In this document: one piece after another, positions 1 through 64,000 of the stretch | Numbering within the stretch: the first letter of the stretch is position 1 | How the letters are laid out: each line of letters begins with the position of its first letter | Assembly: GCA_039803205.1 (NCBI GenBank) | Contig: JBDRYB010000003.1 | Coordinates: forward strand, 4,999 to 68,998 | Length of the DNA: 64,000 nucleotides | Direction: 5' to 3' | From: a candidate division WOR-3 bacterium | GTDB lineage: Bacteria; Hydrothermota; Hydrothermia; JBDRYB01 | Notes under the pieces: model-generated | The model's database searches: none | What the model saw: only the letters and a program-made list of their open reading frames with translations | What the model was told of the DNA's origin: nothing | Program-made: the position numbers and the translations under genes

Positions 1-126
1 CGGATGGACAACGACCGGCGTGCCCGTGATCATAGGCGTTGTTTCGGTTGTTGCGTTTCCAGTAGCCATAGCGGCCTGCGTAGGCCTTCTCAACCTTCAA
101 ATGCCTCAGATCGCACAGAGAAAGGG

Positions 127-564
127 CTAATCCTGCTCTATTCCCCATTCCTTAATGAGCTCGCGGTTTATCTCGGAAGCGAGCTTGCCATCAGGCTGAG
201 GCTGGGTTTTCTTTGTGATGAGGCGCCTCGGCCCCTTGACGAACTCCCTCGTGGACATCACCCTTGCGCCCAGGGCTCCAGCCGTTCCCCTTATCTCCCT
301 GTCCTCGGTGACCACGACCACATCCCGAGGGTTCTGGCACCTCCTGAGCCAGCGCTTTATGTATTCATCAGCGCTTTCGCCCTTGGTGAAGACCGCGCCG
401 GGGAGGCTGTGGTGAACCCCTTCCCTTCCATCAAAGACGACTATGACCCTGTGAGGTGCATAGACCTTGGAGAAGGAGACCAGATATTCCCTTGCCTTTT
501 CCATCTCCATTTCCCTGAAACGGGTCGTGAGTATCAGATTGTAGCCGTCAACTATGTATATCAT
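127..564 (-). CDS. NYN/YacP-like (PIN-fold) predicted RNA-binding protein
   Basis: N-terminal MIYIVDGYNLI plus ...VIVVFDG... pattern typical of the YacP/Rae1-like NYN domain; ORF track. Confidence 0.55.
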   Translation of the reverse strand: MIYIVDGYNLILTTRFREMEMEKAREYLVSFSKVYAPHRVIVVFDGREGVHHSLPGAVFTKGESADEYIKRWLRRCQNPRDVVVVTEDREIRGTAGALGARVMSTREFVKGPRRLITKKTQPQPDGKLASEINRELIKEWGIEQD

Positions 565-583
565 GAAGCCTCAAGATCATAAA

Positions 584-1741
584 CTATATTTCCGGCCTCC
601 CATAAGCAACGAATATCGGCGCGTCGCCTTCCTCCCACCCGGCAAACTCCTCTGGTTTCGGGTTCAGTATTACCCTGCCTCCCCTCTTGACTCCTATGAG
701 TATCGCTGGTGGTTTCTCATCAAGGAACATCCTCGCGGTCTCAGAGAATGATTTACCCTCAAAGAACCTCTTCCAGGACTCTGGTTTCATCTCCTCAACC
801 ATGTAGATCTCGCAATCCTCGCCGCCGGTGTGCCCGACCGTGAGCAGGTCAAGATAGACCTCGGACATTCCGGGGCTTATTGATGTCTGCGCGAGAAGCC
901 CCATCTGATAGTCAGTGAAGCATATCACCTCATCAGCGCCAGCATCCTTGATGTGGCCAGTTTTCCTGTGGTTGGATGCCTCAACTATTATGTATGGGCG
1001 GGTTCCCTCCTCGTTGGCAAGAGCCCTCAAGCCGAGAGTCACCAGCGCGTTCATGCCATCGGAGTCCGGCCTGTTCTCGTCCGATAGTATTATCACCCTC
1101 GCGGCCCTGTGGGCCCGGATTGACTTGAGAAAGCCCTTATCAAAAGCATCCCCAGCAACGAATGTGACGCGCTTGTAATCCTCCTGCTGGTGATAGAGCT
1201 CCGGGTTCACATGCCCATCATGTATAACCATGATCTCAGGCGGCTCTCGCCCAGCATCGCGGTGATAAGCGTTCAGCTCTTTCACGAGCCTGTCTCCCTT
1301 CAGGCTCCAGTTAACAATGAGATACTCTCCCTCTTTCAAAGCATGCCTCCTTTGCATCCTTTTGGCCGTCAGGAAAGCGGCCAGCTCCCCTGTTAGATAC
1401 GCCACGACCGAGACCCCTCCTATCATTATGAGGACAGCGGCGGTCCTGCCTGGGCCAGTGTTTGGGCCCCTGTCCTCAAAGCCTGAGAGCAGGTATGTGG
1501 CTATTGACCAGAATGATTCTAAGACTGAGGAGAAAAACTGATTGAATCTGAACTCCAAAAGGTGCATCGCGACCGCGCCGGACACCCAGACAAAACAGAG
1601 GAAGAAAAATGCCCTCAGGATGCCCATGTAGTCCTTGGATGCCCAGGATCTCCTGGCCATGCTGAGATAGACCAGGAAGAGGAAACCCAGAGCTAACAGG
1701 CTAAAGAGAATAGTTTCTACTATATCAAGGATCACGGGCAA
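584..1741 (-). CDS. Ion channel with N-terminal TM pore-like region and C-terminal RCK (TrkA_N + TrkA_C) domain; selectivity filter non-canonical
   Basis: About 4 hydrophobic helices. YLIVNWSLKGDRLVKEL then ...VIHDG... then GDAFDKGFLKSIRAHRAARVIILSDENRPDSDGMNALVTLGLRAL matches the RCK Rossmann pattern. The pore-loop region reads SGFEDRGPNTGPGR rather than TVGYGD. Start may be GTG 2 codons in, 6-7 nt after a GGCCTTATAAT box. Confidence 0.55.
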   Translation of the reverse strand: MPVILDIVETILFSLLALGFLFLVYLSMARRSWASKDYMGILRAFFFLCFVWVSGAVAMHLLEFRFNQFFSSVLESFWSIATYLLSGFEDRGPNTGPGRTAAVLIMIGGVSVVAYLTGELAAFLTAKRMQRRHALKEGEYLIVNWSLKGDRLVKELNAYHRDAGREPPEIMVIHDGHVNPELYHQQEDYKRVTFVAGDAFDKGFLKSIRAHRAARVIILSDENRPDSDGMNALVTLGLRALANEEGTRPYIIVEASNHRKTGHIKDAGADEVICFTDYQMGLLAQTSISPGMSEVYLDLLTVGHTGGEDCEIYMVEEMKPESWKRFFEGKSFSETARMFLDEKPPAILIGVKRGGRVILNPKPEEFAGWEEGDAPIFVAYGRPEI

Positions 1742-1782
1742 ATTATAAGGCCTTACGCGCAGGCAGAGCTACTTGATACGGA

Positions 1783-2463
1783 TCAATCCGCCAGCAGGCC
1801 CTTCTTGAAGCTCCCCATCGCGCCAAAGGAGCCAAGCATAAGAGAGGCATACCATCTAATATCATGAAGGGGATCGCTTATAATGCCGAGCCTAAGCGCA
1901 TCAATGAACATGGGGATGAAGGCGGCTATCCCTATTATCACGGGCACAAGCTGGAAAAGATACATGAGCAGGTCCTTGAACGAGAATACCCCCATCTCCC
2001 TACCCATGTAAATGAAAAGGGTTGGCGCTGACAAAAGCATCCCCAGAATTCCCTCGCCGGCTACGAGCAGGGCAACCCTGTCTAGCTCAGCGCCAAAAAG
2101 AGGGTCAATCCACGGAGCTATTACCACGAGCAAGAGGCGGATAGCATTATATACCGTAATTCCCTCGCTATCGCCGAACCAATCTATCCAGAATATCCAC
2201 CAGACCATCCCCGCGTAGAAGAACATCCAGATTATGAAGTGCGGGATGAAGGCTAGGAAGCAGATCAGTGTGCTCCATCCTCCTTCCAGGGAATAGAACC
2301 TCCGTAGCACGGTTATGAGGGTCTGGCTCACGGGTGAGAAGAAGAACAGGTAGACCGAAACCCCTAATGTAAAAAGGATATAGGCTATCATCAGGCCGGT
2401 GAATATGTTCCCTGCTACTTTGCCGAGATCAAATTCCAGGAACTCCCTTAGCTTCCGGATCAT
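1783..2463 (-). CDS. Hypothetical polytopic membrane protein
   Basis: 226 aa, multiple hydrophobic segments, no recognisable motif. Confidence 0.4.
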   Translation of the reverse strand: MIRKLREFLEFDLGKVAGNIFTGLMIAYILFTLGVSVYLFFFSPVSQTLITVLRRFYSLEGGWSTLICFLAFIPHFIIWMFFYAGMVWWIFWIDWFGDSEGITVYNAIRLLLVVIAPWIDPLFGAELDRVALLVAGEGILGMLLSAPTLFIYMGREMGVFSFKDLLMYLFQLVPVIIGIAAFIPMFIDALRLGIISDPLHDIRWYASLMLGSFGAMGSFKKGLLAD

Positions 2464-2479
2464 CCTGAAGATTTTAACC

Positions 2480-3343
2480 CTAAGCTTTGGGACTGAACCT
2501 CTTTCTTATGAAGAAGGCCGCGAGGTTCAGTATGAAGGTGAGAATTACGAGAACGAGAGCCGTTCCGTAAGCGAGGGGCCGAACCCCTTCTATGTTCTGG
2601 TGCTGGGTTGCTAGAATGTAAAGGTGATATGGGAGAGCCATGAATTGACTGGTTGGGCTCGTCGGAAGGTGCGGAGTGTAGAAGACAACGCCCGTGAAGA
2701 GTATGGGGGCTGTTTCGCCCATGGCCCTTGACATGGAGAGGATCATGCCGGTCAGTATCCCTGGCAATGCGGCTGGTAGAACAGCCTTCCAGATGGTTTG
2801 CCATTTCGTCGCGCCCAAGGCTAAGGAACCCTCCCTATATGAGTGCGGGACCTGTCTCAGCGCCTCCTCTGATGTGGTTATGAGCCAAGGCAGGTTCATC
2901 AGACCGAGGGTGAGGCCTGAGGCCAAGAGTGAGGTCCCCATCCTGGACAATTGAACAAAAAGCGCCACCCCGAATATGCCGTAAACTATGGAGGGAATGC
3001 CACCGAGGTTCCTGGTGGTGCTCCTTATTAGCCTAGTGAACCAGTTATCCGAAGCGTATTCGGCCAGATATATCCCAGCGCCAAGCCCTATAGGGAAAGA
3101 GGCAATTGTTGATATTACTGCAAGGTAGAATGTGCCTACTATTGCCGGGAATATCCCCCCTTCGGTCATGTTGTTCATGGGTGGTTTCGTGAGGAAATCC
3201 CAGCTCAGAACCCCAGCCCCCTTGAGGGTTATGAAGGAGAATATGTAGCCGAGGACGAGGGCTATAAGTGTAGCAGAGAGGATTACCACCCCTGTTCCAG
3301 CTCTATCGGCTAGTTTTTTAAGCAACAAGCCTGACTTGGTCAT
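2480..3343 (-). CDS. pstA: Phosphate ABC transporter permease PstA
   Basis: EAA-like motif region SMSRAMGETAPILFTGVV and the overall PstA pattern. The ORF-track N-terminal extension was trimmed to MTKSGLLL, which overlaps the pstC stop by 4 nt. Confidence 0.8.
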   Translation of the reverse strand: MTKSGLLLKKLADRAGTGVVILSATLIALVLGYIFSFITLKGAGVLSWDFLTKPPMNNMTEGGIFPAIVGTFYLAVISTIASFPIGLGAGIYLAEYASDNWFTRLIRSTTRNLGGIPSIVYGIFGVALFVQLSRMGTSLLASGLTLGLMNLPWLITTSEEALRQVPHSYREGSLALGATKWQTIWKAVLPAALPGILTGMILSMSRAMGETAPILFTGVVFYTPHLPTSPTSQFMALPYHLYILATQHQNIEGVRPLAYGTALVLVILTFILNLAAFFIRKRFSPKA

Positions 3344-4227
3344 GCGGACTCCTTTACCCTCTTGACGAATGGCTCTGCTATCAGGTTGACCAGGAGTGTT
3401 ATGAGGAACAGGTAAAATCCCAGAGCAAAAAGGACATAGTAATGTTCCGTGTTCCAGGGAACCTCCCCGAGCTCTATGGCTATTGTGGCCGTGAGGGGTC
3501 TTACGGGATCGAGAAACGAGTGGGGCATTGCCGGAGCGTTCCCAGCGGCCATGAGGACCGCCATAGTCTCCCCTATCGCCCTTCCGAAACCGAGCATTAT
3601 CGCCGCGACTATGCCGGGCCTCGCGGCTATCGCGACGACTCCCCATATTGTTTGCCACCTGGTAGCGCCCAGAGCTCTAGCGGCCTCCCTGTATGTCCTC
3701 GGGACCGCCTTGAGGGCATCATCCGATATTGAGATTATCGTTGGGAGTATCATTATGGCGAGAATGACGGAGGCGTTCAGCGCGTTAAGGCCAGAACTCT
3801 GGCCTGTTAGCCTGGCCACGAGGGGCCCGGTTATCACCAGGCCGAGAAAACCATATATCACCGATGGGACCGCGGCCAGAAGCTCAACTATTGGCTTGAA
3901 GAAGGCCCTCTGGCGCTCTGTCGCGACCTCTGAGAGATAGACAGCGACCAAAAGACCCCAGGGAACCGCTATTGCCATCGCGCCAACCGTGACCATCGCC
4001 GAGGAAATAAGAAGCGGCAGTGAGCCGTAGCTCGCGGCCGTATAGCCAGCGGGATTCCAGTTTGTTCCGAAGAGCAATTGCGCCGGGGGAACGGTCTTAA
4101 GAGCGAGGATGGTGTTTTTCCCAAGAAGAAGCACTATGCCAAGCACCACCATTACCGAGATCACCGCGGCAAACAGGAAAACTACCCTGGCTATCCTATC
4201 GGTTAGCTTCTTCAATCCGAAAATCAT
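3340..4227 (-). CDS. pstC: Phosphate ABC transporter permease PstC
   Basis: ISISDDALKAVPRTYREAARALGATRWQTIWGVV...GFGRAIGETMAV is a classic PstC signature. Confidence 0.8.
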   Translation of the reverse strand: MIFGLKKLTDRIARVVFLFAAVISVMVVLGIVLLLGKNTILALKTVPPAQLLFGTNWNPAGYTAASYGSLPLLISSAMVTVGAMAIAVPWGLLVAVYLSEVATERQRAFFKPIVELLAAVPSVIYGFLGLVITGPLVARLTGQSSGLNALNASVILAIMILPTIISISDDALKAVPRTYREAARALGATRWQTIWGVVAIAARPGIVAAIMLGFGRAIGETMAVLMAAGNAPAMPHSFLDPVRPLTATIAIELGEVPWNTEHYYVLFALGFYLFLITLLVNLIAEPFVKRVKESA

Positions 4228-4336
4228 AAGGGGGGATTCGTTAAGAAAGTGTTAAGATCAGGCGCAGAGGGGGCAAGATTTGCATTCGCTCATCTGGTTG
4301 GATTATAATTTAAGGGATTAGGAACAAAAATGACCC

Positions 4337-4843
4337 ATGAGAAAGATTGTTTTTGCGCTCCTTGTTTTGCTTGGCTGGGCCACACCCTCCCGCGCGGCGG
4401 ACACGGTTGAGGTTTGTTGCATCTCCATGCCAGATTACATGCGCGATGCCCTTTGCGCAGGCATAGTAATTGGGCTTTGTTGTGTAGGAACCTTGTGCCT
4501 TCTGGATTTGGCATCGACGGGTGGGAGTGCTTCGTGCCCAAAAAGCGATTCGTCGTGGCTGGGCCGCACATACAAAGAGGTTCTGAGGCTATTTGGCCAA
4601 CCATCCGCTGTCTATTCGGATGGAAGGAACGGCGCAGTGATCTCATACATGTATACCAGAACACCATCCAATTCCTACACCCAAATACCTGGGCCCCCCT
4701 ATGACTACGAGGATTGGGCAAGCGTGTGCGTCCTTGCCAGAACCAGCAGGGCGCCTTACGGGAGACACTCCTGTCATGCTTACCGGCTCTTTTGGGTTAA
4801 CGAGAACGGCACGATCTACAAATACAAGAAGAAGGGCGTATAA
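4337..4843 (+). CDS. Small secreted Cys-rich hypothetical protein
   Basis: Signal peptide MRKIVFALLVLLGWATPSRAA; 10+ Cys; TTGCAT-19-TATAAT upstream at 4279-4309. Confidence 0.4.
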   Translation: MRKIVFALLVLLGWATPSRAADTVEVCCISMPDYMRDALCAGIVIGLCCVGTLCLLDLASTGGSASCPKSDSSWLGRTYKEVLRLFGQPSAVYSDGRNGAVISYMYTRTPSNSYTQIPGPPYDYEDWASVCVLARTSRAPYGRHSCHAYRLFWVNENGTIYKYKKKGV

Positions 4844-4967
4844 CTGAGCCCGTTTGATTCCCCGCTCAAAAACCCTGATCGTGTTCAATTTTAAGCTTAG
4901 TGGGCGGGAAGCCGCGGGCTAAACGCACCTTGCGATTAATGTATGAGGTGAGTTATAATATAATATC

Positions 4968-6683
4968 TTGATAACCCTTGGAATTCACGACGGACACACA
5001 GCCACGGTCGCGCTTGTGGTTGATGGGAGGTTGGTCTCTGCGGTCTCAGAGGAACGCCTCAACCGGATCAAGGAGTGGGGAGGATTCCCATACAGGGCAA
5101 TAGAAGAAGTCCTCAGGATAGCGGGTGTTTCCCCGAAAGATGTCAGGTTGGTGGGGATCGCGACCCTTTTCCCACCAATAACATCAGCGGAATACGAAAT
5201 GGCCCACCCTGCGAAGAGGCTTTTTTGGGCGGCGACCAAATTCGTTCCAAGGCCCCTTCTCTACAACGGAGCTTGGCTATCCGGGGCCAGGGTTATATCG
5301 GGCCCCATAATCACCAGGAGGAGGCGCGCGGTGGCTGAGGCCATCTCGGAAACCGGCATATCCGCTCCCCTGCTCTTCTACGAGCACCACACTGCCCACG
5401 GCCTCGGCGCTCACATCCTCTCAGGCATGCCAGAAAGCCTGGTTTTGACCGCTGATGGCTCTGGAGACATGCTCTCCGCGACGGTCTCGGTTGCCAGGGG
5501 AAAAACCCTGAAGAGGCTGTCGGAGATCTCCAACTACAACTCCTTGGGAGAGTTTTACACGAGGATAACCCAATATCTCGGAATGAAGCCCCTTTCCCAC
5601 GAATACAAGGTAATGGGCCTCGCTCCCTACGCGCCCGAGGAAATGGGGAAGGCGGCCTACCAGAGGATAAAAGGCTATTTCGCTGTTCTGCCGGAAAGAT
5701 TGAGCTTCATAAACACCTCAGGCGCCTGGAAAAGGGATTACCTGAAGAGGTTTCGGAATGATCTCGCTGGGATGAGGTTTGACGCTGTCGCTTTCGCGGC
5801 GCAGAAGCTCCTTGAGGATATCGTTGTTTCATGGGTCAGCTCAGCAATAGAAAAGACGAAAATGCGCGCCCTCAGCCTCTCAGGCGGGGTTTTCATGAAT
5901 GTGAAGCTGAACAACCTCATCCTCCAGGCCGATGGCGTTGAAGAGGTCTTCATAATGCCTTCTGCGGGGGACGAAAGCCTCGCTCTGGCTGTCGCTATGA
6001 TGGCGTATCTTGAAACCATGTCTGGGCCACATGAGCCTCTGGGAGACCTCTATCTCGGGCCAGAGTTTGGGGATTCCGATATAGAAAAGGCCCTCTCCGG
6101 CCTGGGCCAAGGATTTACGGTCTCTTACGAGGGCGATGCCATTCACGAGCGCCTTGGAAGGCTACTTGCCCAGGGAAGGATCATGGCGAGGTTCTGGGGA
6201 AGGATGGAGTTCGGGGCAAGAGCCCTTGGTAACCGAAGCATCCTCGCTGATCCGAGGAGGCGCGAGACAGTTGACAGGATAAACAGGGCGATAAAGATGA
6301 GGGATTTCTGGATGCCTTTCGCGCCCACGGTTCTCTATGAGCGGAGGCATGATTACCTCGTAAATCCGAAGGATCATCCTGCCAAATACATGATGGTCGC
6401 ATTTCCAACAACCCCTCTGGCAAAGAGGGACCTTCCGGCGGCACTCCATCCGGCGGACGGAACAGCGAGGCCCCAGATCCTCAGGAAGGAGGATAACCCC
6501 ACATATTACAGGGTGATAAAGGCTTTTGAGGCTGAAACCGGCGTGGGCGCTGTCCTTAACACATCCTTCAACCTACACGGCGACCCTATAGTCTGCACCC
6601 CCCAGGACGCGGTTGATACGCTTCTGAGATCAGACCTTGATGGCCTGGCAATCGGCGGATGGCTGGTCCTCAGGAAGAGATGA
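4968..6683 (+). CDS. Carbamoyltransferase, NodU/CmcH (HypF-like) family
   Basis: N-terminus (M)ITLGIHDGHTATVALVVDGRLVSAVSEERLNRIK plus ...YEHHTAHG... carbamoyltransferase N and C domains; TTG start. Confidence 0.8.
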   Translation: MITLGIHDGHTATVALVVDGRLVSAVSEERLNRIKEWGGFPYRAIEEVLRIAGVSPKDVRLVGIATLFPPITSAEYEMAHPAKRLFWAATKFVPRPLLYNGAWLSGARVISGPIITRRRRAVAEAISETGISAPLLFYEHHTAHGLGAHILSGMPESLVLTADGSGDMLSATVSVARGKTLKRLSEISNYNSLGEFYTRITQYLGMKPLSHEYKVMGLAPYAPEEMGKAAYQRIKGYFAVLPERLSFINTSGAWKRDYLKRFRNDLAGMRFDAVAFAAQKLLEDIVVSWVSSAIEKTKMRALSLSGGVFMNVKLNNLILQADGVEEVFIMPSAGDESLALAVAMMAYLETMSGPHEPLGDLYLGPEFGDSDIEKALSGLGQGFTVSYEGDAIHERLGRLLAQGRIMARFWGRMEFGARALGNRSILADPRRRETVDRINRAIKMRDFWMPFAPTVLYERRHDYLVNPKDHPAKYMMVAFPTTPLAKRDLPAALHPADGTARPQILRKEDNPTYYRVIKAFEAETGVGAVLNTSFNLHGDPIVCTPQDAVDTLLRSDLDGLAIGGWLVLRKR

Positions 6684-6695
6684 ACGAGGATTGAA

Positions 6696-7601
6696 ATGTC
6701 CCCCCGTGAAACAAAGCCTTCACCTCCCAATCCTAATGAGGGGCGAGGAACTAGAAAGCCCCCTTGGCTGAGGGTTCGTTTGCCCGGCAAGGGGGAATTC
6801 TCGGGAACGAGCCGGGTTCTAAGGGAGCTGAGGCTGAACACGGTTTGCCAGGAGGCTCGTTGCCCGAACATATCCGATTGTTGGGGCCGCGGAACCGCTA
6901 CATTCATGATCCTCGGCAAAACATGCACGAGAAGGTGCGGGTTCTGTGCGACCGAAACAGGGAGGCCAAAACCGCCTGATCCGGATGAGCCCGAACGCGT
7001 TGCGGAGGCCGTCAAGAGGATGGGAATAAGGTTTGCTGTCATCACTTCAACCACGAGGGATGACCTTCCTGATGGGGGCGCAGGGCATTTCGCTGAGGTG
7101 ATACGGGCGGTTAAACGCACAGGGGCCATGGTTGAGGTCCTCGTTCCTGATTTCGGAGGAGACGCTGAGGCTATAAAGACCGTTCTCGGAGCTGGGCCGG
7201 ATGTTTTCGCTCACAATACCGAAACAACAAGGAGATTGACCCCTTTGGTAAGGGATGGGCGTGCTGATTACGGGACATCGCTTGAGGTTCTGAGGATAGC
7301 GGCTCAGCACGGGTCTGCCCTCGTGAAATCGGGGTTCATGGTTGGCTTGGGGGAAACTGAGGATGAGATATATGAGACCCTCAGGGACATACGGGAGGCC
7401 GGGGCAGTTGCAATAACCATAGGCCAGTATCTCCAACCAACTATGGCTCACCTCCCTGTTGCCCGGTTCGTTGAACCGGAAAGGTTCGCGCTTTATGCCA
7501 GGTGGGCCAAAGGGCTTGGATACGAGCACATCGCCTCCGGCCCCCTTGTGAGGAGCAGTTATAGGGCGGAGGAGATAGCGCTGGGTTTTCCACGAATCTA
7601 G
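6696..7601 (+). CDS. lipA: Lipoyl synthase
   Basis: CPNISDCW... and CTRRCGFC radical-SAM plus auxiliary cluster motifs; full-length LipA pattern. Confidence 0.9.
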   Translation: MSPRETKPSPPNPNEGRGTRKPPWLRVRLPGKGEFSGTSRVLRELRLNTVCQEARCPNISDCWGRGTATFMILGKTCTRRCGFCATETGRPKPPDPDEPERVAEAVKRMGIRFAVITSTTRDDLPDGGAGHFAEVIRAVKRTGAMVEVLVPDFGGDAEAIKTVLGAGPDVFAHNTETTRRLTPLVRDGRADYGTSLEVLRIAAQHGSALVKSGFMVGLGETEDEIYETLRDIREAGAVAITIGQYLQPTMAHLPVARFVEPERFALYARWAKGLGYEHIASGPLVRSSYRAEEIALGFPRI

Positions 7602-7696
7602 GGTCGCGTTCGCCAACACTGTGCGTCAGGATCGCTCCCTGAGTCTTGAACCCCATAGAACGAACCCTTTACACTGTATTTCTTACGGGAGGAATC

Positions 7697-8392
7697 ATGA
7701 AAAAGCTCGCGTTCATTGTGGGATTGGTCCTTTTCGGTTGTGAGGGCTGGAACATGGGTGGTCCGGACAACCCGCCTGATCCGTATCCCCTGGTCGTCGG
7801 GAACTCATGGCATTACATAGCCATATCCGGGGACATTACTGACTGGTTCATTGACTCCGTCGCGGCAAAAGAGCCGTTTGGTTCTCATCAGAACGCCTAC
7901 AGGATAGTGGAGATAACATCGGGTAAGGGCGCGGCATTCTGGCTACCTGAGAGGATGAGGACAAGGGACATATTTGAGTGGCACGCCTTCTACGATGACG
8001 ATTACCTGGTTTTTGCTCTTGCTGATCCCTACGATACTATGGAAATAAGGCTTTTCAAGAGGGACCCTGATATCGGCGATAGGTGGGCTTCATACAGGGA
8101 GATTACTGTATACGATGAGGACGGGGATATGATAGAGGACACACTGATCTTCAGCCTAATGATGGAAATTGTTTCCTACGAGGATGTGATGACGCCTGCG
8201 GGAGAATTCGCATCATTCAGGAGCCTCAGAAGCGAATGGGATAGCCTGTGGCTTTCGGGAACTGGCGAATGGGAGGTTAATACCTACTATTGGGATTACT
8301 TCTTCTGGGCCCCCGGGGTTGGCATGATCAAGTATTGCGATTATTGGGATGAGAACCAGGGGTATCACCTTGAATCATACAACCTGAGATAA
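7697..8392 (+). CDS. Hypothetical lipoprotein
   Basis: MKKLAFIVGLVLFGCEG lipobox-like signal; acidic, Trp/Tyr-rich body. Confidence 0.4.
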   Translation: MKKLAFIVGLVLFGCEGWNMGGPDNPPDPYPLVVGNSWHYIAISGDITDWFIDSVAAKEPFGSHQNAYRIVEITSGKGAAFWLPERMRTRDIFEWHAFYDDDYLVFALADPYDTMEIRLFKRDPDIGDRWASYREITVYDEDGDMIEDTLIFSLMMEIVSYEDVMTPAGEFASFRSLRSEWDSLWLSGTGEWEVNTYYWDYFFWAPGVGMIKYCDYWDENQGYHLESYNLR

Positions 8393-8496
8393 AAGAGCGG
8401 TCTTGCCGGAGGGGTTTTAGGCCGGAGAGCGCGCTGTTCCAGCTAGGACCTATTATTACAAGGGTTCTCTCCCTTCAACCAACCCGCGTTCCCAGC

Positions 8497-8526
8497 TGGC
8501 AAACGGAAAGAGAGCTCCTTTATAAT
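8497..8526 (+). promoter_or_regulatory. Putative sigma70-type promoter (TGGCAA-18-TATAAT) plus AAGGAGG SD for the zinc-ribbon operon
   Basis: TGGCAA at 8497-8502, TATAAT at 8521-8526, AAGGAGG at 8538-8544, TTG start at 8552. Confidence 0.35.
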
Positions 8527-8551
8527 CTCTCCCGGACAAGGAGGCGATAAT

Positions 8552-9355
8552 TTGGCTGATGAAGCAACTGCCACGAGAAAACTCAGGTGCACCCAGTGTG
8601 GAGCGCCCTTGGATGTTCCCAGGGGCGCGGACCACATAACCTGTCCGTTCTGCGGCTCTGCAATAGAGGTCAAGAGGGAGATATACCAGGGAGAGTTCTG
8701 GGCAAAGCCCGTCTTTGACAAGGCCGCCGCCACCGAGCGTTTCTTCCGGTGGACAGCTGAGAGGGACAAACCAGCGCCCTTCAACGAGAAAGTGGAATTG
8801 AGAAACATCGTCCCGGTCTGGGTCCCAACATGGCACATAAGGGAATGGAAGGCTGGGCCTGGAGGCGCCAGGGAAATAGCCTTCTCAATCCTGCCGGGCT
8901 TTGCTGACAGAAAGACATACGAGGCCCTTTCCCCGCAGAACCTCCCCCTCCAGGCCATAAAACCCTTGGAGGAACCCCTCCCCGGCGAATCAGCACAGCC
9001 GGATATGTCCCCCCAGGACAAGATAACCTTCCTCAAGAGCCGGGGCCAGGATGTTCACGAGCTCAGTCTGGTTTATGTTCCCCTATACCGAGTTGAATAC
9101 TCTTACAAGGGCAAGTCATACAGCCTGCTCATAGAGGGAATGACCGGCGGGGTTCACGCCATAGATTATCCGAAGAAGCCGGGCTGGCCATACTACCTCT
9201 ACACCGTCGCTTTCGGAATATTCTTCTTCTTGCTGTCCTTGCCCTTGTTTTCTGAGGACACGGTGGATCTGGGACTCACCCTCCTGTGTCTGGGATCTGT
9301 TCTGAGCCTGCCCGTATCAGCCCTCATAGCATATTTTCTGGTGAAGAAGGTGTGA
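8552..9355 (+). CDS. Zinc-ribbon membrane protein, paralog 1 of 3
   Basis: N-terminal CxxC-x14-CxxC (CTQCG...CPFCG); conserved YVPxW/LVYVPLYRVEYSYKG core shared with the next ORF; two C-terminal TM helices. Confidence 0.5.
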   Translation: MADEATATRKLRCTQCGAPLDVPRGADHITCPFCGSAIEVKREIYQGEFWAKPVFDKAAATERFFRWTAERDKPAPFNEKVELRNIVPVWVPTWHIREWKAGPGGAREIAFSILPGFADRKTYEALSPQNLPLQAIKPLEEPLPGESAQPDMSPQDKITFLKSRGQDVHELSLVYVPLYRVEYSYKGKSYSLLIEGMTGGVHAIDYPKKPGWPYYLYTVAFGIFFFLLSLPLFSEDTVDLGLTLLCLGSVLSLPVSALIAYFLVKKV

Positions 9356-9356
9356 G

Positions 9357-10298
9357 ATGGCCGAGACAGCAATAACACAAATAAAGGGCCTGAACTGCCC
9401 TAACTGCGGGGATGCTCTTGAGCTTGTGGCTGGTCAGGTTATAGTTGATTGCAAGTCATGCGGAACCCTCTTTAGGGTTGAGGGGCTTCTCGGAACCCCT
9501 CGCTTCCTGGTAAAGAACGCTCTTGATGCGGCGAGGGCTCAGGCTTTAGTCAAGGAATGGCTAAATAGGTGGGGGATCCCCGGTTCCTTCAAGAGAGGCG
9601 TGAAGGTTGAGTCCGCCAGACAGGTCTATGTTCCCATGTGGTTCACTGAGGGCCAGGTCATAGGCTGGCGCCTTGGCTACACCGAATCCACTGATTCCAA
9701 AGGTAATAAAACCAGAACATATCACGAATACAAAGTCAATAGACGGCTCAGGTGGTCAGACCCAGCAACAGGGATAGGGGAGCTATCCGTGACAACCATA
9801 AACCTGGAGGGCCTTCCCCTAAACCACTACTCGGAGGCGGAACGCCCTGAGGGCGAATACCTGGAAATAACCGAAGAGGAAGAGGCCTCGCGGAGAGAAG
9901 CCAAAGAAGGGCTCCTTGCGGCCGCCAGGAGCGGATACCGTTTGGACTATGTCACGGACGAGTTCCTTGAAGTGGTGGATCAGGACTTCTTCCTGGTCTA
10001 TTATCCCTTCTGGCAGGTTACATACTCCTACAAAAACCTGAAGTTCTCAGCGACCGTTGATGGCGCTAGGTCTCAGCTCAGATACGCGAGGGCTCCAAGG
10101 GCAACTGGGTTCCGGATATGGCCTGTTGTGCTAGGCTTGGCCCTTGTTGATCCTCTGATAATGGGCCTCGGAGTCCTCATAACCCAGCTTACCGAGGAGG
10201 GAAAGGTCCTCATAGTTGCTGTGGCACTCCTCTTCGTATTTAACCTTGGGCTAGGGAAAACCATGAAAGGAGGAGGAGAAATTGTCCTCAACAAGTAA
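9357..10298 (+). CDS. Zinc-ribbon membrane protein, paralog 2 of 3
   Basis: NCPNCG...CKSCG zinc ribbon; YVPMWF and LVYYPFWQVTYSYKN motifs homologous to paralog 1; C-terminal TM hairpin; starts 1 nt after paralog 1 stop. Confidence 0.5.
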   Translation: MAETAITQIKGLNCPNCGDALELVAGQVIVDCKSCGTLFRVEGLLGTPRFLVKNALDAARAQALVKEWLNRWGIPGSFKRGVKVESARQVYVPMWFTEGQVIGWRLGYTESTDSKGNKTRTYHEYKVNRRLRWSDPATGIGELSVTTINLEGLPLNHYSEAERPEGEYLEITEEEEASRREAKEGLLAAARSGYRLDYVTDEFLEVVDQDFFLVYYPFWQVTYSYKNLKFSATVDGARSQLRYARAPRATGFRIWPVVLGLALVDPLIMGLGVLITQLTEEGKVLIVAVALLFVFNLGLGKTMKGGGEIVLNK

Positions 10299-10836
10299 AG
10301 AGATAAGGCTTGTGCCGCTCAGATGCCCTGATTGCGATAAGCTCCTTGACAAGAAAGGGGAGCACTTCGCTACATGCAACGCCTGCGGAAAGACATACCA
10401 GGTCACGAGGGCTGGCATCAAGCCAACTCGGATAAGGACTGCAAAGGGCCAGGGCAAAACCCTTAGGCCTTTTTGGGTTTTCAGGTGCGATGTCCAGATA
10501 ACCCACCGGGATGCGAGCGGCAGCGTGGGCAGTTTCTTTGAAAAGCTCCTCGGAGGAGGCTCGGGAAGCGGCGAGATCAGGGTCTTTATTCCGGCCTATC
10601 ATCTTGATTCCGAGGAGATGTTTGAGGTTGCCATGAGAATGACCGAGCGACAACCCAAGTATGAGGCTATGGATATGGGCAACGCAATAGGCATAGTAAT
10701 ACCAGAGGATGAGGCCAAAAGGTATATCGTGCCCGTTGTCATGGGCCTGGAGGTGAGGCGAAAGGACACCCTCCACTCCATACGCTTCAATGTGAAGCTC
10801 AAGGAATCAAGCCTGGATTGGGTCTGGACCGAATAG
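10282..10836 (+). CDS. Zinc-ribbon protein, paralog 3 of 3 (soluble)
   Basis: LRCPDCD...CNACG zinc ribbon; RPFWVFRC and VFIPAYHL segments echo the YVPxW core; overlaps paralog 2 by 17 nt. Confidence 0.45.
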   Translation: MSSTSKEIRLVPLRCPDCDKLLDKKGEHFATCNACGKTYQVTRAGIKPTRIRTAKGQGKTLRPFWVFRCDVQITHRDASGSVGSFFEKLLGGGSGSGEIRVFIPAYHLDSEEMFEVAMRMTERQPKYEAMDMGNAIGIVIPEDEAKRYIVPVVMGLEVRRKDTLHSIRFNVKLKESSLDWVWTE

Positions 10837-10837
10837 G

Positions 10838-12409
10838 GTGAGTCGTCGGTTTGGCTCAGCAGGGGGAGGCCGAGATATGAGATACCTGAAGGAAGCCATT
10901 GGGAAACCAGGGGTTTGGTTCCTCATCTTTCTCGGGCTCTGGGTCGCCGTGAACCTTTATACCCTTATGGGTTTTCCGCCGCAGATAAGCTCTTTTGATG
11001 AGGCCATGAACGCCTCACTCGCTATGGGAATCTGGAAATACGGGGCCATCAAGACCGACATATTTCCCGATTCATACCTCGGCCAATACGGATATGGGGT
11101 CATATCAGCGTGGCTCTACTTTGGAATCCTTGCCGTATTTCTCAAGGTTTTCGGGATAAGCCTCTTCTGGGCAAGGATGGTCTCCCTGCTCTCAGGCGCA
11201 ACGGGGCTTATCCTGGTTTATCTTGCCGGCAGGGAGTTGAAGGACAGCTGGACGGGTTTCCTAGCGAGCGTGTTTCTGGGCACAGAGGCCCTAGTTATGG
11301 ATGTCTCGCACACCGGAAGAACGGATGCCATGATGATCACCATAGTCGCTTTATCACTCCTCTTTTTTATCATGGGGATGAAGCGCCAAAACAACTGGTT
11401 CACAGGGACAGCGGGGTTCATCTCGGTTCTCTCCATTTGGGTTAGGCCGCTCTGCCTGTTTGTTGTTCCAGCATACGCACTTGCCCTATTGGCTATGCTG
11501 AGATGGCGTTCGTTCCTCTGGTTTCTGCTTGGCTGTGCGGTAGGATGCGCTCTCCTCTTTTTCACGAATTACCTTCCCAATATCGGCTATCCCCTTCTCG
11601 GCGATCTGGATGTCGCAAACCAGTATTCTCCAGCTCTTCTTTTGATCCGCGGAAGGTTTTCCGATCTGTGGACTAACCTCTGCTCCAACATCCTCGGGGT
11701 CTTCAGCTTCTTCAAGACCGTCTCGGTTAGATACACCATATTCAAGCTCTCGGTGATCCTTGGCTTCTTAAGTATCCTCATAAACAGAAGGGATGCTAAG
11801 CCCTTTTACGCGCTAGTCATAACGGCAACCCTCGGCGCGTTTTTGATTTGGCCGAGGATGAACTGGCTCTATTTTCCCTCCATAATGCCCTTTTTCGTTC
11901 TCGGCGGGGTTCTGGGCCTGGGGAGATGGAGGCTCGCCAGGATGCTCCTTTTGGCCCTCCTGATGGTTCTCGGTTCCTGGTATCCTTTCGTGCTGAATCA
12001 CAGGTATCGCGATGGAGAGGAGTATTTCGCTAAGGTATTGGATAGGATATCCAGCAGGGTCCCGGCCGGGTCAGTGGTCTTGGGGGATGGTTCTTGGCTT
12101 TGGTGGAACCTGGAGAGAAAGGGCTCAAGGCTCGTCATACCCGTGAGCGAGGATTTTCATAAGGGGAAAGAGAACCTCATGGGTTTCTGCTCAAAATACG
12201 GGGTGGACTACATATACCTCACTTACAGCTCTGATACCTGCGTTCTATTTTACATAGTGCTTACCCCGTATTCCTACTCTCGCCGATTGTTGTCCGAGGA
12301 GGAGAAGGGGTTCATAAATGGACTTGAGGTGGTGGATGTTATACACCTGAAAAAGGGGTTCGGCGGCATGCGTTTTGACAGCCTTGTCCTATACAGAGTG
12401 AATAAATGA
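10838..12409 (+). CDS. GT-C fold glycosyltransferase, PMT_2/ArnT-like (GT39/GT83 family), copy 1
   Basis: More than 10 TM helices; first-loop DE motif SFDEAMNASLAMGIWKYG resembling ArnT/PMT; GTG start directly after the zinc-ribbon gene stop. Confidence 0.6.
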   Translation: MSRRFGSAGGGRDMRYLKEAIGKPGVWFLIFLGLWVAVNLYTLMGFPPQISSFDEAMNASLAMGIWKYGAIKTDIFPDSYLGQYGYGVISAWLYFGILAVFLKVFGISLFWARMVSLLSGATGLILVYLAGRELKDSWTGFLASVFLGTEALVMDVSHTGRTDAMMITIVALSLLFFIMGMKRQNNWFTGTAGFISVLSIWVRPLCLFVVPAYALALLAMLRWRSFLWFLLGCAVGCALLFFTNYLPNIGYPLLGDLDVANQYSPALLLIRGRFSDLWTNLCSNILGVFSFFKTVSVRYTIFKLSVILGFLSILINRRDAKPFYALVITATLGAFLIWPRMNWLYFPSIMPFFVLGGVLGLGRWRLARMLLLALLMVLGSWYPFVLNHRYRDGEEYFAKVLDRISSRVPAGSVVLGDGSWLWWNLERKGSRLVIPVSEDFHKGKENLMGFCSKYGVDYIYLTYSSDTCVLFYIVLTPYSYSRRLLSEEEKGFINGLEVVDVIHLKKGFGGMRFDSLVLYRVNK

Positions 12410-13914
12410 GGGTTCCGAGGGGCCTATTTCGCAAACCGGGTTTCTGGTTTGTCGTTTATATCGTGTTCTGGCTCACGGCAAACCTCATAACGCTTACATG
12501 GTTCCCTGGATGGGACTTGAACCAGGATGAAGCCCTTCACGCCTCATGCGCTTGGGGGATCTGGGAATACGGCGCTGTTAGGTCAGGGTTCCTCCCAGGC
12601 TCATACCTCGGCCAATACGGCTACGGCATGCTATCTAGCTGGATCTACTATGGGATCCTCGCTCTCTTTTTGAAGATTTTCGGGATAGGCATCTTCTGGG
12701 CAAGGCTTCCCTCCCTCCTATCAGGGGCGGCAATCCTACTCTGCACTTACCAGATGGGCAAGGAATTCGGTTCCCCGGCATCAGGGCTTCTGGCGTCCGT
12801 TTTCACGGGCTTTGAGGTATTTTTCCTTAGGGCATCCCATTATACCCGCTCGGATGCCATGCTCGCGGCATGGATATGCGTCTCCGTCCTTCTCTTCCTG
12901 GTGGCCATGAGGCGAAAGGCCTGGTGGATTTTCGCGACCCTGGGCTTCGTATCTGGGATATCGGTTCTGGTAAGACCCTTGGGCATATTTCTGGTCCCGG
13001 GCCTCGCAATGCTCATGATCCTCTCGAGAAGATGGGCCGGCCTCGCTTGGTTCAGTTTGGGCGCGGCTTTGGCTGGTTTCATCATGTTCTTCACAAATTT
13101 CTTGCCCTTCAGGGATTATCCCATCCTCTCTGATATAGATGAGCCAAACCGCTCCTCCCCGATCTTCCTTCTCCTCACCCGCCAATTCCACCTCATACCC
13201 ATCGTGATTGAGTCTAAGACACGGTTTCTCCTTCTGATATTCTTAGGATGGCATGAACCCATTTCAAGGTTCCTCATTCTTCGCGTGACCCTCCTCGCCG
13301 CGACCCTGGGCGCTATGTTAAGGTTCCGGGACTATCCTCTTCTCTACGGTATCCCTCTAGCCCTCACGCTGAGCGCTATATTCTGCTGGCCCTTGCTCCG
13401 CGGCGGGTATCTGATATTCCTCGTTCCCTTGCTTGCTTTGGGGTTCTTCGTGGCGTTTCAAAGGGTCTCGTGGATAAGGTGGGGAATGCTGATATTCGGG
13501 GTCGTGGTGGGGTCTGTGGCCGCTTACAGGAGCACCGAGGAGTGCCGCGCGAACGCGCCCATTCGCAGGCTTGAGAGCATGGTTTTCCGCGAGATTCCCC
13601 CTGGTAAGACCCTCATGATCAATTGGTTCTGGTTCTGGTGGCCCCTTCACCACAGGAATCGGCTTGTCGCTATGGTGGATCAGGATTTCACATGGGGAGA
13701 TCTGAGCTTCGCGGATCTGGTAAAACGCCATGCCCCTGATTACATAGCAGTGGTCTTCTGGAAGGATTTCCTGATATGGCCGAGGCAGATGAACCATGGG
13801 GATACCCTCTATATTTCAGGGTTGGAAAAGATGGCGGGGTTTTACTTTCAGGGCGAGAACAGGTGGAGAGGGTTTGATAGCCTAATAATATACAAGGTTC
13901 CTGATGGTCTTTGA
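12406..13914 (+). CDS. GT-C fold glycosyltransferase, PMT_2/ArnT-like, copy 2 (tandem paralog)
   Basis: NQDEALHASCAWGIWEYG motif; YLGQYGYG and FGIxxFWAR blocks are identical to copy 1; 4-nt overlap with copy 1. Confidence 0.6.
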   Translation: MRVPRGLFRKPGFWFVVYIVFWLTANLITLTWFPGWDLNQDEALHASCAWGIWEYGAVRSGFLPGSYLGQYGYGMLSSWIYYGILALFLKIFGIGIFWARLPSLLSGAAILLCTYQMGKEFGSPASGLLASVFTGFEVFFLRASHYTRSDAMLAAWICVSVLLFLVAMRRKAWWIFATLGFVSGISVLVRPLGIFLVPGLAMLMILSRRWAGLAWFSLGAALAGFIMFFTNFLPFRDYPILSDIDEPNRSSPIFLLLTRQFHLIPIVIESKTRFLLLIFLGWHEPISRFLILRVTLLAATLGAMLRFRDYPLLYGIPLALTLSAIFCWPLLRGGYLIFLVPLLALGFFVAFQRVSWIRWGMLIFGVVVGSVAAYRSTEECRANAPIRRLESMVFREIPPGKTLMINWFWFWWPLHHRNRLVAMVDQDFTWGDLSFADLVKRHAPDYIAVVFWKDFLIWPRQMNHGDTLYISGLEKMAGFYFQGENRWRGFDSLIIYKVPDGL

Positions 13915-15823
13915 GAACCCGGAGGATTACAGAAAGCACTTCTCCAGACTCATAATGCTCGAGCGCTCGGAGGAAATGCGCGCCATGAGGGAGGAGATAC
14001 TCCGGCTATCTGGCGAGGAAAGGCAGGCTACCGGAAGGTGCGTGCTTGACATGAGCCTGTCAGACAAGGGGCCGTGGCTCGGGGGCAGAAGGCTGGTCTA
14101 CTTGTTCCGAGCGGACATGCCTGAGACCGAAATAGGGCCATCTGACATGGTCATGGTTTCTCGGGGCCGCCCGCTCACGGAGGGGATAGCCGGCGTGATC
14201 CTAAAGCGCACGGGAAACGGTTTCGTGGTTGTTCTGGATAGCCCAATATCCTGGAGTAAGGTAAGGGTTGACCTCCTCTCAAACGACATCACATACGAGA
14301 GGATGCTTTTTGCCCTGAAGAACATGGAGGGAGGGCTCTTCCCTTTGGGGTTCATCTTGGGCAAATCTGAGCCGCTCATCCAAAAGGAGGCCATCCGTAT
14401 TCCGGATCACCTCAATCCTTCCCAAGCAAAAGCCCTAATGCTTGCGATGGGATCAAGGCCCATCTTTCTGATCCACGGCCCTTTTGGCACGGGAAAGACC
14501 CTCACCCTCGTTGAAATAATAGCAAAAGCGCTTGAGAGGGGGGAGAGGGTTCTGGCTTGCGGGGACTCAAATGTTGCAACGGACAACCTCTTGGAAGGCC
14601 TGGTCAAAAAGGGCCTAGAACCTCTGAGAATAGGCCATCCCGCAAAGGTATCTCCCCACCTGGTTTCGCACAGCCTTGACGCGATGGTTGAGGCACATCC
14701 GGAATTTGGAAAGTGCCGAAAGCTCTGGGAGGCCATAGAGGAGCTCAAAGCAGAGCAGTCAAGGTATCCGAGGCCAGACCCAGGGTCCCGGCGTGGCTAC
14801 ACCTACCGTGAGATAGAGCGCCTTGCCAAGCATCACAAATCCGGACGCGGAATACCCAGGGAGAGAATAAAGGGAATGGCAGAATGGGTCCTGATCGAGA
14901 AGAAAATAACCGAACTTAGGCAGGAGGCTACCGAGAGGGAGGGCAGGATAATCAACGAGATAATCTCATCCGCCAGGGTGATATGCTCAACCTGCTCTGG
15001 CGCTGGCTCTGAGTTTCTTGAGGGGGAGGATTTTGACCTCCTGGTCCTTGACGAGGCAACCCAGGCAACTGAGCCATCGGCTCTCGTGCCCCTCGTAAAA
15101 GCAAGGAGGGCTGTTCTCGCCGGGGATCACAGGCAGTTGCCTCCGACAGTCATATCCAGGGAGGCTGAGCTGGGCGGCCTTGGCCTCAGTTTTTTCGAGA
15201 GGATGATAGAACTGCATCCGGAGGCTTCCACCCTCCTTGACATCCAATACAGAATGCATCCGGACATAATGGAATTCCCGGCGAAGGCCTTCTACGCCGG
15301 TAAGCTGAGATCCGCAAAAGGGCTTGAGAAAATGAGATTATCCGATCTCCTGGCCATCCCGGCAAGAAACCCGGTTCTCGGAGATAGACCTGTTTTTTTC
15401 GTGGACACCGGAGGAACCCACAGGGAAAGAAGGAGGAAGGGTTCCCCGTCAAGGGAGAACCCGGGCGAGGCCGAGATCGTCAAGGGACTGGTGAAGGAGC
15501 TGCTGGCCCTTGGCCTTGATCCCTCGGAGGTCGGGGTGATAGCGCCCTATGAGGACCAGGTGAAGCTTCTGAGAGGTCTCCTGCCCGATGGGGTTGAGGT
15601 AAAGACGGTTGATGGGTTCCAGGGAAGGGAGAAGGAGGTTATAATACTCTCTCTCGTCAGGTCAAACCCCAAGGGCAAGATAGGGTTTCTCAAGGACAGA
15701 CGCCGCCTGAATGTGGCGATAACCCGCGCGAGGAGGAAGCTCATAGTAATAGGGGACGCGGGGACCCTGGCGAGGGATAAGGTCTACAGGGATTTCGTGG
15801 GGTGGGCGAGGAGGATTAGCTAG
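13904..15823 (+). CDS. SF1 helicase, Upf1/DNA2/NAM7-like (AAA_11/AAA_12)
   Basis: Walker A GPFGTGKT, DEATQ box (LVLDEATQATE), motif V/VI DGFQGREKEVIILSLVRSN, and an N-terminal beta-barrel-like region. Confidence 0.8.
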   Translation: MVFENPEDYRKHFSRLIMLERSEEMRAMREEILRLSGEERQATGRCVLDMSLSDKGPWLGGRRLVYLFRADMPETEIGPSDMVMVSRGRPLTEGIAGVILKRTGNGFVVVLDSPISWSKVRVDLLSNDITYERMLFALKNMEGGLFPLGFILGKSEPLIQKEAIRIPDHLNPSQAKALMLAMGSRPIFLIHGPFGTGKTLTLVEIIAKALERGERVLACGDSNVATDNLLEGLVKKGLEPLRIGHPAKVSPHLVSHSLDAMVEAHPEFGKCRKLWEAIEELKAEQSRYPRPDPGSRRGYTYREIERLAKHHKSGRGIPRERIKGMAEWVLIEKKITELRQEATEREGRIINEIISSARVICSTCSGAGSEFLEGEDFDLLVLDEATQATEPSALVPLVKARRAVLAGDHRQLPPTVISREAELGGLGLSFFERMIELHPEASTLLDIQYRMHPDIMEFPAKAFYAGKLRSAKGLEKMRLSDLLAIPARNPVLGDRPVFFVDTGGTHRERRRKGSPSRENPGEAEIVKGLVKELLALGLDPSEVGVIAPYEDQVKLLRGLLPDGVEVKTVDGFQGREKEVIILSLVRSNPKGKIGFLKDRRRLNVAITRARRKLIVIGDAGTLARDKVYRDFVGWARRIS

Positions 15824-15874
15824 ATATAGAAACCTGAATCCATTTCCCCGCATGAAGAAAACGAGGTTCTGTTC

Positions 15875-16864
15875 CTATTCCACGAAAACCCTAAAAGCCT
15901 GATCCGGTGTATCGCAATATCCGACCTCTTTGGGGTTTGCGGGATCGGAAATATCTATGATTCTCAAGCCGCTATACGTGGCCGCAACATACGCGTAGTT
16001 CCCTGAAACGAAGACGCCGTAGGGTTTGTCCGGAGTCTGGCAATGCCCGACTTCTTTGGGGTTAGTGGGGTCAGATACATCTATCACCCGAAGCGTGGAA
16101 TCCAAAGTGGTCACATAAGCGTAATTCCCAGAGACGAAAACACCCGCAGCGTTGGTAATGGGACATAAGCCAGCAAATGAGGGATTTGTGGGATCGTGAA
16201 TGTCTATTATTACCAGTCCATCATCGCGAGCGGCCAAATAAAGATAGCTCCCTGAGGCATAGACGCCCAGAATATTCCATCCTGACATACAACCATCTGT
16301 AATCACTTGAGGGGATGTTGGGTTAGAGATGTCCACGATAGCGAAGCCGTAATCGAATTCGGTAATGTAAGCGTAGTTTCCTGATACGAAAATTTCCCAA
16401 GCATAAGCAAAATCGCAACTCGCTACCTTTTGAGGAGATGATGGGTTGGATATATCTATGACCCTCATATTGTACCGGTAGGCGCTATCGTATGTCAATA
16501 CATACGCGTAGTTCCCGGAGACGAAGAGGCTGTTGGGATAGTCTATCGCACTACAACAGCCAACCTTTTCTGGAGATGAGGGGTTGGAGATGTCTATTAC
16601 TGCGAGGCCGTTGGGATAATCAGCTATATAGGCGTATTTCCCGGATACGAAAACATCATTGACGGTGTCCTCTGGAGTATTGTAAGAGCCAACCTCTTTA
16701 GGAGCTGAGGGATCAGAGATATCTATGACGCGGAGCCCGGCGTCTACATCTGCCACATATGCATATGGACCTTCACCATGCTCTTCTTTTGCGCAGTTCA
16801 CGAGACCCGCCATAGGGATAAGGGTTATCCCTATGAACAACTTTGTGAGCCCTTTCCTCATCAT
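15875..16864 (-). CDS. LVIVD-repeat beta-propeller lipoprotein
   Basis: Seven repeats of (L/F)(R/A)V(I)D(I)S(D/N)P(S/T)xP; signal peptide with Cys (LVNCAKEE); GGAGG SD. Confidence 0.7.
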   Translation of the reverse strand: MMRKGLTKLFIGITLIPMAGLVNCAKEEHGEGPYAYVADVDAGLRVIDISDPSAPKEVGSYNTPEDTVNDVFVSGKYAYIADYPNGLAVIDISNPSSPEKVGCCSAIDYPNSLFVSGNYAYVLTYDSAYRYNMRVIDISNPSSPQKVASCDFAYAWEIFVSGNYAYITEFDYGFAIVDISNPTSPQVITDGCMSGWNILGVYASGSYLYLAARDDGLVIIDIHDPTNPSFAGLCPITNAAGVFVSGNYAYVTTLDSTLRVIDVSDPTNPKEVGHCQTPDKPYGVFVSGNYAYVAATYSGLRIIDISDPANPKEVGYCDTPDQAFRVFVE

Positions 16865-16915
16865 TTCATTACCTCCTTAAATATCTCCAAGAAGCCGTTT
16901 TTATCTACCGAGAAA

Positions 16916-17197
16916 TTATAGACCCGAACAATGAGCTTCTTCAACCCAGTGCGTTTGCTCACCTGACACATTTATCCTCATCCTCTTCTTGTAGGCCTTT
17001 AAGGGATTGTTTTCATCGTAAACGGCAAAGACCAGGAGCCTCTCTTCTGTCTCTCTCAGGTATGTTGGCTCCATGAGGCAAACGGTGCCTTCATCCCCAT
17101 CAGCGAATATCCTGCTGAGCCCAGCCATTATCTCCTCTTCCATCTCAGCAAGTTTCCTCAGTTTCCTCCTCAGCCCTTCAAGATTAAGGCCCTCCAT
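16916..17197 (-). CDS. Small hypothetical protein
   Basis: 93-aa ORF in a gap between genes; no SD and no motif. Confidence 0.2.
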   Translation of the reverse strand: MEGLNLEGLRRKLRKLAEMEEEIMAGLSRIFADGDEGTVCLMEPTYLRETEERLLVFAVYDENNPLKAYKKRMRINVSGEQTHWVEEAHCSGL

Positions 17198-17284
17198 AAA
17201 ACTTGAACCAGCATGACCCGTAGCTTTAGACTATGCACATAACATAGAGCCGGATCTAAAAGTGATTATTGGAGGTTTAGCACT

Positions 17285-18901
17285 ATGAATGGGACAAAGA
17301 TAGGTGTGGCCTTTGTCCTTTCGGTGGGTTTTGCCTGGGCTGGGTTTGTGGCTCAGTACCTTTCTGAAATGGACCAGGCCACCAGAGAGAATGCTGTGAT
17401 AATCTTGGACTGGGCAGGAGCCCACACAGATGAGATGCTTCACGCTGAGTATCTCTGGAACACTGGGAGATACGATGAGGCTATATCCGCGATAGAAGCG
17501 CTGGAGCTTGAGTATGGGGATATGTGTATCGGAGTATCCTGGCGAAAACCAATAGAAACAGAAGGCCCAAAGTGGGGAACGGATGTTAGGGTTACTCCTA
17601 TCCCAAATAATGTCGTCGATATAGAGCTGGTTAAGGCCGCTGGCAACAACAACCTCTTTATAGCTGCCAGAGGCGACACAGCTGGACTTTACCAGTGGTG
17701 GTTGTATATCTCCACGAATGGAGGAGCGAGCTGGGCTATGGCGGATTCCTGGGCTAGCACTGCGCCATTTACAGATGTAGACATAGCGGAACTTGGGGAT
17801 GGTTATATATACCTGGCCTATTCCAACATGCGCGTTGAGCCTAAAGTGGTAAAAATGGTGAGGTTCAATGAGACAACAGGGGCATTCGATAATTCGTATG
17901 ATTTTTTTGATGCGGCTTTCGCGAACGACACCATATCTGAGATAAAACTGGAGCCATATCGGGGTTCTGTTCAGCAGTTATATCTCCTCTTTCTTGACAA
18001 AAGCCATAATCTTTACTATTTCTGGGGCACTAACGGAGGAACAACCTGGTATGATGCCAGCCCAGGAGTTACGGATGCAAGGAGCGGAATTGACATGGAT
18101 TTTGGTTCCATGAGCGGTTCTCAACACTACCTATGGATAAGCTGGATAAACACATCTGGATACCTTCGGGCTGCTGGTAGAGTATCTGGTTCCTGGAAGT
18201 TTTACACCCCTATCTATTCCGTGAATGTAGCTTTTGGCACCAAAATAGCACAGCACGGGGATACTGTGATAATTCTAGATTCAGACATATATGCGGGCTA
18301 CCTTGAATACTTTATAACCTTTGATGACGGAAACACCTGGGGGTATGGGATCATATACGATTCTACTCAAGCTGGTGCCTTTGATGTAACCGGACGAGGA
18401 AACCAAGGCTGGCATGTTTCGTTCTGCAATTACAACCAATCGGGCAACAGTATCATGAAATACAGAAAGAGGCCCTATTCCGGAAACTGGGGTAATGTAG
18501 TGAGCTTTGGAGACAGGAACGCGTTCTTCAGCTACCACAGCTCAATTGATTACATCGGAGCAGGTGCTTATGGTGTTGCCTACATAGACTATCTTCGTAT
18601 TGTCTGGTTCGATAGATCCGATTGGACGGATATCGCCGAATCCTCGTTTAGGCCTCTGCCCATGGATTTCAGAGCCATTCCAGGAGCGGGAAGGACAACG
18701 CTTTCATTTGTTCTACCGGAGGCCGGCTTCGCAAGCTTGAAGATATATGATGCTCGCGGCGCGCTTGTGAACGATCTATCGGGAAACTATGCGGCTGGAC
18801 CAAATAGGGTTGAGTTCGTGCCTGACAAAAGCGGAAGCTACTTCGTTTTGCTCTCAACTGGAAAGGAGAGCGTGAGAGCGGGTTTTGTGGTGGTGAAATA
18901 G
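17285..18901 (+). CDS. Secreted BNR/Asp-box repeat protein with T9SS-type C-terminal sorting domain
   Basis: Signal peptide; Asp-box-like STNGGASW, TNGGTTW and FDDGNTW; C-terminal ...SYFVLLSTGKESVRAGFVVVK tail; GGAGG SD. Confidence 0.55.
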   Translation: MNGTKIGVAFVLSVGFAWAGFVAQYLSEMDQATRENAVIILDWAGAHTDEMLHAEYLWNTGRYDEAISAIEALELEYGDMCIGVSWRKPIETEGPKWGTDVRVTPIPNNVVDIELVKAAGNNNLFIAARGDTAGLYQWWLYISTNGGASWAMADSWASTAPFTDVDIAELGDGYIYLAYSNMRVEPKVVKMVRFNETTGAFDNSYDFFDAAFANDTISEIKLEPYRGSVQQLYLLFLDKSHNLYYFWGTNGGTTWYDASPGVTDARSGIDMDFGSMSGSQHYLWISWINTSGYLRAAGRVSGSWKFYTPIYSVNVAFGTKIAQHGDTVIILDSDIYAGYLEYFITFDDGNTWGYGIIYDSTQAGAFDVTGRGNQGWHVSFCNYNQSGNSIMKYRKRPYSGNWGNVVSFGDRNAFFSYHSSIDYIGAGAYGVAYIDYLRIVWFDRSDWTDIAESSFRPLPMDFRAIPGAGRTTLSFVLPEAGFASLKIYDARGALVNDLSGNYAAGPNRVEFVPDKSGSYFVLLSTGKESVRAGFVVVK

Positions 18902-18904
18902 ACT

Positions 18905-18958
18905 AGGAAACGGAGGAGCAAAGCGCGAGAACAGTAAAGACGCCCGTTTCCTTTTCCT
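18905..18958. terminator. Bidirectional terminator-like hairpin between convergent genes
   Basis: aggaaacgg ... ccgtttcct stem followed by a T-rich tract. Confidence 0.35.
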
Positions 18959-19391
18959 ATTTATCCCCTGATTTCCTGCACTTGCCGCAAATTCCGTGGA
19001 TAACCACATCCATACCTAGTATCTCGTATCCCATCCTGTCAACGGCCTCTTTTAGGGCCTTCTCAGCCTCAGGAGCGTCTATTTCCTCTATTGCGCCGCA
19101 GTTGTCGCATATGAGGTGAAAGTGGCGCGGATGGCCAATCACATGCTCGTAAAGCCTTCCGCCCTTTCCAAACCTGTGTTCCTTTACCAAGCCAGCATCA
19201 ACCATGAGGGTGAGGGTCCGATACACGGTCGCGCGGGAGATGTTCTTCGCTCTCAGGAGGAACTGGAGCTCCTCCGCGCTGAAGTGCTCGTGCAGGGCAA
19301 AGACCCTCCTGGCTATCTCCTTTCTCTGGCCGGTTATCCTGTGGGCGTTCCGCCTCAGGAAATCAAGAAAAGCCGCCAGCTCCTCTTTCAT
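18957..19391 (-). CDS. fur: Fur-family metal-responsive transcriptional regulator (Fur/Zur/PerR)
   Basis: HHFHLICDNCG...CGKC metal-binding motifs and DNA-binding helix region; start trimmed to MKEELAAF, which overlaps the coaE stop by 4 nt. Confidence 0.8.
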   Translation of the reverse strand: MKEELAAFLDFLRRNAHRITGQRKEIARRVFALHEHFSAEELQFLLRAKNISRATVYRTLTLMVDAGLVKEHRFGKGGRLYEHVIGHPRHFHLICDNCGAIEEIDAPEAEKALKEAVDRMGYEILGMDVVIHGICGKCRKSGDK

Positions 19392-19981
19392 CCCTCTGAC
19401 CTCAGAAGCTCCAGGAGAACCTCCACCTGTCTTTCCAGCTCCTCCATGGAGCCCTTGTTCTCTATGACAAACCAAGCCCTCCGGGCCTTTTCCTCTTGGG
19501 GGATCTGGGCAGAAAGCATCCTTCGGACATCCTCCTCGGAGTATCCTGTCCTCCGCGCGGTGCGACGAACCATTTCCTCGGGATCGGAGGTGACCACAAC
19601 GACCCTGTCAAATAGCCCCTCAACACCGTATTCAAAAACGAGCGCCCCATCAACGAAAACGATTTCCCCTGGGGCCTCGTCCATGGCCTTGCCAACCAGA
19701 AAGGCTATCCGAGGCCTCATTATCAGGTTCAGCTTTCTGAGCTTGGAGGGATCAGAGAATATCTCCCTGCCCAGGCGCTTCCTGTCTACCTCGCCGGAAC
19801 CCGTGAAGAATTCGGGGCCGAACTCTGCCCTTATCCTGTCTTTTATATCGGGGGCCGTAATCACAGCGTGAGCTATCTTATCCGCGTCAACAATGGGGAA
19901 TCCCTTCTTTCTAAGGATCTCCGCGACCGCGCTCTTTCCGGAGCCGGTGTTCCCCGTTATGGCTATCTTAAGCTTTGCCAA
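19388..19981 (-). CDS. coaE: Dephospho-CoA kinase
   Basis: IAITGNTGSGKS P-loop and IVDADKIAH motif; probable TTG start. Confidence 0.8.
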   Translation of the reverse strand: MAKLKIAITGNTGSGKSAVAEILRKKGFPIVDADKIAHAVITAPDIKDRIRAEFGPEFFTGSGEVDRKRLGREIFSDPSKLRKLNLIMRPRIAFLVGKAMDEAPGEIVFVDGALVFEYGVEGLFDRVVVVTSDPEEMVRRTARRTGYSEEDVRRMLSAQIPQEEKARRAWFVIENKGSMEELERQVEVLLELLRSEG

Positions 19982-20819
19982 GGCGCTCTCTCCAGGCTTG
20001 GGATTGGATCCCCAAAAATGGCTGAAGCGCGCACTCGCAGGGTTCACGCTCACCTGCCCCCGCTCTGGCGACGAATTCCTCAACCAGAAGCCCTATCTCT
20101 TTAGCCCTCTCCTTCATGGCGATCTCAACCTCGGAGCCAGAGGGCCTGGCACCCCTTATGCCTGAGGCCATGTTAGCAACAACAGCGAGGCCAACGAAGC
20201 AGATCCCGAGCTCCTTGGCGAGGACCGCTTCCGAGGCCATCGTCATTCCGACAACATGCGCTCCAAGGGTTCCAAAAGCCCTTATCTCGGCCGGGCTCTC
20301 AAGCCTTGGACCGCGGGTCTGAATGTATGTTCCGCCGTCCCTAACCGGAAGGCCCATCTCCTTTATAACGGAAAGCAGGATCTTTCTGAGTGCGGGGCAA
20401 AAGGGCTCGGTAAAACTGATGTGAACCCCCACGCCTTTGTTAATGAGCGCTGAGATGGGATCGTCGCTTTCCGGGACCTCAGGGCCCCCAGGGCCGTCGT
20501 AGAATGTAGGGGGAGGATTGAGGTCAATTAGGTCATCAAGCACGAGGTAATCCCCTGGGCTCAGGCTGGGATCTATGCCACCAACAGACCCCACCGAGAG
20601 GATCGCTTTGGCGCCTTTGGAATAAAGCCCCCAGATGTTCGCCCTGTGAGGGACGCGATGAGCCAACCAAGCATGTTCCTCCCCGTGCCTTCCGAGAAAA
20701 AGGACCTCCTGCCCCGCTATCTCTTTTTGAATTATTGGGCCCGAGGTATTCCCAAAAGGGGTTCTCTCGGGTGGACCTGATATGCCGCTTATGCCGCTTC
20801 CAGTTATCACGCCTATCAT
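19968..20819 (-). CDS. mtnP: 5'-methylthioadenosine / purine nucleoside phosphorylase
   Basis: MIGVITGSGISG...NIWGL...VGMTMASEAVLAKELGICF matches the PNP/MTAP family. Confidence 0.8.
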   Translation of the reverse strand: MIGVITGSGISGISGPPERTPFGNTSGPIIQKEIAGQEVLFLGRHGEEHAWLAHRVPHRANIWGLYSKGAKAILSVGSVGGIDPSLSPGDYLVLDDLIDLNPPPTFYDGPGGPEVPESDDPISALINKGVGVHISFTEPFCPALRKILLSVIKEMGLPVRDGGTYIQTRGPRLESPAEIRAFGTLGAHVVGMTMASEAVLAKELGICFVGLAVVANMASGIRGARPSGSEVEIAMKERAKEIGLLVEEFVARAGAGEREPCECALQPFLGIQSQAWRERLGKA

Positions 20820-21904
20820 TCTCCCTCCAGGTATTTTCTGATTATTCGGTAGAGCTTAGCCAAAGAGGAAACCGAAACCCACTCCTCGTCTCCGTGGATG
20901 CCCCATCCCTCAGGGTAAGTTATCACGGTCGGTATTCCCTTCTCAGAGAAGAATCTGCCGTCCGTAGCGCCGTGCTCGTGGCCGGGGACCGGGGGATGGC
21001 CGAGAACCTCCTCCATGCACCTCGCGAATCTCACGAGGTGCGGCTCGTCCAGAGGGGTGTTGAATGGTTCGCCGGTTGACTCTACCTCGTAGCTGAGGCC
21101 GTGCCTCTCAGCGAGGTCTTTCACGGTCTCATCAACCCTGGCAACGCTCCAGGCCTCGGTGAACCTTATATCAAATGATGCCTCTGCCTCATCCGGAACG
21201 ATGTTGACCTTTTTCCCGCCTTTGATGAGACCTATGTTCAGGGTCTGGTGCCAGTGGCCCTCGTCTCCACAAGGCTCAGGCGTAGCGAAAACCCTCTTTA
21301 ATTCCTCGTAAAACCCGATTATTCTGTCTATGGCGTTATCCCCCGCCCAAGGAGCGGAACCGTGAACCGCCTTACCCTTAGCGAAAACCCTTATGTGAAA
21401 AGCGCCCTTACCCCTCGTGACCAGACTGAAATTGGGGCCGCCGTCCGGTATCACGACGAAATCCCCTGACCACCCTTCATCTCTGACTAGGTAAGCAACC
21501 CCGTTCGCACTGCCTATCTCCTCGTCCGTGGTCAGCATGAGGGCCGCAGAGGGGCACTTCCCCTCTCTGTAAAGGTCGCGAAAAACGGCCAGCATGACCG
21601 CTGAAGGCCCCTTCATGTCAAGGGCTCCCCTAGCATAGAGCTTGTCCCCTTCAAGGCGAGGCCTGAACTGCTCAGGCTTCGCGTCAACAACATCAAGGTG
21701 CGCCAGAAAGAGGGTTTCAGGCCTCTTGCCCTCCACGAAGCTCACGACCATGGAAGGCCTTCCCTCCCTCTCATACCTGTGCCGGATGAGGCCTTGTGGC
21801 AAAAAACCATCAGCTATACCGATAACCTTCTTGAGGGCCTCGGGGTTCTGAGCGACTGAAGGGACCTCCACGAGCTTGAGGGTCAGATTGAGCAGGTCGT
21901 CCAT
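20816..21904 (-). CDS. M20 family metallopeptidase (ArgE/DapE-like deacylase)
   Basis: HLDVVD, GALDMKG and EEIGS blocks; TATAAT 9 nt upstream of ATG. Confidence 0.7.
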   Translation of the reverse strand: MDDLLNLTLKLVEVPSVAQNPEALKKVIGIADGFLPQGLIRHRYEREGRPSMVVSFVEGKRPETLFLAHLDVVDAKPEQFRPRLEGDKLYARGALDMKGPSAVMLAVFRDLYREGKCPSAALMLTTDEEIGSANGVAYLVRDEGWSGDFVVIPDGGPNFSLVTRGKGAFHIRVFAKGKAVHGSAPWAGDNAIDRIIGFYEELKRVFATPEPCGDEGHWHQTLNIGLIKGGKKVNIVPDEAEASFDIRFTEAWSVARVDETVKDLAERHGLSYEVESTGEPFNTPLDEPHLVRFARCMEEVLGHPPVPGHEHGATDGRFFSEKGIPTVITYPEGWGIHGDEEWVSVSSLAKLYRIIRKYLEGE

Positions 21905-21973
21905 TCAGGGAAAATTATAAGGCATTAGCTCGGGAACAATCTAATCCGCGGGATATCGCTCGGGGGCCCTTGC

Positions 21974-22819
21974 TCATTCTATCCTCGCTTCTTCCACGAG
22001 CCTTATGAGGTTCTCATCCCCTGTTGACCTCGCTATCTCCAGGGCCAATGGCTTCTGGCCCCATCTGACGAGCCAATCCAGAGCAACCGGCAATTCCGGG
22101 CGATATTTCTCGGCAATGGCCCTGCGGTCATCCGGGTTCGCCTCCTCAAGTAGCCTCGCGAGGCGCTTGCCGGATGGGGGGCTTCCCTGTTTGAGCCATG
22201 TAGCGTATGCCCCGGGGAAAGGGGTTTTCACCCCGATGTAGCCTGTCGGAAAATCCGCGACAAACTCTAGGTAGGCAATCACATCCGAGGAATCAGTCTC
22301 CGAGAGAAGCCTGGCGAGGGTATCGCCGCTGAGCGTGAGGACATCCCTGTTGTATTCGGCAAAGAGCCTCGCGGATTCAACCATCTCCTTTATCAGGGTA
22401 TCCCGCCATCCAGGGGAGGCATCCATGACATCCTCCGGCCAGAAAAGGGTTCTGCCAGTATCATCGGTGAACCAGATGTATAGCCTCCCGAGGGTGAGAA
22501 TAGGGTCCTTGTTCCAGCCCCTTGCCGGCAGTTCCACCTTTATTTGCACGAGATCGCCCGGGCCCGGCCTCTCCCTTCCCCCCCTTGCCTTGACCTTTGC
22601 CCAGCCATCTCCTACCTCCTTTACCGTTCCCACCGCTATCATCTCCGTCTTACCCCAGACCCTGTAGAAACCCACATCAATTCCGGGCTTAACTCCCCAT
22701 TCCTTTCCCCGGTTTATCTCGCAGATGAGGCCCTGCGTGTCAACAACCTGGGCCATGATGTAGGCCTTCTCATATGGGGGCTGGGCTGAGAGTAGAGCGT
22801 GAAGAAGAAAGGAAATCAT
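21974..22819 (-). CDS. Hypothetical protein
   Basis: 281-aa ORF, weak signal-like N-terminus, no motif. Confidence 0.35.
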   Translation of the reverse strand: MISFLLHALLSAQPPYEKAYIMAQVVDTQGLICEINRGKEWGVKPGIDVGFYRVWGKTEMIAVGTVKEVGDGWAKVKARGGRERPGPGDLVQIKVELPARGWNKDPILTLGRLYIWFTDDTGRTLFWPEDVMDASPGWRDTLIKEMVESARLFAEYNRDVLTLSGDTLARLLSETDSSDVIAYLEFVADFPTGYIGVKTPFPGAYATWLKQGSPPSGKRLARLLEEANPDDRRAIAEKYRPELPVALDWLVRWGQKPLALEIARSTGDENLIRLVEEARIE

Positions 22820-23271
22820 AGCTTTCCTAGGAGTTCCTCAGCGCTTTCCGCATCTTCGTATCTGTGATGAGCCTCGCAGAGTTCCAAGGCCTTTTCAAGC
22901 TCTGCCCTGGCTTCCTCGCGCCTGTCTAGTTCTTTAAGCAGAATCCCCAGATTGATGTAAGCCGCTATGAAGTCCGGACTTATTCTTATTGCCTCGCGAA
23001 ATTCTCTTTCGGCTTCGCAATATTTTTTCAATTCCATGAGCGAAACACCCAAGTTGACATGCGCTGGGGCATGATCAGGTTCTATGCTTATTGCTTTCCG
23101 AAACTCCTCCTCAGCTCTCTGAAAATCCCTCTGAGCTAAAAAGCCCACTCCTAGCCTGTGGTGTATTTCGGCTCTTTTCCTCTTCACGATAAAAGACAGA
23201 AAACGAACAATAAGGAAGATAGCAAATGTTGATATAATCAATATGAGCGAGATAATCATCCTCTCCATCAT
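22816..23271 (-). CDS. Membrane-anchored TPR-repeat protein
   Basis: N-terminal TM then about three TPR units (AEEEFRKAISIEPDHAPAHVNLGVSL...). Confidence 0.5.
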   Translation of the reverse strand: MMERMIISLILIISTFAIFLIVRFLSFIVKRKRAEIHHRLGVGFLAQRDFQRAEEEFRKAISIEPDHAPAHVNLGVSLMELKKYCEAEREFREAIRISPDFIAAYINLGILLKELDRREEARAELEKALELCEAHHRYEDAESAEELLGKL

Positions 23272-23296
23272 TCTCCCTCCCTTTTGAACACCTCAC

Positions 23297-24358
23297 TCAT
23301 TGTCCCCCGCTCGTCCCCACCTTCGCCTCGCACTTCGTCTTTATCTTTATCATCTCGTCGCGCATCTTCCGGTTCTCCTTCGTGTCCTCCATCTCATCCA
23401 GAAGGTTGAGGACGAAGTTGGCGTATTCAAGGGCTTCCTCGTATTTCCCAACGCGATACTTTGCGTGAGCGCACCAGTATGTCGCTAGAAGCACATTGCG
23501 GGGCCTGTGTATCTGCTCGTTGAGGACCAGATAAACCAGCTCCGAGTATGTCTCCTCGGCCTCAGCCCACTTCCCGAGCCTGCGCTGGCATGTTCCCAGT
23601 AGCCAGCGGAATGTCCTGCTTTCCGGATACCTAGCGACGAGGTCCTTTGCCAGGGGATAAGCATCCTTTGCCCTTCCCTCGCCCAAATAGACCCAAACCA
23701 GGGAGAACTGCGCGAGGTCTCTGGTATAGTCCCCTTGACGCCAAGCCTTTTCAAGCTCCTCCATGCCCCTTTGCTTCCGGGTCTCTTTGTCCTTTATGAA
23801 GGGAAGCCAGGAGAGGGACTTTGGCAGTTCTGATATGGCGTAATCATACATGCCGAGGGGATAGTAAGCATCGTATATCGTGGAATCTGTCTGGAGGCAC
23901 AAGGCGAGGTTGTCAACAGCGTCCCAGGCTATCGTAACAGCAGAGGCAGGGTTTGCCCTCCCTTTTCTGAAAGCCTTGAAGCCAATGGCCGCGCCCTTGT
24001 AGAAGTATCCCCAAGCGAGACGACGGGTATCCCCGGATGATTTCGCGGATTTTATTATCGCGTCAGCCTTCTTTTCACCTGTTTTCAGGAGGTCATAGAA
24101 CTCCTTCTCCCTGGTGTTGACCTCGTAGTCAGCCATGTATAGGTCAAGGAGCGCGGCCTTTAGGATGTAGGGTATTGGCTCATCCGGATAATCAGAGATT
24201 ATCTCGTTCATGAGGGCCTCTGCCTGGGAGTAGCGCTCCCTCATCCCGTATTCCATAGCCTCCATCGTGCGGTCGTGGAGGGCCGGATCATCAGAGGACA
24301 GAAAAACCAAAGCTACCAGCACAGGAGAATTATAAGTCCGCGGGAAATCCCCGTTCAA
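23297..24358 (-). CDS. TPR-like repeat protein (probable true start GTG at 24322)
   Basis: Helical-repeat composition; TATAAT 7 nt upstream of an internal GTG that precedes a signal-like LVALVFLSS. Confidence 0.45.
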   Translation of the reverse strand: MNGDFPRTYNSPVLVALVFLSSDDPALHDRTMEAMEYGMRERYSQAEALMNEIISDYPDEPIPYILKAALLDLYMADYEVNTREKEFYDLLKTGEKKADAIIKSAKSSGDTRRLAWGYFYKGAAIGFKAFRKGRANPASAVTIAWDAVDNLALCLQTDSTIYDAYYPLGMYDYAISELPKSLSWLPFIKDKETRKQRGMEELEKAWRQGDYTRDLAQFSLVWVYLGEGRAKDAYPLAKDLVARYPESRTFRWLLGTCQRRLGKWAEAEETYSELVYLVLNEQIHRPRNVLLATYWCAHAKYRVGKYEEALEYANFVLNLLDEMEDTKENRKMRDEMIKIKTKCEAKVGTSGGQ

Positions 24359-25364
24359 CTAGCTGCGCGTAGAAATCCAGAATATCCTGCAGTGAATCCA
24401 AATTCAGCTTCTCTGGCTTAACTCCGAGGGCCCTCTTTATGGCGAGGGCCATGTCTCTTGGATCACCCGCCCTGAATGGGATAACTCCCTTTGGCCTGGG
24501 AACGGCATCCGAGGCCACAACCGGAACCCCCAGCTCAAGCGCCTCAGCCATGGAGAGTCCGAAGCTATCGGAGAATGTGGGCCTGAGGAATACCTGAGAG
24601 AGGGGAAGGCATGTGTAAAAGGGCTCCTCCGCGTTAAGCCTGATGACCACATCGTTTTCAAGCCCAAGCTCCCTCATTCTTTCCTTGAATAAACCGAAAA
24701 GTCGTTCCTCGCCTATTTGGGATAAATAGATTATCAACCCGGCTTTCGGGAGCTCCTCTCTCAGGAGCGATAGGGCTTCCAGGGTGGACAGCAGGCCGTA
24801 TAGGTCTGTCCGGTTCCATGATTTGAACAACAGCGCGGAGGTGCATAGCACGGGATGGTGAGATGACACGAAATCTCTGATAATGGGATGGGGTATTCCC
24901 CAGTCAGGTGGGGAGATGTATGGCCCTATGATCTCAACATTCCTCGCTCCCATCTCGGATAAACCGCGTGCTATTTCCTCGTTGACCGCGATGAACCAGG
25001 CCTTGGCCATCATGTATCTGAACTCCGGTTTTCTAATCAAGGATACATTCGGCGGATTCCTCATGCTGTGGACAGTGAATATCACCCTTTTCCCTCTGAG
25101 GCCCATTAGCGAAAGCCTCATCCTCGTTCCCCAGCCATGGGAGTGATAGTGAATTATACCCTCTCTCGCCCTGAATACAAACCGGTTGATCCACCTCCCC
25201 CTCAGGGGGAAGATGCCCTCCCCAGTGTGGTTTCCCGTATCATCGTAGACGGAGACCCTGAACCCCTTTTCCTTGAGCCTCGGGAACAATCTGAAGATGT
25301 GGGTAGATATACCTCCCCACGGCCTCGGCCAAGGCCCAACGAGAGCTAGGGAAGGCTTATCCAT
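24330..25364 (-). CDS. Glycosyltransferase family 4 (GT-B)
   Basis: C-terminal EALELGVPVVASD motif typical of GT4; overlaps upstream gene. Confidence 0.65.
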   Translation of the reverse strand: MDKPSLALVGPWPRPWGGISTHIFRLFPRLKEKGFRVSVYDDTGNHTGEGIFPLRGRWINRFVFRAREGIIHYHSHGWGTRMRLSLMGLRGKRVIFTVHSMRNPPNVSLIRKPEFRYMMAKAWFIAVNEEIARGLSEMGARNVEIIGPYISPPDWGIPHPIIRDFVSSHHPVLCTSALLFKSWNRTDLYGLLSTLEALSLLREELPKAGLIIYLSQIGEERLFGLFKERMRELGLENDVVIRLNAEEPFYTCLPLSQVFLRPTFSDSFGLSMAEALELGVPVVASDAVPRPKGVIPFRAGDPRDMALAIKRALGVKPEKLNLDSLQDILDFYAQLVERGFPADL

Positions 25365-27436
25365 CTTTCTCCCGAAAGGGCCTCGGATGCGGCGAGGGTC
25401 AAGAGGGTTGAGGAAACAGCCTCCTCAAACGCGAGGGGGACTGGCTCACGGCCGCGAATCAGGTTCGCTATAAGCCTAATCTGTTCCTTGTGGCCCTTGT
25501 CCTGATCCGGGAGCCTTATCTCCTTTTGGTCTTCCTCATAGAGGATCAGGGAGACGAAATCCTCCAGCACAGCGGATGATCCCTGACCCATCACCTCTAT
25601 CCTTTCTTTTGGCATTTTCCTGCTCCCGCGCCCCGAGTAGATCACCACCCCAAGCGAGCCGTCGGGCCACCCAACCGAAACCGTGAACTCGTCCTTGTTC
25701 CCAGTTGCTTCAAGAAGGGTGAAGTCCTTGCCGAACACGAACACGAGGTAATCCAAGAAATGACACCCCTCGCCTATAAGCCTTCCGCCCCCTATTTCCG
25801 GATCGTAAAGCCAGTGATCCAGAGGCAAGGCTCCGGCGTTAACCCTATAAACGAGGGTGGAGGGCCTGTGGGTCCTGATGAAACTCCGGAGCTCGGCCGA
25901 AAGAGGCGAATACCTTCTGTTGAATCCAACCACAACGGGCAATCCGGCCCTTCTCTGGGTTTCAATTATCCTCTCAAGCTGATGCGCGTTTATCGCGAGA
26001 GGCTTCTCAACGAACACGGGTTTGCCCGCCTCAAGCGCTTTTATGGTGATCTCCGCGTGGCTATCGTGTCTGGTAGTTATGAAGACCAGATTAACCTCAG
26101 GATCCTCCAGTGCCTCCTGAAGGGTTGAGGCGCTCGCCCCGTATATCCTTGATGTCTCAAGCGCTTTCTCCCCAGAGGAAGCGACCACATGCCTTATCTG
26201 AAAATCAGGGGAGCTGGCGAGGAGGGGGAGATGGGTCTCACGAGCAAACCTTCCTGGACCAACGAGGGCAACCCCTATTTTTCCGCGCGTTTTTGGGGCC
26301 GCGGCCTTTATTGGTGCGGGGATATTCTCCAGTTCATACGAGAAGAGTATGGCTATGGGCGGGTTTTCCTTCTCCAGCTCTGCATAGGCTTCCGCGGCAG
26401 AGGCGATCGGAAATATCCGTGGTTTAAGGTCTCTATATGGTAGCACAGAGCCTTCAGCAACGAGGCGAAGGAAGTGTTCCATGTTCCTCCTCTCGGTCCA
26501 GCGCACATACTTCAAAGGGTAATCTATTCCCTTTTCCTCGTATGTGGGGTCGTATCTCCCTGGCCCATATGAGGTTGCCATAACCAGCTCCAGCTCCTTC
26601 TCATACATGATCCTCCTATCCCCGGAGACCTCTGTGTTCCCCACGAGCACGACCCTCGCGCCTGGCCTGGCCATCTCAAAACCCAAATTGACCACATCTG
26701 AGCCGCCCCCAGATGTGCAAATGAGGACAGCATCAGCGCCTTGTCCTCCCGTAATTGTAGGAACAGCCCCCGCGGCCTCCTCAGGCCCAAAAACCTCAAA
26801 ACCCAGCTCCCTCGCCAGGCTGATCCTCTTCGGATTCCTTTCAACTCCTGTGACACGAAGACCTGATGCCCGGCCTATCAACGCCGCGAGGCTACCTATG
26901 AGGCCCAGGCCCACGATCGCGACCGTTTCGCCCATGCCGAGGCCAGCCCGCCTTAGGGCGTGGATGGCTATGGCTCCCACGGATACGAAAGCGGCATCTT
27001 TTGGATCAGCCCCCTCTGGCACGGGAACGCAGAGGTTCACTGGAACCGCGACCGTCTCCGCGTGATGGGCGAACTTCGTCCCCCCGCAAGCGACCCTCAT
27101 GCCTGGCATTATGCCTTCTACGCCCTGGCCTACGCCCACAACGATCCCCGAGAGGCTGTATCCAAGGGGTTTTGGCGACCGGGCTTTCTCGCTGAGCTTC
27201 TTGTAAGAGGATACTGCCTTGCCCCGAATTAGGCTTTCCGCGGCTTTGAGGATGAGGGATGGATCTTGCCGAATGCGGCCGACCAGGGTAGGGGAGTGCG
27301 CCGCGACCGTGCCCCTTTCGGTCCCTGAGCTCAAGAGAGAATACTCTGTCCTGACGAGAACCTCTCCCGGGCCCAGAAAAGGTTCAGGCACATCCACAAC
27401 CTCAACCCCCCCTGATCTGACTATGACCTTTCGCAT
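25346..27436 (-). CDS. Fused zinc-type alcohol dehydrogenase (MDR) + Gfo/Idh/MocA oxidoreductase
   Basis: N-terminal GroES-like/ADH (GLGLIGSLAAL Rossmann); C-terminal GVALVGPGRFARETHLP...EKPLA Gfo/Idh/MocA. Confidence 0.7.
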   Translation of the reverse strand: MRKVIVRSGGVEVVDVPEPFLGPGEVLVRTEYSLLSSGTERGTVAAHSPTLVGRIRQDPSLILKAAESLIRGKAVSSYKKLSEKARSPKPLGYSLSGIVVGVGQGVEGIMPGMRVACGGTKFAHHAETVAVPVNLCVPVPEGADPKDAAFVSVGAIAIHALRRAGLGMGETVAIVGLGLIGSLAALIGRASGLRVTGVERNPKRISLARELGFEVFGPEEAAGAVPTITGGQGADAVLICTSGGGSDVVNLGFEMARPGARVVLVGNTEVSGDRRIMYEKELELVMATSYGPGRYDPTYEEKGIDYPLKYVRWTERRNMEHFLRLVAEGSVLPYRDLKPRIFPIASAAEAYAELEKENPPIAILFSYELENIPAPIKAAAPKTRGKIGVALVGPGRFARETHLPLLASSPDFQIRHVVASSGEKALETSRIYGASASTLQEALEDPEVNLVFITTRHDSHAEITIKALEAGKPVFVEKPLAINAHQLERIIETQRRAGLPVVVGFNRRYSPLSAELRSFIRTHRPSTLVYRVNAGALPLDHWLYDPEIGGGRLIGEGCHFLDYLVFVFGKDFTLLEATGNKDEFTVSVGWPDGSLGVVIYSGRGSRKMPKERIEVMGQGSSAVLEDFVSLILYEEDQKEIRLPDQDKGHKEQIRLIANLIRGREPVPLAFEEAVSSTLLTLAASEALSGERWISLP

Positions 27437-27439
27437 TCT

Positions 27440-28150
27440 TCAGAAATACGCGCCAGCGCCGAAATAAAGCCCCCAGAGGTTGGAGTGGGATGTCACGGTA
27501 TCATCTCCGAACCTTGCGACCAGGCCCTGGCCCATAAAACCAAGGTTCAGGTATATTGGTTTATAGTGGTAAGAGAGCCCAATCTCTCCCGCGAAGCGCG
27601 CTCCTTCGCCCTCATCCGTATCCGTAGTCTGTCCCCAAGGATGATTGACGATCGTCCTCCTCTCCCCAGTAAAATAACCAATAGCTCCCCAGAACTTCGG
27701 GGAGAGGGCCATGTGCCGGGGCGGCATCTGATACCCAGCGGAAAAACCCAAGGAGTTCCCGTAGTGCCTGAATGTCAAGTTGCCCCACCACTGCTGGGAT
27801 TCCCATGTTTCGGAGTGATAGACGAAGAGAAGCCCCAAATAGAAGTCAGAGGGGTAGACCTTCCCTTCAAGCGCGAAATCCATTCTGTCAAGATCGGCCT
27901 CAACCTCTTCCACATCTCCTGTGTTGTGCTTGTGGACCTCCATAGAGGAAAAGCTCCCCGTGAGAAACTCAGCCCCTACGCCGAACATTCCAGAACGAAA
28001 GGAGCCATCAAATCCCCAAAGGGGGCCGGAGACCACTGCCCTGTCGTTGTCCTCCTGGTAAAAGCTCCACTCCGAGGGAACGACCGCTCGGAAGCCCCCT
28101 GAACCCGAAATCTGAAGAGGGTTCTGTGAGATGATTAAGATAACAAGCAT
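27440..28150 (-). CDS. Putative outer-membrane beta-barrel protein
   Basis: Alternating amphipathic beta pattern; C-terminal ...GAGAYF aromatic terminus. Confidence 0.4.
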   Translation of the reverse strand: MLVILIISQNPLQISGSGGFRAVVPSEWSFYQEDNDRAVVSGPLWGFDGSFRSGMFGVGAEFLTGSFSSMEVHKHNTGDVEEVEADLDRMDFALEGKVYPSDFYLGLLFVYHSETWESQQWWGNLTFRHYGNSLGFSAGYQMPPRHMALSPKFWGAIGYFTGERRTIVNHPWGQTTDTDEGEGARFAGEIGLSYHYKPIYLNLGFMGQGLVARFGDDTVTSHSNLWGLYFGAGAYF

Positions 28151-28151
28151 C

Positions 28152-28961
28152 TCAACTCTCCTTTGTTATATCCGAGAGCGCGTGAGAGAGCTCTCTGAGC
28201 TCCCTAACGAGGCGCCTGAACCCGGCGAAATCCAAGGCCTGCGGACCGTCAGATAGCGCTTCATCAGGCCTCGGGTGAACCTCAACCATTACCCCGTCCG
28301 CGCCAGCCGCCAGCGCGGCCCTTGCCATTGGTATAACGAGGTTTCTGCGCCCTGTTCCGTGGCTCGGATCAACTATCACTGGGAGGAATGTTTTCTCCTT
28401 GAGCAAGGGCACAGCCGCCAGGTCCAAGAGATTCCTGGTTTCATTATCGAAACCCCTCACCCCTCGCTCGCAGAGGATTATCCTCTTCTCCCCAGAAAGC
28501 ATAACATATTCGGCTGACCAGAGAAACTCCTTCAAGCTTGCCATCATCCCTCTTTTGAGGAGAACGGGCTTGCCCGCCTTGCCCACATCCTCAAGGAGCC
28601 TGTAGTTGAACATGTTTCTAGAGCCGATCTGGAATATATCAATGACCGGGGCCAGGAGGGACATATCCTCACGGGACATGACCTCTGAGACGACCTGGAG
28701 CCCGAACCTTTGTTTTGCCTCCGCTATTATCGGCAGGGCATCCCCTCCAAGGCCCCTGAAAGAATACGGTGATGTCCTCGGCTTGAAGATCCCCGCGCGC
28801 ATTATCCTTATCCCTTCCTCGGAGATAAGCTGAGCTATCTCAATAAGGCTCTCACGGGACTCAACCGCGCACGGTCCGGCTATGACCGTGAAACCCTGGC
28901 CGAGGCTCCATCGGCCCTCGGATGAATGGCCTTTTCCGAGAACAAGCTCCGGTTCCTGCAA
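28152..28961 (-). CDS. 3-deoxy-7-phosphoheptulonate (DAHP) synthase, class I-beta (KDO8PS-like fold)
   Basis: FTVIAGPCAVES...KPRTSPYSFRGLG...DPSH matches Thermotoga/Pyrococcus-type DAHPS; TTG start 8 nt after TTATAAT. Confidence 0.7.
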   Translation of the reverse strand: MQEPELVLGKGHSSEGRWSLGQGFTVIAGPCAVESRESLIEIAQLISEEGIRIMRAGIFKPRTSPYSFRGLGGDALPIIAEAKQRFGLQVVSEVMSREDMSLLAPVIDIFQIGSRNMFNYRLLEDVGKAGKPVLLKRGMMASLKEFLWSAEYVMLSGEKRIILCERGVRGFDNETRNLLDLAAVPLLKEKTFLPVIVDPSHGTGRRNLVIPMARAALAAGADGVMVEVHPRPDEALSDGPQALDFAGFRRLVRELRELSHALSDITKES

Positions 28962-28994
28962 GAGGAAAATTATAAGGCCGTGCTGGGCGCTAAT

Positions 28995-30116
28995 TCAGCT
29001 TCGCCCAAAGGCAGACCATTTGACCGTATCCCTGAAGCTCGGGGGGAAAAGACCTTTGAATCCAGCCAGCAAGGCTGTCTCTGGGGATATGTAGCGCTCC
29101 AGGATCGCCTCCTCGGCTACCCTCGCTCCGCGAAACAGCTCCTCTATCTGGGAATCGGTGAGGTTTTTTGCCAGGCGCTCAACGGTGTCCCTCATGTCCA
29201 GGTTGATGATGAGCTCACCTGCGCCAGTCTTCATGACCCTCGCGTCCCGGAGAAGGGATGAGTAGACGGTCAAGAATGTCTCTGCGAGGCTCCTGTCTCT
29301 CCCTATGAAAGAGATGACATCAGCGATCGCTTCCCTATCGCCCAAGAGCACCGCGGCCGCTGACTTCCTAAGGAGCTGAGATTGTGGTCCGAGGAAACGT
29401 TTGGCCATGCCTATACTCCCTTCTGATAACCTGTGTAGGACGGGAATTGGGATCTCTCCCCCAAATGGGTAGCGAGAGAAGTCCTCCAGGCTGAGGGTAA
29501 AGAACCTTACCCTCCTTGCTCTGGAGAGTATCGTCGGGAGAATGAGCTTCGGGGACGAGGAGACCATCAGGAATGTGGTCCTGCCTCCCCCTCCCTCTTC
29601 AAGGGTTCTCAGGAATGCGTTCTGGGCCTCAGGTTTCATTGGGTCCATGAGATCGCCGTCAAGAATTACTATGAACCTGTGCTTTGCTTCAAATGGCGGT
29701 TTTTTTGCCTCCTCGCCAATCGCCCTTACTTGGTCTATGGTTATTTTGCTCTGCCAGGAGAAGTCATCGGGCCTTATGTGCGGCCTCCCGTAGAACCGGA
29801 GGGTGTATTCCCTATCCTCCTCCCTTCTGTTCCTCTCCTTATCAAGGCGCTCCTCGTATTCCTTGGGCAGGAGCACCATGAAATCCGGATGCGAGAACGA
29901 GAACACCCTCTTGCAGTTCGTGCATTCTCGGCAAGGCCTTATCTCCTCGCTCTCGCAGAGCGCCGCAGCAACTACTTCGTGGGCCAGGGTTGCTTTGCCT
30001 ACCCCCAAAGGGCCCTCAAGGAGATACAGCGGGGTGTATGCCTCCTTCTCTATCACATTCGCGAATACCCTCTTCGGATAATCATTACCCAGGGTCCGAA
30101 AGAGTATCTGGGCCAC
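28995..30116 (-). CDS. holB: DNA polymerase III subunit delta'
   Basis: LLEGPLGVGKATLA P-loop-like motif and a Zn module with CRECTNC; GTG start. Confidence 0.7.
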   Translation of the reverse strand: MAQILFRTLGNDYPKRVFANVIEKEAYTPLYLLEGPLGVGKATLAHEVVAAALCESEEIRPCRECTNCKRVFSFSHPDFMVLLPKEYEERLDKERNRREEDREYTLRFYGRPHIRPDDFSWQSKITIDQVRAIGEEAKKPPFEAKHRFIVILDGDLMDPMKPEAQNAFLRTLEEGGGGRTTFLMVSSSPKLILPTILSRARRVRFFTLSLEDFSRYPFGGEIPIPVLHRLSEGSIGMAKRFLGPQSQLLRKSAAAVLLGDREAIADVISFIGRDRSLAETFLTVYSSLLRDARVMKTGAGELIINLDMRDTVERLAKNLTDSQIEELFRGARVAEEAILERYISPETALLAGFKGLFPPSFRDTVKWSAFGRS

Positions 30117-30191
30117 CCCAAATTATGGCGCATGCGTGGATACCCGTTCAAGGAATCCTCCTTGCGCACCAGCCCTCTTCGGGATTAAACT

Positions 30192-31103
30192 TTGCGTGTG
30201 AAAGTCTCTCTTCTCGTTCCCGCGTTCAACGAGGAGGAATGCCTTCCCCTCCTCGCGGAGGAGCTCAGGGATTTCATCGAGAGCAAGGGCGTCGCTGGGC
30301 AGATTGAGTGCATAATAGTTGATGATGGCTCTTCTGACAGGACATACCGTGTCGGGCTTGAGCTGGCGGAGAAATACCCATTTATAAAGGTTGTAAGGCA
30401 CTCCGCTAACCTCGGAAAGACTCAAGCCATCATAACCGGCGCGAGACGCGCTGAGGGGGATGTCCTCGTGATATTTGACGCGGACCTTCAATACTCCGTT
30501 GAGGACGCGTGGAGGCTCGCGGAGAGGGTGGCTGAGGGCTGGGACATAGCGGTTGGTTGGAAACAGGGGGATTACCAGAAGAAATTCGTCTCCTGGGTCT
30601 ACAACAGGCTCTCGCGGTGGCTCTTCTCCCTTCCGATACACGACATGAATTCAATGAAGGCAGTAAGGGCCGAGGTATTTCCGCACCTGGGCCTCAGGAG
30701 GGACTGGCACAGGTATATGGTTCCTCTGGCGGTTGAGAAGGGTTTTACCGTGACAGAGGAGAAGGTGACCCTGAGGCCGCGCGCGGCCGGAAAGAGCAAA
30801 TACACGGGGTTCTGGCGCATAATCGTGGGTTTCGCTGACCTCCTCGCGGTTAAGTTCCAACTGACCATAATGCGCAAGCCCCTTCTTTATCTGGGAACGG
30901 CCGGGTTCGTTTCCGGCCTCACAGGGGTCGCAGTGGGCATCGCGGCTATCCTGATAAGATACATCGCCGGAATAGGCTACAGGCCCGTCCTCTACCTGGT
31001 TATCCTGCTCGTTATATCCGGCCTCCTCTTGATAAGCATGGGCCTCGTTGGCGAGCTGGTTGCCGGGATCCAGGACCAGCTTGAGGCAAGGAACAGACCG
31101 TGA
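30192..31103 (+). CDS. GT2 polyprenyl-phosphate glycosyltransferase (Dpm1/ArnC/GtrB-like)
   Basis: LLVPAFNEE...IIVDDGSSD...DADLQY (DXD) and two C-terminal TM helices. Confidence 0.75.
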   Translation: MRVKVSLLVPAFNEEECLPLLAEELRDFIESKGVAGQIECIIVDDGSSDRTYRVGLELAEKYPFIKVVRHSANLGKTQAIITGARRAEGDVLVIFDADLQYSVEDAWRLAERVAEGWDIAVGWKQGDYQKKFVSWVYNRLSRWLFSLPIHDMNSMKAVRAEVFPHLGLRRDWHRYMVPLAVEKGFTVTEEKVTLRPRAAGKSKYTGFWRIIVGFADLLAVKFQLTIMRKPLLYLGTAGFVSGLTGVAVGIAAILIRYIAGIGYRPVLYLVILLVISGLLLISMGLVGELVAGIQDQLEARNRP

Positions 31104-31131
31104 TCATCTGCTCTCCAGGCCCACGGACCAA

Positions 31132-32067
31132 ATGACCCTCCGCATCCTCCTCGCCCTTATCCTTCTTATCGTTCTTTTTGCCCTCGAGATCCTTCTCGGC
31201 CCCGGCGGGTTTCCGGATGGCCCTCTTTTTACCATCAGGCTCACGAGGGCACTTTTGGCCCTTTTTGTGGGAGCAAGCCTCTCGGTGTCGGGCTCGGCTT
31301 TGCAATCCCTTTTCCAGAACCCGCTTGCGGATCCGTATGTCCTTGGGACCGCTTCAGGCGCGGCTCTGGGATATGCTCTGGGGTTCTTCTTCGGCTTCAA
31401 AAACCCCGGCGCCCTTTCTCTGCCAGCCGCGGGTGGCGCGGTTGGCTCGCTCTTCGTTGTCTATGCCCTCTCGTCTGTGCGTGGCAAACTATCGGGGACC
31501 AGAATGCTCCTTTCTGGGGTGATGGTTGGGTTTTTCGCGTCCGGTTTGGTTGCTGTTCTCATGATCCTGGCCAAGGCAGAGGCAATAAGGACCTTCTATG
31601 TGCTCTGGGGAAACCTCGGCGTTGTGATAACCCGCGGGGATGTTCCTTGGCTTGTGGCCATGGCCGCCGCGATCATCGCTGGGACGACCGCTCTTGTGAT
31701 TCTCTCCAGAGAGCTGGATGCCCTGAGCCTCGGCGAGACAGAGGCTCTCTCTTTGGGGGTGAATGTCCAGGCTCTCAAAACGGCCGTCTTCATCACAACA
31801 GGCGTGATTGTCGGTATAGCGACATCCGTGGTTGGCGCGGTTGGCTTTGTTGGGCTTGTTGTCCCACATGCGGTGAGGAGGCTCCTTTCCCCCAGACACT
31901 CGGTCCTCCTCCCAGGCTCGGCTGTGGGCGGCGCGGCCCTGGTTCTCTCCTCCGATCTCCTCTTGCGGCTTCTTGGCTTTTATCAGCTTCCTGTTGGGGT
32001 GATAACCAGCCTGGTCGGCGTTCCCTTCTTCCTATACATAATGAGGGCGAAGGCAGGAGAGAGCTGA
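31132..32067 (+). CDS. FecCD-family ABC transporter permease (iron-siderophore / B12 type)
   Basis: About 9 TM helices; conserved Gly-rich BtuC/FepD pattern; start trimmed to MTLRIL. Confidence 0.65.
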   Translation: MTLRILLALILLIVLFALEILLGPGGFPDGPLFTIRLTRALLALFVGASLSVSGSALQSLFQNPLADPYVLGTASGAALGYALGFFFGFKNPGALSLPAAGGAVGSLFVVYALSSVRGKLSGTRMLLSGVMVGFFASGLVAVLMILAKAEAIRTFYVLWGNLGVVITRGDVPWLVAMAAAIIAGTTALVILSRELDALSLGETEALSLGVNVQALKTAVFITTGVIVGIATSVVGAVGFVGLVVPHAVRRLLSPRHSVLLPGSAVGGAALVLSSDLLLRLLGFYQLPVGVITSLVGVPFFLYIMRAKAGES

Positions 32068-32152
32068 ACCTTGCCCTCGCGCTGTCAACGGCTCCATAAT
32101 TTCGGAGTGATGGGGATCTTCCCTATAAATCCACGAATCTTCCGACCCTTAT

Positions 32153-32599
32153 ATGGATAATCAAACCGTTTTCATGTCCCTGGCTCTTGAGGAGGCCAGA
32201 AAGGCCCTCTCGGAGGGAGAGGTTCCAGTAGGTTGCGTTATCGTTATTCATGGCGAGGTCATTGCCCGCGCCCACAACAGAACAGAATCCCTCCGAGACC
32301 CGACCGCTCACGCGGAGATGCTCGCATTGCGAGAAGCGGCTGAAAGGCTTGGGGATTGGCGGCTTGAGGGTGCCAGCGTCTATGTCACCCTTGAGCCGTG
32401 CGTTATGTGCGCGGGCGCGCTGGTTCTGGCAAGAGTAAAGGAGGTGGTTTACGCGGCAGAGGACGAAAGGTTCGGCGCCATGAGCCTCTACGGCTTGCCT
32501 TCGGATCCCAGGTTGAACCACAGGTTTAGGCTGATAAAGGGCCCCTTGGGGGATGAGGCGCTGGAGGTCCTCAGAGGGTTCTTCCTAACGAGGAGATGA
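32153..32599 (+). CDS. tadA: tRNA-specific adenosine deaminase
   Basis: HAEMLALREA...TLEPCVMCAG CDA zinc motifs. Confidence 0.85.
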   Translation: MDNQTVFMSLALEEARKALSEGEVPVGCVIVIHGEVIARAHNRTESLRDPTAHAEMLALREAAERLGDWRLEGASVYVTLEPCVMCAGALVLARVKEVVYAAEDERFGAMSLYGLPSDPRLNHRFRLIKGPLGDEALEVLRGFFLTRR

Positions 32600-33884
32600 T
32601 CTCATCCAACTCCCTCTTCGCCCTCTCGGCTATGAACTCTCTTCTCGTTTTGCCCCTGAGGCCCTCCGGGACATCCCTGAAGAGGGCTATGTGCAGGTTC
32701 GTGGGCTGGTAATTCTCGGTGGGTGCGGCGGTTATCGCCCTGAAGAGCGTTCCTATTCCAGTATGGGCTGGGAATTCCAGAGCCTCCTCCCCTTTGGCGA
32801 GCCTCGCCGCGTTCAGGCCCGCCAGAAGCCCCCCTGCCGCGGCCTCCATGTATCCCTCTGTTCCAGAGAGCTGGCCGGCTACGAATATACCTGGTTTCGC
32901 TATAAGCTCCAGGGTTGGTTTAAGTAGCGCTGGCGCGTTCAGGTAAGTGTTCCTGTGAACCGCGCCATATCTCAGGAATTCAGCCCTCTCAAGGCCCGGT
33001 ATCATCCTGAAAACCCTCTCCTGCTCAGGTATTCTCAGCTGGGTCTGGAATCCGACCAAAGAGAAGGCCGTGCGTTCAGCGTTCTCCGGCCTCAACTGCA
33101 CGGCCGCGTATGGCTCCTTTCCTGTTGCGGGGTCCTTAAGGCCTGATGGCCTCATGGGGCCGTATATAAGGGTCTCTGGCCCTCGAGCGGCCATCACCTC
33201 TATGGGAAGGCACCCTTCAAAGTATGGTATTCTCTCGTCAAAATGGGGCCTGTGGGTCTCGGCTGAGATGAGGGCCTCGTAAAACCTCGTGTATTCCTCT
33301 TTTGTCATGGGGGCATTGAGATATGCCTCCTGTTCCCAGCCGTGCCTGTCTGCCCAGAACATCCTGGAGAACTCCAGGCTCTCTCCGGAAACGATGGGGC
33401 TCAGCGCGTCGTAAAAATAGAGGAATTCCTGGCCTATGAGCTTGCTCATGGATTTGGCGAGCGCGTCAGATGTCAGCGGTCCTGTTGCTATTATCGCTAT
33501 GGGTTCAGGCACATCCCGAACCTCCTCCCTCCTTATCTCAACATTCGGGTGATCCTCAAGCGCTTTGGTTATGTAGCTGGCAAAAGCCTTCCTATCAACG
33601 ACCAAGGCCTTCCCTCCCGGAATCGCGGATCGCTCCGCGGCCTCCATTATCAAAGAACCTAGCCGTTTCAACTCCTCTTTCAATATCCCTTGAGCCGAGA
33701 GGATGTCCTTTGATTTAAGGGAATTGGAGCAGACAAGCTCCCCGAGGAGACCCGAGGAATGCGCGGGGGTCATCCTTCTGGGCCTCATCTCGTAAAGGAT
33801 GGCCCTGATGCCTTGATTGGCGATTGTCCAAGCGGCCTCTGAGCCGGCAAGGCCTCCTCCGATGACCTTTACCCTTAGAGCCAT
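32571..33884 (-). CDS. trmFO: Methylenetetrahydrofolate--tRNA-(uracil-5-)-methyltransferase TrmFO
   Basis: VIGGGLAGSEAAW FAD motif and full-length TrmFO pattern. Confidence 0.85.
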   Translation of the reverse strand: MALRVKVIGGGLAGSEAAWTIANQGIRAILYEMRPRRMTPAHSSGLLGELVCSNSLKSKDILSAQGILKEELKRLGSLIMEAAERSAIPGGKALVVDRKAFASYITKALEDHPNVEIRREEVRDVPEPIAIIATGPLTSDALAKSMSKLIGQEFLYFYDALSPIVSGESLEFSRMFWADRHGWEQEAYLNAPMTKEEYTRFYEALISAETHRPHFDERIPYFEGCLPIEVMAARGPETLIYGPMRPSGLKDPATGKEPYAAVQLRPENAERTAFSLVGFQTQLRIPEQERVFRMIPGLERAEFLRYGAVHRNTYLNAPALLKPTLELIAKPGIFVAGQLSGTEGYMEAAAGGLLAGLNAARLAKGEEALEFPAHTGIGTLFRAITAAPTENYQPTNLHIALFRDVPEGLRGKTRREFIAERAKRELDEIISSLGRTL

Positions 33885-33906
33885 TGTCCCTCAGTCTATG
33901 GCCGCG

Positions 33907-34161
33907 TTACTTTGATCCCCTCCAGAATTCCCTGAGCTTTCCGAAGGCCCCCTCAAGCCCCTCCGGCGCCGGTTTTTTCCCCGCGAAGATCTCCAAGATG
34001 CTTATGTCGTCAAGCTCAAGCAGGAGCTCAAATCCTACAAGCTCATCCTCGCTCATTTCCGGAGACACCCGCTCTGCAAATGGTCTCAGTAGTTCCTCGG
34101 CCTCAAGCTTTGAGCGCCTTGAAGCCCTGTATAGGATGCGGCGTTGACGCTCGCTGAGCAA
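33907..34161 (-). CDS. SdhE/YgfY-like (DUF339) flavinylation factor-like small protein
   Basis: RILYRASRRSKLE...PF...SEDE...LLLELDD... aligns to the E. coli SdhE pattern (RRGxxE with G replaced by S); TTG start. Confidence 0.5.
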   Translation of the reverse strand: MLSERQRRILYRASRRSKLEAEELLRPFAERVSPEMSEDELVGFELLLELDDISILEIFAGKKPAPEGLEGAFGKLREFWRGSK

Positions 34162-34167
34162 AGGTCC

Positions 34168-35775
34168 CTATTTGCCCCCCTTGCCCTTGCTACCCTTGGG
34201 TTTATCAGGCTCTTTTGGCTTCTTCCACGCCTTTGCGACCTCAAACACATTCAGATAGACCTTACCATCCGCAACCGCGTTGAAAGCGATGTATTTGCCA
34301 TCGTGAGACAAGAGCATCCTGTCAAAAACGAAGTCATATTCCCCCTCAAGGGGTTTGCCGTCAACAACCACGAACTCCCTGTCGTTCTCTGGGTTCTGTG
34401 CTGTAAAGGAGAAATGCCTCCCCTCAGGGGATATGTTCAGGCTCTGTGGGAATATGTTATCGTAGCGCTCGGATTCCTTGTCGTTGCAAACCCCGAATAC
34501 CTTGCCGGCCTCATAAGCGCCCTCGTTCCACTCGCCCCCCTCGGAAGCCAGAAAAGCAAACCCTATTGTATCCCCGAAGATAAGGGTCGTGGTGTTGATG
34601 TCCTCGTAGTCCTTGCTCACATTTCCCTTGTTGGGTATAACCGTGTATTTGCCGCCGGAATAGTAACCAGATGGGTCCCAGCGCCCGCCGGTTGAAACCA
34701 CATAGGCGTAGAGATCGCCCTTCTTTGAAACAACCGGATTGCTGATGTAGTTGTATGGTCCTATCCTCCTCTTGTTCTGGATGATGTAATAATCCCCTCC
34801 AATGTAATTCTCCTCCTCCCAGTGCCCTCCCTCGCCAGCCACATACGCGACGGTTCCTGTTTTTGTCACCACGAGCCCCTTGACGAAGTCATGTTTCTTG
34901 CCTTCAGATTCGCCCGTGACGAGGAAATAGGTTCCGCCCACATAGTAGTTGTTCTGGTCCCATGCGCCGCCCGTGCCAGCGAGATAGAATATTGTGCCAT
35001 CGGGGCCAAAGGAGATCTCCATCACCACAGGATACCTTTTCTTTGCTGGCTTGCCGTCAACAACCACAACACGCTCCCCGCCCATGTATTCGTTTCCAAT
35101 CCACTTTCCCTTTGAGCCCGCTATGTAGGCGAGGTGTTTTCCATCCGGAGAATATGTGAGACCGAAAAGCCAGTCGTATTTCTTATCCTCCTTCGCGCCC
35201 CTAACCACGAACATCTTGCCGCCCCTATAAGAACCATCCATGTTCCATTTCCCACCCTTGGAAGCCACATAGCTGATCTCAGAGCCGTCTGGAGAGAGCG
35301 TTAGGTTGTAGACATGGTCATACTCCTTGCCGGCCTTCCCGTCGTAGAAGACCGAGTATTTCCCGCCGTAGTAGTATCCCTCGTCGTTCCAGCTCCCGCC
35401 CTTGCCTATCTTGAAAGCGTAGTGCTCGCCATCCTCGGAGAGCACATACTCTCCTACATATTCATACGGGCCATAGGCCTTTGAGCCGAGCACGAAGAAC
35501 ATCTTGTTGCTGTCATCCATGGCCACATAGGCAAGGTTCCCATCCGGGGCAAACCTCAGGTCCCATATGCTCGCGTAGGTTGCCTTTTCCTCGCCGTTCA
35601 CTATGAGCCTCATTTTGCCATCGTAGTAGGAGTATACCGAAACGGCAATCTGAGTCAGATCATCGGATTGCACCACTTCCGATATCTCCCCATCCGGGGC
35701 CTCCATCAGCGCGGTCTGGCCCAGCTTGTCCATGGGGAAGGCCGCGAACAGAGTGATAGCTATGAAGTTGTTCAT
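34168..35775 (-). CDS. Secreted PD40 (TolB-like WD40-like) beta-propeller repeat protein with Lys-rich C-terminal tail
   Basis: About 12 repeats of SPDGxxxAYxAxxGGKW; signal peptide; C-terminal KKPKEPDKPKGSKGKGGK. Confidence 0.55.
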   Translation of the reverse strand: MNNFIAITLFAAFPMDKLGQTALMEAPDGEISEVVQSDDLTQIAVSVYSYYDGKMRLIVNGEEKATYASIWDLRFAPDGNLAYVAMDDSNKMFFVLGSKAYGPYEYVGEYVLSEDGEHYAFKIGKGGSWNDEGYYYGGKYSVFYDGKAGKEYDHVYNLTLSPDGSEISYVASKGGKWNMDGSYRGGKMFVVRGAKEDKKYDWLFGLTYSPDGKHLAYIAGSKGKWIGNEYMGGERVVVVDGKPAKKRYPVVMEISFGPDGTIFYLAGTGGAWDQNNYYVGGTYFLVTGESEGKKHDFVKGLVVTKTGTVAYVAGEGGHWEEENYIGGDYYIIQNKRRIGPYNYISNPVVSKKGDLYAYVVSTGGRWDPSGYYSGGKYTVIPNKGNVSKDYEDINTTTLIFGDTIGFAFLASEGGEWNEGAYEAGKVFGVCNDKESERYDNIFPQSLNISPEGRHFSFTAQNPENDREFVVVDGKPLEGEYDFVFDRMLLSHDGKYIAFNAVADGKVYLNVFEVAKAWKKPKEPDKPKGSKGKGGK

Positions 35776-35900
35776 GATTCCTCCGAACTCTTTGATATTA
35801 TAAACCTCCCCTTTGGATGCCTACCACCATTCGCGCTCAGAGACAAATGTGGATTAGCTGGGGACTTGGCCCAATTTGAGGGGTCCCGGAAGGAGGAGAT

Positions 35901-37043
35901 GTGGACACTATGCTATGGCGCACTATTGCCCTTGGAGGAGACATGCTTAATTTATTCGGCAAAAAGAGAAAAAAGAAGGGCCTGGGTTGGCTGAAGATCT
36001 TCTCCTTCCGGCTCACCGAGAGGGACAAGGACAACCCCTCTGAGCTCATAGATGGATACGAGGGCTTTATATTCGCGTGCGTGAACATCATCGCTTCCCG
36101 GGTCGCGGGCGCGAGGATGAGGCTCTTCGTGAGGGAGGGCGATTCCGAGAGGGAGATAGATGAGCATCCCCTCTTGGAGCTTCTGAGGGAGCCTAACCCC
36201 TACATGACCCAATACTCTTTCCTATACCTGACCCAGGCCTGGATGGAGCTTGCGGGCAACGCTTATTGGGTAAGGGTCGGTCAGGAGCTCTGGCCACTTC
36301 CTCCCCAGTGGGTCAGGGTCGTTCCCGGCCCGTGGCCGAGGGTCATAGACGGATACATCTACAGCCCTCCCTGGGTCTCCGAGCCAATGGCGTTCTCAGA
36401 CGGGGAGGTGATTCACTTCAAGCGCCCGAACCCGCAGGACCCATTTTATTACGGCGCTTCAACCCTCAGAGCGGCTTTCGGCGAGACCGAGTTCTGGCGG
36501 CTTGCTGGAGAATACAGGGCAAAACGCCTTGAGAACGGAGGGGTTCCCCCAGCCGCTATGATAATATCCGAGGAGGCCAACCCTGGGGACATAGACAGGA
36601 TAAGGGCGGAGTTTGAGCGCCTTCACAGGGGAACGGCTAACGCAGGGAGGCCGGCCATTCTCCCGCCCGGAACGGATGTTAGGCTCCTGGAGGTCCCGGC
36701 TATAGACAAGGAGTTCGCGGAGGCCCTCAGGCTCACGAGGGAAAACATCCTCGCCATATTCGGCGTTCCGGGTTCAAAGCTGGGACTGGTTCAGGATGTC
36801 AATAGGGCGAACGCGGAGGCAAACGACCTCACATTCCTCAACGAGGTCATAAGGCCCCGCCTCCGGTTCCTTGAGGACATACTGAACTCTGAGATAACAT
36901 ATCTCTTTGGGGATTCGCTCCTCTTGCGCTTTGATGACCCCCTCCCCAGGGACTGGGAGTTCACGCTCAGAAAGGTTGAGACCCTGGTCACCCTTGGGGT
37001 TATGAGCGTAGACGAGGCGAGGAGGGAAATGGAGCTGGAGTAG
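35901..37043 (+). CDS. Phage portal protein, HK97 family
   Basis: ACVNIIASRVAGARMRLF...HPLLELLREPNPYMTQYSFLYLTQAWMELAGNAYW is the canonical HK97 portal N-terminal signature; 380 aa. Confidence 0.75.
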   Translation: MDTMLWRTIALGGDMLNLFGKKRKKKGLGWLKIFSFRLTERDKDNPSELIDGYEGFIFACVNIIASRVAGARMRLFVREGDSEREIDEHPLLELLREPNPYMTQYSFLYLTQAWMELAGNAYWVRVGQELWPLPPQWVRVVPGPWPRVIDGYIYSPPWVSEPMAFSDGEVIHFKRPNPQDPFYYGASTLRAAFGETEFWRLAGEYRAKRLENGGVPPAAMIISEEANPGDIDRIRAEFERLHRGTANAGRPAILPPGTDVRLLEVPAIDKEFAEALRLTRENILAIFGVPGSKLGLVQDVNRANAEANDLTFLNEVIRPRLRFLEDILNSEITYLFGDSLLLRFDDPLPRDWEFTLRKVETLVTLGVMSVDEARREMELE

Positions 37044-37104
37044 GAATTAAAAGCGCGAATCGTGTTAACTTTGTGTCAGATCTGCTTGTATTGTATATCA
37101 AGCT

Positions 37105-38634
37105 ATGTTTGGTATTGGAATCGTATTGTTCTCTGCTCTTTTCGCTAAGACATACGGAGGGACTTACTCGGAGGAAGGCTATTCTGTGATCCAGACCCAA
37201 GAAGGAGACTATATCTCGGTGGGATATGTTGTGGATGGCTATGTTGACTTTTCGGTCATCAGGTTTTCCTCCGATGGTTCTCTCTCTGATGCAAAGAGGT
37301 TCGGCGGGAGCGGTTGGGATGAGGCCTATTCCGTAGCCGCGACTCAAGACGGCGGGTTTGTTGTGGCAGGAGAAACTGGTAGTTTCGGGGTCAGTGGCTT
37401 TGATTTTCTCGTTATGAGAATGGCTTCTGATGGCTCACTCATTTGGTCCAAGACTTACGGGGCCGCATACATGGAGCACCCATACTCAATAATCCAGAAC
37501 TCAGACGGGGGTTATACCGTTGTGGGAGAGACGAACAGCATCGGCGCAGGTTTTTCCGATTTTCTGGTTCTCAGATTGGGATCCGACGGTTCAGTTCTCT
37601 GGGCAAGAACCTTCGGGGGCGAAAACGAAGAGGAGGCTTGGTCTGCAATTGAGACCCCGGATGGAAGGCTTGTTGTCGCGGGATGGACGGATAGCTATGG
37701 GGCTGGCAACGATGATCTGCTAATCCTCAAGCTGAACCCTGACGGCTCCCCCATTTGGACCAAGACCCTGGGTGGCATTGGAGATGAGCGCGCCTTTTCC
37801 GTAGCCCAAGCTCATGATGGCGGATATGTTGTTGCTGGATGGACAGGGAGCTTTGGCGCCGGCGGAACAGATTTCCTGGTCGTAAAGCTCGGCCAGGATG
37901 GTTCGCTCATTTGGGCAAAGACCTTTGGCGGAAACAGAAATGACTGGGCCCAATCCATAGTTGCCACATCCGACGGGGGTTATCTTGTTTCTGGGACGAC
38001 ATTCTCCTTTGGGGCTGACTCATCGGATGCCCTGATGATCAAGCTTGGGCCGGATGGCTCACTCATCTGGGCCAGGAGGTTCGGGGGCCAGAGCTATGAC
38101 TATGCTTATTCCTCAACCCAGGCGCGGGACGGGGACTATGTTGTCGTTGGGACAACCTGGAGCTTTGGCGCTGGGGCATGGGATTTTCTCGTTATCAAGA
38201 TCGGCCAAAACGGCGAGTATGCGAACTGCGTTCAGGCCTGCTATCCGGTTTCTACCAATGTGAACCCCACGACATCCTCTCCGCTGATGGGCTTCATCTG
38301 CAATTTGGATGCCTCAAGCCCAACTCTGACACCAACCCCGCTCAATTTGATCGCATACGATATTTGCCCCACCCTGGCCTCTCAGGACACGAAAGGCTCT
38401 TCCGGAGGACCATGTTGCTTCGCTTTTTCGGAAGGCGCGGTGTTTTTCGCTCAGGAGCCGGGGAACCTCAGGCTGTATTCCACGGACGGAAGGCTTATAT
38501 GCTGTAGGCACCTAGAAACTGGCTACAACAGGATAACCCTTAAGCCCGGCGTCTATATCTGGAGAGCGAGTTCAGAACCTACATCATCCAATTCAAGGGC
38601 ATGCACGGGAAGAATTGCCATCCCCTCTCGGTAA
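37105..38634 (+). CDS. SBBP-like beta-propeller repeat protein with T9SS-type C-terminal domain (array family member, distal copy)
   Basis: N-terminus LFAKTYGGT; about 50-aa repeats (TFGG...DxAxS...DGGYxxxGxTxSFGAGxxDxLxxKL...G...W); C-terminal GVYIWRASSE...RIAIPSR. Confidence 0.6.
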   Translation: MFGIGIVLFSALFAKTYGGTYSEEGYSVIQTQEGDYISVGYVVDGYVDFSVIRFSSDGSLSDAKRFGGSGWDEAYSVAATQDGGFVVAGETGSFGVSGFDFLVMRMASDGSLIWSKTYGAAYMEHPYSIIQNSDGGYTVVGETNSIGAGFSDFLVLRLGSDGSVLWARTFGGENEEEAWSAIETPDGRLVVAGWTDSYGAGNDDLLILKLNPDGSPIWTKTLGGIGDERAFSVAQAHDGGYVVAGWTGSFGAGGTDFLVVKLGQDGSLIWAKTFGGNRNDWAQSIVATSDGGYLVSGTTFSFGADSSDALMIKLGPDGSLIWARRFGGQSYDYAYSSTQARDGDYVVVGTTWSFGAGAWDFLVIKIGQNGEYANCVQACYPVSTNVNPTTSSPLMGFICNLDASSPTLTPTPLNLIAYDICPTLASQDTKGSSGGPCCFAFSEGAVFFAQEPGNLRLYSTDGRLICCRHLETGYNRITLKPGVYIWRASSEPTSSNSRACTGRIAIPSR

Positions 38635-38695
38635 AAACCGGACACGCCCGTGTGTTCTTGAATTTAACCTGCGTTAAAATTTAACATATTCCCGC

Positions 38696-41467
38696 TTGAT
38701 AGAGGCCCTCGGGCCGCTTGAGGAGTTATCCCATCTGGACTCCCGTTGGCCATCCGGGTTCAAGAGCGTTATCCTGGCTCGGATCGCCCGGGAGCGTGGG
38801 GGTGTTTTTTATTCTCCAAAGGAGGACCCAACAGATGTCAAGGAAGAGCTCTCCTCCTTCGGGGTTGCCGCGGTGGGCACTCAAGAGGATTGGAGGGAGG
38901 CCATTTCCCCTGGCAAGCCTCTCGTGTTCATCGGGCCCACGAGAGACATCCCCCGCACCTTAGAGAAGCTCGATTCCATGAGGTTCACCCGCATAGCGCC
39001 GGGCGCGCGGGTCTCGCCCGAGGACCTGATGCGCGCCCTCTCAGAAGGAGGCCTTGAGAGGGTTGATTTCGTTGAACTACCAGGAGAGTTCTCCAGGCGC
39101 GGCGGGATAATTGACCTTTTCCTTCACTCCCTGGCTTCCCCTGTCAGAATAGAGTTCGTAGGAAACAGGGTTGAGTCCATCCGAGAGTTCTCCGTCGTCA
39201 CTCAGAGGTCAACCGGCGCGGCAGACGAGATCTGGGTTCCTGATCCCCGCGGCGCTCCGCTCGGCATCGGAGAATTGGTGCAATTGGGAGAGGAGCGCTC
39301 AAACCCCTTGCCCTTTGATGTTCAGGCAACTCCGGAATTCAGAGGGGATGTGGCTTTGTTCTACAGCTCAGCAAAAGAACTCGCAGAAAGGGGCTACGAG
39401 ATCAATTTCTTCACCCTTGAGGAGTGGCGTTTCAGGAGGCTGAATGAGGTGGTCCCGTGCAGGTGGATTAAGGGAGAACTCAGGCACGGGTTCATCATCC
39501 CCCACCTCTCTCTCGTCGGAATGAGCTCGGGAGAGATAGTGCAAGTTGAACGCGCGGCTAGGCTTCCCGGCCCGAGGATAGAGAGCATAGAGGCGCTTGA
39601 GGAGGGTGACTATGTGGTTCACATTGATTACGGCATAGGGAGATACGCTGGGCTTGAGAGGGTTGAGATAGGAGGGGGGCTTTACGAGTGCGTGGTCGTT
39701 GAATACGCTGATGGAAGGCTACTCGTTCCCTCACATGACCTCTCCCGGCTCTCCAGGTATGTTGGGCCAGAGGGTTTTAATCCCCCGCTATCCCAAATAT
39801 CAAAACCAACCATGTGGCTCCGGCGGCGCAACCGGGCCGCGGCGGACGCGGCAAGGATAGCGAGAGAATTGGTCTTCACAGCCGCTATAAGGAAATCAAG
39901 GAGAGGCCACGCCTTTGGGCCGGACACCCCGGAGCAACGAGAGCTTGAAATGGCATTCCCATTTCCCGAGACCCCGGATCAGGAAAAGGCGATAGAGGAT
40001 GTGAAGAGGGACATGGAATCCCCGAAGGTGATGGAGAGATTGGTCGCGGGCGAGGTCGGTTTCGGAAAGACGGAGGTCGCCCTCAGGGCATCTTTCAAGG
40101 CGGTAATGGATGGGAAGCAGGTTGCCATACTCGTTCCAACTACCCTGCTTGCCCTCCAGCACACCAGGACATTCCAGGAAAGGCTATCCAGGTTCCCAGT
40201 GAGGGTTGAGATGGTCTCGCGGCTGGTCTCCGGGAGGAAAATAAAAGATATCCTACAAGACCTCAAGTCCGGCAAGGTTGATATTGTCATAGGGACGCAC
40301 AGGCTCCTTGCGAAGGATGTGGCTTTCAAGGACCTCGGCCTCCTGGTCATTGATGAGGAGCACAGGTTCGGCGTCAGGCAAAAGGAACGCCTGAAACGCC
40401 TGAAGATAACGGTTGATACCCTCCTCATGACAGCGACCCCTATCCCCAGAACGCTTTCCATGGCCCTCGGCAAGATAATGGACATGTCCGTAATTGAGAC
40501 GCCGCCCATAGGGCGCCAGGAAACAGAGACATGGGTGGGCGAGTTCTCAGAGCGGGTGGTAAAGAACGCGATAAACCGGGAGCTAAACAGGAACGGTCAG
40601 GTCTTTTACATAAGAAACAGGATAGAAGGCCTCTCCGAGAGGGAAAGGAGCCTCAGGAGGATGTTCCCCGAAGCGAAGATAAGGGCTATTCACGGAAGGC
40701 TCAGGGGAAGAGAAATAGAGCGGGCTTTCCTGGATTTCTACGAGGGCAAGATAGATATACTCCTCTCAACAGCCATAGTTGAGTCCGGAATAGATTTCCC
40801 GAGGGCAAACACCCTTATCGTTGAGCAGGCTGAGCTCTTCGGCCTCTCAGAGCTTCACCAGCTCAGGGGGCGCGTTGGAAGGGGGAGCGTAAAGGCTTAT
40901 GCGTTCTTCTTCACTGGAAAGGACATAGATAAAAAGCCGAAGGCAAAGCGCAGGCTCTCGGCTCTTGCCAGATACCACCACATCGGCTCAGGGATGAAGA
41001 TAGCCCTGGCTGACCTCTCTATAAGAGGGGGAGGGGACCTCCTCGGCCTGGCTCAACACGGCCACGCGAGGGGTGTGGGATACACCCTTTATTTCAGCCT
41101 TATAGATGAGGCCATAGAGAGCTTGACTTACGGTGGAACCAGGAGAGAGACCCTTCTTGAGATACACGCCCCCGCGCTCATTCCAGAGGCATACCTGGAT
41201 GATCCGACCCTCAGAATGGCTTATTACACGAGGCTTTCAGAGGCTAGAGCCATCTACGAGATAGACGAGACCGAGGACGAGATGAGGGACAGGTTCGGGC
41301 CTCTGCCGCCCGAGTTGGAAAACCTACTCAACGCTCACAGGGTGAGGTTATGGGCGGGAGAGCGCGGATACGAGAGGGTGATCTTCTCTCCGGATATTGT
41401 GCAGCTCAGACGCGAGGGAGAGGAGGAAACATTGCCGACTGAGGGGATACTGGGAGAGCTTATCTAG
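38696..41467 (+). CDS. mfd: Transcription-repair coupling factor (shortened N-terminus)
   Basis: RNAP-interacting D4 (VVHIDYGIGRYAGLE...); SF2 motor motifs GEVGFGKTEVAL, DEEHRFG, TATPIPRT; TRG/D7. Confidence 0.85.
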   Translation: MIEALGPLEELSHLDSRWPSGFKSVILARIARERGGVFYSPKEDPTDVKEELSSFGVAAVGTQEDWREAISPGKPLVFIGPTRDIPRTLEKLDSMRFTRIAPGARVSPEDLMRALSEGGLERVDFVELPGEFSRRGGIIDLFLHSLASPVRIEFVGNRVESIREFSVVTQRSTGAADEIWVPDPRGAPLGIGELVQLGEERSNPLPFDVQATPEFRGDVALFYSSAKELAERGYEINFFTLEEWRFRRLNEVVPCRWIKGELRHGFIIPHLSLVGMSSGEIVQVERAARLPGPRIESIEALEEGDYVVHIDYGIGRYAGLERVEIGGGLYECVVVEYADGRLLVPSHDLSRLSRYVGPEGFNPPLSQISKPTMWLRRRNRAAADAARIARELVFTAAIRKSRRGHAFGPDTPEQRELEMAFPFPETPDQEKAIEDVKRDMESPKVMERLVAGEVGFGKTEVALRASFKAVMDGKQVAILVPTTLLALQHTRTFQERLSRFPVRVEMVSRLVSGRKIKDILQDLKSGKVDIVIGTHRLLAKDVAFKDLGLLVIDEEHRFGVRQKERLKRLKITVDTLLMTATPIPRTLSMALGKIMDMSVIETPPIGRQETETWVGEFSERVVKNAINRELNRNGQVFYIRNRIEGLSERERSLRRMFPEAKIRAIHGRLRGREIERAFLDFYEGKIDILLSTAIVESGIDFPRANTLIVEQAELFGLSELHQLRGRVGRGSVKAYAFFFTGKDIDKKPKAKRRLSALARYHHIGSGMKIALADLSIRGGGDLLGLAQHGHARGVGYTLYFSLIDEAIESLTYGGTRRETLLEIHAPALIPEAYLDDPTLRMAYYTRLSEARAIYEIDETEDEMRDRFGPLPPELENLLNAHRVRLWAGERGYERVIFSPDIVQLRREGEEETLPTEGILGELI

Positions 41468-42450
41468 ATCTTAACCAGCCTCCTCGTCCTCTGGCCGACC
41501 CTCATGATGTAGACCCCTGGTCTCAGTCCCCTCAGATCGTTGGTTCCCTCTCGGATTTTAACCACGGGAGCGCCTGATATGTCATAAAGCACGGCTTCGC
41601 TGATCCCGTTTGGAAAACTAACCGTGAGAAAGTCCTCAACGGGATTCGGGGATACAACGAGCCTCTTCGGAGATGAAGGCGCCTCGCCCTCTCCGATTGG
41701 CTTACACGGTGGTGATGAGAGCCAGGCAAAGACATTCAATAGGAGCTCGTCGTTGTTGGGGCCATAGGAGAGGTATGTGTTATCCCACAGGTTTATGTCC
41801 GAAATCAGAATTACGCCCCCCTGACCATCCACGCATCGCCCAGCCATGGCTCCGTATCCGCCCATCCAGCCGATTATCTCTGAGGGAGCTGAGGCACCAA
41901 CCGCCCCCGGAGCCGCCGTGCAGACCCCTTCTGGTGTTATCCCTGCGAATATCTGAGCGTAGGTCGGGTTAGAGGTGAAAGATGAATAACACTGCTGTGG
42001 GTCGCCGAGGCCGACGCTCATTCCAAGCCTGCTGACGACCTGCGCGAGGTTTCCGTTCGGGCATCCGGTGTTCTCGGACTGGATGAGAACAGAACCTCCC
42101 CTGGCAACGAAAGCGGCAAGGCTATCCGCCTCTGAGGCCGTATACGCGGAATACCAGTTTGAAGCCAGGTTTATCACCACTATCCTGTAGGGGCTCAGGT
42201 CCATATTGTCAACCCCCGAGGAGGTGGTGCTCAGAGCGTAGCCGTTGGATGTCAATATGCTGGCCAGGGTTGAGTATTGACTGGTCAGGTCATAACAGTA
42301 GCCGGGGCAGAAAACCCCGTGGGTGTAGTCCCAGAGGACAGAGACATCCTTTGGGCTAGGGGGCGCGGGTGAAACGGGGTTTTCATGGTTGGAACCTGCA
42401 CCCTCAAGGCCCGTGGTAGGATCAAATAGGCATATCAGCAGAATAAGCAT
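41464..42450 (-). CDS. Secreted hypothetical protein with T9SS-type C-terminal domain
   Basis: Start at ATG 42450 with GGAGG SD and TATAAT about 25 nt upstream; signal peptide; C-terminal GVYIMRVGQRTRRLVKI. Confidence 0.5.
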   Translation of the reverse strand: MLILLICLFDPTTGLEGAGSNHENPVSPAPPSPKDVSVLWDYTHGVFCPGYCYDLTSQYSTLASILTSNGYALSTTSSGVDNMDLSPYRIVVINLASNWYSAYTASEADSLAAFVARGGSVLIQSENTGCPNGNLAQVVSRLGMSVGLGDPQQCYSSFTSNPTYAQIFAGITPEGVCTAAPGAVGASAPSEIIGWMGGYGAMAGRCVDGQGGVILISDINLWDNTYLSYGPNNDELLLNVFAWLSSPPCKPIGEGEAPSSPKRLVVSPNPVEDFLTVSFPNGISEAVLYDISGAPVVKIREGTNDLRGLRPGVYIMRVGQRTRRLVKI

Positions 42451-42613
42451 AAAAACCTCCTGTGCCTTCATATTATAAAAGCACCAGTTGATCCCGCGCA
42501 ATAGGATCGCCCCCCGGTTTATGATCTCAAAGAAAGCATAAATGAGCCCTCATGGAAGAGCTCAACGAGACCGAGATAATGAAGAGGAACCCGAAGGACA
42601 CTGAAACCAGGGA

Positions 42614-44053
42614 TCAGAACCTTCCTATGAGCCAGAGCTTTATCCCCTCAAACTCCGGCTCGGTCCTGCATATCCCCCCTGAGCAGATTACTCCGGCCGG
42701 CTGAGACCCATAGAAAACCATAGCGTCAAGGCGCTCGTTCAGGTGAACCGAGAGCTCAACCGATTGCCAGACCCCGAGCCTCTCTCCTCCGGTCTCCCTT
42801 CGCTCTGTCCTCCCGAACCAGAGAGAGCCCCAAGGTCCCCAGCCCACTCCCAGCTTGAGCTTCCCATCAAAGTAATCCAGGGTGTCAATGAGCTCAACCG
42901 TGTCAGCGTAATATGGGTAGATGTCTCGCCTAATCCTGTGATCGTAGGAGAGGGTAAGAGAGCCCTTGCCCATGAAATAGAGCACTGCCTCAGCCCCAGG
43001 GGTCATCTCGGCCCTCTTCGTGACCAGGGCCTCAAGGGAATCGTTGTATATCTCTCGGAGAACCCCGTTTACCAGGATGTGATCCAGCTTCGCTGTGGCG
43101 CGGAACAGCCCAGTGCGCCTGTAGCTGGCCAAAAAATAGTTCTCCTCAACCCGCTGGGAACCGATAGACCTCTCAGAAAGGCTCCTGTGGCCCGTCAGGG
43201 TCAGGCCCTCTATTGGGTTTGCGTTCAGGGTAATCCCATGGCCTGCCTCATCTATGCTGTCGGTGAGGTATACCCCATAGTGGTTTATGGGCGGAGGGTT
43301 ATTGAACCCATTCCCCAGGAGGTTGTAGTCCTTTGACTCAAGTAGGATGTTGAACCTGGGGAGGCCAAGGGATACCGCCGCGTAGTAGCTTGTGGTTGTG
43401 CTATCCGGAGTGCTGTCCCCAGCATAATAATATGGCACATAGAAACCCTCTCGTCTGACCAATTCCCCATAGACGCTGACCAGCGAGGATGCCAGCTCTG
43501 CCGAGCCCGATATGAACTCCTGCTTGTATGTGCTGTCATACTGGGGCCAGTTGACGCGGGCGTATACGCCCGTTAGGTTTAGGTGAGGCAATCCCACAAA
43601 GGAAAGCCTGCCTGCCCTCAGGGTGTGTTCCTGATCTTTCTTGAAATCGTAATAATATATCTCTCTCTTTGTCCCCGATAGGAACTCACCCTCAAATGGG
43701 CCAAGCCTCGCCCTCACATCCCCTCCCTCAAGCCACCTGTCAAGCATCAGCTGATCGTCTCTGACGCTTGCGAGGACGAGGCCTCTGCCAAAAGAGGCAT
43801 AGTAGCTCCCGCCCCTCGCGCTTATAGCATCAGAATTGTAGGCCGCATATCTCTGAGTCAGGTCCTCATACCTGGGGAAATTCGGCCTATTCGGCTGGAG
43901 ATAGAGGAACTTTCCGCCCACCTCCCAGCTCTCTAGGTAAAGCGCCGCGTCAAAGATGCTCTGAAGCCTTTCGTCATCCGAACTCCTCCACTTCCAGTAT
44001 TGGATGTCCGTAGAACCAGTAAAAAATACCTGGGCGAGAATGAGGGTGACCAT
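42614..44053 (-). CDS. Putative outer-membrane beta-barrel protein
   Basis: Signal-like N-terminus, high Tyr/Gly beta composition, C-terminal ...LWLIGRF. Confidence 0.45.
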   Translation of the reverse strand: MVTLILAQVFFTGSTDIQYWKWRSSDDERLQSIFDAALYLESWEVGGKFLYLQPNRPNFPRYEDLTQRYAAYNSDAISARGGSYYASFGRGLVLASVRDDQLMLDRWLEGGDVRARLGPFEGEFLSGTKREIYYYDFKKDQEHTLRAGRLSFVGLPHLNLTGVYARVNWPQYDSTYKQEFISGSAELASSLVSVYGELVRREGFYVPYYYAGDSTPDSTTTSYYAAVSLGLPRFNILLESKDYNLLGNGFNNPPPINHYGVYLTDSIDEAGHGITLNANPIEGLTLTGHRSLSERSIGSQRVEENYFLASYRRTGLFRATAKLDHILVNGVLREIYNDSLEALVTKRAEMTPGAEAVLYFMGKGSLTLSYDHRIRRDIYPYYADTVELIDTLDYFDGKLKLGVGWGPWGSLWFGRTERRETGGERLGVWQSVELSVHLNERLDAMVFYGSQPAGVICSGGICRTEPEFEGIKLWLIGRF

Positions 44054-44071
44054 GAGGCTCTCCTTTTCGTT

Positions 44072-44530
44072 CTACTGGCCCAGAAGCTCCTGAACCTTGT
44101 TCTTTATCTCCTCCTCTTGACCAGATGTGAAACCAACTCGCTGATACACTATTTCCATGTTCTTATCCACTATGACCGTCACCGGCACAGCCATTGCCTT
44201 GTATTTCAAGGAGACCTTCTTGTCGGGGTCAAGGAGGACAGGGAACTTCCAGCCCCTGCCGTCTTTGGTGCTCTTGACCTCTGAGAGCTTTCTGGGGGAG
44301 TCCTGGCTTATCCCCAAAACCATAAGGCCCTTGTCCCTGTTGGCCTTGTATAGCTCGTTTGAGTAGTCCAATAGGTCCTTGCAGTTCGTGCACCATGTTG
44401 CCCAGAAAACCATGAGAACCGGCCCGGACTTAACCAGCTCCGAGAGAGTAAATGAGTTTCCGTCTGTATCCTCAAGGGTGAAGTCCGGCGCGGTCGCCGT
44501 CATCAGGATTCCCATGAGAAGCCCTGTCAT
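44072..44530 (-). CDS. TlpA/ResA-like thiol-disulfide oxidoreductase (thioredoxin fold)
   Basis: LMVFWATWCTNCKD CxxC motif in the AhpC/TSA-TlpA context; AGGAGG SD. Confidence 0.7.
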   Translation of the reverse strand: MTGLLMGILMTATAPDFTLEDTDGNSFTLSELVKSGPVLMVFWATWCTNCKDLLDYSNELYKANRDKGLMVLGISQDSPRKLSEVKSTKDGRGWKFPVLLDPDKKVSLKYKAMAVPVTVIVDKNMEIVYQRVGFTSGQEEEIKNKVQELLGQ

Positions 44531-44540
44531 GTCAATCCTC

Positions 44541-45572
44541 CTATTTTATAAGCTTTGCAGTTTTCGTTCCAAACCCCGTCCTCGCGACGAGGATGTGGAC
44601 CCCTTTGCCCAGGCCAGAGAGAGAAAACCCATGTTCTCCGGCCGAAAGTCTTCCGGAGACGAGCTCTCGCTCGGCCCTTCCAGCGGGATCATACGCGTCT
44701 ATTTTGACCCAGGTCTCTGATGGGATGTTCAGATACAGCGTTCCGGATGAGAGCCAGATGTCAAATCCTGGGGCTTTTGGGGTATCCTCATGGGCCCCTG
44801 AGCCGTAAACAACCTTTATCTGTTTTGATTGGTGGACCAGGTGAGTCTGGTAGCTCTGAACGAATATCGTCGCGTCAAGGGACTCTGGGTTCCATCCGGA
44901 TATGTTGAAGGTCCAAACGAACCGCTGGGTATCCCCTGCCTGTGAGACGAGGAGGCTGTCGCCTGTTGGCTTTGATATGATGTCCCTCATTATGAACCTG
45001 TTGTAGCGGCCATCCCCAAAGACATGCCGCTCAGTTATCACGCAGAAAACCCTGGGATCGGGCGCGGTGGGAGGGAGGGTTGTCTCAATCTTTATGAGGC
45101 ACTCAACGATCCCGGAGGTGGATGTGCATGTGGCACCAGCATCTATGATTATCGGCGAGACGACCCACTTCCAGTTGTTGACCCTGTTCTTGTAGCGGTT
45201 ATAGTCCCCGGTGGTGTCATCCGTGGAGCCCAGTTCGCGATCAACCCCCGTGAACCACACATCAGGCACCCCTGATACCCCATAAAAATTGAAGCGGTAT
45301 GTGGCATCCGAGCCGGAAAGCCCTTGCATGTATTGTATGACGCTCACGGTATCCGAGAAATCCCTGGCTAGCCACTCGCAAGCCGCATTGGAAAACGGAC
45401 AGTGAGGACATGTTGTGCTACTGAATGCCTCCACCAGAACGCTCCTCTGCGCGGCCCAAAGCAGTCCAACCAACCCCAAAAGCAAAAAGATCCTCTTCAT
45501 AGCTTGTAGATTATAGATCAAAAAAGGGGGTGCTTTCAACCCGGGGTAGCCCGAGAACCCACATTTTCCCAT
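44541..45572 (-). CDS. Secreted thioredoxin-like (CPHC) protein with T9SS-type C-terminal domain
   Basis: Signal peptide; FSSTTCPHCP thioredoxin-type active site; C-terminal GVHILVARTGFGTKTAKLIK. Confidence 0.5.
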   Translation of the reverse strand: MGKCGFSGYPGLKAPPFLIYNLQAMKRIFLLLGLVGLLWAAQRSVLVEAFSSTTCPHCPFSNAACEWLARDFSDTVSVIQYMQGLSGSDATYRFNFYGVSGVPDVWFTGVDRELGSTDDTTGDYNRYKNRVNNWKWVVSPIIIDAGATCTSTSGIVECLIKIETTLPPTAPDPRVFCVITERHVFGDGRYNRFIMRDIISKPTGDSLLVSQAGDTQRFVWTFNISGWNPESLDATIFVQSYQTHLVHQSKQIKVVYGSGAHEDTPKAPGFDIWLSSGTLYLNIPSETWVKIDAYDPAGRAERELVSGRLSAGEHGFSLSGLGKGVHILVARTGFGTKTAKLIK

Positions 45573-45589
45573 GCTGGATATGAGAGGGA

Positions 45590-46054
45590 CTATCTTCTGT
45601 GAAACAGCCCCTCCTCAGCGTGGCAGGACAGGCACTTCCCCCCTTTTCCCTTAAGATAAAGCCCATGATCAACCCTGGCCTGGGGGGTCATTGAGGGGGA
45701 GAGAAGCTCCCTGTGGCACCTGCGACACCCTTCATCCCTCACCGATAGGATTGCCCTCGCTTTTCTCTCTTCCTGAGGGGAATACCTGTGCACCATGTGT
45801 TTGAGAATGTTTGTCCCAGCCTCAAGCGCAGAATAGCCGTGGCAATCCGTGCAGATCGGGATTATTCCCTCTGATTGGGAGCCGTGAACTGATGACCTGA
45901 AAGATCCTGCTGGCTCGCGCATCTCGTGACAGATGGTGCAAAGCCCTTCCTCTGATCTCTGGAAATAGGCCACGCCAGAAAAAACAGCCGCTCCAAGGAT
46001 CAGACCCAATCCTGTGAACGGGAGCCACCTCAGAGCATCTTCGCCTTTTGCCAC
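45590..46054 (-). CDS. NapC/NirT/NrfH-family membrane tetraheme cytochrome c
   Basis: N-terminal TM anchor; four CxxCH (CTICH, CTDCH, CRRCH, CLSCH); start reassigned to GTG at 46054 to avoid overlap with mazG. Confidence 0.7.
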   Translation of the reverse strand: MAKGEDALRWLPFTGLGLILGAAVFSGVAYFQRSEEGLCTICHEMREPAGSFRSSVHGSQSEGIIPICTDCHGYSALEAGTNILKHMVHRYSPQEERKARAILSVRDEGCRRCHRELLSPSMTPQARVDHGLYLKGKGGKCLSCHAEEGLFHRR

Positions 46055-46758
46055 AGCTCTTCCATCTCCTCCAGGCTCATCTCCTCGAGAGCAAAGCCTT
46101 TGGCCGCCGCGAGCTCCCTCATCTTCCTGAACCTCGCGAGGAATCGCGCGTTCGCATCGCGGAGGCATTCCTCAGCCGAATAGCCCAATTTCCTGGCGAG
46201 CATTGCCCCAGCAAACAGAATATCGCCGATCTCGTGCGCAACATCCGCATCAGCCGCGATAGCCTCGCGCAACTCCCTTATCTCCTCATCCAGCTTCCCG
46301 AGCACACCTTGGGCGCTTTCCCAGTCAAAACCGAGCCTCGCGGCCTTCCTGCCTATCTCGTCAGCGAGCATTAAGGCTGGCTGGCGCGTGTTGATCCCTT
46401 CTGGGAATTCCTCGCTTTTGCTCTTTTCCCACCTCTCAAGCACCTTTCCCATATCAGGGCTTTCCCCACCGAAAACATGCGGATGCCGGCCTTTCAGCTT
46501 CTCATATGCCCCTTCCAGAACCTCCTCAAGCTTGAAAATCCCCCTCTCCTCAGCTATTGCAACGAGCATGAGGATGACGATTATGGCGTCACCGAGCTCC
46601 TCAGAAAGCCCCTTACCGCTTTCAATTGCCTCAAGGACCTCGTAAGCCTCTGCCACAAGGGCTGTTCTCATGGATTCAAGGGTCTGCTCCCTGTCCCAAG
46701 GACAACCATCCGGTTCCCTGAGGCGTTTTATCAGGGCATATAGGTCGCCCAGCTCCAT
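46030..46758 (-). CDS. mazG: MazG-family nucleoside triphosphate pyrophosphohydrolase
   Basis: Two MazG EEXXE-type helices (EEVLEG..., HEIGDILF). Confidence 0.7.
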   Translation of the reverse strand: MELGDLYALIKRLREPDGCPWDREQTLESMRTALVAEAYEVLEAIESGKGLSEELGDAIIVILMLVAIAEERGIFKLEEVLEGAYEKLKGRHPHVFGGESPDMGKVLERWEKSKSEEFPEGINTRQPALMLADEIGRKAARLGFDWESAQGVLGKLDEEIRELREAIAADADVAHEIGDILFAGAMLARKLGYSAEECLRDANARFLARFRKMRELAAAKGFALEEMSLEEMEELWQKAKML

Positions 46759-46760
46759 AT

Positions 46761-48245
46761 CTAGAATATTATGGCCTTATCTCCTATGAAGTGCTCCCCG
46801 AAACCTATGTGCCAGAAATATACGCCCGGCGAGATCAGCCCTGGGATGAACACGGAGTTCTTGCCCTCTCCGAATTCAGAAGTGAGGGAATAGACGAGCC
46901 TGCCGGAGGCATCGTATATCCTTATGGCCGTCTGACCGCTGGCCGGAAGGGTAAAGTGAATGGTCCTGCCGCTCATGTATCCGGCCAGTCCCTTCTGGCC
47001 CTCGGCTTCTTCAACCCCCACTACATCCACGGTGTAGAGAAAGCTGAGCTGAGGGGTCGTATTATACCAGTTTATGCAGACAGGCATCAGAACGAGGGTA
47101 TCGTAATCAAGGGTTGGAACAGTGAAGGCCGCATATCCCTTATCGTCAGCCTCATGTTCATACACATCCGAAGGAACAGTTGGCCCTGACCTGTAGCCTA
47201 TCACGAGGACCTTCCATGTATAGTCATCCTCCCCGTCAAAGTAAAAGAAGAGGCTATCCGCAGAACCCCATGAATCAAAGACGATGCAGTCGCATCCCCC
47301 TGGCCCCCTTATCGGCAGTATTCCCTCGTTCCCTGAAGCGGGATAGGTATGGTGAGCTCTCAGGGTAAATATGGAGGCCCACAGGTTGGCCTCTGACCAG
47401 TGCCACTGATCCCAGTGGCCCCCCGTGAACCACCTCCAGGCCGCGTATTCTGTTAGGGCGTTCTCAAGGCTATCCCCGTAATCCCTCCTGAGAACGCCAT
47501 CTATGTCCCTCATGGTATGATTGCCCCAGTGAAGCCCGAGGGTATCCCAGATGGTTCTTATGATGTCCCTGTTGTTCTCCCAGAACATAAGGAAAAGGGG
47601 CCAGACCACGCCAGCGTATTCGTAGAGGTCGCTGGGGTTTGTCATGTGGGTTATTTCGTAATTGGGCCTTCTCAGGGGCCCTACGCCATTTATATAGCCT
47701 ATGTAGGTGTTGTCATCCGGATACACCATCTCCTCGGCCCACACCGCGCAGTTCTCAAAGAACCAAGTTCCATCCGAAACAGTGTATGAGAACTGGCAAG
47801 CGTGCATGAACTCGTGGCAGACCGTGCTCTTCATGTATCCGCCCAGGTTATCATCAACGGCTATGTAGGAATAAAAGTCCTCCTGATACGGGTCAGGGCC
47901 CTCTCCCTCTGGAGCGCAGTAGCCGAGAACACCTCCTGTAAGCCCGATTATGTGTATGTCATACCGGTTATCACCTCCGGCTCCGTTGTCAGGAGGGGGC
48001 GCATCAAAGCCCAAAGAGTCAACCTCAATCTCCCAAGAATACTCAGCTATCTCCGCTATCTGCCTCGCGTAGTCCTCTGATACAGCATATGCGCCAGTTG
48101 TGTCGTAGTGGATCCTGAAGTGCGTCGTGTCGTATGTGGTCTGGTTTGCTGGGCGGGGCATCCTGATCCCGTGCTCAAGGATATGTGGCGTGCCACATAT
48201 CCAATTTCCAAATAAACATAGTCCAAAAACCATGCCTGACATCAA
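46761..48245 (-). CDS. Secreted putative zinc metalloprotease (HExxH...E) with T9SS-type C-terminal domain, copy A
   Basis: VCHEFMHACQ...ENCAVWAEE gluzincin-like; C-terminal GVYFWHIGFGEHFIGDKAIIF. Confidence 0.5.
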   Translation of the reverse strand: MMSGMVFGLCLFGNWICGTPHILEHGIRMPRPANQTTYDTTHFRIHYDTTGAYAVSEDYARQIAEIAEYSWEIEVDSLGFDAPPPDNGAGGDNRYDIHIIGLTGGVLGYCAPEGEGPDPYQEDFYSYIAVDDNLGGYMKSTVCHEFMHACQFSYTVSDGTWFFENCAVWAEEMVYPDDNTYIGYINGVGPLRRPNYEITHMTNPSDLYEYAGVVWPLFLMFWENNRDIIRTIWDTLGLHWGNHTMRDIDGVLRRDYGDSLENALTEYAAWRWFTGGHWDQWHWSEANLWASIFTLRAHHTYPASGNEGILPIRGPGGCDCIVFDSWGSADSLFFYFDGEDDYTWKVLVIGYRSGPTVPSDVYEHEADDKGYAAFTVPTLDYDTLVLMPVCINWYNTTPQLSFLYTVDVVGVEEAEGQKGLAGYMSGRTIHFTLPASGQTAIRIYDASGRLVYSLTSEFGEGKNSVFIPGLISPGVYFWHIGFGEHFIGDKAIIF

Positions 48246-48272
48246 AGGCTCCTTTTAGAGCTGTAGCCCTCT

Positions 48273-49778
48273 TTATCTTATTACGGCCTTGCCCTGACGA
48301 CTCTGACCAGCAAAGGAGAACTCCCAGAAATAGACGCCCCTGGCAATGGACCCTGGAAGAGAAAGCCTATTCTCGCCAGAGGGGAATTCTCCCACGAGAT
48401 CAAAGGCCTTTCTGCCCGTGGCATCGTAGAGCCTCAGGGAAACCTCGCCTCCCCTCGGAAGGTTAAAGAGGAAGTCGCGGCCCGCGGAGGCCACTCTCAG
48501 GAACTTATCAGGGACGCTCTCGTCCGCAGCAACGACATCAACCGTGTATTCAAAGTAAAGGTCTTGGGTATATGAACCATCAATCCAGTTGCAGACCACG
48601 GGAACCAAAATGAGGCTATCGTAATCCGCTGTGGGTATCTTGCTCGTGCCATAGCCGGTAATGTCGTCAACGGGTATTCTCATTGTATCGGATGGGTTCG
48701 CGGCCCCGGTCCTGTAGCCTATGACGAAGAGCTCCCAGTCATACCCATCAGAACCGTCAAAGTAGAAGTAAAGGGTGTCGTTGGGGTTGTAGTTGTAGAA
48801 AACCACATAGTCGCACCCGCCAGCGCCTCTCGGGTAGAATATCCCTTGGTTGCCGGAGGCGGGATAGGAACCATGATACTTCACAACCGTAGCGGGTGGA
48901 TAGAGGTTCGCCTCTGACCAGTGCCAATTATCCGCTCTCCCTCCGACGAACCATCTCCAAAGAGCGTAGTTCTCAAGGGCTGTCTTGAGATCGGTGCCGT
49001 AATAGGTGGAAAGGACATAGTCTATATCCGAATAGGAATGCGCGCCGACATTCACCCCGTATCTGTGCCAAATCATCTCTATGATAGCTGTATCTTTCAC
49101 CCAGAGCATCAGAAACAGGGCCCACACAACGCCGCCGTATTCGTAGAGATCGGTTGGATTGGTCATGTGGTTTATTTCGTAGTTGGGCCTCTTGAGGGGG
49201 CTTACCCCGTTCAGATAGCCCACATATTCGTTATCATTCGGGTAGCACATCTCCTCCCCCCACATGGCGCAGTTCTCCATGAACCATATGTTGGCCTGAG
49301 TTCCGAGTGAACGCTCGTATGCCATCTCGCAAGCGTGCATGAACTCGTGGACAACGGTTGCTCTGAGGACCGAAGCGTTCAGATTCTTGCCTATAACTAT
49401 GTAGCTCGTGTAGCTCTGGGGGTAGTTGCCGCCAGGGCTTTCCGGAGCAGTGTATCCGAGGACGCCGCCTGTCAGATACTGGACATACATGTCATACAGG
49501 CTATCCCCGCCCATAGACCCATCTGAAGGAGGCTTCTCAAAACCGAGCTGGGTCACATAGACACTCCACCCGTGCTCCGCATACATTGCTATGCTGTCCG
49601 CGTATGACTTCGGAACCGCGTGGGTCCCTGTTGTGTCATAGTGTATCTTGAAGTGGGTCGTGGTTATGTAGGTCTGGCAGGTTGGCCGGGCCTTCGGGCC
49701 CTTCTCATCAAACTCCTCTGCTATCTGAGCGGTGCCGCATATTCCCGGCACGCCAACGAGGGATAGTGCTATAAACAT
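48273..49778 (-). CDS. Secreted putative zinc metalloprotease (HExxH...E) with T9SS-type C-terminal domain, copy B (tandem paralog)
   Basis: VVHEFMHACE...ENCAMWGEE; THFKIHYDTTG N-terminal block shared with copy A; GGAGG SD; TATAAT about 25 nt upstream. Confidence 0.5.
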   Translation of the reverse strand: MFIALSLVGVPGICGTAQIAEEFDEKGPKARPTCQTYITTTHFKIHYDTTGTHAVPKSYADSIAMYAEHGWSVYVTQLGFEKPPSDGSMGGDSLYDMYVQYLTGGVLGYTAPESPGGNYPQSYTSYIVIGKNLNASVLRATVVHEFMHACEMAYERSLGTQANIWFMENCAMWGEEMCYPNDNEYVGYLNGVSPLKRPNYEINHMTNPTDLYEYGGVVWALFLMLWVKDTAIIEMIWHRYGVNVGAHSYSDIDYVLSTYYGTDLKTALENYALWRWFVGGRADNWHWSEANLYPPATVVKYHGSYPASGNQGIFYPRGAGGCDYVVFYNYNPNDTLYFYFDGSDGYDWELFVIGYRTGAANPSDTMRIPVDDITGYGTSKIPTADYDSLILVPVVCNWIDGSYTQDLYFEYTVDVVAADESVPDKFLRVASAGRDFLFNLPRGGEVSLRLYDATGRKAFDLVGEFPSGENRLSLPGSIARGVYFWEFSFAGQSRQGKAVIR

Positions 49779-49863
49779 GATCTACCTCCATTTCTGTTTT
49801 CCAAATTATAAAACATCTGGGTTCGGTTTTGCAACATGCAGGAGAGGTGGTTCGTGCTTGTCG

Positions 49864-51129
49864 CTAGACCCTTCTCCTCACCCTAATCCTCAGCCCCTTC
49901 ACCTCCTCAACGACGATGGTGTCGCCTTTGGATATGTCATCCGCGGCCTCCGCGAGCCACCTCTCTCCGTGGACGAAGACCTGGCCCTTCCCGCCGGCCC
50001 TTATGTCCTCAAGCGCCTCGCCCTCCTCGCCTATGAGGCCCTCCTTTCCCGTAGTGGGGCGCCACAGCTGGGCACGGATGGCCTTTCCAATGACGAAGAT
50101 AAACAGGAGAAGGGTGAGGATGACGACAACGGAGATGGAAACCCAGCTTATCCTTAAATATGGGACATTTATGTCAAAAAGCATGATAGAGCCGAAGAGA
50201 AGGGAGAGAACCCCTCCGGTGCCGAGTATGCCGTGGGAGGTTATCTTCACCTCCGCGAGCATGAGGCCAACCCCGAGGATGATGAGAAGGACGCCCGCGT
50301 AGTTCACGGGAAGGAGTTGAAAGGAGTAAAAAGCGAGGATCAGCGAAACCGCGCCCGTAACCCCTGGGAATATGCCGCCCGGGTGAGCGAGCTCAAACAG
50401 CAGGCCGTAAAGCCCTATCATCAGGAGGATATACGCTATATTTGGGTTAGCCAGTAGGGCAAGGAGGCTGTCCCTGAAACTCATTTCCCTCTTTATCACT
50501 CGTGCGCTTGCAAGCTCAAGCGTTTTCCCTCTCACGGGTCTGCCATCAAGGGCTATGAGCAACTCTTCCGGGCTGCTGGCGACCAGGTCAGCTATCCCAG
50601 CGGCAACAGCGCTGTCAGCGGAGAGGCTTTTGGAGTGTCTGACGAACCTCTCTGCCCACTCAGCCGGCCTCCCCGTCTTCGCGTAGAGGGAGGCGAGGTA
50701 AGCAACGGCGTCGTTGGTGATTTTCTCAAGCATGACCGAATCAGCCTTCTCCCCCATGGACACAGGATGAGCGGCTCCAATGTTTGTTCCCGGAGCCATG
50801 GCCAAGAAGTCAGCGGCCCCAGCGATAAAAACACCGGCTGACGCGCACCTTCCGCCAGAAGGGTAAACGAAAACGCATATGGGAACCTCAGATGCTATCT
50901 CCTCCTTCACTATGGTTCTCATGGATTCATCAAGGCCCCCAGGGGTGTCCATGTTTATTAGGATGAGGTCAACATGCTCCGAGTTCGCCTTTCTAATTTC
51001 CCTGGCGAGGTATTCCGTAACAGGCGGCGAAATTGCCCCGGAAACCGTGAGCTGGACCACAGTAGCTGAGAGAAGTGCCGAGCAAAGGGTCATGATTATA
51101 TTATAATCCACCCTTGGCGCGAGATTCAC
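49864..51129 (-). CDS. NfeD-like membrane-bound ClpP-class serine protease
   Basis: N-terminal ClpP-like domain, central TM bundle, C-terminal OB-fold NfeD region (GERWLAEAADDISKGDTIVVEEVKGLRIRV). Confidence 0.65.
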   Translation of the reverse strand: MNLAPRVDYNIIMTLCSALLSATVVQLTVSGAISPPVTEYLAREIRKANSEHVDLILINMDTPGGLDESMRTIVKEEIASEVPICVFVYPSGGRCASAGVFIAGAADFLAMAPGTNIGAAHPVSMGEKADSVMLEKITNDAVAYLASLYAKTGRPAEWAERFVRHSKSLSADSAVAAGIADLVASSPEELLIALDGRPVRGKTLELASARVIKREMSFRDSLLALLANPNIAYILLMIGLYGLLFELAHPGGIFPGVTGAVSLILAFYSFQLLPVNYAGVLLIILGVGLMLAEVKITSHGILGTGGVLSLLFGSIMLFDINVPYLRISWVSISVVVILTLLLFIFVIGKAIRAQLWRPTTGKEGLIGEEGEALEDIRAGGKGQVFVHGERWLAEAADDISKGDTIVVEEVKGLRIRVRRRV

Positions 51130-51226
51130 TACCTTGAAACGCTAACTCCCTAACCAGCTGGTTCTACTCCTCCCAGCAAAATTTCCAACCCGGAGGACGA
51201 AACCGCCAAGGATCAAGGTTTTACGG

Positions 51227-52813
51227 CTATTCTCCGAAGGCTCTCTTTCTAAGTCTTCTGTAGTATTGCCTGTATTCATCAATGTAACGGTCATAAGGAA
51301 ATTCAGGCAAGAGATCGTCCACTGCTAGCTCCCGGGCCTTTGCCAGAAGCGATTCTTTTTCATCCTGCTCATGGGACGATTCGGATCTGACAACCAAGTT
51401 TTCCAGCTCGGAAAGGTCTGTCCAGACATCGCCCTCAAGCTGGTAAAAATCGTGCTTGTGCACAATGAGAACATTTCTATCAAGGACCCTCCTGGCAAAG
51501 GATACTGCCTGATAAAGCAGTTCCCGGTTCTTCCTGTCATATCTCTTTCTAGGCCAGAGGAGGTAGAAGAGATGATCCGCAGCTATCCTGTGTTTTGAGG
51601 ACAGCAGGAGATAAATAAGAAACAAGGCTGATTTTCTGCTTCGCCATTCCAGAGGTTTTATTTCTTTCCCCTCCACATATATTCTTAGCTTTCCAATGAG
51701 ATAAGCCCTGATGCCCTTGTCTTTGTAGCTCTCTGATATTCCCGTCACCATAGGTTCCACCCTCAAGATGAACTCTCCGAGAATGGGGTCCTTTTTGGAA
51801 TTAGGATATAGGGGGATGAGGTGGCCTATGAGTTTCAAAGATTTGGTAAAGACAGGGCTATCAGTTTCCCAGGCCAAATAGGCGGCAGTAAGGCCCGAGA
51901 AAAAGGCTTCTGTGTTCTGATAAGCCTTAATATAATTGTTCGTGGCCTCCAAAAGACCTTCTGCGGTTTCCAGATCACTTTCCTTAAGAAGTGCTTCGGC
52001 CTCTTGGGCCGCGGCTTGTTCAGCCCAGGCTCCCTTTCTTGCGAGTTTTATTGCTTTCCTTATGAGCGCTTTGGGCGGCGGCTCAAGTCCTGTAAGCCGA
52101 GAGATCTCAAGGGCCTTGGCCAGAGGGACAATTGCATAGACCGAACCAAAACTCAGATGCCCCTCAGCGGATTTCATAAAATAAACTATACTCTCGCGAA
52201 GCTCTCCTGCTATTCTCAAACAGATGGCTTTAATTTCCTCCAGGACGCAATAAAAGATGCCCTTCTTTTCACTTCTCATAAGCGCATCGGTCATCCTAAT
52301 GGCTTTATGTGGGTTTCCGAAAAATAACTCATATATTATCAGATAATATTGAGCGGTTACGAGACGAATATCTCTGAGTTTCCCTTTGGATTTGATGCGG
52401 GACACCTCACTAAAACAATCGCGGTATTTGCCTTTCATAAAAAGGATGTGGCAAAAAGCAAGAGAAATTGCGTCTTGTGAATCTTCATCACCCAGCTCTT
52501 GGGCGATATCTAGCGCTCTAAGATAATACCTTTCAGATAATTCCAGTTCTCCCAAATCTACATACGCGTTGCCCATCAACCTCAAAAGGTAAAGAGTTGA
52601 AGCAGGATCATCACTGAGACGACTGAGAAGCTGTTGACCCTTCTTGATGGTCTGAGTAAACATATTTTTGTTGATACATATCCCCACATTAGCCAAGGCA
52701 AATGCTAAGGGATCATCCCTTTTGAGCCGCTCTAAATAGGCAACAAGCTTGTAGCTCATGCCTTCTAGCATGAACATCATGACAGCCTTCTTGGCCTTCT
52801 CGGCTCTGGTCAT
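51227..52813 (-). CDS. TPR-repeat protein with C-terminal OmpR/SARP-type winged-helix + BTAD-like segment (putative regulator)
   Basis: TPR-like helices; LRIYVEGKEIKPLEWRSRKSALFLIYLLLS...LFYLLWP...YQAVSFARRVL resembles trans_reg_C/SARP wHTH. Confidence 0.4.
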   Translation of the reverse strand: MTRAEKAKKAVMMFMLEGMSYKLVAYLERLKRDDPLAFALANVGICINKNMFTQTIKKGQQLLSRLSDDPASTLYLLRLMGNAYVDLGELELSERYYLRALDIAQELGDEDSQDAISLAFCHILFMKGKYRDCFSEVSRIKSKGKLRDIRLVTAQYYLIIYELFFGNPHKAIRMTDALMRSEKKGIFYCVLEEIKAICLRIAGELRESIVYFMKSAEGHLSFGSVYAIVPLAKALEISRLTGLEPPPKALIRKAIKLARKGAWAEQAAAQEAEALLKESDLETAEGLLEATNNYIKAYQNTEAFFSGLTAAYLAWETDSPVFTKSLKLIGHLIPLYPNSKKDPILGEFILRVEPMVTGISESYKDKGIRAYLIGKLRIYVEGKEIKPLEWRSRKSALFLIYLLLSSKHRIAADHLFYLLWPRKRYDRKNRELLYQAVSFARRVLDRNVLIVHKHDFYQLEGDVWTDLSELENLVVRSESSHEQDEKESLLAKARELAVDDLLPEFPYDRYIDEYRQYYRRLRKRAFGE

Positions 52814-53119
52814 GGGAATAGTTTAGAGATAGAGAACGATCAGAATCAAGTCGGAGAAGCTCCTTCGTCCGCACTCAACATTAGATTTGCAGAGCATTCA
52901 CAAGGAACGCACCGGTTCTGTTTCAGCTCTGTTTCAGTTGATTCCGTAAATATAGGCCCGTATGCACGGAGGCATAGAATAATGCAGATAACCTTGTTGG
53001 CAGCTCCTCAGACATGGAACGGTTGATATGGCTCCAAACAAACATGTATGCCTCCACTGCCCCAAACGGAGCAATGGTAGGCTTGTTCACCCCTGCAATC
53101 TCGCGGCAAGCGAGAACGG

Positions 53120-53188
53120 GATAAGCTTTGACTCTGGCGTCTATCTCTGGCACGCAGGGCCATATAAAGGAAAGGCAGTAGTGAGATG
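53120..53188 (+). pseudogene. Relic 3' fragment of an SBBP/CTD family gene (frameshifted; ends ...GVYLWHAGPYKGKAVVR*)
   Basis: At 53135-53188 the sequence ggcgtctatctctggcacgcagggccatataaaggaaaggcagtagtgagatga is near-identical to the array 3' ends; upstream similarity decays out of frame. Confidence 0.55.
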
Positions 53189-53197
53189 AAAACTATA

Positions 53198-53254
53198 GAC
53201 CGGCTCCGGAACCTGCTCACCTCCTATTATGCCGGAGCCGGCCTATTTTTCTTT
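53198..53254 (+). terminator. Rho-independent terminator-like hairpin after the relic
   Basis: gaccggctccgg (22-nt loop) ccggagccggcc followed by ctatttttcttt. Confidence 0.45.
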
Positions 53255-53283
53255 GAAAACGAAAACAACCTGGAGATTTTATC

Positions 53284-54822
53284 ATGAACAACTTGCTGTT
53301 AGCTGTCATGGTTTCGCAGAACCTCTTCGCGAAGACCTATGGAGGGACGGGTAAGGAGTATGCCTATTCGGTAGCCAGGACCTCGGATGGCGGATATATA
53401 GTCGCTGGGGGCACGGCCAGCTACGGTGCTGGACAGGATGACTTCCTGGTCATCAAGATCTCGCCCACAGGAACCCCTGAATGGACAAGGACCTTCGGGG
53501 GAACAAATATGGATGCCGCCTATTCCATAATCCAGACAACCGATGGGGGATATATGGTTGCTGGGGAAACCCGCAGTTTCGTGGCGGGAACCGCTGCTAA
53601 CATTGATTTTCTTGCGCTGAAGATCTCATCCACCGGAAACCCTGAGTGGGCAAGGACCTTTGGAGGAGCAAATGAGGATTTCTGTCGATCCATAATCCAG
53701 ACATCAGATGGGGGATACGCACTTGTAGGGTTCACCAGAAGCTATGGTGTTGGGCTGGATGACTTTTTGATCATCAAAATCTCGTCTGCTGGGGCCCTTG
53801 AATGGGCAAAGACATTCGGCGGAACGAATTATGATAATGCCTTCTCCATAGTACAGACCATAGACGGTGGTTATGTCGTTTCGGGTAGCACCATGAGCTT
53901 CGGGGCCGGCTACTGGGACCTTCTCTTGCTAAAGCTGTCGCCCACGGGAACCCTTGAGTGGGCGAGAACCTACGGGGGAGAAAATAATGACTTTACTACC
54001 TTACCCGTGATACATACCGCTGACAGTGGTTTCATGTTCACGGGGCACACGGAGAGCTTTGGGGCCGGTGAAGCGGATCTGCTTGTCATGGAACTTTCGT
54101 CCACCGGGGCTCCGGAGTGGACAAGAACCTTCGGAGGAACCGACTTGGATTGCGCTCGCTCTATAACCAGAACCGGGGATGGAGGGTTCGCGCTCGCAGG
54201 ATGGACATTGAGTTTTGGGGCTGGTTCTTGTGATTTCTTCATGATAAAGATTTCGTCCGCAGGAAGCCTTGAATGGGCAAGGACTTTCGGAGGGGAAGGT
54301 TGGGACGATCCCTTCTCTATGATCCAGACTCAGGATGGCGCCTACACGGTTGCAGGATGGACAACGGGCAGTTTTGATGGAAGTGACCCTGGCGATTTCC
54401 TTGTGATCAGGCTTGACCAGAACGGCAATTACCTGGATTGCATTCAGAGCTGTTCTCCTACCACAGGGCCAGCTTCCATTTCAATATCATCCCCTGGCGC
54501 GGACCTTATTCCCTGTAATCCTTCTATAACCAACCCGAATCCAAGCGTCACGACTCCCGGACTTCAGGTATATGATGTCTGTCCACCCAGTTCTATTGAG
54601 GAGCCAGACAAAGTCCAAACATGGCCCCAGATCATTTGCGTATCTGATATAAGAGGGGTTATTTTCCATGCTTCCGGGGAAATGGAGATAAAGATCTACT
54701 CATCCGATGGAAGGCTGTTCTGCTCCGAACAACTGCAGAGGGGACAGACCTCCATTCCTCTTGGCCAAGGAGTCTATCTCTGGCAAGCAGGACCCTATAA
54801 AGGAAAGGCTGTTGTAAGATGA
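53284..54822 (+). CDS. SBBP-like beta-propeller repeat protein with T9SS-type C-terminal domain (array member)
   Basis: MNNLLLAVMVSQNLFAKTYGGT N-terminus; about 50-aa repeats; Cys/Pro/Thr linker; C-terminal IPLGQGVYLWQAGPYKGKAVVR. Confidence 0.65.
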   Translation: MNNLLLAVMVSQNLFAKTYGGTGKEYAYSVARTSDGGYIVAGGTASYGAGQDDFLVIKISPTGTPEWTRTFGGTNMDAAYSIIQTTDGGYMVAGETRSFVAGTAANIDFLALKISSTGNPEWARTFGGANEDFCRSIIQTSDGGYALVGFTRSYGVGLDDFLIIKISSAGALEWAKTFGGTNYDNAFSIVQTIDGGYVVSGSTMSFGAGYWDLLLLKLSPTGTLEWARTYGGENNDFTTLPVIHTADSGFMFTGHTESFGAGEADLLVMELSSTGAPEWTRTFGGTDLDCARSITRTGDGGFALAGWTLSFGAGSCDFFMIKISSAGSLEWARTFGGEGWDDPFSMIQTQDGAYTVAGWTTGSFDGSDPGDFLVIRLDQNGNYLDCIQSCSPTTGPASISISSPGADLIPCNPSITNPNPSVTTPGLQVYDVCPPSSIEEPDKVQTWPQIICVSDIRGVIFHASGEMEIKIYSSDGRLFCSEQLQRGQTSIPLGQGVYLWQAGPYKGKAVVR

Positions 54823-54874
54823 GATTCTCTACACCAGACCAAGAGGCGAGTAGCTTCCGGGATATGCTTTACAA

Positions 54875-56164
54875 TCATTCCCCTGGATTCAGGACGATCG
54901 TCCTCGTATCCACTATATTTCCATGAGATGAGAGGGCCAGGAAGCAAACGCCCTTACCTATGCCATCAAGGCTAATGGAGTGCCTTCCGGGTTCAAGAGA
55001 CCAGGTTCTCAGTTCCCTGCCAATAGGATCATAAGCTGTCAGTTGGCCTGCCTTGGTAAGCCTGATTTCAACGGAAACAGTAGAGAGCATAACGATGCTG
55101 TTCTCCTTTGGCCCTGAACTCTCTCCAATCTCAAGGGGAGGGCATCCTCTGTGCGCGTAGTAGAGATCGCCAGACCTGTAATATGCTATCCTGGGGCAGT
55201 CATCTGAGCCCACCTGAAGGCTCCTGTCTGTCATCCAGTAACCTGCCCATGTATTGGGGTCAGCAACCTCTATCGTCCAAGATGATCCATTCCACACAGC
55301 ATATTTTAGCCTCTGGTTGGTCACATCGTAGTAGGCTATGTGCGGCCTGTCCTGGGAATCCAGGGCCAAAGAGGTATAACGCCCGACATCGCCCGCGGTG
55401 TCAACCGTCTGTATCTGCCAGGATGAGCCGTTCCAGTAGGCGTATTTGAGGTCCCGCTTGGCCGCTGATGAATCGTAGTAGGATATGTGGGGCCTGTCCT
55501 GGGAGTCAATAGCGATGGATGTCCAGAGGCCAACGGATCCAGCTGTGTCAACCTTCTGGGTCTGCCAGGATGAGCCATTCCAATAGGCGTATTTTAGATC
55601 ACGAGCACTGGCCCCGAAGCTGTAATAGGCTATGTGAGGCCTGTCTTGGGAATCCAGAGCCAAAGAGGTGCAAATCCCCAGTATATCTACCTGCTGTAGC
55701 ACCCATGCCGAGCCGTTCCAGTAGGCATACTGAATTATGCTGTAGCCATTATCAGAATAGGCTATGCACGGTCTATCCAGAGAATTAAGGGCCAGAGATG
55801 TCCAGAGCGTATTCCCTACGGTATCAACAGTCTGTCTCTGCCACGAGGAACCGTTCCAGTAAGCATACTTGAGATCCGAGTTCACGCCGTCTATCCAGTA
55901 GCTGTATGAGATGCACGGCCTATCCTGGGAATCCAGGTCCACAGAGACATAGCCACCAGAGGCGCTCCCTATGGTGTCAACCCTCTGCGTCTGCCACCCT
56001 GAGCCGGCCCATCTCGCGTATTTCACGCCATATGTTGTGAAATCGCAGTAGGCTATGTGCGGCCAGTCCTGAGAGTCCAGAGCCAGGGCCGCGTAGTAGC
56101 CAACATCTCCAGGCGCGTCCACCTGGAGCCAGCTCCACTGAGCTAAAAAGAGCCATACCATCAT
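54875..56164 (-). CDS. Secreted protein with about 8 novel ~47-aa repeats (KYAYWNGSSWQxQTVDTxGxVGxYTSLALDSQDRPHIAYYD)
   Basis: Start trimmed to MMVWLF with GGAGG SD; beta-propeller-like periodicity; C-terminal region ...GKGVCFLALSSHGNIVDTRTIVLNPGE. Confidence 0.5.
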   Translation of the reverse strand: MMVWLFLAQWSWLQVDAPGDVGYYAALALDSQDWPHIAYCDFTTYGVKYARWAGSGWQTQRVDTIGSASGGYVSVDLDSQDRPCISYSYWIDGVNSDLKYAYWNGSSWQRQTVDTVGNTLWTSLALNSLDRPCIAYSDNGYSIIQYAYWNGSAWVLQQVDILGICTSLALDSQDRPHIAYYSFGASARDLKYAYWNGSSWQTQKVDTAGSVGLWTSIAIDSQDRPHISYYDSSAAKRDLKYAYWNGSSWQIQTVDTAGDVGRYTSLALDSQDRPHIAYYDVTNQRLKYAVWNGSSWTIEVADPNTWAGYWMTDRSLQVGSDDCPRIAYYRSGDLYYAHRGCPPLEIGESSGPKENSIVMLSTVSVEIRLTKAGQLTAYDPIGRELRTWSLEPGRHSISLDGIGKGVCFLALSSHGNIVDTRTIVLNPGE

Positions 56165-56356
56165 CTTAAAAACCTCCTCGTTTAAGGTTTTTGTTTTCAA
56201 GGGAAACACGGGCTGACCGGAGGTCGTTCTGAAGAACGAGCCGTTCCGGCCGATACCCCTGTATTTTCTCGCACAGGGTCGCGGCAAACACGATCATTCC
56301 CAGCATAATCCCAGTATGAATTATCACGAATGGGTTTGCGAGCCTTTCCCTTATAT

Positions 56357-57883
56357 TCATCTCACAACCGCCTTTCCTTTATATGGCCCTGCCTGCCATA
56401 GATAGACGCCAGGATCAAGGGGGATGCGGGTTTGGCCCGCGATTAGATGTGTTGAAGAGGACAGGCGGCCATCCGGAGAATATATTTTCAATTCGGCCTC
56501 AGCTGTCGCATTGAAAATGAGAGCATGGGAAACTGGAAAACAGATCACTTCTGCGTCAAACCCGGCAGTCTCATCAACGCTTTCATAGACAGGGGCACAG
56601 ATATTGACTGATAGTGGTGTAATTGGTGGCGTCACAGAAATACCGGGGGTTCCGGTGGAGTGAGTCCATGGGGATGGGGACACGGAAAGATTTGAGGTAG
56701 CAAAAGTGGGAGTGACGAGACCCGGAGATTGATCAAGCACACACCCAGAATAGGTTCCGTCTGCGGCTGTTCTAAGCAGAAACCCATCCCTTTGGTTAAA
56801 GTCAAAGGTGGTGCCAGCGATCGCAAGACTGCCATCCGGGAGCTGGAGGACAGAAAAAGCCCTCTCCCAACCTAAGGCATTGAATGTCTTTGTCCAAAAC
56901 AAACTCCCGTCGGCTGAGCTGAACTTCATGATCTGAGCCTCGTCCCCAAACGGAGGTAGAATTTTCGTTTTGCCCACGACCACGAACCCTTCATCTGCCG
57001 TTTGGATTATGGAGTTGCCAATTTCCTGTACGCCTGTCGTTGTTTTTGCCCAGGAAAGGTTTCCAAGAGAGTTTGTCCTGATAACCATAAGTCTTGGTAT
57101 ATCCGCGAGATCAGGATCCGTCGCACCGGTTATGGCAAATCCACCATCCGAGGTTGGGACTACGGATAGGCCCACATCAAATATTGAATGATTTCCGTCA
57201 ACCATACCGTAGAAGGCTTTTGCTCTTCCTACGGATCCATCGGGGTTCAATACCAGTAACAGGGTGGCATTCTCTAAGGTAAAATCAATGTATTCCCCGG
57301 TAAAAACATAGCCGTCATCGTATGTCTGGGTCATGAATACATCCTGGGCCCGTGTATTGTATGACTTAGCCCAGCTTTCGTTTCCGGCCGCGGTAAGCTT
57401 GAGAAGCAGTATATTGGAATTATCAGACCCTCCTACTGCGTATCCCCCGACCCCTGGGGTCTCAATTACGGACCTGGCTTCTTCCCAACCCGAGGTTCCA
57501 AAGGTCTTCGCCCATGAAATATTTCCATCCTGATCCAGCCTCAGTACGAGCATATCTCTTGAACCAGCGCCGAAACTCTCTGTGTAACCAGCTATAACAA
57601 AGCCTCCGTCATCTGTGCATATCACAGACCAAGCGCCGTCATTATTTGCTCCTCCGTATGCCTTGGCCCATTGGATATTTTTGCCATCCGAGGTTAACAC
57701 AACGAGTAAAGCATCCGTGCCTCCGGCACCATAACTATTCGTTGTTCCCGCCAACGCAAAACCTCCACTGCCAGGCATCCGTGCCACGGAGTAGATGTAT
57801 TCATCACCCGTTGTCCAACCATAAGTTTTAGCAAATAGCGTCAAGGCCACAAGCACATCCATCATTATAAAGAGCCCTGTCAT
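56357..57883 (-). CDS. SBBP-like repeat protein with T9SS-type C-terminal domain (array member)
   Basis: LFAKTYGWT N-terminus, repeats, C-terminal IPLDPGVYLWQAGPYKGKAVVR. Confidence 0.65.
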   Translation of the reverse strand: MTGLFIMMDVLVALTLFAKTYGWTTGDEYIYSVARMPGSGGFALAGTTNSYGAGGTDALLVVLTSDGKNIQWAKAYGGANNDGAWSVICTDDGGFVIAGYTESFGAGSRDMLVLRLDQDGNISWAKTFGTSGWEEARSVIETPGVGGYAVGGSDNSNILLLKLTAAGNESWAKSYNTRAQDVFMTQTYDDGYVFTGEYIDFTLENATLLLVLNPDGSVGRAKAFYGMVDGNHSIFDVGLSVVPTSDGGFAITGATDPDLADIPRLMVIRTNSLGNLSWAKTTTGVQEIGNSIIQTADEGFVVVGKTKILPPFGDEAQIMKFSSADGSLFWTKTFNALGWERAFSVLQLPDGSLAIAGTTFDFNQRDGFLLRTAADGTYSGCVLDQSPGLVTPTFATSNLSVSPSPWTHSTGTPGISVTPPITPLSVNICAPVYESVDETAGFDAEVICFPVSHALIFNATAEAELKIYSPDGRLSSSTHLIAGQTRIPLDPGVYLWQAGPYKGKAVVR

Positions 57884-57924
57884 GTTAAAGCCTCCGTATG
57901 GTTTTTGTTTTCAAAGCAAATGCA

Positions 57925-57970
57925 GGCCGGCCGGGTTTTAACGGGAGGTGCAGAGATCCCCGGCCGGCCC
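57925..57970 (-). terminator. Conserved intergenic GC hairpin (ggccggccggg / cccggccggcc) flanked by T/A-rich tracts, followed by GGAGG SD of next gene
   Basis: Same element at 59533-59579 and 61155-61200; lies between the stop of the upstream gene and the start of the downstream gene. Confidence 0.45.
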
Positions 57971-57977
57971 TTTGTTT

Positions 57978-59492
57978 TCATCTTACCACTGCCTTTCCTT
58001 TATATGGCCCCGCTTGCCACAGATAGACGCCGGGATCAAGGGGGATGCGGGTTTGGCCCTTCTTGAGCTCCCCGGAGTAAGCGAGACGGCCATCGGCTCC
58101 GTATATCCTTAAATCAATATCTTCCCATAGGCTAAAAAGAAGGCCTCCGGAAACAAGAGAACAGGTTATCCTGTCTTTCAACACTGCGGCCTCGTTTTCT
58201 CGTGCGTCAAGGGGGGCACAGAGATCTGTCACAATGAGTGTGGGCGCAGTTATTACTGGGCTTGCAGCTCCCATGGACGGGATATAATTCACTCCCACAG
58301 AACGGGAAGAAGTGTTCGGAGACCAGGCATTGATAGAGGGCGAACAAGAGCTCACACATCCAGGATAATCCCCATTACCGTCCACCTTTAGGAGGAGAAA
58401 TCCTTGATCAACATACCCCATAATAGCAAGATCCCCATCCTGGGTTGGAATTATGCAATTAGCGCCATCATCGCTTGATGTCCCAAAGGTTCTGGCTCCC
58501 AAAAGGTTTCCAGAAGCATCCAGCTTGACAACGAAGAAATCCTCACCACCTATACCAAAACTCTTCGTACCTCCAGCGATCACGAGATCGCCATCCTGAG
58601 TCTGCATTATAGATCTCCCGTCATCGTCGTTCACGCCACCTATGGTTTTGGCCCAAGAAAGAGAACCATCCGAAGCTAGTTTGAGCACGAAGAGATCATG
58701 CCCTCCAACACCGGAGCTCTGTGTATGTCCTGTGATTACAAAGCCGCCGTCAAAGGTCTGGATTATAGCTGTGGGACAACCTGGCTCTTCATCGCTTGAA
58801 CCCCCAAAGGTCCTAGCCCATATGGGAGAACCATTTGAGTTCAACCTGAGTATAAGTAAATCACTGCCGCCCACGGTAAAACTTCTTGTCCATCCTGCGA
58901 CCGCAAAACCGCCATCTGTTGTTTGAACTATGGAGTGGGCTATGTCTTGATTTGTTCCCCCATAGGTCCAGGCCCACATAAAGTTCCCATTCGCATCCGT
59001 CTTGAGCACAAAGAAATCGTAACTCCCAGCGCCGGAACTGGAAGTGAATCCAGCCACCACAAGACCGTTGTCCGCAGTTAAGACTGCAGAGTGAGCCTGA
59101 TCATATCCGTCTCCGCCGAAGGTCTTATACCACTGAAGGTCGCCGCTGGAATTAAACTTGGAAATAAAGAGGTTCTCATCTCCAAAGCTATATGTCTCGC
59201 CCACGATCGCGAACCCGTTGTCACTGGTCTGAACTATGCAGTGACTGTGATCGAATCTGGTCCCTTGTATTACCTGGGCCCAAGTTATGTTTCCGGATGG
59301 GTTCATTTTGAACACTAGGCAATCCGTACCATCTCCAAGCCCAAGATCAATCGGTCTCGTAACCAAGTAGCCACCATCAGTGGTTTGGATGACAGAGCCT
59401 GCGTAGTATTCAATGCCCGTCATGTCTTCTACAGACCTAGCGAACTTACCCTGCGCCAAGAGCGCGCTTGTGGTGATAAAAAAGCATGTCAT
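57978..59492 (-). CDS. SBBP-like repeat protein with T9SS-type C-terminal domain (array member)
   Basis: Repeats TFGG...DGGFxIxGxTxSxG.GGxDxFVxKL; C-terminal IPLDPGVYLWQAGPYKGKAVVR. Confidence 0.65.
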   Translation of the reverse strand: MTCFFITTSALLAQGKFARSVEDMTGIEYYAGSVIQTTDGGYLVTRPIDLGLGDGTDCLVFKMNPSGNITWAQVIQGTRFDHSHCIVQTSDNGFAIVGETYSFGDENLFISKFNSSGDLQWYKTFGGDGYDQAHSAVLTADNGLVVAGFTSSSGAGSYDFFVLKTDANGNFMWAWTYGGTNQDIAHSIVQTTDGGFAVAGWTRSFTVGGSDLLILRLNSNGSPIWARTFGGSSDEEPGCPTAIIQTFDGGFVITGHTQSSGVGGHDLFVLKLASDGSLSWAKTIGGVNDDDGRSIMQTQDGDLVIAGGTKSFGIGGEDFFVVKLDASGNLLGARTFGTSSDDGANCIIPTQDGDLAIMGYVDQGFLLLKVDGNGDYPGCVSSCSPSINAWSPNTSSRSVGVNYIPSMGAASPVITAPTLIVTDLCAPLDARENEAAVLKDRITCSLVSGGLLFSLWEDIDLRIYGADGRLAYSGELKKGQTRIPLDPGVYLWQAGPYKGKAVVR

Positions 59493-59532
59493 GATGAAAC
59501 CTCCGTATGGTTTTTGTTTTCAAGGCAAATGT

Positions 59533-59579
59533 GGGCCGGCCGGGTTTTAACGGGAGGTGCAGAGATTCCCGACCGGCCC
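59533..59579 (-). terminator. Conserved intergenic GC hairpin element (copy 2)
   Basis: gggccggccggg ... cccgaccggccc, with one mismatch relative to the other copies. Confidence 0.45.
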
Positions 59580-59586
59580 TTGGTTT

Positions 59587-61113
59587 TCATCTCACAACCG
59601 CCTTTCCTTTATATGGCCCTGCCTGCCATAGATAGACGCCAGAATCAAGGGGGATGCGGGTCTGACCTTTTTCCAGGTTATCTGAGATGGCCACGCGGCC
59701 ATCGGCCGAGTAGAGCTTTATGGGCAGGGCCTCGTTGGATACGAAGAGAACACCACCGGTGACCGGCGAACAGGTTATCCAGCCATGAGAGCCAGGATTG
59801 ATCTCCTCAACATGCTCGTAAAGGGGCTGGCAGACATCGGTTACTGTCGGCGCGGAAGCCGTAGTGATGAAATCCAGGTTTGTGGTGGTATGAGTCCAAG
59901 CGGGAGCAGAGATACTGAGATCTGGCGTCAGAAAATCGGGGGTCCCCAGGGGCGGCACCTGATCAACTACACAGTCGGAATAATCCCCGTTTCCGTCCAT
60001 CTTCAGAAAAGCAATATCATGCTCTCCGACGGGAATGTTGAATGTGTTTCCCGCGACCGCGAACCCCCCGTCCGGTGTCAGAATTATGGACTGGGCGTGG
60101 TCATCAACAGTCGCGTTGAAAGTCCTGGACCACAGGACGCCACCGGTTACATTGTCCATTTTCATGATCAGGAAATCATTGTTCATGGTTCTTGTGTGCC
60201 CTGCGGCCACGAGTCCCCCGTCCGAGGTCTGGACTATGGATGTGGCGTAATCGTGTATGCCTGTCGCTACCGTTGCCCAGGAGAGATCACCGTCGGAATC
60301 TGTTTTCATGACCATAAACATCGGCAGATCCCCCACGAAATTGCCTACTTCCGTTATGCCAGCGACCGTAAAACCCCCATCAGAGGTCTGGATTATGAAG
60401 TTGCCCTGATCAGCCCAGGTGTGAAGTCCGCCAACCATCCCAAAAAAGAACCTCGTCCAGAGGACAGACCCATCCGGATTCAGCCTAAGGATAGGGATGG
60501 CATTATCGCTGTATATCGCGTCTTCATAGATCACCCCCGTGATAGCATATCCGCCATCGCTTGTTTGAACTATGGAATAGGCCTCTCCTAACCATCCCGG
60601 CCCATAATAATATCTTGCCCAGTTCGTATTTCCATCAGCGTCAAGCCTGAGGGCAATCAGGTTATTACCCCATGCCCCTATGGCATAGCCTCCGTCCGTG
60701 GTTCTGATTATGGAGCGCCCCTCCTCGTAGGTCGCTCCTGCTCCATAGGTCTTTGCCCAGGATAGGTCTCCGTCAGGTTCCAGCTTGAGAACCAATATGT
60801 TCCTTCTTGGGCCAGCATAACGCGTGGTGCCTCCGGTGACGACAAACCCGCCATCTGTCGCCTGGACTATGGAATATCCCACATCAACGCTTGTGTCGCC
60901 GTATGCCTTGGCCCACACGAGGTTCCCGTTCGGATCCAGCCTGATGACCAAGACATCATCTCCACCAGCGCCAAACGCCTGCGTGGTTCCGGCGAGCGCG
61001 AACCCGCCGTCCGTGGTCTGGACCACGGAGTAGATGTAGTCATCGCCTGTCCATCCATAGGTCTTCGCGAAAAGGTTCTGCGAGACCAGCACAGATACTA
61101 TTAAGGTGTTCAT
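59587..61113 (-). CDS. SBBP-like repeat protein with T9SS-type C-terminal domain (array member)
   Basis: MNTLIVSVLVSQNLFAKTYGWT N-terminus, near-identical at the nucleotide level to the 53284 gene 5' end; C-terminal tail conserved. Confidence 0.65.
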   Translation of the reverse strand: MNTLIVSVLVSQNLFAKTYGWTGDDYIYSVVQTTDGGFALAGTTQAFGAGGDDVLVIRLDPNGNLVWAKAYGDTSVDVGYSIVQATDGGFVVTGGTTRYAGPRRNILVLKLEPDGDLSWAKTYGAGATYEEGRSIIRTTDGGYAIGAWGNNLIALRLDADGNTNWARYYYGPGWLGEAYSIVQTSDGGYAITGVIYEDAIYSDNAIPILRLNPDGSVLWTRFFFGMVGGLHTWADQGNFIIQTSDGGFTVAGITEVGNFVGDLPMFMVMKTDSDGDLSWATVATGIHDYATSIVQTSDGGLVAAGHTRTMNNDFLIMKMDNVTGGVLWSRTFNATVDDHAQSIILTPDGGFAVAGNTFNIPVGEHDIAFLKMDGNGDYSDCVVDQVPPLGTPDFLTPDLSISAPAWTHTTTNLDFITTASAPTVTDVCQPLYEHVEEINPGSHGWITCSPVTGGVLFVSNEALPIKLYSADGRVAISDNLEKGQTRIPLDSGVYLWQAGPYKGKAVVR

Positions 61114-61154
61114 GTTAAAGCCTCCGTATGGTTTTTGTTTTCAAACAAAATGCA

Positions 61155-61200
61155 GGCCGGCCGGGTTTTAACGGGAGGTGCAGAGATCCCCGGCCGGCCC
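61155..61200 (-). terminator. Conserved intergenic GC hairpin element (copy 3)
   Basis: Identical stem to copy 1. Confidence 0.45.
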
Positions 61201-61207
61201 TTTGTTT

Positions 61208-63331
61208 TCATCTCACAACCGCCTTTCCTTTATATGGTCCCGCTTGCCAGAGATAGACGCCAGGATCAAGGGGGATGCGGGTTTGGCTAGGTCCTAGGAG
61301 TCCGGAGAAAAATAACCTGCCATCAGGGAGATATAGTCTAAGGAGGCTCTCTTTTTCGGAGGCAAAGATTAGCCCACCGGATACAGGAATACAAGTTATC
61401 CCTCCGGGGTGGTTATACGGATCATCTTGATAGTAATCCATCGGGGAGCATATACTTAAGGTGCTTAGACTAACAGAAGTCATAGAGGGTGCTATCGTGA
61501 CGACATATGGTGTGTATGACTTTCCTGTGTTAACATTCTCATCTACGACAGGTATATTTGTGAGGGTAGCCTGTTGCCAGTCCATAATACAGCCCGCGTA
61601 ATCCTGACTCGCATTTACCTTTAGTACGAGCAGGTCGTAGCTAGAGGCATAGCTATTAGAGTATCCCAGAACAGCAAATCCTCCGTCGTCGGTTATAGAT
61701 ATACTCAAGGATATGTCCGAGTTTGCCCCACCAAGCTTTTTGACCCATAGGAGGTTGCCGCCGCCGTCGATCTTAATTATGAAGATGTCATCGCTAAGAC
61801 CCGAGAAAGAGCCAGTTACTATAAGATTGTCACCGTCTACACTAGTAGACCCATACACATTGGTAGCAGAGAGATATTTTGCCCAGATGGGGTCACCCAC
61901 GGCATTCGTTCTAAGTATAACCACATAAGGGCTTCCGGTATTCATCTCGCCGGTAAATATGTATCCCCCATCCGGCATCTGAGCTATATCCACCACGCCC
62001 TCTTGGTATGAGCCAAAATCATAAGTTTTTATCCATTCGGTAGCGCCAGATGAGCTAAGCTTAACCACGAAGAAGTTCCAGGGGTTCGAACCGAAATATC
62101 TCGTATATCCTCCGAGGATATAACCCCCGTCGCTTGTTTGCCTTATTCTCCATAGTCCATCGTGATTGCTTGATCCGAAGGCCCGAGCCCATTCTATATT
62201 GCTGTTTTGATCCGGCTTGTAGATAGCTCCATCCCAGCATCCGTAGCCCCAATCATCGGACCACACAGAACCGCCATCGCTGGTAAGGATAAGCGAGTTG
62301 CCGTTGCTTCCGCCCGTTGGCCCGAATACCTTTTTGCTCCATATGTGGTTCCCGGAAAGATCGTAACGGAAAAGCCAAGCATCCCATGTGCTCGTTGAAG
62401 TGTTCCAGAGATAACCGGCCGCTGTAAGATTTCCGTCAGAGGTTTGCACGATCCCCCTCACATAGTCCGCGCCAGCCGCGCCAAGAACCCTTGTCCAGAT
62501 TTGATTTCCTGAGGCGTCAAACCTGGAGATCATTGCGTCGCCGTTTCCGACGCCCCAGCTATCGGTTCTGCATCCTACCACAAAGCCATCGTCTGATGTC
62601 CGAGTTACATTTGGAAAGATGTAGTCATCGTTTGGGCCCCCTATTGTTCTGTTCCAGAGCAGATTACCAGATTTGTCAAACCTGCAGATGAGGGTTTCCC
62701 AGCCTCCCGCACCTACTCCGGTTATACTACCGACAGCAACTACCCCGCTATCGGGTGTTGCTGCTATTCCGCGTCCTTCAGCTGCTTGGCCCGATAGGCC
62801 TATACATCTCGTCCATTGATGGTTCCCTGCCGAGTCAAGCTTTACAACTATAAGGCTACTGAAGGTACTGGGACCAAAGCTCCACGAGCTCCCGACTATA
62901 GCAAAGCCATTATCGGCGGTTTTGATAATGCCACCCGCTTCATCAGCGTTAGTGCCTCCAATTGTTTTTGCCCAAAGAAGATTCCCGTTGGGATCAAGCT
63001 TGGCTATCAGAATATCGCGGTTGCCAGCACCCCATAAGGATGTGTAAGCGGTCACCGCAAAGCCGCCATCGGATGCTAGGGTCATGTATGAGCCCCAATC
63101 ATTTGGGCCACCCTCTATCATCCTGCTCCAAATATGATTTCCCAGGCTGTCAAACCTAGAGACTATGGAGCCATAGCCAAAGCTTATTGCGTGTCCGGAT
63201 AAGGCGTAACCATTGTCAGGGGTCTGGACGACCGAGAATGCCCTATCGTAATTTGTCCCCCCGAGAACACTGATGAAGTTAACCTGTTGCGCTTGGCTTA
63301 TCCCCGTAATGAACAGCATAACCTTTTTCAT
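61208..63331 (-). CDS. Large SBBP-like repeat protein (707 aa) with T9SS-type C-terminal domain (array member)
   Basis: About 12 repeats (GGxxxDxxxxIxxTxDGGxxxxGxTxSxG); C-terminal IPLDPGVYLWQAGPYKGKAVVR. Confidence 0.6.
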   Translation of the reverse strand: MKKVMLFITGISQAQQVNFISVLGGTNYDRAFSVVQTPDNGYALSGHAISFGYGSIVSRFDSLGNHIWSRMIEGGPNDWGSYMTLASDGGFAVTAYTSLWGAGNRDILIAKLDPNGNLLWAKTIGGTNADEAGGIIKTADNGFAIVGSSWSFGPSTFSSLIVVKLDSAGNHQWTRCIGLSGQAAEGRGIAATPDSGVVAVGSITGVGAGGWETLICRFDKSGNLLWNRTIGGPNDDYIFPNVTRTSDDGFVVGCRTDSWGVGNGDAMISRFDASGNQIWTRVLGAAGADYVRGIVQTSDGNLTAAGYLWNTSTSTWDAWLFRYDLSGNHIWSKKVFGPTGGSNGNSLILTSDGGSVWSDDWGYGCWDGAIYKPDQNSNIEWARAFGSSNHDGLWRIRQTSDGGYILGGYTRYFGSNPWNFFVVKLSSSGATEWIKTYDFGSYQEGVVDIAQMPDGGYIFTGEMNTGSPYVVILRTNAVGDPIWAKYLSATNVYGSTSVDGDNLIVTGSFSGLSDDIFIIKIDGGGNLLWVKKLGGANSDISLSISITDDGGFAVLGYSNSYASSYDLLVLKVNASQDYAGCIMDWQQATLTNIPVVDENVNTGKSYTPYVVTIAPSMTSVSLSTLSICSPMDYYQDDPYNHPGGITCIPVSGGLIFASEKESLLRLYLPDGRLFFSGLLGPSQTRIPLDPGVYLWQAGPYKGKAVVR

Positions 63332-63348
63332 ATTAGAACCTTTGAAAC

Positions 63349-64000
63349 CTACTTGCTTAAGGTGAAGCTTACTTTAAGTCTCTTGTTCTCATGCTCCACC
63401 AGGGCAACATAAAGCCCCTTTCTCAGCTCGAGGCTCAGCAAGTTCTCTCCCGGCGAAAGCCTCGTTTCCTTTGAGATAACTAGACAGCCAACGGGGTCAT
63501 ATATCCTTATCCTGGCTTCGCCGCCCCTCTGTGAAACAACATGAAGGTTGTTCCCAGAGAACCAAGCCTTTGGCCCGGATTCCAACTGAGGAGTCTCTTC
63601 TGATTCTTCGTAAACTGGCCCACAGCCGGCTCCCGGTGCGTCTATGATCCACAGGTTTCTATTTGTTCCTGGGCCAGCCAGGGTTATCTCAGAACACCCG
63701 TCCCCATCCGTATCCCCTATGGTCACATCATGCCCATCAGAACAGTAGGGAGCCTCAACCTTCCACTGCTTCGCGCCGCTTTCCCCAGCGAGGCAATACA
63801 CCCACCCCGGATATGTCTGAGCGATGACCTCCCAGCGTCCGTCGCCATCAATATCCGCAATAGCAACGCCCCTGTGGACATCTCCGGCCAGGGTATCCGA
63901 GCGCCAGATCACATTGCCATCATATCCCCTGAAGCAGTGAACGCGATCATAGAGGTCTGGAGCAGTGCTTGCTGATCCGCCTGACCCTATAACAACATCG
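63349..64000 (-). CDS. FG-GAP/VCBS-like repeat protein with T9SS-type C-terminal domain (5' end runs off window)
   Basis: IADIDGDGRWEV and GDTDGDGCSEI FG-GAP-like loops; the reading frame stays open upstream of the annotated GTG to the window edge (DVVIGSGGS...). Confidence 0.5.
   Translation of the reverse strand, partial: DVVIGSGGSASTAPDLYDRVHCFRGYDGNVIWRSDTLAGDVHRGVAIADIDGDGRWEVIAQTYPGWVYCLAGESGAKQWKVEAPYCSDGHDVTIGDTDGDGCSEITLAGPGTNRNLWIIDAPGAGCGPVYEESEETPQLESGPKAWFSGNNLHVVSQRGGEARIRIYDPVGCLVISKETRLSPGENLLSLELRKGLYVALVEHENKRLKVSFTLSK

Follow-up and report, generated by a model that had tools for sequence, protein, structure and literature searches.

Three adjacent genes in a 64,000-nucleotide stretch of DNA from a candidate division WOR-3 bacterium (the window) form a cassette that is ancient, widespread, and almost always co-inherited. 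Comparison with other families suggests that the encoded proteins, ORF1, ORF2, and ORF3, are relatives of Bacillus YdjG/SamG, which, in the membrane-stress response, anchors an SPFH scaffold protein at the membrane. Our preferred reading, which we consider reasonably probable, is that the three YdjG-like paralogues together form a heteromeric membrane platform, facing the cytoplasm, by which an SPFH protein is docked or regulated; the reading draws on the protein sequences and on analogy with B. subtilis. In every domain of life, SPFH proteins and PspA/ESCRT-III play a central part in organising and repairing membranes, and the membrane tethering of soluble bacterial SPFH proteins is known from a single B. 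subtilis operon. The trio supplies concrete candidate SPFH membrane anchors that can be put to the test in many phyla.

A translationally coupled trio of zinc-ribbon paralogues

An earlier note, made from the sequence alone, had described three adjacent, translationally coupled ORFs with a 1-nt gap between the first two and a 17-nt overlap between the second and third. We confirmed these coordinates and found a Shine-Dalgarno-like site at every start (Table 1). The translational coupling proposed in the note is supported.

Table 1. The three genes of the trio and their putative ribosome-binding sites (positions in the window)
Feature	Positions	Strand	Description
Shine-Dalgarno-like AAGGAGG	8538..8544	+	7 nt 5' of ORF1 TTG; sequence read directly
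ORF1, a-type member	8552..9355	+	267 aa, TTG start; ORF read from sequence
Shine-Dalgarno-like GAAGGTG	9346..9352	+	within ORF1 3' end, precedes ORF2 ATG; sequence read directly
ORF2, b-type member	9357..10298	+	313 aa, ATG start; ORF read from sequence
Strong Shine-Dalgarno-like GGAGGAGGAG	10269..10278	+	within ORF2 3' end, precedes ORF3 TTG; sequence read directly
ORF3, c-type member	10282..10836	+	184 aa, TTG start; ORF read from sequence

As the note had also stated, each protein begins with a CxxC...CxxC zinc ribbon. There is one ribbon per protein, and its cysteines are invariant in the a/b and c alignments. In ORF1, which matches the a-type HMM at E=1e-88 and gave an AF2 model with pLDDT 92.3 and pTM 0.82, the ribbon (residues ~8-51, Cys13/16/31/34) is followed by a helix (57-68), a long beta-hairpin carrying VPVWVPTW (82-101/107-115), a second helix (154-163), a second long hairpin (167-185/188-195; LVYVPLYRVEYSYKGKSY...EGMTG), and a C-terminal TM hairpin (212-233/235-266). 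ORF2 (E=2e-106 to the b-type HMM) has its ribbon at Cys14/17/32/35, then a helix and a VYVPMW hairpin. It carries a ~45-residue insert relative to ORF1 and a conserved 'PA..GE' motif, after which come LVYYPFWQVTYSYKNLKF..VDG, APR, and two TM helices; its conserved tail, predicted to be cytoplasmic, reads (K)GGGE(I/V), or FRYGGE in distant orthologues. ORF3 consists of a ribbon (Cys15/18/32/35), a long PFWVF hairpin (60-79), an IRVFIPAY strand (96-104), two helices (110-123 and 142-158), and a C-terminal long hairpin (163-183).

The two C-terminal hydrophobic helices of ORF1 and ORF2 have no equivalent in ORF3, in line with the note's picture of two membrane-anchored members and one soluble one. 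Thus, the C-terminal membrane segment that is a feature of YdjG/SamG-type proteins is present in ORF1 and ORF2 and absent from ORF3. The charges of ORF1 (PKKPG ahead of TM1, SEDTVD in the loop, VKKV in the tail) fit an N-in/C-in topology, which would place its soluble part in the cytoplasm. The predicted periplasmic loops of ORF1 and ORF2 are ~6-8 residues long. Within the family, only ribbon and hairpin residues (Cys, Pro, Tyr, and Trp) are conserved, none of them plausibly catalytic, so a scaffold or adaptor role is more likely for these proteins than an enzymatic one.

The note's proposal of three paralogues was supported by BLASTP and by profile comparison. ORF1 and ORF2 align over their full length (BLASTP E=3e-12), including the VPxW and LVYxPxWxVxYSYK blocks that the note had recognised as shared. 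By BLASTP, the ribbon of ORF3 alone aligns with ORF1 and ORF2. Profile-profile comparison (hhalign) of the ORF2 and ORF3 families gave 96.4% probability (E=1.3e-9) over 157 columns that span the ribbon, the PFW hairpin, and the 'PA' motif; the 'FW/IPAY echoes' seen by the note in ORF3 are thus true remote homology. Judged by these alignments, ORF1 and ORF2 are full-length paralogues and ORF3 is a truncated, soluble, remote one.

The core lies outside the domain databases

Searches of Pfam and NCBIfam with ORF1-3 returned zinc-ribbon models only and left the core uncovered, bearing out the note's view that it has no family there, and searches of PDB sequences gave ribbon-level matches only. Foldseek found nothing significant in the PDB for the ORF1 model, and the ORF3 model likewise had no PDB fold match.

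These ribbon matches could be taken to mean that the trio are nucleic-acid-binding or transcription proteins: relatives are auto-annotated as 'TFIIB-type zinc ribbon-containing protein' or 'ribosomal protein L37AE/S27E', and ribbon models such as Zn_Ribbon_TF match some members. However, the similarity is limited to the ~35-residue ribbon, the remainder being an alpha+beta module and TM helices; HTH and other DNA-binding domains are absent, and the gene context is membrane-related. We consider this explanation highly improbable.

The PepSY model (Pfam PF03413) matched none of ORF1-3, even at E<=1, and none of 45 family members. Comparison with the alpha+beta units of PepSY, the YpeB C-terminal region, and YpmB gave modest scores, with no Foldseek match. 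Those domains are cystatin-like or NTF2-like helix-on-sheet units, whereas the hairpins of the trio are unusually long (~20 residues); classical PepSY domains are extracytoplasmic, whereas those of the trio are predicted to be cytoplasmic. Haloarchaeal CdpC, a zinc-ribbon Z-ring anchor, was ruled out as a relative on account of its different architecture.

ORF1-3 are probable relatives of YdjG/SamG

The earlier note could assign the core to no family, and its reading would be undone if a profile search strongly matched one that is already characterised. Such a match was found in part, by way of proteins we call G-type: the ORF2 family aligns with these PspA/TPM/SPFH-linked, two-ribbon/one-TM proteins at 99.8% (hhalign, E=6.9e-28) over 257 columns, from the ribbon to TM1. 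Annotated G-type proteins of Vibrio, Enterococcus, and Comamonas score between 1e-17 and 1e-26 against the HMMs of the a and b types, and a b-type protein finds the Vibrio gene by tblastn at 2e-8. The core of G-type proteins likewise has no Pfam or NCBIfam model.

G-type proteins, which occur in Firmicutes, Spirochaetes, and Proteobacteria, share with the trio the N-terminal CxxC...CxxC ribbon, a helix, a long 'VYVPFW' hairpin, and a variable insert. Their 'LLPVW..Y.Y.GK.Y...NGQTG' segment, followed by the TM helix, corresponds to LVYxPxWxVxYSYK...DG of the trio. They differ in having two ribbons and one TM helix, while trio members have one ribbon and the a and b types end in a two-helix hairpin.

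Several features connect G-type proteins with B. subtilis YdjG. Published work describes YdjG as a zinc ribbon, a YpeB-like region, and a TM segment (PMC11237479), and its N-terminus, MIISYKCPNC as deduced from a cloning primer (PMC8581546), resembles the G-type consensus M..YKCPxCG. G-type genes lie directly downstream of PspA_IM30 in Lachnospiraceae (L115) and of TPM_phosphatase in Eubacterium (L112); the order is SPFH-G-TPM in Enterococcus gallinarum and SPFH-G in Vibrio and Comamonas. On its published description, primer-derived N-terminus, and gene context, YdjG is a probable member of the G-type family. Since both the architecture and the PspA/TPM/SPFH context of G-type genes match those published for YdjG/SamG, the core of the trio is not an unknown one.

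The trio nevertheless departs from YdjG in comprising three diverged paralogues in fixed order, one of them truncated and without a TM segment. The partners also differ: the pspA-ydjGHI (pspA-samGHI) operon supplies PspA and the TPM protein YdjH, and the neighbour clusters that recur across 51 trio loci include neither PspA nor TPM; trio loci often carry a LIMLP_15305-like helical protein in their place. What trio and G-type loci have in common is the Band_7_1 type of SPFH gene (matches of 7e-80 to 2e-20 beside G-type genes).

An ancient, co-inherited cassette

The note had stated that its reading would fail if the three paralogues did not occur together in related genomes. In 80 metagenome loci fetched with the ORF2 (b) type alone as query, an a-type gene lay upstream of b in 60 of 62 loci and a c-type gene downstream in 55 of 56; the complete a-b-c order was present in 45 of the 47 loci with enough flank. 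Such near-obligate co-occurrence would be expected if the three proteins formed a heteromeric complex. Distant lineages repeatedly contain orthologous trios with this gene order (L23_a to ORF1, 7e-24; L24_b to ORF2, 3e-37; L24_c to ORF3, 7e-18), a recurrence far beyond what chance would produce.

A word-indexed homologue search recovered only close WOR-3/Hydrothermia orthologues; the wider family needed an exhaustive profile search, which gave 4151 matches at E<=1e-3; at E<=1e-10 there were 835 cluster representatives. The best 148 matches comprised 68 b-type (one ribbon, two TM), 37 a-type (one ribbon, two TM), and 43 G-type proteins. The fixed three-paralogue cassette appears to be the commonest form of YdjG-type anchor outside Firmicutes. 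The anchor thus forms a large family, with hundreds of clusters at 50% identity, that lies outside every domain database, and new domain models are justified: they would annotate thousands of zinc-ribbon proteins now called 'hypothetical' or mis-named 'TFIIB/ribosomal protein L37AE'.

Gene neighbourhoods

The note had raised a link to GT-C glycosyltransferases and SF1 helicases. One or two PMT_2 GT-C genes and an SF1 helicase come immediately after the trio, in the same orientation, both in the window and in the related WOR-3 loci L005, L006, and L031; the trio could thus be an accessory or regulatory module for envelope glycosylation by the two downstream GT-C enzymes. However, neither gene adjoins the trio in any of ~75 non-WOR-3 loci, and the synteny is expected from shared descent, the WOR-3 proteins being 57-89% identical. 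The soluble domains of the trio are also predicted to be cytoplasmic, and recurrent neighbours elsewhere are different: SPFH, the LIMLP_15305-like protein, MutS, a DinB-like protein, a methyltransferase, and others. We therefore rejected the linkage as WOR-3-specific and regard a glycosylation role as very unlikely.

The same helicase (13904-15823) matches PADLOC MkoA (Mokosh) at 9e-94, and zinc-ribbon proteins with TM segments are common as conflict-system effectors, so the trio could belong to an anti-phage defence system. The MkoA match is, however, limited to the generic Upf1-like helicase core. Against the trio proteins, PADLOC-DB v2 models reached E-values of 0.058 and 0.085 at best, in the ribbon only; PHROGs gave ribbon-level models only, and a tblastn search of 50,697 phage records with ORF2 found nothing. 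The neighbours in other lineages include housekeeping genes (DnaG/RpoD in L023, MutS, dnaX/recR in Enterococcus), and the order of the genes is kept from phylum to phylum and is not island-like. We rejected a mobile or defence origin on the PADLOC and phage-record searches and give this explanation almost no weight.

Among non-redundant trio loci with >=1.5 kb of upstream sequence (n=32), 18 had a Band_7_1 gene (PF13421) directly upstream on the same strand, mostly with gaps of 0-36 nt, and ~14 had no adjacent SPFH gene. The cassette is thus repeatedly coupled to this SPFH type. Its other repeated partner, also uncharacterised, is the ~184-aa helical LIMLP_15305-like product of the -2 gene, which is not PspA-like (hhalign to PspA, 0.6%) and has no PDB relative; the LIMLP_15305 family comes from Leptospira. 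Both partners adjoin the trio in, for example, L048 and L065. SPFH, PspA, TPM, and LIMLP_15305-like genes were all absent from the 64-kb window. Since the window lacks SPFH and only 18 of 32 trios adjoin it, the function of the trio may not depend on SPFH. A pairing of three SPFH ribbons with the three ribbon proteins was ruled out, as CxxC motifs are missing altogether from 31 of 42 SPFH partners.

A proposed platform or a sensor

In B. subtilis, YdjG and YdjH interact, and both are required if the soluble SPFH protein YdjI and PspA are to form foci at the membrane; the two-hybrid SPFH-binding partner is YdjH (TPM), not YdjG (PMC8581546). SamI has been inferred to restrain SamGH signalling, with SamGH activity persisting without SamI (Baur et al. 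2026, bioRxiv 10.64898/2026.02.06.704340). Like the proposed SamGH sensor, the trio could be an autonomous membrane-stress sensor or signalling complex that receives a membrane or envelope cue through the TM hairpins and signals on its own, with SPFH, where present, as a brake and not a cargo. That nearly half of trios, including the present one, lack an adjacent SPFH gene favours this account, as do sporadic stress-type neighbours: three HSP20 genes and a PLD gene near the trio in L026, and Band_7 and Lon-like AAA+ genes flanking a fused relative in L028. Yet no output domain (kinase, HTH, cyclase) occurs in a, b, c, or the recurrent neighbours, and the short periplasmic loops leave little to sense outside the membrane. 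We consider a sensor unlikely; it has much in common with the platform, from which the direction of control alone sets it apart.

In the platform that we prefer, one translationally coupled transcript would yield three diverged YdjG/SamG-type paralogues, each with a zinc ribbon followed by putative YpeB/PepSY-like alpha+beta units around long 'VPxW' beta-hairpins and, except in ORF3, a membrane anchor. ORF1 and ORF2 would sit in the cytoplasmic membrane through their C-terminal helical hairpins, with ribbons and alpha+beta domains in the cytoplasm. ORF1 would pair with ORF2, and the two would bind soluble ORF3, perhaps by way of the conserved tail of ORF2, to create a sub-membrane platform. 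By analogy with YdjG and YdjH, which are needed to bring YdjI and thereby PspA to the membrane, it may dock and/or regulate a soluble Band_7_1-type SPFH protein and would share in membrane-stress sensing or membrane maintenance. As no SPFH gene is adjacent in the WOR-3 genome, the partner would be encoded elsewhere or be absent.

A bolder version, which we regard as doubtful, is that the trio is the core of an undescribed but widespread sub-membrane machine of bacteria, a hetero-oligomeric base of three YdjG-like paralogues that nucleates a Band_7_1 SPFH assembly with the LIMLP_15305-like helical family and replaces the PspA/TPM arm of Firmicutes. If true, SPFH-based maintenance of membranes would have a second solution, one that is independent of PspA. 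E. coli PspB/PspC, which are small membrane proteins and hold or regulate a soluble effector of membrane stress on the inner side of the membrane (bioRxiv 10.64898/2026.02.06.704340), offer a functional analogy only: they lack ribbons, act on a different effector, and have no sequence or fold relationship to the trio.

Another kind of zinc-ribbon membrane protein also adjoins Band_7_1. In Gemmatimonadota (L010, L013), proteins with ribbons like those of the trio and a C-terminal TM segment lie next to a Band_7_1 + ZnR gene. Their middle domain is DUF4178, which has no match in ORF1-3, and not the VPxW hairpin module. The ribbon alone aligns with the trio, and we ruled these proteins out as family members since tblastn matches in the genome contigs were ribbon-only. 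They appear to be a class of partner that is analogous to the trio and serves the Band_7_1 SPFH type.

Three coupled zinc-ribbon paralogues

In the window, which is from a candidate division WOR-3/Hydrothermia bacterium, the three genes ORF1, ORF2 and ORF3 are co-directional, with a 1-nt gap between the first two and a 17-nt overlap between the last two, and each encodes an N-terminal CxxC...CxxC ribbon; the arrangement described in the earlier note was confirmed throughout. A Shine-Dalgarno-like site, read directly from the sequence, precedes each start (for ORF3, GGAGGAGGAG). The closest database proteins (98-100% identity) are named 'MAG: hypothetical protein ABIM88_06770/75/80', and Pfam and NCBIfam searches with ORF1-3 returned zinc-ribbon models and no other match.

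ORF1 and ORF2, said to share blocks downstream of the ribbon, aligned over their full lengths by BLASTP (E=3e-12), with the VPxW and LVYxPxWxVxYSYK blocks included. Both end in two hydrophobic helices and ORF3 has none, in agreement with the proposed TM hairpin in the first two proteins and a soluble third. By BLASTP, ORF3 matched ORF1 and ORF2 in the ribbon only. Profile-profile comparison of the ORF2 and ORF3 families gave 96.4% probability (E=1.3e-9, 157 columns), with the ribbon, the PFW hairpin and a 'PA' motif in the alignment, which bears out the suggestion of a shorter version with hairpin echoes. Missing from ORF3 are the post-ribbon helix, the second hairpin unit and the TM helices. 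By these alignments, ORF3 is a genuine but truncated paralogue of ORF1 and ORF2.

An AlphaFold2 model of ORF1 (105 homologues; pLDDT 92.3, pTM 0.82) gave the domain layout listed in the table. Across 105 sequences, only four Cys, two Pro, one Tyr and a further Pro were invariant or nearly so, and none of the conserved positions was a candidate catalytic residue. ORF1 and ORF2 each have basic residues on the N-terminal side of TM1 and past TM2, and a short, acidic loop between the helices. Such charges suit an N-in/C-in topology, under which the ribbons and alpha+beta domains would be cytoplasmic.

Coordinates of the genes, loci and predicted structural elements
Sequence	Position	Strand	Feature
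Window	7646-8392		Lipoprotein-like gene, just 5′ of trio
Window	8552-9355	+	ORF1, 267 aa, TTG start
Window	9357-10298	+	ORF2, 313 aa, ATG start
Window	10282-10836	+	ORF3, 184 aa, TTG start
Window	13904-15823		SF1/Upf1-like helicase
Window	53284-61113 (also 46761-52813)		Run of propeller ORFs
ORF1 model	8-51		Ribbon
ORF1 model	57-68; 82-101/107-115		Helix; long hairpin
ORF1 model	154-163; 167-185/188-195		Helix; second long hairpin
ORF1 model	212-233, 235-266		TM helices
L010	8002-13214		DUF4178 locus
L016	8102-10639		HerA/DUF87-type ATPase
L025	3552-7698		Trio with extra b-like gene
L026	3613-8648		Trio with HSP20 genes
L028; L029	7001-8236; 415-1650		Fusion protein P0191
L048; L065	4859-5395; 7503-8054		Helical protein, 5′ of SPFH gene in trio operons
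L096	6792-11577		Tandem trios

Probable relation to YdjG/SamG

A profile built jointly from ORF1 and ORF2 and searched exhaustively with HMMER matched 4151 cluster representatives at E<=1e-3, of which 835 reached E<=1e-10; most matches run from the ribbon through the core. Among the best 148 matches, b-type (n=68, median 349 aa) and a-type proteins (n=37, median 265 aa) have one ribbon and two TM helices, while G-type proteins (n=43, median 375 aa) have two ribbons and one TM helix, exactly the architecture published for B. subtilis YdjG (Ravi et al., PMC11237479). G-type genes follow PspA_IM30 and precede a Band_7_1-type SPFH gene in Lachnospiraceae (L115), follow TPM_phosphatase in Eubacterium (L112), and occur as SPFH-G-TPM in Enterococcus gallinarum and as SPFH-G in Vibrio, Comamonas and Treponema (L110).

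The ORF2 and G-type families aligned from the ribbon to the first TM (99.8% probability, E=6.9e-28, 257 columns). The YdjG N terminus deduced from a published cloning primer (MIISYKCPNC; PMC8581546) fits the G-type consensus M..YKCPxCG, the rest of YdjG being compared by description. Taken together, these results make it very probable that ORF1 and ORF2 belong to the YdjG/SamG superfamily; ORF3 is a truncated offshoot of it.

The earlier note had placed the core in no known family. That stands as regards domain databases, as a Pfam model covered the core in 0 of 45 diverse members and no NCBIfam model for it was found, but the G-type alignment gives the core relatives. The trio is a diverged version of a family that comparative genomics had already picked up and that experiments have partly characterised in a single organism. 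Its core is outside the domain databases, and none of the papers retrieved by full-text searches describes the three-paralogue cassette.

In B. subtilis, the membrane proteins YdjG and YdjH are needed for membrane foci of PspA and the soluble SPFH protein YdjI (Scholz et al. 2021, PMC8581546), and two-hybrid contact to YdjI and PspA is through YdjH, not YdjG (PMC8581546). YdjGHI has been renamed SamGHI, with the argument that SamGH signalling is restrained by SamI (Baur et al. 2026, bioRxiv 10.64898/2026.02.06.704340).

A conserved a-b-c cassette

The trio is kept in close relatives, where the genes upstream of it differ. At the distant loci L023 (a 7.6-Mb contig), L024 and L026, three adjacent unannotated genes correspond one to one, as orthologues and in unchanged order, to ORF1, ORF2 and ORF3 (E-values: L23_a-ORF1, 7e-24; L24_b-ORF2, 3e-37; L24_c-ORF3, 7e-18). 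We retrieved 80 metagenome loci by an ORF2-type motif only and used a-, b- and c-type HMMs to class every ORF in them. Among loci with enough contig for the neighbour in question, 60/62 had an a-type gene 5′ of b, 55/56 had a c-type gene 3′ of b, and 45/47 had the complete trio. The three paralogues do co-occur in other genomes. Exceptions were confined to L036, L041 and L107 (two b-type genes without an upstream a-type and one without a downstream c-type); the downstream region of L107 has a short tandem repeat that may be an assembly artefact. The trio is a cassette of ancient origin and is close to obligate. Its degree of co-occurrence, fixed order and frequent start/stop overlap are what a heteromeric complex predicts.

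Some loci were more elaborate. L096 carries two full trios in tandem. In L025, a helical protein and an apparently split SPFH gene precede a-b-c, and an additional b-like gene of 565 aa (P0108) comes after it. The L026 trio has three tandem HSP20 genes 5′ and a PLD-family (cardiolipin-synthase-like) gene 3′, a stress and membrane-lipid context.

Neighbours of the trio

A GT-C/helicase module that would join the trio to the two downstream PMT_2 GT-C genes and the SF1 helicase, an association that the earlier note had raised, was rejected. These genes recur 3′ of the trio only in close WOR-3 relatives (L003, L005, L006, L031) and at 0 other loci; the window genes 5′ of the trio recur at no other locus. 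The helicase (AAA_11/AAA_12) matches PADLOC MkoA (Mokosh) at 9e-94, in the helicase core only. A defence or mobile element was likewise rejected: PADLOC gave no match for the trio proteins, no phage homologue of ORF2 was found, and the trio's neighbours elsewhere are housekeeping genes.

Clustering of neighbours at 51 non-redundant trio loci revealed one dominant partner. Encoded directly 5′ in the same orientation, it is a ~390-aa SPFH protein of the Band_7_1 (PF13421, 1e-42) or YdjI/SamI type, in some cases with C-terminal ribbons. Of 32 non-redundant trios for which the contig extends >=1.5 kb 5′, 18 have such a gene directly adjoining on that side, mostly with gaps of 0-36 nt, and the GC of SPFH-trio loci ranges from 0.29 to 0.61. 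Nearly half of trios have no adjoining SPFH gene, and the window contains no SPFH, PspA, TPM or LIMLP_15305-like gene.

One gene further 5′ than SPFH, 16 loci encode an all-helical protein of ~175-184 aa with conserved IPGYxGY and GYSGxFD motifs; L048, L065 and ~24 other loci carry it 5′ of the SPFH gene in trio operons. Its sole match, sub-threshold, was NCBIfam NF047596 (LIMLP_15305 family, Leptospira), and no PDB relative was found; a PspA-like identity was rejected on comparison with PspA.

The 411-aa P0191 fusion, which joins a ribbon+PYW module to a c-type module, is a further family variant linked to SPFH: the genes between which it lies are one for Band_7_1+zinc ribbon, another Band_7 gene and an AAA/Lon-like gene (1141 aa). 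DUF4178 proteins were rejected as trio relatives, as the Gemmatimonadota matches share the ribbon only; since they too adjoin Band_7_1 genes, they seem to be an analogous class of partner. In L010 (Gemmatimonadaceae; L013 and L015 are similar), a Band_7_1+zinc-ribbon gene is followed by a gene for a protein of 649 aa, in which two ribbons and two DUF4178 domains are combined with a C-terminal TM, and then by one for a spermidine-synthase-like membrane protein. These loci resemble neighbourhoods in the PSP comparative-genomics paper (PMC11237479).

A model for trio function

Our data establish YdjG-type homology, a fixed a-b-c cassette, a predicted domain layout and recurrent tight Band_7_1 SPFH linkage. 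As the most likely mechanism, we propose that the C-terminal hairpins would insert a and b in the membrane and leave their soluble domains cytoplasmic. Protein a would pair with b, and together they would bind soluble c, for which b offers a candidate contact in its conserved cytoplasmic tail (GGGE in the window, FRYGGE in distant orthologues). This platform could dock or regulate the soluble SPFH protein at the inner membrane face and, by analogy with the genetics of YdjG/H-YdjI-PspA, may contribute to membrane-stress sensing or maintenance. Set against this model are the trios, that of the window included, with no SPFH gene beside them, and the B. subtilis two-hybrid contacts through YdjH. 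That the trio and the new helical protein form a PspA-independent, SPFH-based membrane-maintenance machine we regard as rather doubtful.

Other observations

The 845-aa ATPase of L016 (a Halobacteria archaeon MAG) has two C-terminal copies of the trio hairpin motif, LVYYPLWQVTYDY...YIDGITGEIV and KVYYPYWVAMYED...VFDGITGRP. The match, weak and at motif level only, suggests that the hairpin module may also be an add-on to archaeal ATPases. The 248-aa lipoprotein-like protein encoded beside the trio (N terminus MKKLAFIVGLVLFGC; weak DUF3108-like match) adjoins it in no other locus. Elsewhere in the window, five ORFs of ~470-512 aa form a run, four with DUF5122 beta-propeller repeats and one with BNR_4; three further ~500-aa ORFs nearby had no Pfam match. 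The DUF5122/BNR_4 ORFs look to be paralogues from an expanded family of propeller proteins, either secreted or at the surface.

What the first reader, a model, noticed from the sequence alone, without database searches (positions are those of the whole stretch)
8552..15823. Six-gene operon: zinc-ribbon trio + two tandem GT-C (PMT_2/ArnT-like) glycosyltransferases + Upf1/DNA2-like SF1 helicase
All six genes are co-oriented. Junctions overlap or are 1-2 nt apart (9355/9357, 10298/10282, 10836/10838, 12409/12406, 13914/13904). One promoter-like element with a strong SD lies upstream at 8497-8544. A nucleic-acid helicase coupled to membrane glycosyltransferases and a zinc-ribbon membrane trio is not a combination I recognise from described pathways. 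Possible readings are a cell-envelope glycosylation machine with an unusual regulatory or helicase partner, or a defence-like module in which the helicase is the effector.
Basis: partly seen in the sequence, partly recalled or inferred. Interest (0 to 1): 0.7.

Follow-up and report, generated by a model that had tools for sequence, protein, structure and literature searches.

The report
YdjG-like zinc-ribbon trio, lineage-specific operon
The six genes do form a tight operon in one WOR-3/Hydrothermia lineage. Only the three zinc-ribbon genes are an ancient, widespread cassette, which usually partners a stomatin-like SPFH membrane-scaffold protein; the glycosyltransferases and the helicase are local additions, and the helicase is an ordinary housekeeping type.

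Summary
In detail: six co-oriented ORFs at 8552-15823 with overlaps or tiny gaps. One correction: the first GT-C gene most likely starts at ATG 10877, not GTG 10838.

The parts have different histories.
- **Zinc-ribbon trio.** The three proteins are paralogues. They belong to a large family with no Pfam model and no solved structural relative (2,698 cluster representatives). All three occur in the same A-B-C order in 72 of 80 genome loci from Ignavibacteria, Methanoperedens, Thermococci, Chloroflexi and others. None of the 80 has a helicase or GT-C within 10 kb.
- **Usual neighbour.** An SPFH/Band_7_1 gene (YdjI-like) lies upstream in 63 of 80 loci. The family includes YdjG-like proteins that sit next to SPFH and TPM genes in Enterococcus.
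- **Helicase.** It is a full-length IGHMBP2-family SF1B helicase. Its nearest out-of-clade orthologues end a 2-oxoacid dehydrogenase operon instead.
- **Within the clade.** The trio is followed by two, one or no GT-C genes and then the helicase, with varying flanks.

Best reading: a YdjG-like membrane-anchor module fused into an operon with lineage-specific envelope glycosyltransferases and a passenger helicase. A defence role is not supported. A true functional link to the helicase is not excluded.

The parts
8521..8544 (+). Possible -10 box (TATAAT, 8521-8526) and Shine-Dalgarno (GGAGG, 8540-8544) ahead of the first gene
   Evidence: Read directly from the sequence. The SD is 7 nt from TTG 8552. 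The site was not called by the sigma-70 consensus scan, and promoter-like sites in the region are at chance level. Weak evidence only.
8552..9355 (+). ZnR-A: N-terminal CxxC...CxxC zinc ribbon, beta-rich cytoplasmic domain and C-terminal hydrophobic hairpin (about aa 214-265). YdjG-like superfamily.
   Evidence: ORF. Zn_ribbon_FGT1_2 at 7e-7. Paralogue of ZnR-B: BLASTP 3e-12 over the full length and hhalign probability 99.8. Hydrophobic segments. An orthologue lies upstream of ZnR-B in nearly all 80 distant loci.
9357..10298 (+). ZnR-B: zinc ribbon, two helix-plus-long-beta-hairpin modules and a two-helix TM hairpin (aa 250-298). YdjG-like superfamily.
10282..10836 (+). ZnR-C: soluble, truncated paralogue (zinc ribbon plus the first 'PFW' hairpin region and a C-terminal domain, no TM segment)
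   Evidence: ORF with GAGGAGGAG 4 nt upstream of the TTG. hhalign against the ZnR-A family gives probability 97 over the ribbon plus PFW region. No hydrophobic segment. It follows ZnR-B in 73 of 80 distant loci.
10877..12409 (+). GT-C glycosyltransferase 1 (PMT_2; GT39/GT83-like), multi-pass membrane protein. The ORF could extend to GTG 10838.
   Evidence: PMT_2 at 1.2e-10, 42.2 bits against a cutoff of 26.1. Many hydrophobic segments. The D-E pair in the first loop is invariant in the family alignment. Start revised. Absent from some in-clade relatives, which carry one GT-C or none.
12406..13914 (+). GT-C glycosyltransferase 2, paralogue of the first (35% identity). This is the copy retained in single-GT-C relatives.
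   Evidence: PMT_2 at 7.5e-12. BLASTP 4e-97 to GT-C 1. Orthologues at 58-73% identity in L005, L011, L014, L098 and L100. Public names given to homologues are 'glycosyltransferase family 39 protein' and 'ArnT family glycosyltransferase'.
13904..15823 (+). IGHMBP2-family (Upf1-like, SF1B) helicase. It overlaps the preceding gene by 11 nt.
   Evidence: NCBIfam TIGR00376 at 622.6 bits against a cutoff of 348.9, covering aa 19-637 of 639. AAA_11 plus AAA_12 and a weak 1B-domain hit. The best solved relative is human IGHMBP2, 4b3f, E 2e-91. Motifs I-VI are intact in the translation.

Best explanation
The locus is a lineage-specific operon fusion built around an ancient three-gene module.

**The module (shown and inferred).**
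- Shown: ZnR-A, ZnR-B and ZnR-C are three paralogues of one family.
- That family also contains the YdjG-type zinc-ribbon membrane proteins of Firmicutes.
- Predicted: ZnR-A and ZnR-B are anchored by a C-terminal TM hairpin. Their zinc ribbon and beta-rich domain should face the cytoplasm, since there is no signal peptide and the TM segments come last. ZnR-C is soluble.
- Inferred: the three form a hetero-oligomeric platform on the inner face of the membrane. In most lineages that platform would dock an SPFH/Band_7_1 scaffold protein (YdjI-like) and a small coiled-coil protein. This follows B. subtilis, where YdjG and YdjH recruit YdjI and PspA and where losing them disturbs cell-wall synthesis under stress.

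**The additions in this clade.**
- No SPFH gene lies next to the trio in this WOR-3/Hydrothermia clade.
- Downstream are one or two clade-specific GT-C enzymes. By family knowledge these use polyprenyl-phosphate sugar donors and act on the outer face of the membrane.
- Last is a housekeeping IGHMBP2-type 5'-3' helicase.

**Most likely working.**
- The trio and the GT-C enzymes both serve envelope and membrane maintenance (inferred).
- All six genes are read from one promoter (inferred from overlaps and ribosome-binding sites).
- The helicase is a co-transcribed passenger, placed at the 3' end of an operon as it is elsewhere.
For: **The trio is the conserved unit.**
- All three genes in A-B-C order in 72 of 80 loci from at least six phyla of bacteria and archaea.
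- 2,698 family representatives at E<=1e-3.

**The three are paralogues.**

**SPFH partner.**
- A Band_7_1 plus zinc-ribbon gene lies directly upstream in 63 of 80 loci, and a 176-aa coiled-coil gene in 33 of 80.

**YdjG link.**
- An Enterococcus SPFH / YdjG-like / TPM cluster and a Comamonas SPFH / 'TFIIB-type zinc ribbon' pair.
- HMM matches extend beyond the ribbon: 2.3e-22 for the family HMM, and 2.8e-14 with the WOR-3-only profile.
- The published domain description of YdjG and its role in anchoring YdjI and PspA (PMC11237479, PMC8581546).

**Helicase and GT-C are additions.**
- 0 of 80 distant loci have either gene.
- The sister-clade locus L096 has the trio followed by an epimerase and a DUF1573 protein.
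- GT-C copy number is 2 (window, L005, L100), 1 (L011-14, L098) or 0 (L009).
- Helicase orthologues at 57-58% identity end an E1-beta/E1-alpha/E2-like operon with a 1-nt overlap. The Aquificota orthologue sits among housekeeping genes.

**The helicase is ordinary IGHMBP2 family.**

**Operon structure.** Overlaps, Shine-Dalgarno sequences and no terminator-like site at the junctions.
Against: - Inside the clade the helicase follows the trio in every contig that reaches that far. These have at least five different flank arrangements. It does so even where no GT-C lies between them (L009). That is more persistent than pure chance adjacency would predict.
- All clade members are close relatives (ZnR-B at least 73% identical), so shared ancestry alone may explain it.
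- No SPFH or c2 homologue is present in the 64-kb window or in the clade contigs. The usual partner may therefore be missing from these genomes, and the trio's role here may differ.
- B. subtilis YdjG itself could not be compared. Only YdjG-like proteins from Enterococcus and metagenomes were.
- Complex formation, topology and co-transcription are inferred, not shown.
- Only the best 80 of 354 genome loci were examined.
Confidence: 0.6

Rival explanations
1. This is a genuine functional system in this clade. The YdjG-like trio has exchanged its SPFH partner for the IGHMBP2-type helicase and tethers it to the membrane, for example to act on RNA or DNA at the membrane. The GT-C enzymes are an optional third component.
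For: - The helicase directly follows the trio or the GT-C genes, with start/stop overlaps, in all informative clade contigs despite rearranged flanks.
- In L009 it overlaps the end of ZnR-C with no GT-C between them.
- No SPFH gene was found nearby.
- The trio's cytoplasmic domains are the kind of surface that recruits soluble partners in B. subtilis.
Against: - The linkage is confined to one shallow clade.
- 0 of 80 distant trio loci have a helicase.
- The nearest outgroup helicases are likewise overlapped onto an unrelated metabolic operon. Overlap is therefore this gene's habit, not a sign of partnership.
- The helicase has no extra domain relative to the family model.
Confidence: 0.15
2. 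The block is an anti-phage defence module in which the Upf1-like helicase is the sensor or effector.
For: The helicase core resembles MkoA of Mokosh (8.8e-94), and also PLuB, ProA and Hhe helicase regions.
Against: - The matches cover only the shared SF1 core: aa 167-625 against positions 613-1082 of a 1,112-position MkoA profile.
- The protein instead passes the IGHMBP2 equivalog full length.
- No nuclease, PLD or other effector is present.
- The other five proteins have no PADLOC hit.
- The neighbours are housekeeping genes: lipoyl synthase, a carbamoyltransferase and an LVIVD protein.
- Helicase orthologues are found in many archaea and bacteria, with hits from complete genomes of Thermococcus, Thermotoga and others.
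Confidence: 0.04
3. The block is an envelope glycosylation machine. The trio is a dedicated cytoplasmic regulator or assembly factor for the GT-C enzymes, and the helicase is irrelevant.
For: - GT-C genes sit immediately after the trio in most clade members.
- Polysaccharide-related genes follow the trio in some other lineages: an epimerase in L096, and a methyltransferase plus a Wzx-like flippase in 9-11 Ignavibacteria loci.
- ydjG/ydjH mutants in B. subtilis mislocalise cell-wall synthesis.
Against: - GT-C is absent from L009 and from all 80 distant loci.
- The downstream neighbours in other phyla are not conserved.
- The consistent partner is SPFH, not a glycosyltransferase.
Confidence: 0.2

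Closest known systems
B. subtilis PspA-YdjG-YdjH-YdjI membrane-stress module (YdjG = zinc-ribbon TM protein; YdjI = SPFH/Band-7 protein with a C-terminal zinc finger)
   Same: - ZnR-A and ZnR-B share YdjG's plan: N-terminal zinc ribbon(s), a beta-rich domain and a C-terminal TM segment.
- They are detectably homologous to YdjG-like proteins.
- In other phyla the trio sits beside a Band_7_1 protein with the same SPFH, low-complexity, zinc-ribbon layout as YdjI.
- Enterococcus has the SPFH / YdjG-like / TPM arrangement.
   Different: - Here there are three paralogues, two membrane-bound and one soluble, each with a single ribbon. YdjG is one protein with two ribbons.
- ZnR-A and ZnR-B have a two-helix hairpin rather than one TM helix.
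- There is no PspA, no TPM (YdjH) gene and, in this window, no SPFH gene.
- The small coiled-coil partner c2 is not PspA-like by sequence.
- B. subtilis YdjG itself was not available for comparison.
IGHMBP2 / SMUBP-2 family of Upf1-like SF1B helicases (NCBIfam TIGR00376)
   Same: - Full-length match above the curated cutoff.
- Same AAA_11 / AAA_12 core with a 1B insertion.
- The best solved relative is human IGHMBP2.
- Hundreds of prokaryotic orthologues at 41-48% identity.
   Different: - It lacks the R3H and zinc-finger tail of the eukaryotic protein (639 aa, helicase region only).
- The function of the prokaryotic family is unknown.
- The operon position behind a membrane module is specific to this clade.
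GT-C glycosyltransferases of the PMT_2 type (ArnT/GT83, PMT/GT39)
   Same: - PMT_2 domain above the gathering score.
- Multi-pass membrane protein.
- Invariant Asp-Glu in the first loop after TM1.
- Public annotation of homologues as GT39 or ArnT family.
   Different: - No NCBIfam equivalog matches.
- No sequence-detectable solved structure.
- The subfamily is small and confined to this lineage: 12 hits, 11 of them at 41% identity or more and one weak partial hit at 29%.
- Donor and acceptor are unknown.
Mokosh (MkoA) and other helicase-based defence systems
   Same: Shares the Upf1-like SF1 helicase core.
   Different: - It has no N-terminal MkoA region and no PLD nuclease partner.
- It passes a housekeeping-family equivalog instead.
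- The other five genes are unknown to PADLOC.

Membership tests
IGHMBP2-family SF1B helicase (TIGR00376) | Full-length match to the family model above its curated cutoff | tested here: met
   622.6 bits against a cutoff of 348.9; aa 19-637 of 639 match profile positions 2-629 of 639.
IGHMBP2-family SF1B helicase (TIGR00376) | Upf1-like core (AAA_11 + AAA_12) with a 1B barrel inserted before domain 1A, and intact motifs I-VI | tested here: met
   AAA_11 at 2.6e-58 and AAA_12 at 3.4e-61. SMUBP-2_HCS1_1B is weak at 0.0026 in the window protein and 1.3e-7 in the L009 orthologue. GPFGTGKT, DEATQ, GDHRQLPP, QYRMH and VAITRAR are visible in the translation.
IGHMBP2-family SF1B helicase (TIGR00376) | ATP-dependent 5'-3' unwinding of RNA or DNA | not testable with these tools
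   Needs biochemistry.
GT-C glycosyltransferase, PMT_2 type (GT39/GT83) | PMT_2 domain above the Pfam gathering score in a multi-pass membrane protein | tested here: met
   42.2 and 46.2 bits against 26.1. About 9-12 hydrophobic segments by a crude Kyte-Doolittle scan.
GT-C glycosyltransferase, PMT_2 type (GT39/GT83) | Conserved acidic catalytic motif in the first extracytoplasmic loop | tested here: met
   D41 and E42 (GT-C 2 numbering) are invariant across 11 family members, both window copies included. That this motif is catalytic is from general knowledge of GT-C enzymes.
GT-C glycosyltransferase, PMT_2 type (GT39/GT83) | Membership of a specific characterised subfamily (ArnT, PMT, etc.) | tested here: not met
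   No NCBIfam model matches. No solved-structure sequence relative for the single protein or the profile.
YdjG-like zinc-ribbon membrane proteins | N-terminal CxxC...CxxC zinc ribbon(s) followed by a homologous beta-rich domain and C-terminal TM segment(s) | tested here: met
   The four Cys and the PFW / YYPxW..Y.Y..DG motifs are conserved. The ZnR-B family HMM matches the Enterococcus YdjG-like protein at 2.3e-22 over HMM 13-230. The WOR-3-only profile gives 2.8e-14. TM hairpin.
YdjG-like zinc-ribbon membrane proteins | Direct homology to B. subtilis YdjG itself | not tested
   The YdjG sequence is not in any collection I could reach. The only link is that its primer-derived N-terminus, MIISYKCPNC, resembles that of family member P0121, MIRIYKCPSC.
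YdjG-like zinc-ribbon membrane proteins | Operon partnership with an SPFH/Band-7 (YdjI-like) protein | tested here: not met
   Met in 63 of 80 distant loci and in Enterococcus and Comamonas. No SPFH or c2 homologue is present in the window or the clade contigs.
PSP (PspA) envelope-stress system | A PspA/IM30 gene in the operon | tested here: not met
   None of the ten proteins scanned in and next to the block has a PspA domain. The coiled-coil c2 of other lineages does not match PspA, Vipp1 or ESCRT-III structures by profile.
Mokosh / helicase-based defence systems | Full-length MkoA architecture plus a PLD nuclease (MkoB/MkoC) or another effector | tested here: not met
   Only the helicase core aligns (profile positions 613-1082 of 1112). 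There is no effector gene, and the other five proteins have no PADLOC hit.

The most novel reading that the evidence does not exclude
In this WOR-3/Hydrothermia clade the ancient YdjG-like membrane platform has been rewired. Instead of docking an SPFH scaffold, it recruits an IGHMBP2-type RNA/DNA helicase to the inner face of the membrane, next to GT-C envelope enzymes. That would be a prokaryotic case of membrane-tethered Upf1-like helicase activity.

Separately, and more probably, the ZnR-A/B/C plus SPFH plus coiled-coil cassette is an undescribed membrane module shared by bacteria and archaea, with no Pfam family and no solved fold relative.
Probability: 0.12. Interest if true: 0.7.

Novelty: new variant of a known kind. 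Interest (0 to 1): 0.4.

Why it matters
**The helicase association.** It should not be read as a new pathway or defence system without experiments.

**The trio.**
- It marks a very large family (2,698 representatives at 50% clustering) with no Pfam model and no solved structural relative.
- Public sources label members only by the ribbon, as 'RpoP' or 'L37AE'.
- It forms a fixed three-paralogue cassette next to SPFH proteins in both bacteria and archaea.
- It extends the B. subtilis YdjG/YdjI paradigm well beyond Firmicutes.
- It offers a concrete candidate for how soluble SPFH scaffolds are anchored to membranes in many prokaryotes.

**The prokaryotic IGHMBP2 helicases.** Their function is unknown. 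A clade in which one is locked behind a membrane module is a cheap place to look for a clue.

Tried and rejected
- **AF2 of ZnR-B with only close homologues.** The model was unusable (pLDDT 41). It was redone with 64 diverse sequences.
- **Genome scans with the broad alignments A3 and A4.** A narrower alignment, A5, worked. Its top 80 loci are dominated by Ignavibacteria.
- **PspA test.** The coiled-coil gene c2 was tested as a possible PspA/ESCRT-III homologue. A profile search of the PDB found only generic coiled coils. NCBIfam gives a sub-threshold match to the uncharacterised LIMLP_15305 family.
- **Defence reading.** Tested with PADLOC and rejected.
- **Cluster-member look-ups.** These gave only ribbon-based misnomers and no YdjG name.
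- **Rfam.** No RNA family was found in the whole window.
- **Literature.** Searches for Band_7_1/COG4260 and for prokaryotic IGHMBP2 found no description of this cassette.
- **GT-C.** Sequence and profile searches of the PDB found nothing.

Full report
**1. Observation**

The six ORFs exist as described, all on the + strand:
- ZnR-A 8552-9355
- ZnR-B 9357-10298
- ZnR-C 10282-10836
- GT-C 1 10838-12409
- GT-C 2 12406-13914
- helicase 13904-15823

The junctions are overlaps or gaps of 1-2 nt, with one probable exception. GT-C 1 most likely starts at ATG 10877:
- GGGGGAGG lies 7 nt upstream.
- The paralogue GT-C 2 aligns from that methionine.
- The public gene call is 510 aa.

This leaves a 40-nt spacer with no terminator-like hairpin.

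Other start signals:
- TTG 8552 is preceded by GGAGG at 8540-8544, and a TATAAT lies at 8521-8526.
- TTG 10282 is preceded by GAGGAGGAG.
- The consensus promoter scan finds nothing above chance in the region, 8 sites against 7.5 expected. The promoter is therefore plausible but unproven.

Base composition is even across the block, and no Rfam family occurs in the window.

**2. What the proteins are**

*Helicase.*
- It is a full-length member of the IGHMBP2 family: NCBIfam TIGR00376, 622.6 bits against a cutoff of 348.9, aa 19-637 of 639.
- It has AAA_11 and AAA_12 domains and a weak 1B-domain hit.
- Its closest solved relative is human IGHMBP2/SMUBP-2, E 2e-91, followed by Upf1, DNA2 and Sen1.
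- There is no extra N-terminal domain.

*GT-C proteins.*
- Both pass PMT_2 and are 35% identical paralogues.
- Both are multi-pass membrane proteins.
- Both keep an invariant Asp-Glu after TM1.
- They match no NCBIfam equivalog and no solved structure by sequence.
- Their subfamily is tiny and confined to this lineage: 12 hits, 11 of them at 41% identity or more and one weak partial hit at 29%.

*Source organism.* The source is a metagenome. Public names attached to near-identical or closely related homologues are candidate division WOR-3 and Candidatus Hydrothermia.

*Zinc-ribbon proteins.* These are the interesting part.
- ZnR-A and ZnR-B are full-length paralogues: BLASTP 3e-12 and hhalign probability 99.8.
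- ZnR-C is a shorter, soluble paralogue that shares the ribbon and the first 'PFW' hairpin region: probability 97.
- A profile of ZnR-A and ZnR-B found 2,698 cluster representatives at E<=1e-3 among 1.84 billion proteins, 371 of them at E<=1e-10.
- None of 64 diverse members matches any Pfam family beyond generic zinc ribbons.
- Public names for members are ribbon-driven misnomers such as 'RpoP' and 'L37AE'.

With the diverse alignment, AlphaFold2 gave a confident model of ZnR-B, pLDDT 91.2 and pTM 0.79. The model shows:
- a zinc ribbon;
- two modules, each a helix plus very long beta-hairpins;
- a C-terminal two-helix TM hairpin.

**3. Synteny from the trio's point of view**

A scan of one genome per GTDB species found 354 loci, and the best 80 were fetched. 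They come from Ignavibacteria/Chlorobiota, Bacteroidota, Acidobacteriota, Anaerolineae/Chloroflexia, Vulcanimicrobiota, Methanoperedens/ANME-2 and Thermococci.
- Searching all their ORFs with the six window proteins shows ZnR-A, ZnR-B and ZnR-C in that order in 72 of 80 loci. Most of the exceptions run into a contig end or have ambiguous ORF calls.
- There is not one helicase or GT-C hit within 10 kb in any of the 80.

Clustering the neighbours shows two further conserved genes just upstream:
- c1 occurs in 63 of 80 loci. It is an SPFH Band_7_1 protein (1.9e-41) with a low-complexity linker and C-terminal zinc ribbons. This is the architecture described for B. subtilis YdjI.
- c2 occurs in 33 of 80 loci. 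It is a 176-aa coiled-coil protein with only a sub-threshold match to the uncharacterised LIMLP_15305 family, and no resemblance to PspA or ESCRT-III structures.

The c2-c1-A-B-C arrangement occurs in both Ignavibacteria and euryarchaea. In Chloroflexi, Vulcanimicrobiota and the WOR-3 clade the trio stands without them.

**4. Link to the known YdjG/YdjI system**
- In B. subtilis the pspA-ydjGHI operon encodes YdjG and YdjH, two membrane proteins that recruit the soluble SPFH protein YdjI and PspA to the membrane. Their loss deregulates cell-wall synthesis under alkaline stress (PMC8581546).
- YdjG is described as two zinc ribbons followed by a YpeB-related domain and a TM segment (PMC11237479).
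- The family found here contains two-ribbon members of just that layout, P0121 and P0152.
- A tblastn search with P0121 found an Enterococcus gallinarum locus annotated SPFH protein / hypothetical / TPM-domain protein. It also found a Comamonas locus annotated SPFH protein / 'TFIIB-type zinc ribbon-containing protein'.
- The ZnR-B family HMM matches the Enterococcus protein at 2.3e-22 over the ribbon and most of the beta-rich domain. A profile built only from the WOR-3 clade still gives 2.8e-14.
- The adjacent SPFH proteins match the c1 HMM at 8.5e-29 and 5.8e-79.

ZnR-A and ZnR-B therefore belong to the same superfamily as YdjG-like proteins, and SPFH partnership is a superfamily-wide trait. 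B. subtilis YdjG itself could not be retrieved for a direct test.

**5. Synteny inside the clade, and from the helicase's point of view**

Relatives with ZnR-B 73-89% identical and helicase 72-76% identical keep the block but vary it:
- trio, two GT-C genes and helicase in the window, L005 and L100;
- trio, one GT-C and helicase in L011-L014 and L098;
- trio followed directly by the helicase, overlapping the end of ZnR-C, in L009.

The flanks differ in at least five ways.

Outside the clade the picture changes:
- The nearest outgroup trio (L096, 32% identical) is followed by an epimerase and a DUF1573 protein, not a helicase.
- The helicase's next-closest orthologues (57-58% identical) come from organisms with similar LVIVD and C25 genes. 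They lie at the 3' end of an E1-beta/E1-alpha/E2-like operon with a 1-nt overlap and no trio or GT-C nearby.
- An Aquificota orthologue (47% identical) sits among housekeeping genes.
- Orthologues at 41-48% identity are common across Thermococcus, haloarchaea, Thermoplasmata, DPANN, Thermotoga and Balneolaceae.

The helicase is thus a widely distributed, housekeeping-type gene that tends to be packed onto the end of whatever operon precedes it.

**6. Interpretation**

The most economical account is an operon fusion in one lineage.
- An ancient YdjG-like, cytoplasm-facing membrane platform is followed by clade-specific envelope GT-C enzymes. The GT-C gene was duplicated in some members and is absent in one.
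- A passenger IGHMBP2 helicase comes last.
- The trio and the GT-C enzymes may both concern envelope upkeep. This fits the B. subtilis cell-wall phenotype and the polysaccharide genes that follow the trio in some other lineages. That link is inferred.

The defence reading fails:
- Only the shared SF1 core matches MkoA.
- There is no effector gene.
- Five of the six proteins are unknown to PADLOC.

I cannot exclude that in this clade the trio recruits the helicase. The adjacency survives flank rearrangements and the absence of GT-C, and no SPFH gene is nearby. I give that about 0.12-0.15.

**7. Novelty and score**

- The six-gene combination is real but shallow in evolutionary terms, and two of its three component types are ordinary.
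- The trio is a new three-paralogue variant of a known kind, the YdjG-type anchors of SPFH proteins.
- It belongs to a very large, unannotated family with no solved structural relative and a fixed operon across bacteria and archaea. That is worth a specialist's attention, but it is not a new category.
- Overall interest is 0.4.

**Limits**
- Only the best 80 of 354 genome loci were inspected, and they are biased towards Ignavibacteria.
- The clade sample consists of close relatives.
- ORFs in the loci were called by a simple longest-ORF rule.
- Co-transcription, topology and complex formation are inferred.

Noticed in passing
L019, L022, L029, L038, L041, L056-L058, L084 and others (upstream of the trio); e.g. 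L058:7502-8032 and L058:8033-9214: A five-gene cassette is shared by Ignavibacteria and by Methanoperedens and Thermococci archaea: a coiled-coil protein (c2, sub-threshold LIMLP_15305-like), an SPFH Band_7_1 protein with C-terminal zinc ribbons, then ZnR-A, ZnR-B and ZnR-C. I found no description of it in the literature searched.
   Followed up: partly
window 10838-10879: The longest-ORF start of GT-C 1 (GTG 10838) is probably wrong. ATG 10877 has a strong Shine-Dalgarno sequence and matches the paralogue's N-terminus and the public gene call (510 aa).
   Followed up: yes
window 15875-16864 (-) and 17285-18901 (+): Convergent with the helicase is a seven-repeat LVIVD beta-propeller protein (5e-85). 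Beyond it lies a 538-aa protein with no Pfam match. A larger LVIVD protein also lies a few genes upstream of the helicase orthologue in L102 and L103.
   Followed up: no
L102:1-2602 and L104:3197-5886: Two tandem BrxC/BrxD-family (PF10923) ATPase genes lie 3-5 genes upstream of the out-of-clade helicase orthologues, on the opposite strand in L102 and the same strand in L104. This may be a defence-type element near the helicase in that lineage. It is not present in the window.
   Followed up: no
window 53284-61113: Four paralogous genes of about 505-512 aa (53284-54822 on the + strand; 56357-57883, 57978-59492 and 59587-61113 on the - strand) each carry weak DUF5122 beta-propeller repeats. A 707-aa ORF with no match lies next to them at 61208-63331.
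   Followed up: no
L029:11710-14005 and 9-11 other Ignavibacteria loci: Directly downstream of the trio in a subset of Ignavibacteria are a Methyltransf_23 gene and a MatE/Polysacc_synt (Wzx-like flippase) gene. This is a second case of envelope-polysaccharide genes following the trio.
   Followed up: partly
L088:10001-11590: In one Chloroflexia locus the ZnR-B ORF is 530 aa and no separate ZnR-C was detected. This may be a B-C fusion or an ORF-calling artefact.
   Followed up: no
window 4968-7601: Upstream of the block lie a carbamoyltransferase (Carbam_trans_N/C), a lipoyl synthase-like radical SAM protein and an unannotated 248-aa protein (7646-8392). None of these is conserved next to the block in relatives.
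   Followed up: partly

Follow-up and report, generated by a model that had tools for sequence, protein, structure and literature searches.

The 64-kb window analysed here, a stretch of DNA from a metagenome-assembled genome (MAG) of a candidate-division WOR-3 bacterium, contains an array of genes that arose by ancient duplication, with other propeller types (BNR_4-like and FG-GAP) interspersed, and we consider it likely that these diverged propeller genes are joined by nearly identical junctions that are kept uniform within the genome and exchanged at a 94-nt intergenic element, here called J, which is the best-conserved piece of the array. The overall pattern is of an already known kind, the sole new element being the uncharacterised hairpin. 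As the original prediction stated, five family ORFs (g1-g5) are found at 53284-63331 and a sixth (g0) at 37105, all with repeats of about 50 amino acids (Table 1).

Table 1. Features of the array and its surroundings (positions in the window)
Feature	Position	Strand	Description
g0	37105..38634	+	509 aa, dispersed paralogue; without J
TPR-repeat protein	51227..52813	-	528 aa; divergently transcribed array neighbour; C-terminal region winged-helix/BTAD-like
Orphan 3' tail	53128..53189	+	62 nt, DSGVYLWHAGPYKGKAVVR and stop; no gene body upstream
J upstream of g1	53190..53283	+	hairpin 53200-53241, stem CCGGCTCCGG/CCGGAGCCGG, A-rich spacer, GGAG; covariance model 61.8 bits
g1	53284..54822	+	512 aa, family member
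gB	54875..56164	-	BNR_4-like 47-aa-repeat protein; CTD tail differs from that of the family
Small ORF	56166..56360	-	64 aa, hydrophobic stretch
g2	56357..57883	-	508 aa, family member
J between g3 and g2	57884..57977	-	hairpin 57924-57970; covariance model 62.3 bits
g3	57978..59492	-	504 aa, family member
J between g4 and g3	59493..59586	-	hairpin 59533-59579; covariance model 62.1 bits
g4	59587..61113	-	508 aa, family member
J between g5 and g4	61114..61207	-	hairpin 61154-61200; covariance model 63.3 bits
g5	61208..63331	-	707 aa, longer family member; signal peptide differs (MKKVMLFITGISQA)
FG-GAP repeat protein	63349..63912	-	CTD-like tail; directly upstream of g5

The family proteins begin with a short signal peptide, which is followed by a 7-bladed DUF5122/delta-60 propeller, then by a linker and finally by a C-terminal beta-sandwich. 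The propellers had been assigned to the SBBP type (PF06739), for which a Pfam search returned no match; the family instead matches PF17164 and TIGR02608, with PF17164 above the cut-off in g0-g3, just below or below it in g4 and g5, and g0 the strongest DUF5122/delta-60 match. The likeness to DUF5122 (PF17164)/delta-60 (TIGR02608) propellers consists of the ~50-aa repeats and the 7-bladed model: the predicted structure of g4 (pLDDT 88.2) has a 7-bladed propeller at about residues 15-372 and, after a linker, a 7-strand beta-sandwich at 445-508, and its top PDB match is the CylK propeller (7roo, E 1.7e-18, 21% identity), although the array proteins carry no sign of the CylK N-terminal domain or of CylK chemistry. 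When the C-terminal domain (CTD) was modelled alone (pLDDT 85.7), the top PDB matches were the RgpB CTD (5ag8, 7pq4), and the RemA CTD (8gl6_D) was also matched; against 5ag8 the TM score was 0.64 and the rmsd 2.3 Å, with weak fold E-values (9e-3). What the array CTDs share with T9SS type A CTD cargo (RgpB of Porphyromonas gingivalis and RemA of Flavobacterium johnsoniae; TIGR04183/PF18962) is a 7-strand beta-sandwich of about 65 residues ending a secreted protein, a likeness known from the fold, whereas the sequence models are not reached: TIGR04183 gave 16.4 bits on g4, below its cut-off of 23, and PF18962 matched only 2 of 30 CTDs (best E 0.0024). Of the T9SS CTD proposed originally, the TIGR04183 assignment thus fell short in the sequence search, and a T9SS-type CTD is supported only at the level of the modelled fold, which is closest to RgpB and RemA. 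CTD tails sit on differing N-terminal domains, and a related WOR-3 contig (L017) carries a SprA-like gene.

In a self-BLAST of the window, nucleotide similarity was confined to the gene junctions. The ends of the genes, all of which had been described as nearly identical, are so at the 3' side of g2-g5, where the tails are 89-96% identical over 82-91 nt; the g1 tail is 79-82% identical to the others, and g0 showed no nucleotide-level similarity to family members, ends included. At the protein level g2, g3 and g5 end in IPLDPGVYLWQAGPYKGKAVVR and a stop, with DS for DP in g4 and GQ in g1. The description did not hold for the first ~60 nt, over which g2-g5 have a mean identity of 0.47 and the N-termini of g3 and g5 differ; only g1/g4 (similar 5' ends, run test, global p 0.003) and g2/g4 (about 86% identical over a 275-nt stretch including tail and J) are alike. 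In a codon alignment, mean identity was 0.45-0.54 along the bodies versus 0.82 in the last ~85 nt, and codon identity at columns with identical amino acids was 67-92% in the tails versus 25-41% in the bodies (Fisher p 0.017 to 1.5e-7), the random expectation being 0.34.

The propeller bodies are old paralogues with saturated synonymous sites and orthologues in another WOR-3 genome. They are 29-44% identical in amino acids, their codon identity at identical residues (0.25-0.47) lies around the random level, and a simple NJ tree of bodies paired g1 with F16, a gene adjacent to the putative regulator in L016 (94% bootstrap, 65% body identity), g2 with f3 (100%, with g4 as sister, 100%) and g3 with f4 of L012 (100%, 56% body identity). 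A single recent segmental duplication, after which the bodies diverged fast under diversifying selection and the ends stayed unchanged, would suit genes that are tandem, co-oriented, of similar length (504-512 aa) and joined by near-identical junctions; it is refuted by the saturated synonymous sites and by the well-supported orthologue of each paralogue lineage in another genome, and we give it almost no credence.

The junctions, on the other hand, evolve in concert, in that copies of J, and likewise tail synonymous sites, are closer to their counterparts elsewhere in the genome than to those at orthologous positions of a second genome. J copies are 88-98% identical among the three minus-strand copies of the window, 87-95% within one L012 subtype and 62-78% between genomes, and tail codon identity is 0.67-0.92 within the window, 0.69-1.0 within L012 and 0.50-0.68 between genomes, a within-genome excess that rests on 16-25 codons per pair. 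Because the bodies are saturated and have cross-genome orthologues while J and tail synonymous sites group by genome, concerted evolution of the junction module is supported. According to these data the homogenised unit comprises the 94-nt J and the preceding ~80 nt at the 3' end of the coding sequence, and not both gene ends; in L012 it extends to signal-peptide codons as well (head codon identity 0.44-0.93, highest for f4-f5 and f5-f6). The tail and J of g1 are not homogenised with the other copies, g1's J being 72-73% identical to the other three. When conversion tracts were sought by run length, the test was marginal on the tails (global p 0.06), and no mosaic tracts were found in the gene bodies of the codon alignment. 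Exchange between paralogues is supported at the junctions; diversification of surface proteins through shuffling of the central repeats, as originally proposed, is not shown.

Part of this conservation has a simpler basis. The motifs ...SQNLFAKTYGG... and ...GVYLWQAGxYKGKAVVR recur across many WOR-3 genomes, and such family-wide amino acid conservation of both ends reflects purifying selection on the signal peptide and the CTD and is not evidence of gene conversion. The tails are 80-90% identical in nucleotides between genomes, almost equal to the 87-92% within genomes, so much of the tail conservation is constraint, and between-genome codon identity also exceeds the random level. It is nevertheless improbable, in our judgement, that purifying selection alone, acting on the signal peptide and sorting domain encoded by the ends and on a J that serves as terminator and ribosome-binding site (RBS), accounts for the junctions with no exchange between paralogues. 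Although the hairpin is under structural selection, its stem bases vary freely between genomes in a compensatory manner, yet they are identical in three adjacent copies of the window and near-identical within L012 subtypes; J copies cluster by genome, and synonymous identity is greater within a genome than between orthologues. In addition, the non-coding orphan tail, which has no family ORF 5' of it, is still 87-92% identical to functional coding tails, and dispersed paralogues named for the same MAG (the ABIM74_ series) carry different tail peptides.

Each junction runs from the last ~80 nt of CTD codons through the stop, 5-7 nt, the hairpin, a variably U-rich stretch, an A-rich spacer and GGAGG to the next ATG. 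J contains a 12-bp GC hairpin with a GCACCUCCCGUU loop, followed by the A-rich spacer and the RBS; the hairpin is very stable and GC-rich (about -29 kcal/mol) and the loop 5'-GCACCUCCCGUU-3' is conserved, a conservation that is partly circular as later copies were collected by patterns containing the motif, while those found through protein similarity are independent. The three minus-strand copies share a derived stem, GGCCGGCCGGG/CCCGGCCGGCC, whereas g1's J keeps the L012-type stem. When 16 pairs were examined in 33 distinct copies, 89.8% of the cells were paired, compared with 75.8% in shuffles and 30-53% in slid controls, and both-side changes occur at 13 of the 16 pairs; none of 500 shuffles reached the observed values. 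Compensatory substitutions thus preserve the hairpin, whose G-U pairs lie on the sense strand; the covariance model gives 61-63 bits for that strand against 21-26 bits for the antisense strand and, in the window, matches only the four array copies. About 26 of 38 distinct hairpin copies start 3-13 nt past the stop of a gene ending in ...GKAVVR, ...KTVKVVR or ...SLKIVR, which ties the hairpin to gene 3' ends that encode CTD-type tails. T residues average 4.4 in the 10 nt following the stem, versus 1.6 before it. Loop and Shine-Dalgarno sequence do not covary, g1 having GGAGA with an unchanged loop.

J copies are also the end points of an eight-gene presence/absence difference between two strains of a related species, which documents recombination at the junctions there. 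The flanks of L012 and L016 are 98.9% identical, and nine genes in L012 stand against one in L016; the difference is a 12.8-kb block of eight genes with both ends in J copies. The single J of L016 matches J0 of L012 through the hairpin and J8 after it, and two markers separated by 2 nt place the switch at the 3' hairpin foot. Array order and orientation also differ between species. Repeats of this size can mislead assemblers, and chimeric joins at the repeated junctions would make the array order, the inverted g1 segment or the strain difference unreal. Pointing that way, the window corresponds to a MAG, contigs from two further WOR-3 MAGs are broken precisely within the tails, and the orphan tail is, over 63 nt, a 90% identical inverted repeat of the g2 tail. 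We regard such an artefact as very unlikely: the independent assemblies L012 (ENA) and L013 (JGI) are 100% identical over 13,128 nt of array, the J copies of the window differ from one another by SNPs, and J0 and J8 share no identical run above ~18 nt while the record names (k141_...) suggest a far longer k-mer, from which a spurious join in L016 appears unlikely.

A further explanation sees in J, or in the hairpin alone, a small element that is mobile or site-specific (REP/MITE-like, or an integron-like recombination site), inserts after CTD genes and mediates excision and insertion of cassettes. It would account for co-oriented cassettes from different families with the same hairpin between them, for an eight-gene block bounded by J copies and switching at the hairpin foot, for the hairpin-less short junctions of L015, L093 and L096, for the genome-specific stem and loop variants, and for the 10-nt direct repeat TGAAAACAAA that flanks the hairpin in the window copies (p<0.005). 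We nonetheless consider it rather unlikely, since no general target-site duplication was found over 38 copies (mean longest flanking repeat 4.9 nt versus 4.4 nt in shuffles), neither the ten array-adjacent proteins tested nor the called genes of L012 and L016 included an integrase or transposase, no attC-like R'/R'' cores were seen, the stems are perfect and lack extrahelical bases, and all four copies of the window lie within the array; ordinary recombination between ~73-95% identical repeats can explain the block difference. That within-genome uniformity reflects recent spread of such an element, and not gene conversion, is likewise rather doubtful.

In the favoured explanation of exchange between paralogous junctions, neighbouring junctions would be homogenised through gene conversion of short tracts or through unequal crossing-over, and the CTD end, held constant by selection, may seed the process. 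On the transcript, the hairpin could keep cassettes apart, either by partial termination or by stabilising 3' ends, and the fixed stop-to-hairpin distance together with an anti-Shine-Dalgarno-like loop might couple each gene's translation to the RBS of its downstream neighbour.

Conserved-end surface paralogues with gene conversion are known from babA/babB and other Hop genes of Helicobacter pylori. These have near-identical terminal segments and divergent middles, the ends providing homology for intragenomic recombination, and their copy number or arrangement varies between strains, as in the array. In the array, by contrast, homogenisation centres on the intergenic junction (the 3' end and 94 non-coding nt) instead of both coding ends, the genes are tandem, no mosaic middles were found, and the host is an uncultured WOR-3 bacterium. 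The REP/BIME elements, repetitive extragenic palindromes of enterobacteria, resemble the hairpin as stable GC-rich palindromes just 3' of stop codons between co-transcribed genes, with species-specific sequence variants and an association with rearrangements. The J hairpin, however, has a 19-28-nt loop with a conserved motif, is tied to one gene class (CTD-bearing secreted proteins) with only four copies in 64 kb, all in the array, and showed no associated transposase among the array-adjacent proteins and the called genes of L012/L016. Integron gene cassettes are bounded by attC sites. Here too, co-oriented cassettes of different genes are bounded by an array-uniform hairpin element, in which cassette blocks present or absent between strains have their end points, but no adjacent integrase, R'/R'' core sites or extrahelical bases were found, the RBS of the following gene lies within J, and the array cassettes are mostly paralogues.

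The remaining genes show how the array is embedded. g2 is 100% identical to NCBI protein ABIM74_00860 from a candidate division WOR-3 MAG. The ATG of the 64-aa small ORF, likely encoding one membrane helix to judge from its sequence, overlaps the g2 stop codon (ATGA), and the 3' half of J and then gB follow, an arrangement also kept in L005. gB had been thought to keep the intergenic element, but upstream of it J is represented by no more than its 3' ~45 nt, the small ORF replacing the hairpin part. The gB start at 56164 (MMVWLF) is backed by an upstream GGAGG and by alignment with its L012 orthologue f8 (76% amino acid identity). A 17-nt spacer without J separates the FG-GAP gene from g5, and the FG-GAP protein resembles f7 of L012 and a 531-aa ORF of L096 with a near-identical tail. 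The 528-aa TPR protein, whose sole domain hit is TPR_12, below the Pfam cut-off, is a putative regulator by its sequence motifs, and its homologues adjoin family genes or arrays in L012, L016, L017, L093, L094 and L111.

The ORF calls recovered the five array paralogues (g1-g5) and the sixth, dispersed one at 37105 (g0), as the original prediction had them. The g2 protein is 100% identical to NCBI ABIM74_00860 from a candidate division WOR-3 metagenome-assembled genome, and an exact-protein look-up with g4 and with the protein P0043 matched no contig.

Features of the array and its surroundings, in window positions
Feature	Position	Strand	Basis or remark
g1	53284-54822	+	ORF, delta-60 family paralogue
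g2	56357-57883	-	ORF, delta-60 family paralogue
g3	57978-59492	-	ORF, delta-60 family paralogue
g4	59587-61113	-	ORF, delta-60 family paralogue
g5	61208-63331	-	ORF, delta-60 family paralogue
g0, sixth paralogue	37105-38634	+	ORF
gB, BNR_4-like gene between g1 and g2	54875-56164	-	domain search
64-codon ORF between g1 and g2	56166-56360	-	ATG overlaps g2 stop codon
FG-GAP protein gene, directly upstream of g5	63349-63912	-	
528-aa TPR-repeat protein, divergent from g1	51227-52813	-	
J (intergenic element), three copies	57884-57977, 59493-59586, 61114-61207		
J, fourth copy	53190-53283		upstream of g1
Orphan tail, 62 nt	53128-53189		precedes g1's J; no gene body upstream

The repeats had been taken for SBBP domains, an identity that the profile searches did not sustain: none of the six proteins matched PF06739 at E<=0.01, NF047494 (Lepto_SBBP_lipo) gave partial matches only (19-73 bits versus a cut-off of 400), and the repeats match PF17164 (DUF5122) and TIGR02608 (delta-60) instead. 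Against PF17164 (cut-off 27), g0 (90.8 bits), g3 (36.2), g1 (30.1) and g2 (27.3) score above the cut-off and g4 (26.6) and g5 (18) below it; g0 alone passes TIGR02608 (105.8 bits, cut-off 76.5), the remaining family proteins reaching 28.9-54.4 bits. In the AlphaFold model of g4 (pLDDT 88.2) a 7-bladed propeller is joined through a low-confidence linker to a C-terminal beta-sandwich (CTD) of 7 strands. The 28 strands in residues 15-372 form 7 blades of about 50 aa each, as in a beta-propeller fold, and the top PDB matches of this region are propellers, namely CylK (the best, 1.7e-18), Sec12, YncE and PLL lectins. The odd C-terminus of g0 is not a frameshift; it is a long-loop tail variant shared with the homologous proteins P0037 and P0070.

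The CTD had been assigned to the T9SS sorting type, and in the corresponding TIGR04183 search (cut-off 23) g4 gave 16.4 bits and the other family genes did not match. Of 30 family CTDs, 2 matched PF18962, with an E of 0.0024 at best, and the CTD profile returned nothing significant from the PDB sequences. The CTD modelled by itself (pLDDT 85.7) has seven strands, and in a PDB comparison the RgpB CTD occupied ranks 1-2 (5ag8, TM 0.64, rmsd 2.3 Å; 7pq4); the model also matches the T9SS-bound RemA CTD (8gl6_D, TM 0.64/0.66), with weak E-values for these fold matches (9e-3 to 9e-2). Because the sorting-domain HMMs missed the domain while its model matches the RgpB and RemA CTDs, we speak of a T9SS-type CTD by predicted fold only. 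A related WOR-3 contig (L017/L018) encodes an SprA_N protein of 1883 aa. Two other window proteins have sub-threshold Por_Secre_tail matches (41464-42501, minus strand, 24.1 bits; 46761-48245, minus strand, 22.8 bits; cut-off 27), and no J follows either gene.

Both ends of all six genes had been predicted to be almost identical in nucleotide sequence around diverging central repeats. Self-BLAST limited nucleotide-level similarity among the paralogues to the gene junctions. In a codon alignment of g2-g5 the bodies have an identity of 0.45-0.54 and the last ~85 nt of 0.82 (0.69 for g1 versus the others), whereas the first 60 nt reach 0.47, with similar 5' ends in g1/g4 and g2/g4 only; g0 has no DNA-level similarity to g1-g5. 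Near-identity therefore holds for the 3' ends of g2-g5, and neither for the 5' ends nor for g0. At identical residues, codon identity among g2-g5 is 67-92% in the last 26 codons versus 25-41% in the bodies, the random expectation being 34%. The 94-nt spacer J had been given too little weight in the original prediction: the three J copies that separate g2 to g5 are 88-98% identical to each other, and the copy upstream of g1 is 72-73% identical to these. The embedded gB, which was thought to keep the same intergenic element, is preceded by the 3' ~45 nt of J only. Nor did recombination-driven cassette diversification of the central repeats find support: sliding identity is flat in the gene bodies (0.34-0.54), shared tracts at global p<0.05 (g1-g4 and g2-g4) are confined to the opening ~90 nt of the alignment, and neither analysis found mosaic tracts inside the gene bodies. 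The motif AAAGGAAAGGC is invariant in all six tail copies of the window, the tail being the last ~80 nt of coding sequence.

The end peptides are conserved family-wide in many WOR-3 genomes, so their amino-acid conservation reflects selection and is no evidence of exchange. The decisive comparison was with L012, the syntenic locus of a related species (ENA). An assembly error behind the array pattern is an unlikely rival explanation; 13 kb of L012 is identical in the independent JGI assembly L013. L012 carries the putative regulator (the divergently transcribed TPR-repeat protein) followed by nine co-oriented genes (f1-f9): six delta-60 genes, one FG-GAP, one BNR_4, and f2, a propeller gene unrelated to the family and with a different tail. 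J is present ahead of the first gene and in 7 of the 8 junctions (f6>f7 lacks it), and it also follows non-family genes. The genes of the window and of L012 are not arranged in the same order and orientation, a sign of rearrangement. The bodies pair as orthologues across genomes, g1 with the family gene F16 of the strain locus L016 (94% bootstrap), g2 with f3 (100%) and g3 with f4 (100%), from which it follows that the paralogues are older than the split of the window genome and L012; these pairs exclude a recent duplication of the paralogues, including a single segmental one.

The junctions behave differently from the bodies. J clusters by genome: copies from different genomes are 62-78% identical, as against 88-98% in the window and 87-95% for those of one L012 subtype. 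A derived stem form is common to the three adjacent window copies, and g1's J keeps the L012-type stem. Synonymous identity of the tail is 0.67-1.0 within a genome versus 0.50-0.68 between genomes, and homogenisation in L012 extends to the signal-peptide codons of several pairs (0.44-0.93). These sequence comparisons show old paralogues with homogenised junctions, that is, concerted evolution of the junction module (J plus tail), measured quantitatively against one other genome; inspection by eye showed hairpin variants specific to a genome in the further contig sets L080, L111 and L081/L082/L102. The concerted evolution originally proposed for both gene ends is thereby confined to this module. 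Pure selection or constraint is an unlikely explanation for the uniform junctions, as paired changes in the stem are tolerated, yet the copies of an array have identical stem bases. We favour exchange, in which conversion over short tracts or unequal crossing-over of adjacent junctions would produce the uniformity and the selected CTD end may seed the exchange.

The tail itself was also compared between genomes. Its codon identity at identical residues, g1-g5 versus f1, f3, f4 and f5 of L012, is 0.50-0.68, above both the random value of 0.34 and the 0.38-0.50 of orthologous bodies, which points to a nucleotide-level constraint on the tail beyond coding or within-genome conversion.

Exchange at the junctions is also indicated at the strain level. 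L016, from another sample, is 98.9% identical to L012 in the flanks and contains a single family gene versus nine genes. Its sole J equals J0, the first L012 copy, through the hairpin, and J8, the last, from the foot of the 3' arm on; this chimera implies that recombination between J copies removed or added a block of eight genes (12.8 kb), a strain-level difference bounded by J. Neither the family nor the phenomenon is of a new kind; what is new is how the homogenised unit is defined, and the cross-genome and strain-level evidence for exchange. For the uncultured WOR-3 bacteria there is hardly any knowledge of how secreted proteins are built and varied. The locus presents a large secreted propeller family in arrays with uniform junctions, which in the related species are sites of whole-gene gain or loss between near-identical strains, a concrete mechanism for rapid repertoire variation.

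Changes within genes were seen as well. Between strains with ~99% identical flanks, f9 encodes 403 aa in L012 (19510-20721) versus 511 aa in L016 (10001-11536), an in-frame difference of 321 nt or two propeller blades; a 458-aa version also exists (P0104). In the f9 alignment the first ~490 nt (J and the 5' end of the gene) are 88.8% identical and the remainder 98.8-99%. On contig L093 (4716-6014), a BNR_4-like protein carries a delta-60-family CTD tail (GVYLWMAGQYKGKVVVR), and its counterparts gB and L012 f8 have a different tail, which suggests that CTD ends were swapped between protein families.

The hairpin in J was examined in 33 aligned, distinct copies, drawn from contigs of several samples as well as from the window. 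Of the cells of its 16-pair stem 89.8% are paired, where shuffling gives 75.8% and slid controls give 30-53%; double changes occur in 13 stem pairs, and G-U pairs lie on the sense strand. The covariance model built from this alignment (R1) has four matches in the 64-kb window, all in the array. Across 274 kb of related loci it has 37 sense-strand matches, and those that were checked lie at array junctions or at the ends of CTD genes. About 26 of 38 copies start 3-13 nt after the stop of a gene with a CTD-type tail; outside the window most copies are preceded by a CTD gene, and in one case (L017) the gene upstream, at a distance of 66 nt, is for OTCase. Covariation and placement together show a hairpin under structural selection that is linked to CTD genes. 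The hairpins are very stable (about -29 kcal/mol, with stems of 10-16 pairs), and a U-rich stretch follows half of the copies (19/38), with 5 T or more among the 10 nt after the stem. In the loop of 19-28 nt lies GCACCUCCCGUU, which is anti-Shine-Dalgarno-like; since later copies were collected with patterns containing the loop motif, only copies found by protein similarity are independent with regard to its conservation. Of the DNA patterns used, the stricter gave 65 matches in metagenomes, about 20 of them true hairpins, and the looser gave 49 in viral contigs, on inspection unrelated and not GC-stem hairpins. No Rfam 15 covariance model matched J at E<=1 (52800-64000), and the hairpin, an undescribed motif that accompanies CTD genes, is new; our literature search, confined to WOR-3 with T9SS and to delta-60 repeats, found no paper. 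R1 can be used to annotate CTD-type genes and to probe a regulatory or recombinational role.

Between cassettes the hairpin may work at the RNA level, terminating transcription in part or stabilising 3' ends, and, because J also precedes the first gene, it may attenuate transcription. A terminator consensus scan (loop 3-8) did not call the J hairpins because their loop is too long, and sigma-70 promoter and terminator scans gave no enrichment. The constant stop-hairpin distance of 5-7 nt and the anti-SD-like loop could couple the translation of successive genes, a coupling that no covariation backs: the Shine-Dalgarno sequence is GGAGA in g1 and GGAGC/GGAGA in L111/L069 with loops unchanged, so a covarying loop-SD pairing is unsupported. 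A peptide reading across J from the ATGA overlap was ruled out, as J is 93 or 94 nt long (CACCTCCGTT versus CACCTCCCGTT) and the frame is not conserved when lengths vary by 1 nt between copies.

J as a mobile or site-specific element is an unlikely rival to homologous exchange. A dispersed, REP-like palindrome would be expected at many unrelated intergenic sites, and in the 64 kb covered here J occurs in the array only. For a MITE, a target-site duplication is significant in the window copies only, and not overall. No recombinase was found among ten proteins tested beside the array or in L012 or L016, inspection of the J copies gave no GTTRRRY/RYYYAAC pair flanking the hairpin as in attC cores, and an integron cassette array was rejected on these grounds. 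We regard as improbable a reading in which the GCACCUCCCGUU-loop hairpin is a dedicated WOR-3 cis-element marking CTD-bearing secreted-protein genes, either for post-transcriptional control or for cassette exchange. As a control site it could be a 3'-end/leader element with a common bound factor or pair with the Shine-Dalgarno sequence of the next cassette; as an exchange site it could belong to a recombinase-independent or as yet unidentified system that assembles and reshuffles secreted-protein gene arrays, a counterpart in function of integron attC sites that does not resemble them.

Several smaller features accompany the junctions. L015 (1-75) has a junction without hairpin (TGA AAACCATGGAGG...ATG), equal to an L012-type J minus the segment between two GATGAA repeats, and spacers are only 19-35 nt in L096 and in part of L093. 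Contigs of two WOR-3 MAGs, QZM1.Bin.61 and KM4338-37 (L007-L011), begin exactly inside family tails, four of the KM4338-37 tails being near-identical to each other; such ends imply that the junction repeats break short-read WOR-3 assemblies exactly within these genes, which is of practical concern. Directly upstream of g0 is a lone gene for a phage portal protein (PF04860, E 5.5e-61; 35901-37043, plus strand).

The g5-g2 run of delta-60 family genes ends with g2, and the small ORF that follows begins at the ATGA overlap and encodes a hydrophobic stretch resembling one membrane helix. Its peptide (MxIxERLANPFVIxHTGIxLGMI...) is kept in the KM4338-37 MAG (L005, about 1640-1830), and a shorter, 31-aa analogue follows f9 in L012 (20718-20813) and the founder gene in L016 (11533-11628). 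The orphan tail and the g2 tail (56357-56437) form an inverted repeat of 63 nt with 90% identity, which brackets J and g1, gB and the small ORF; inversion would put g1 in tandem after g2.
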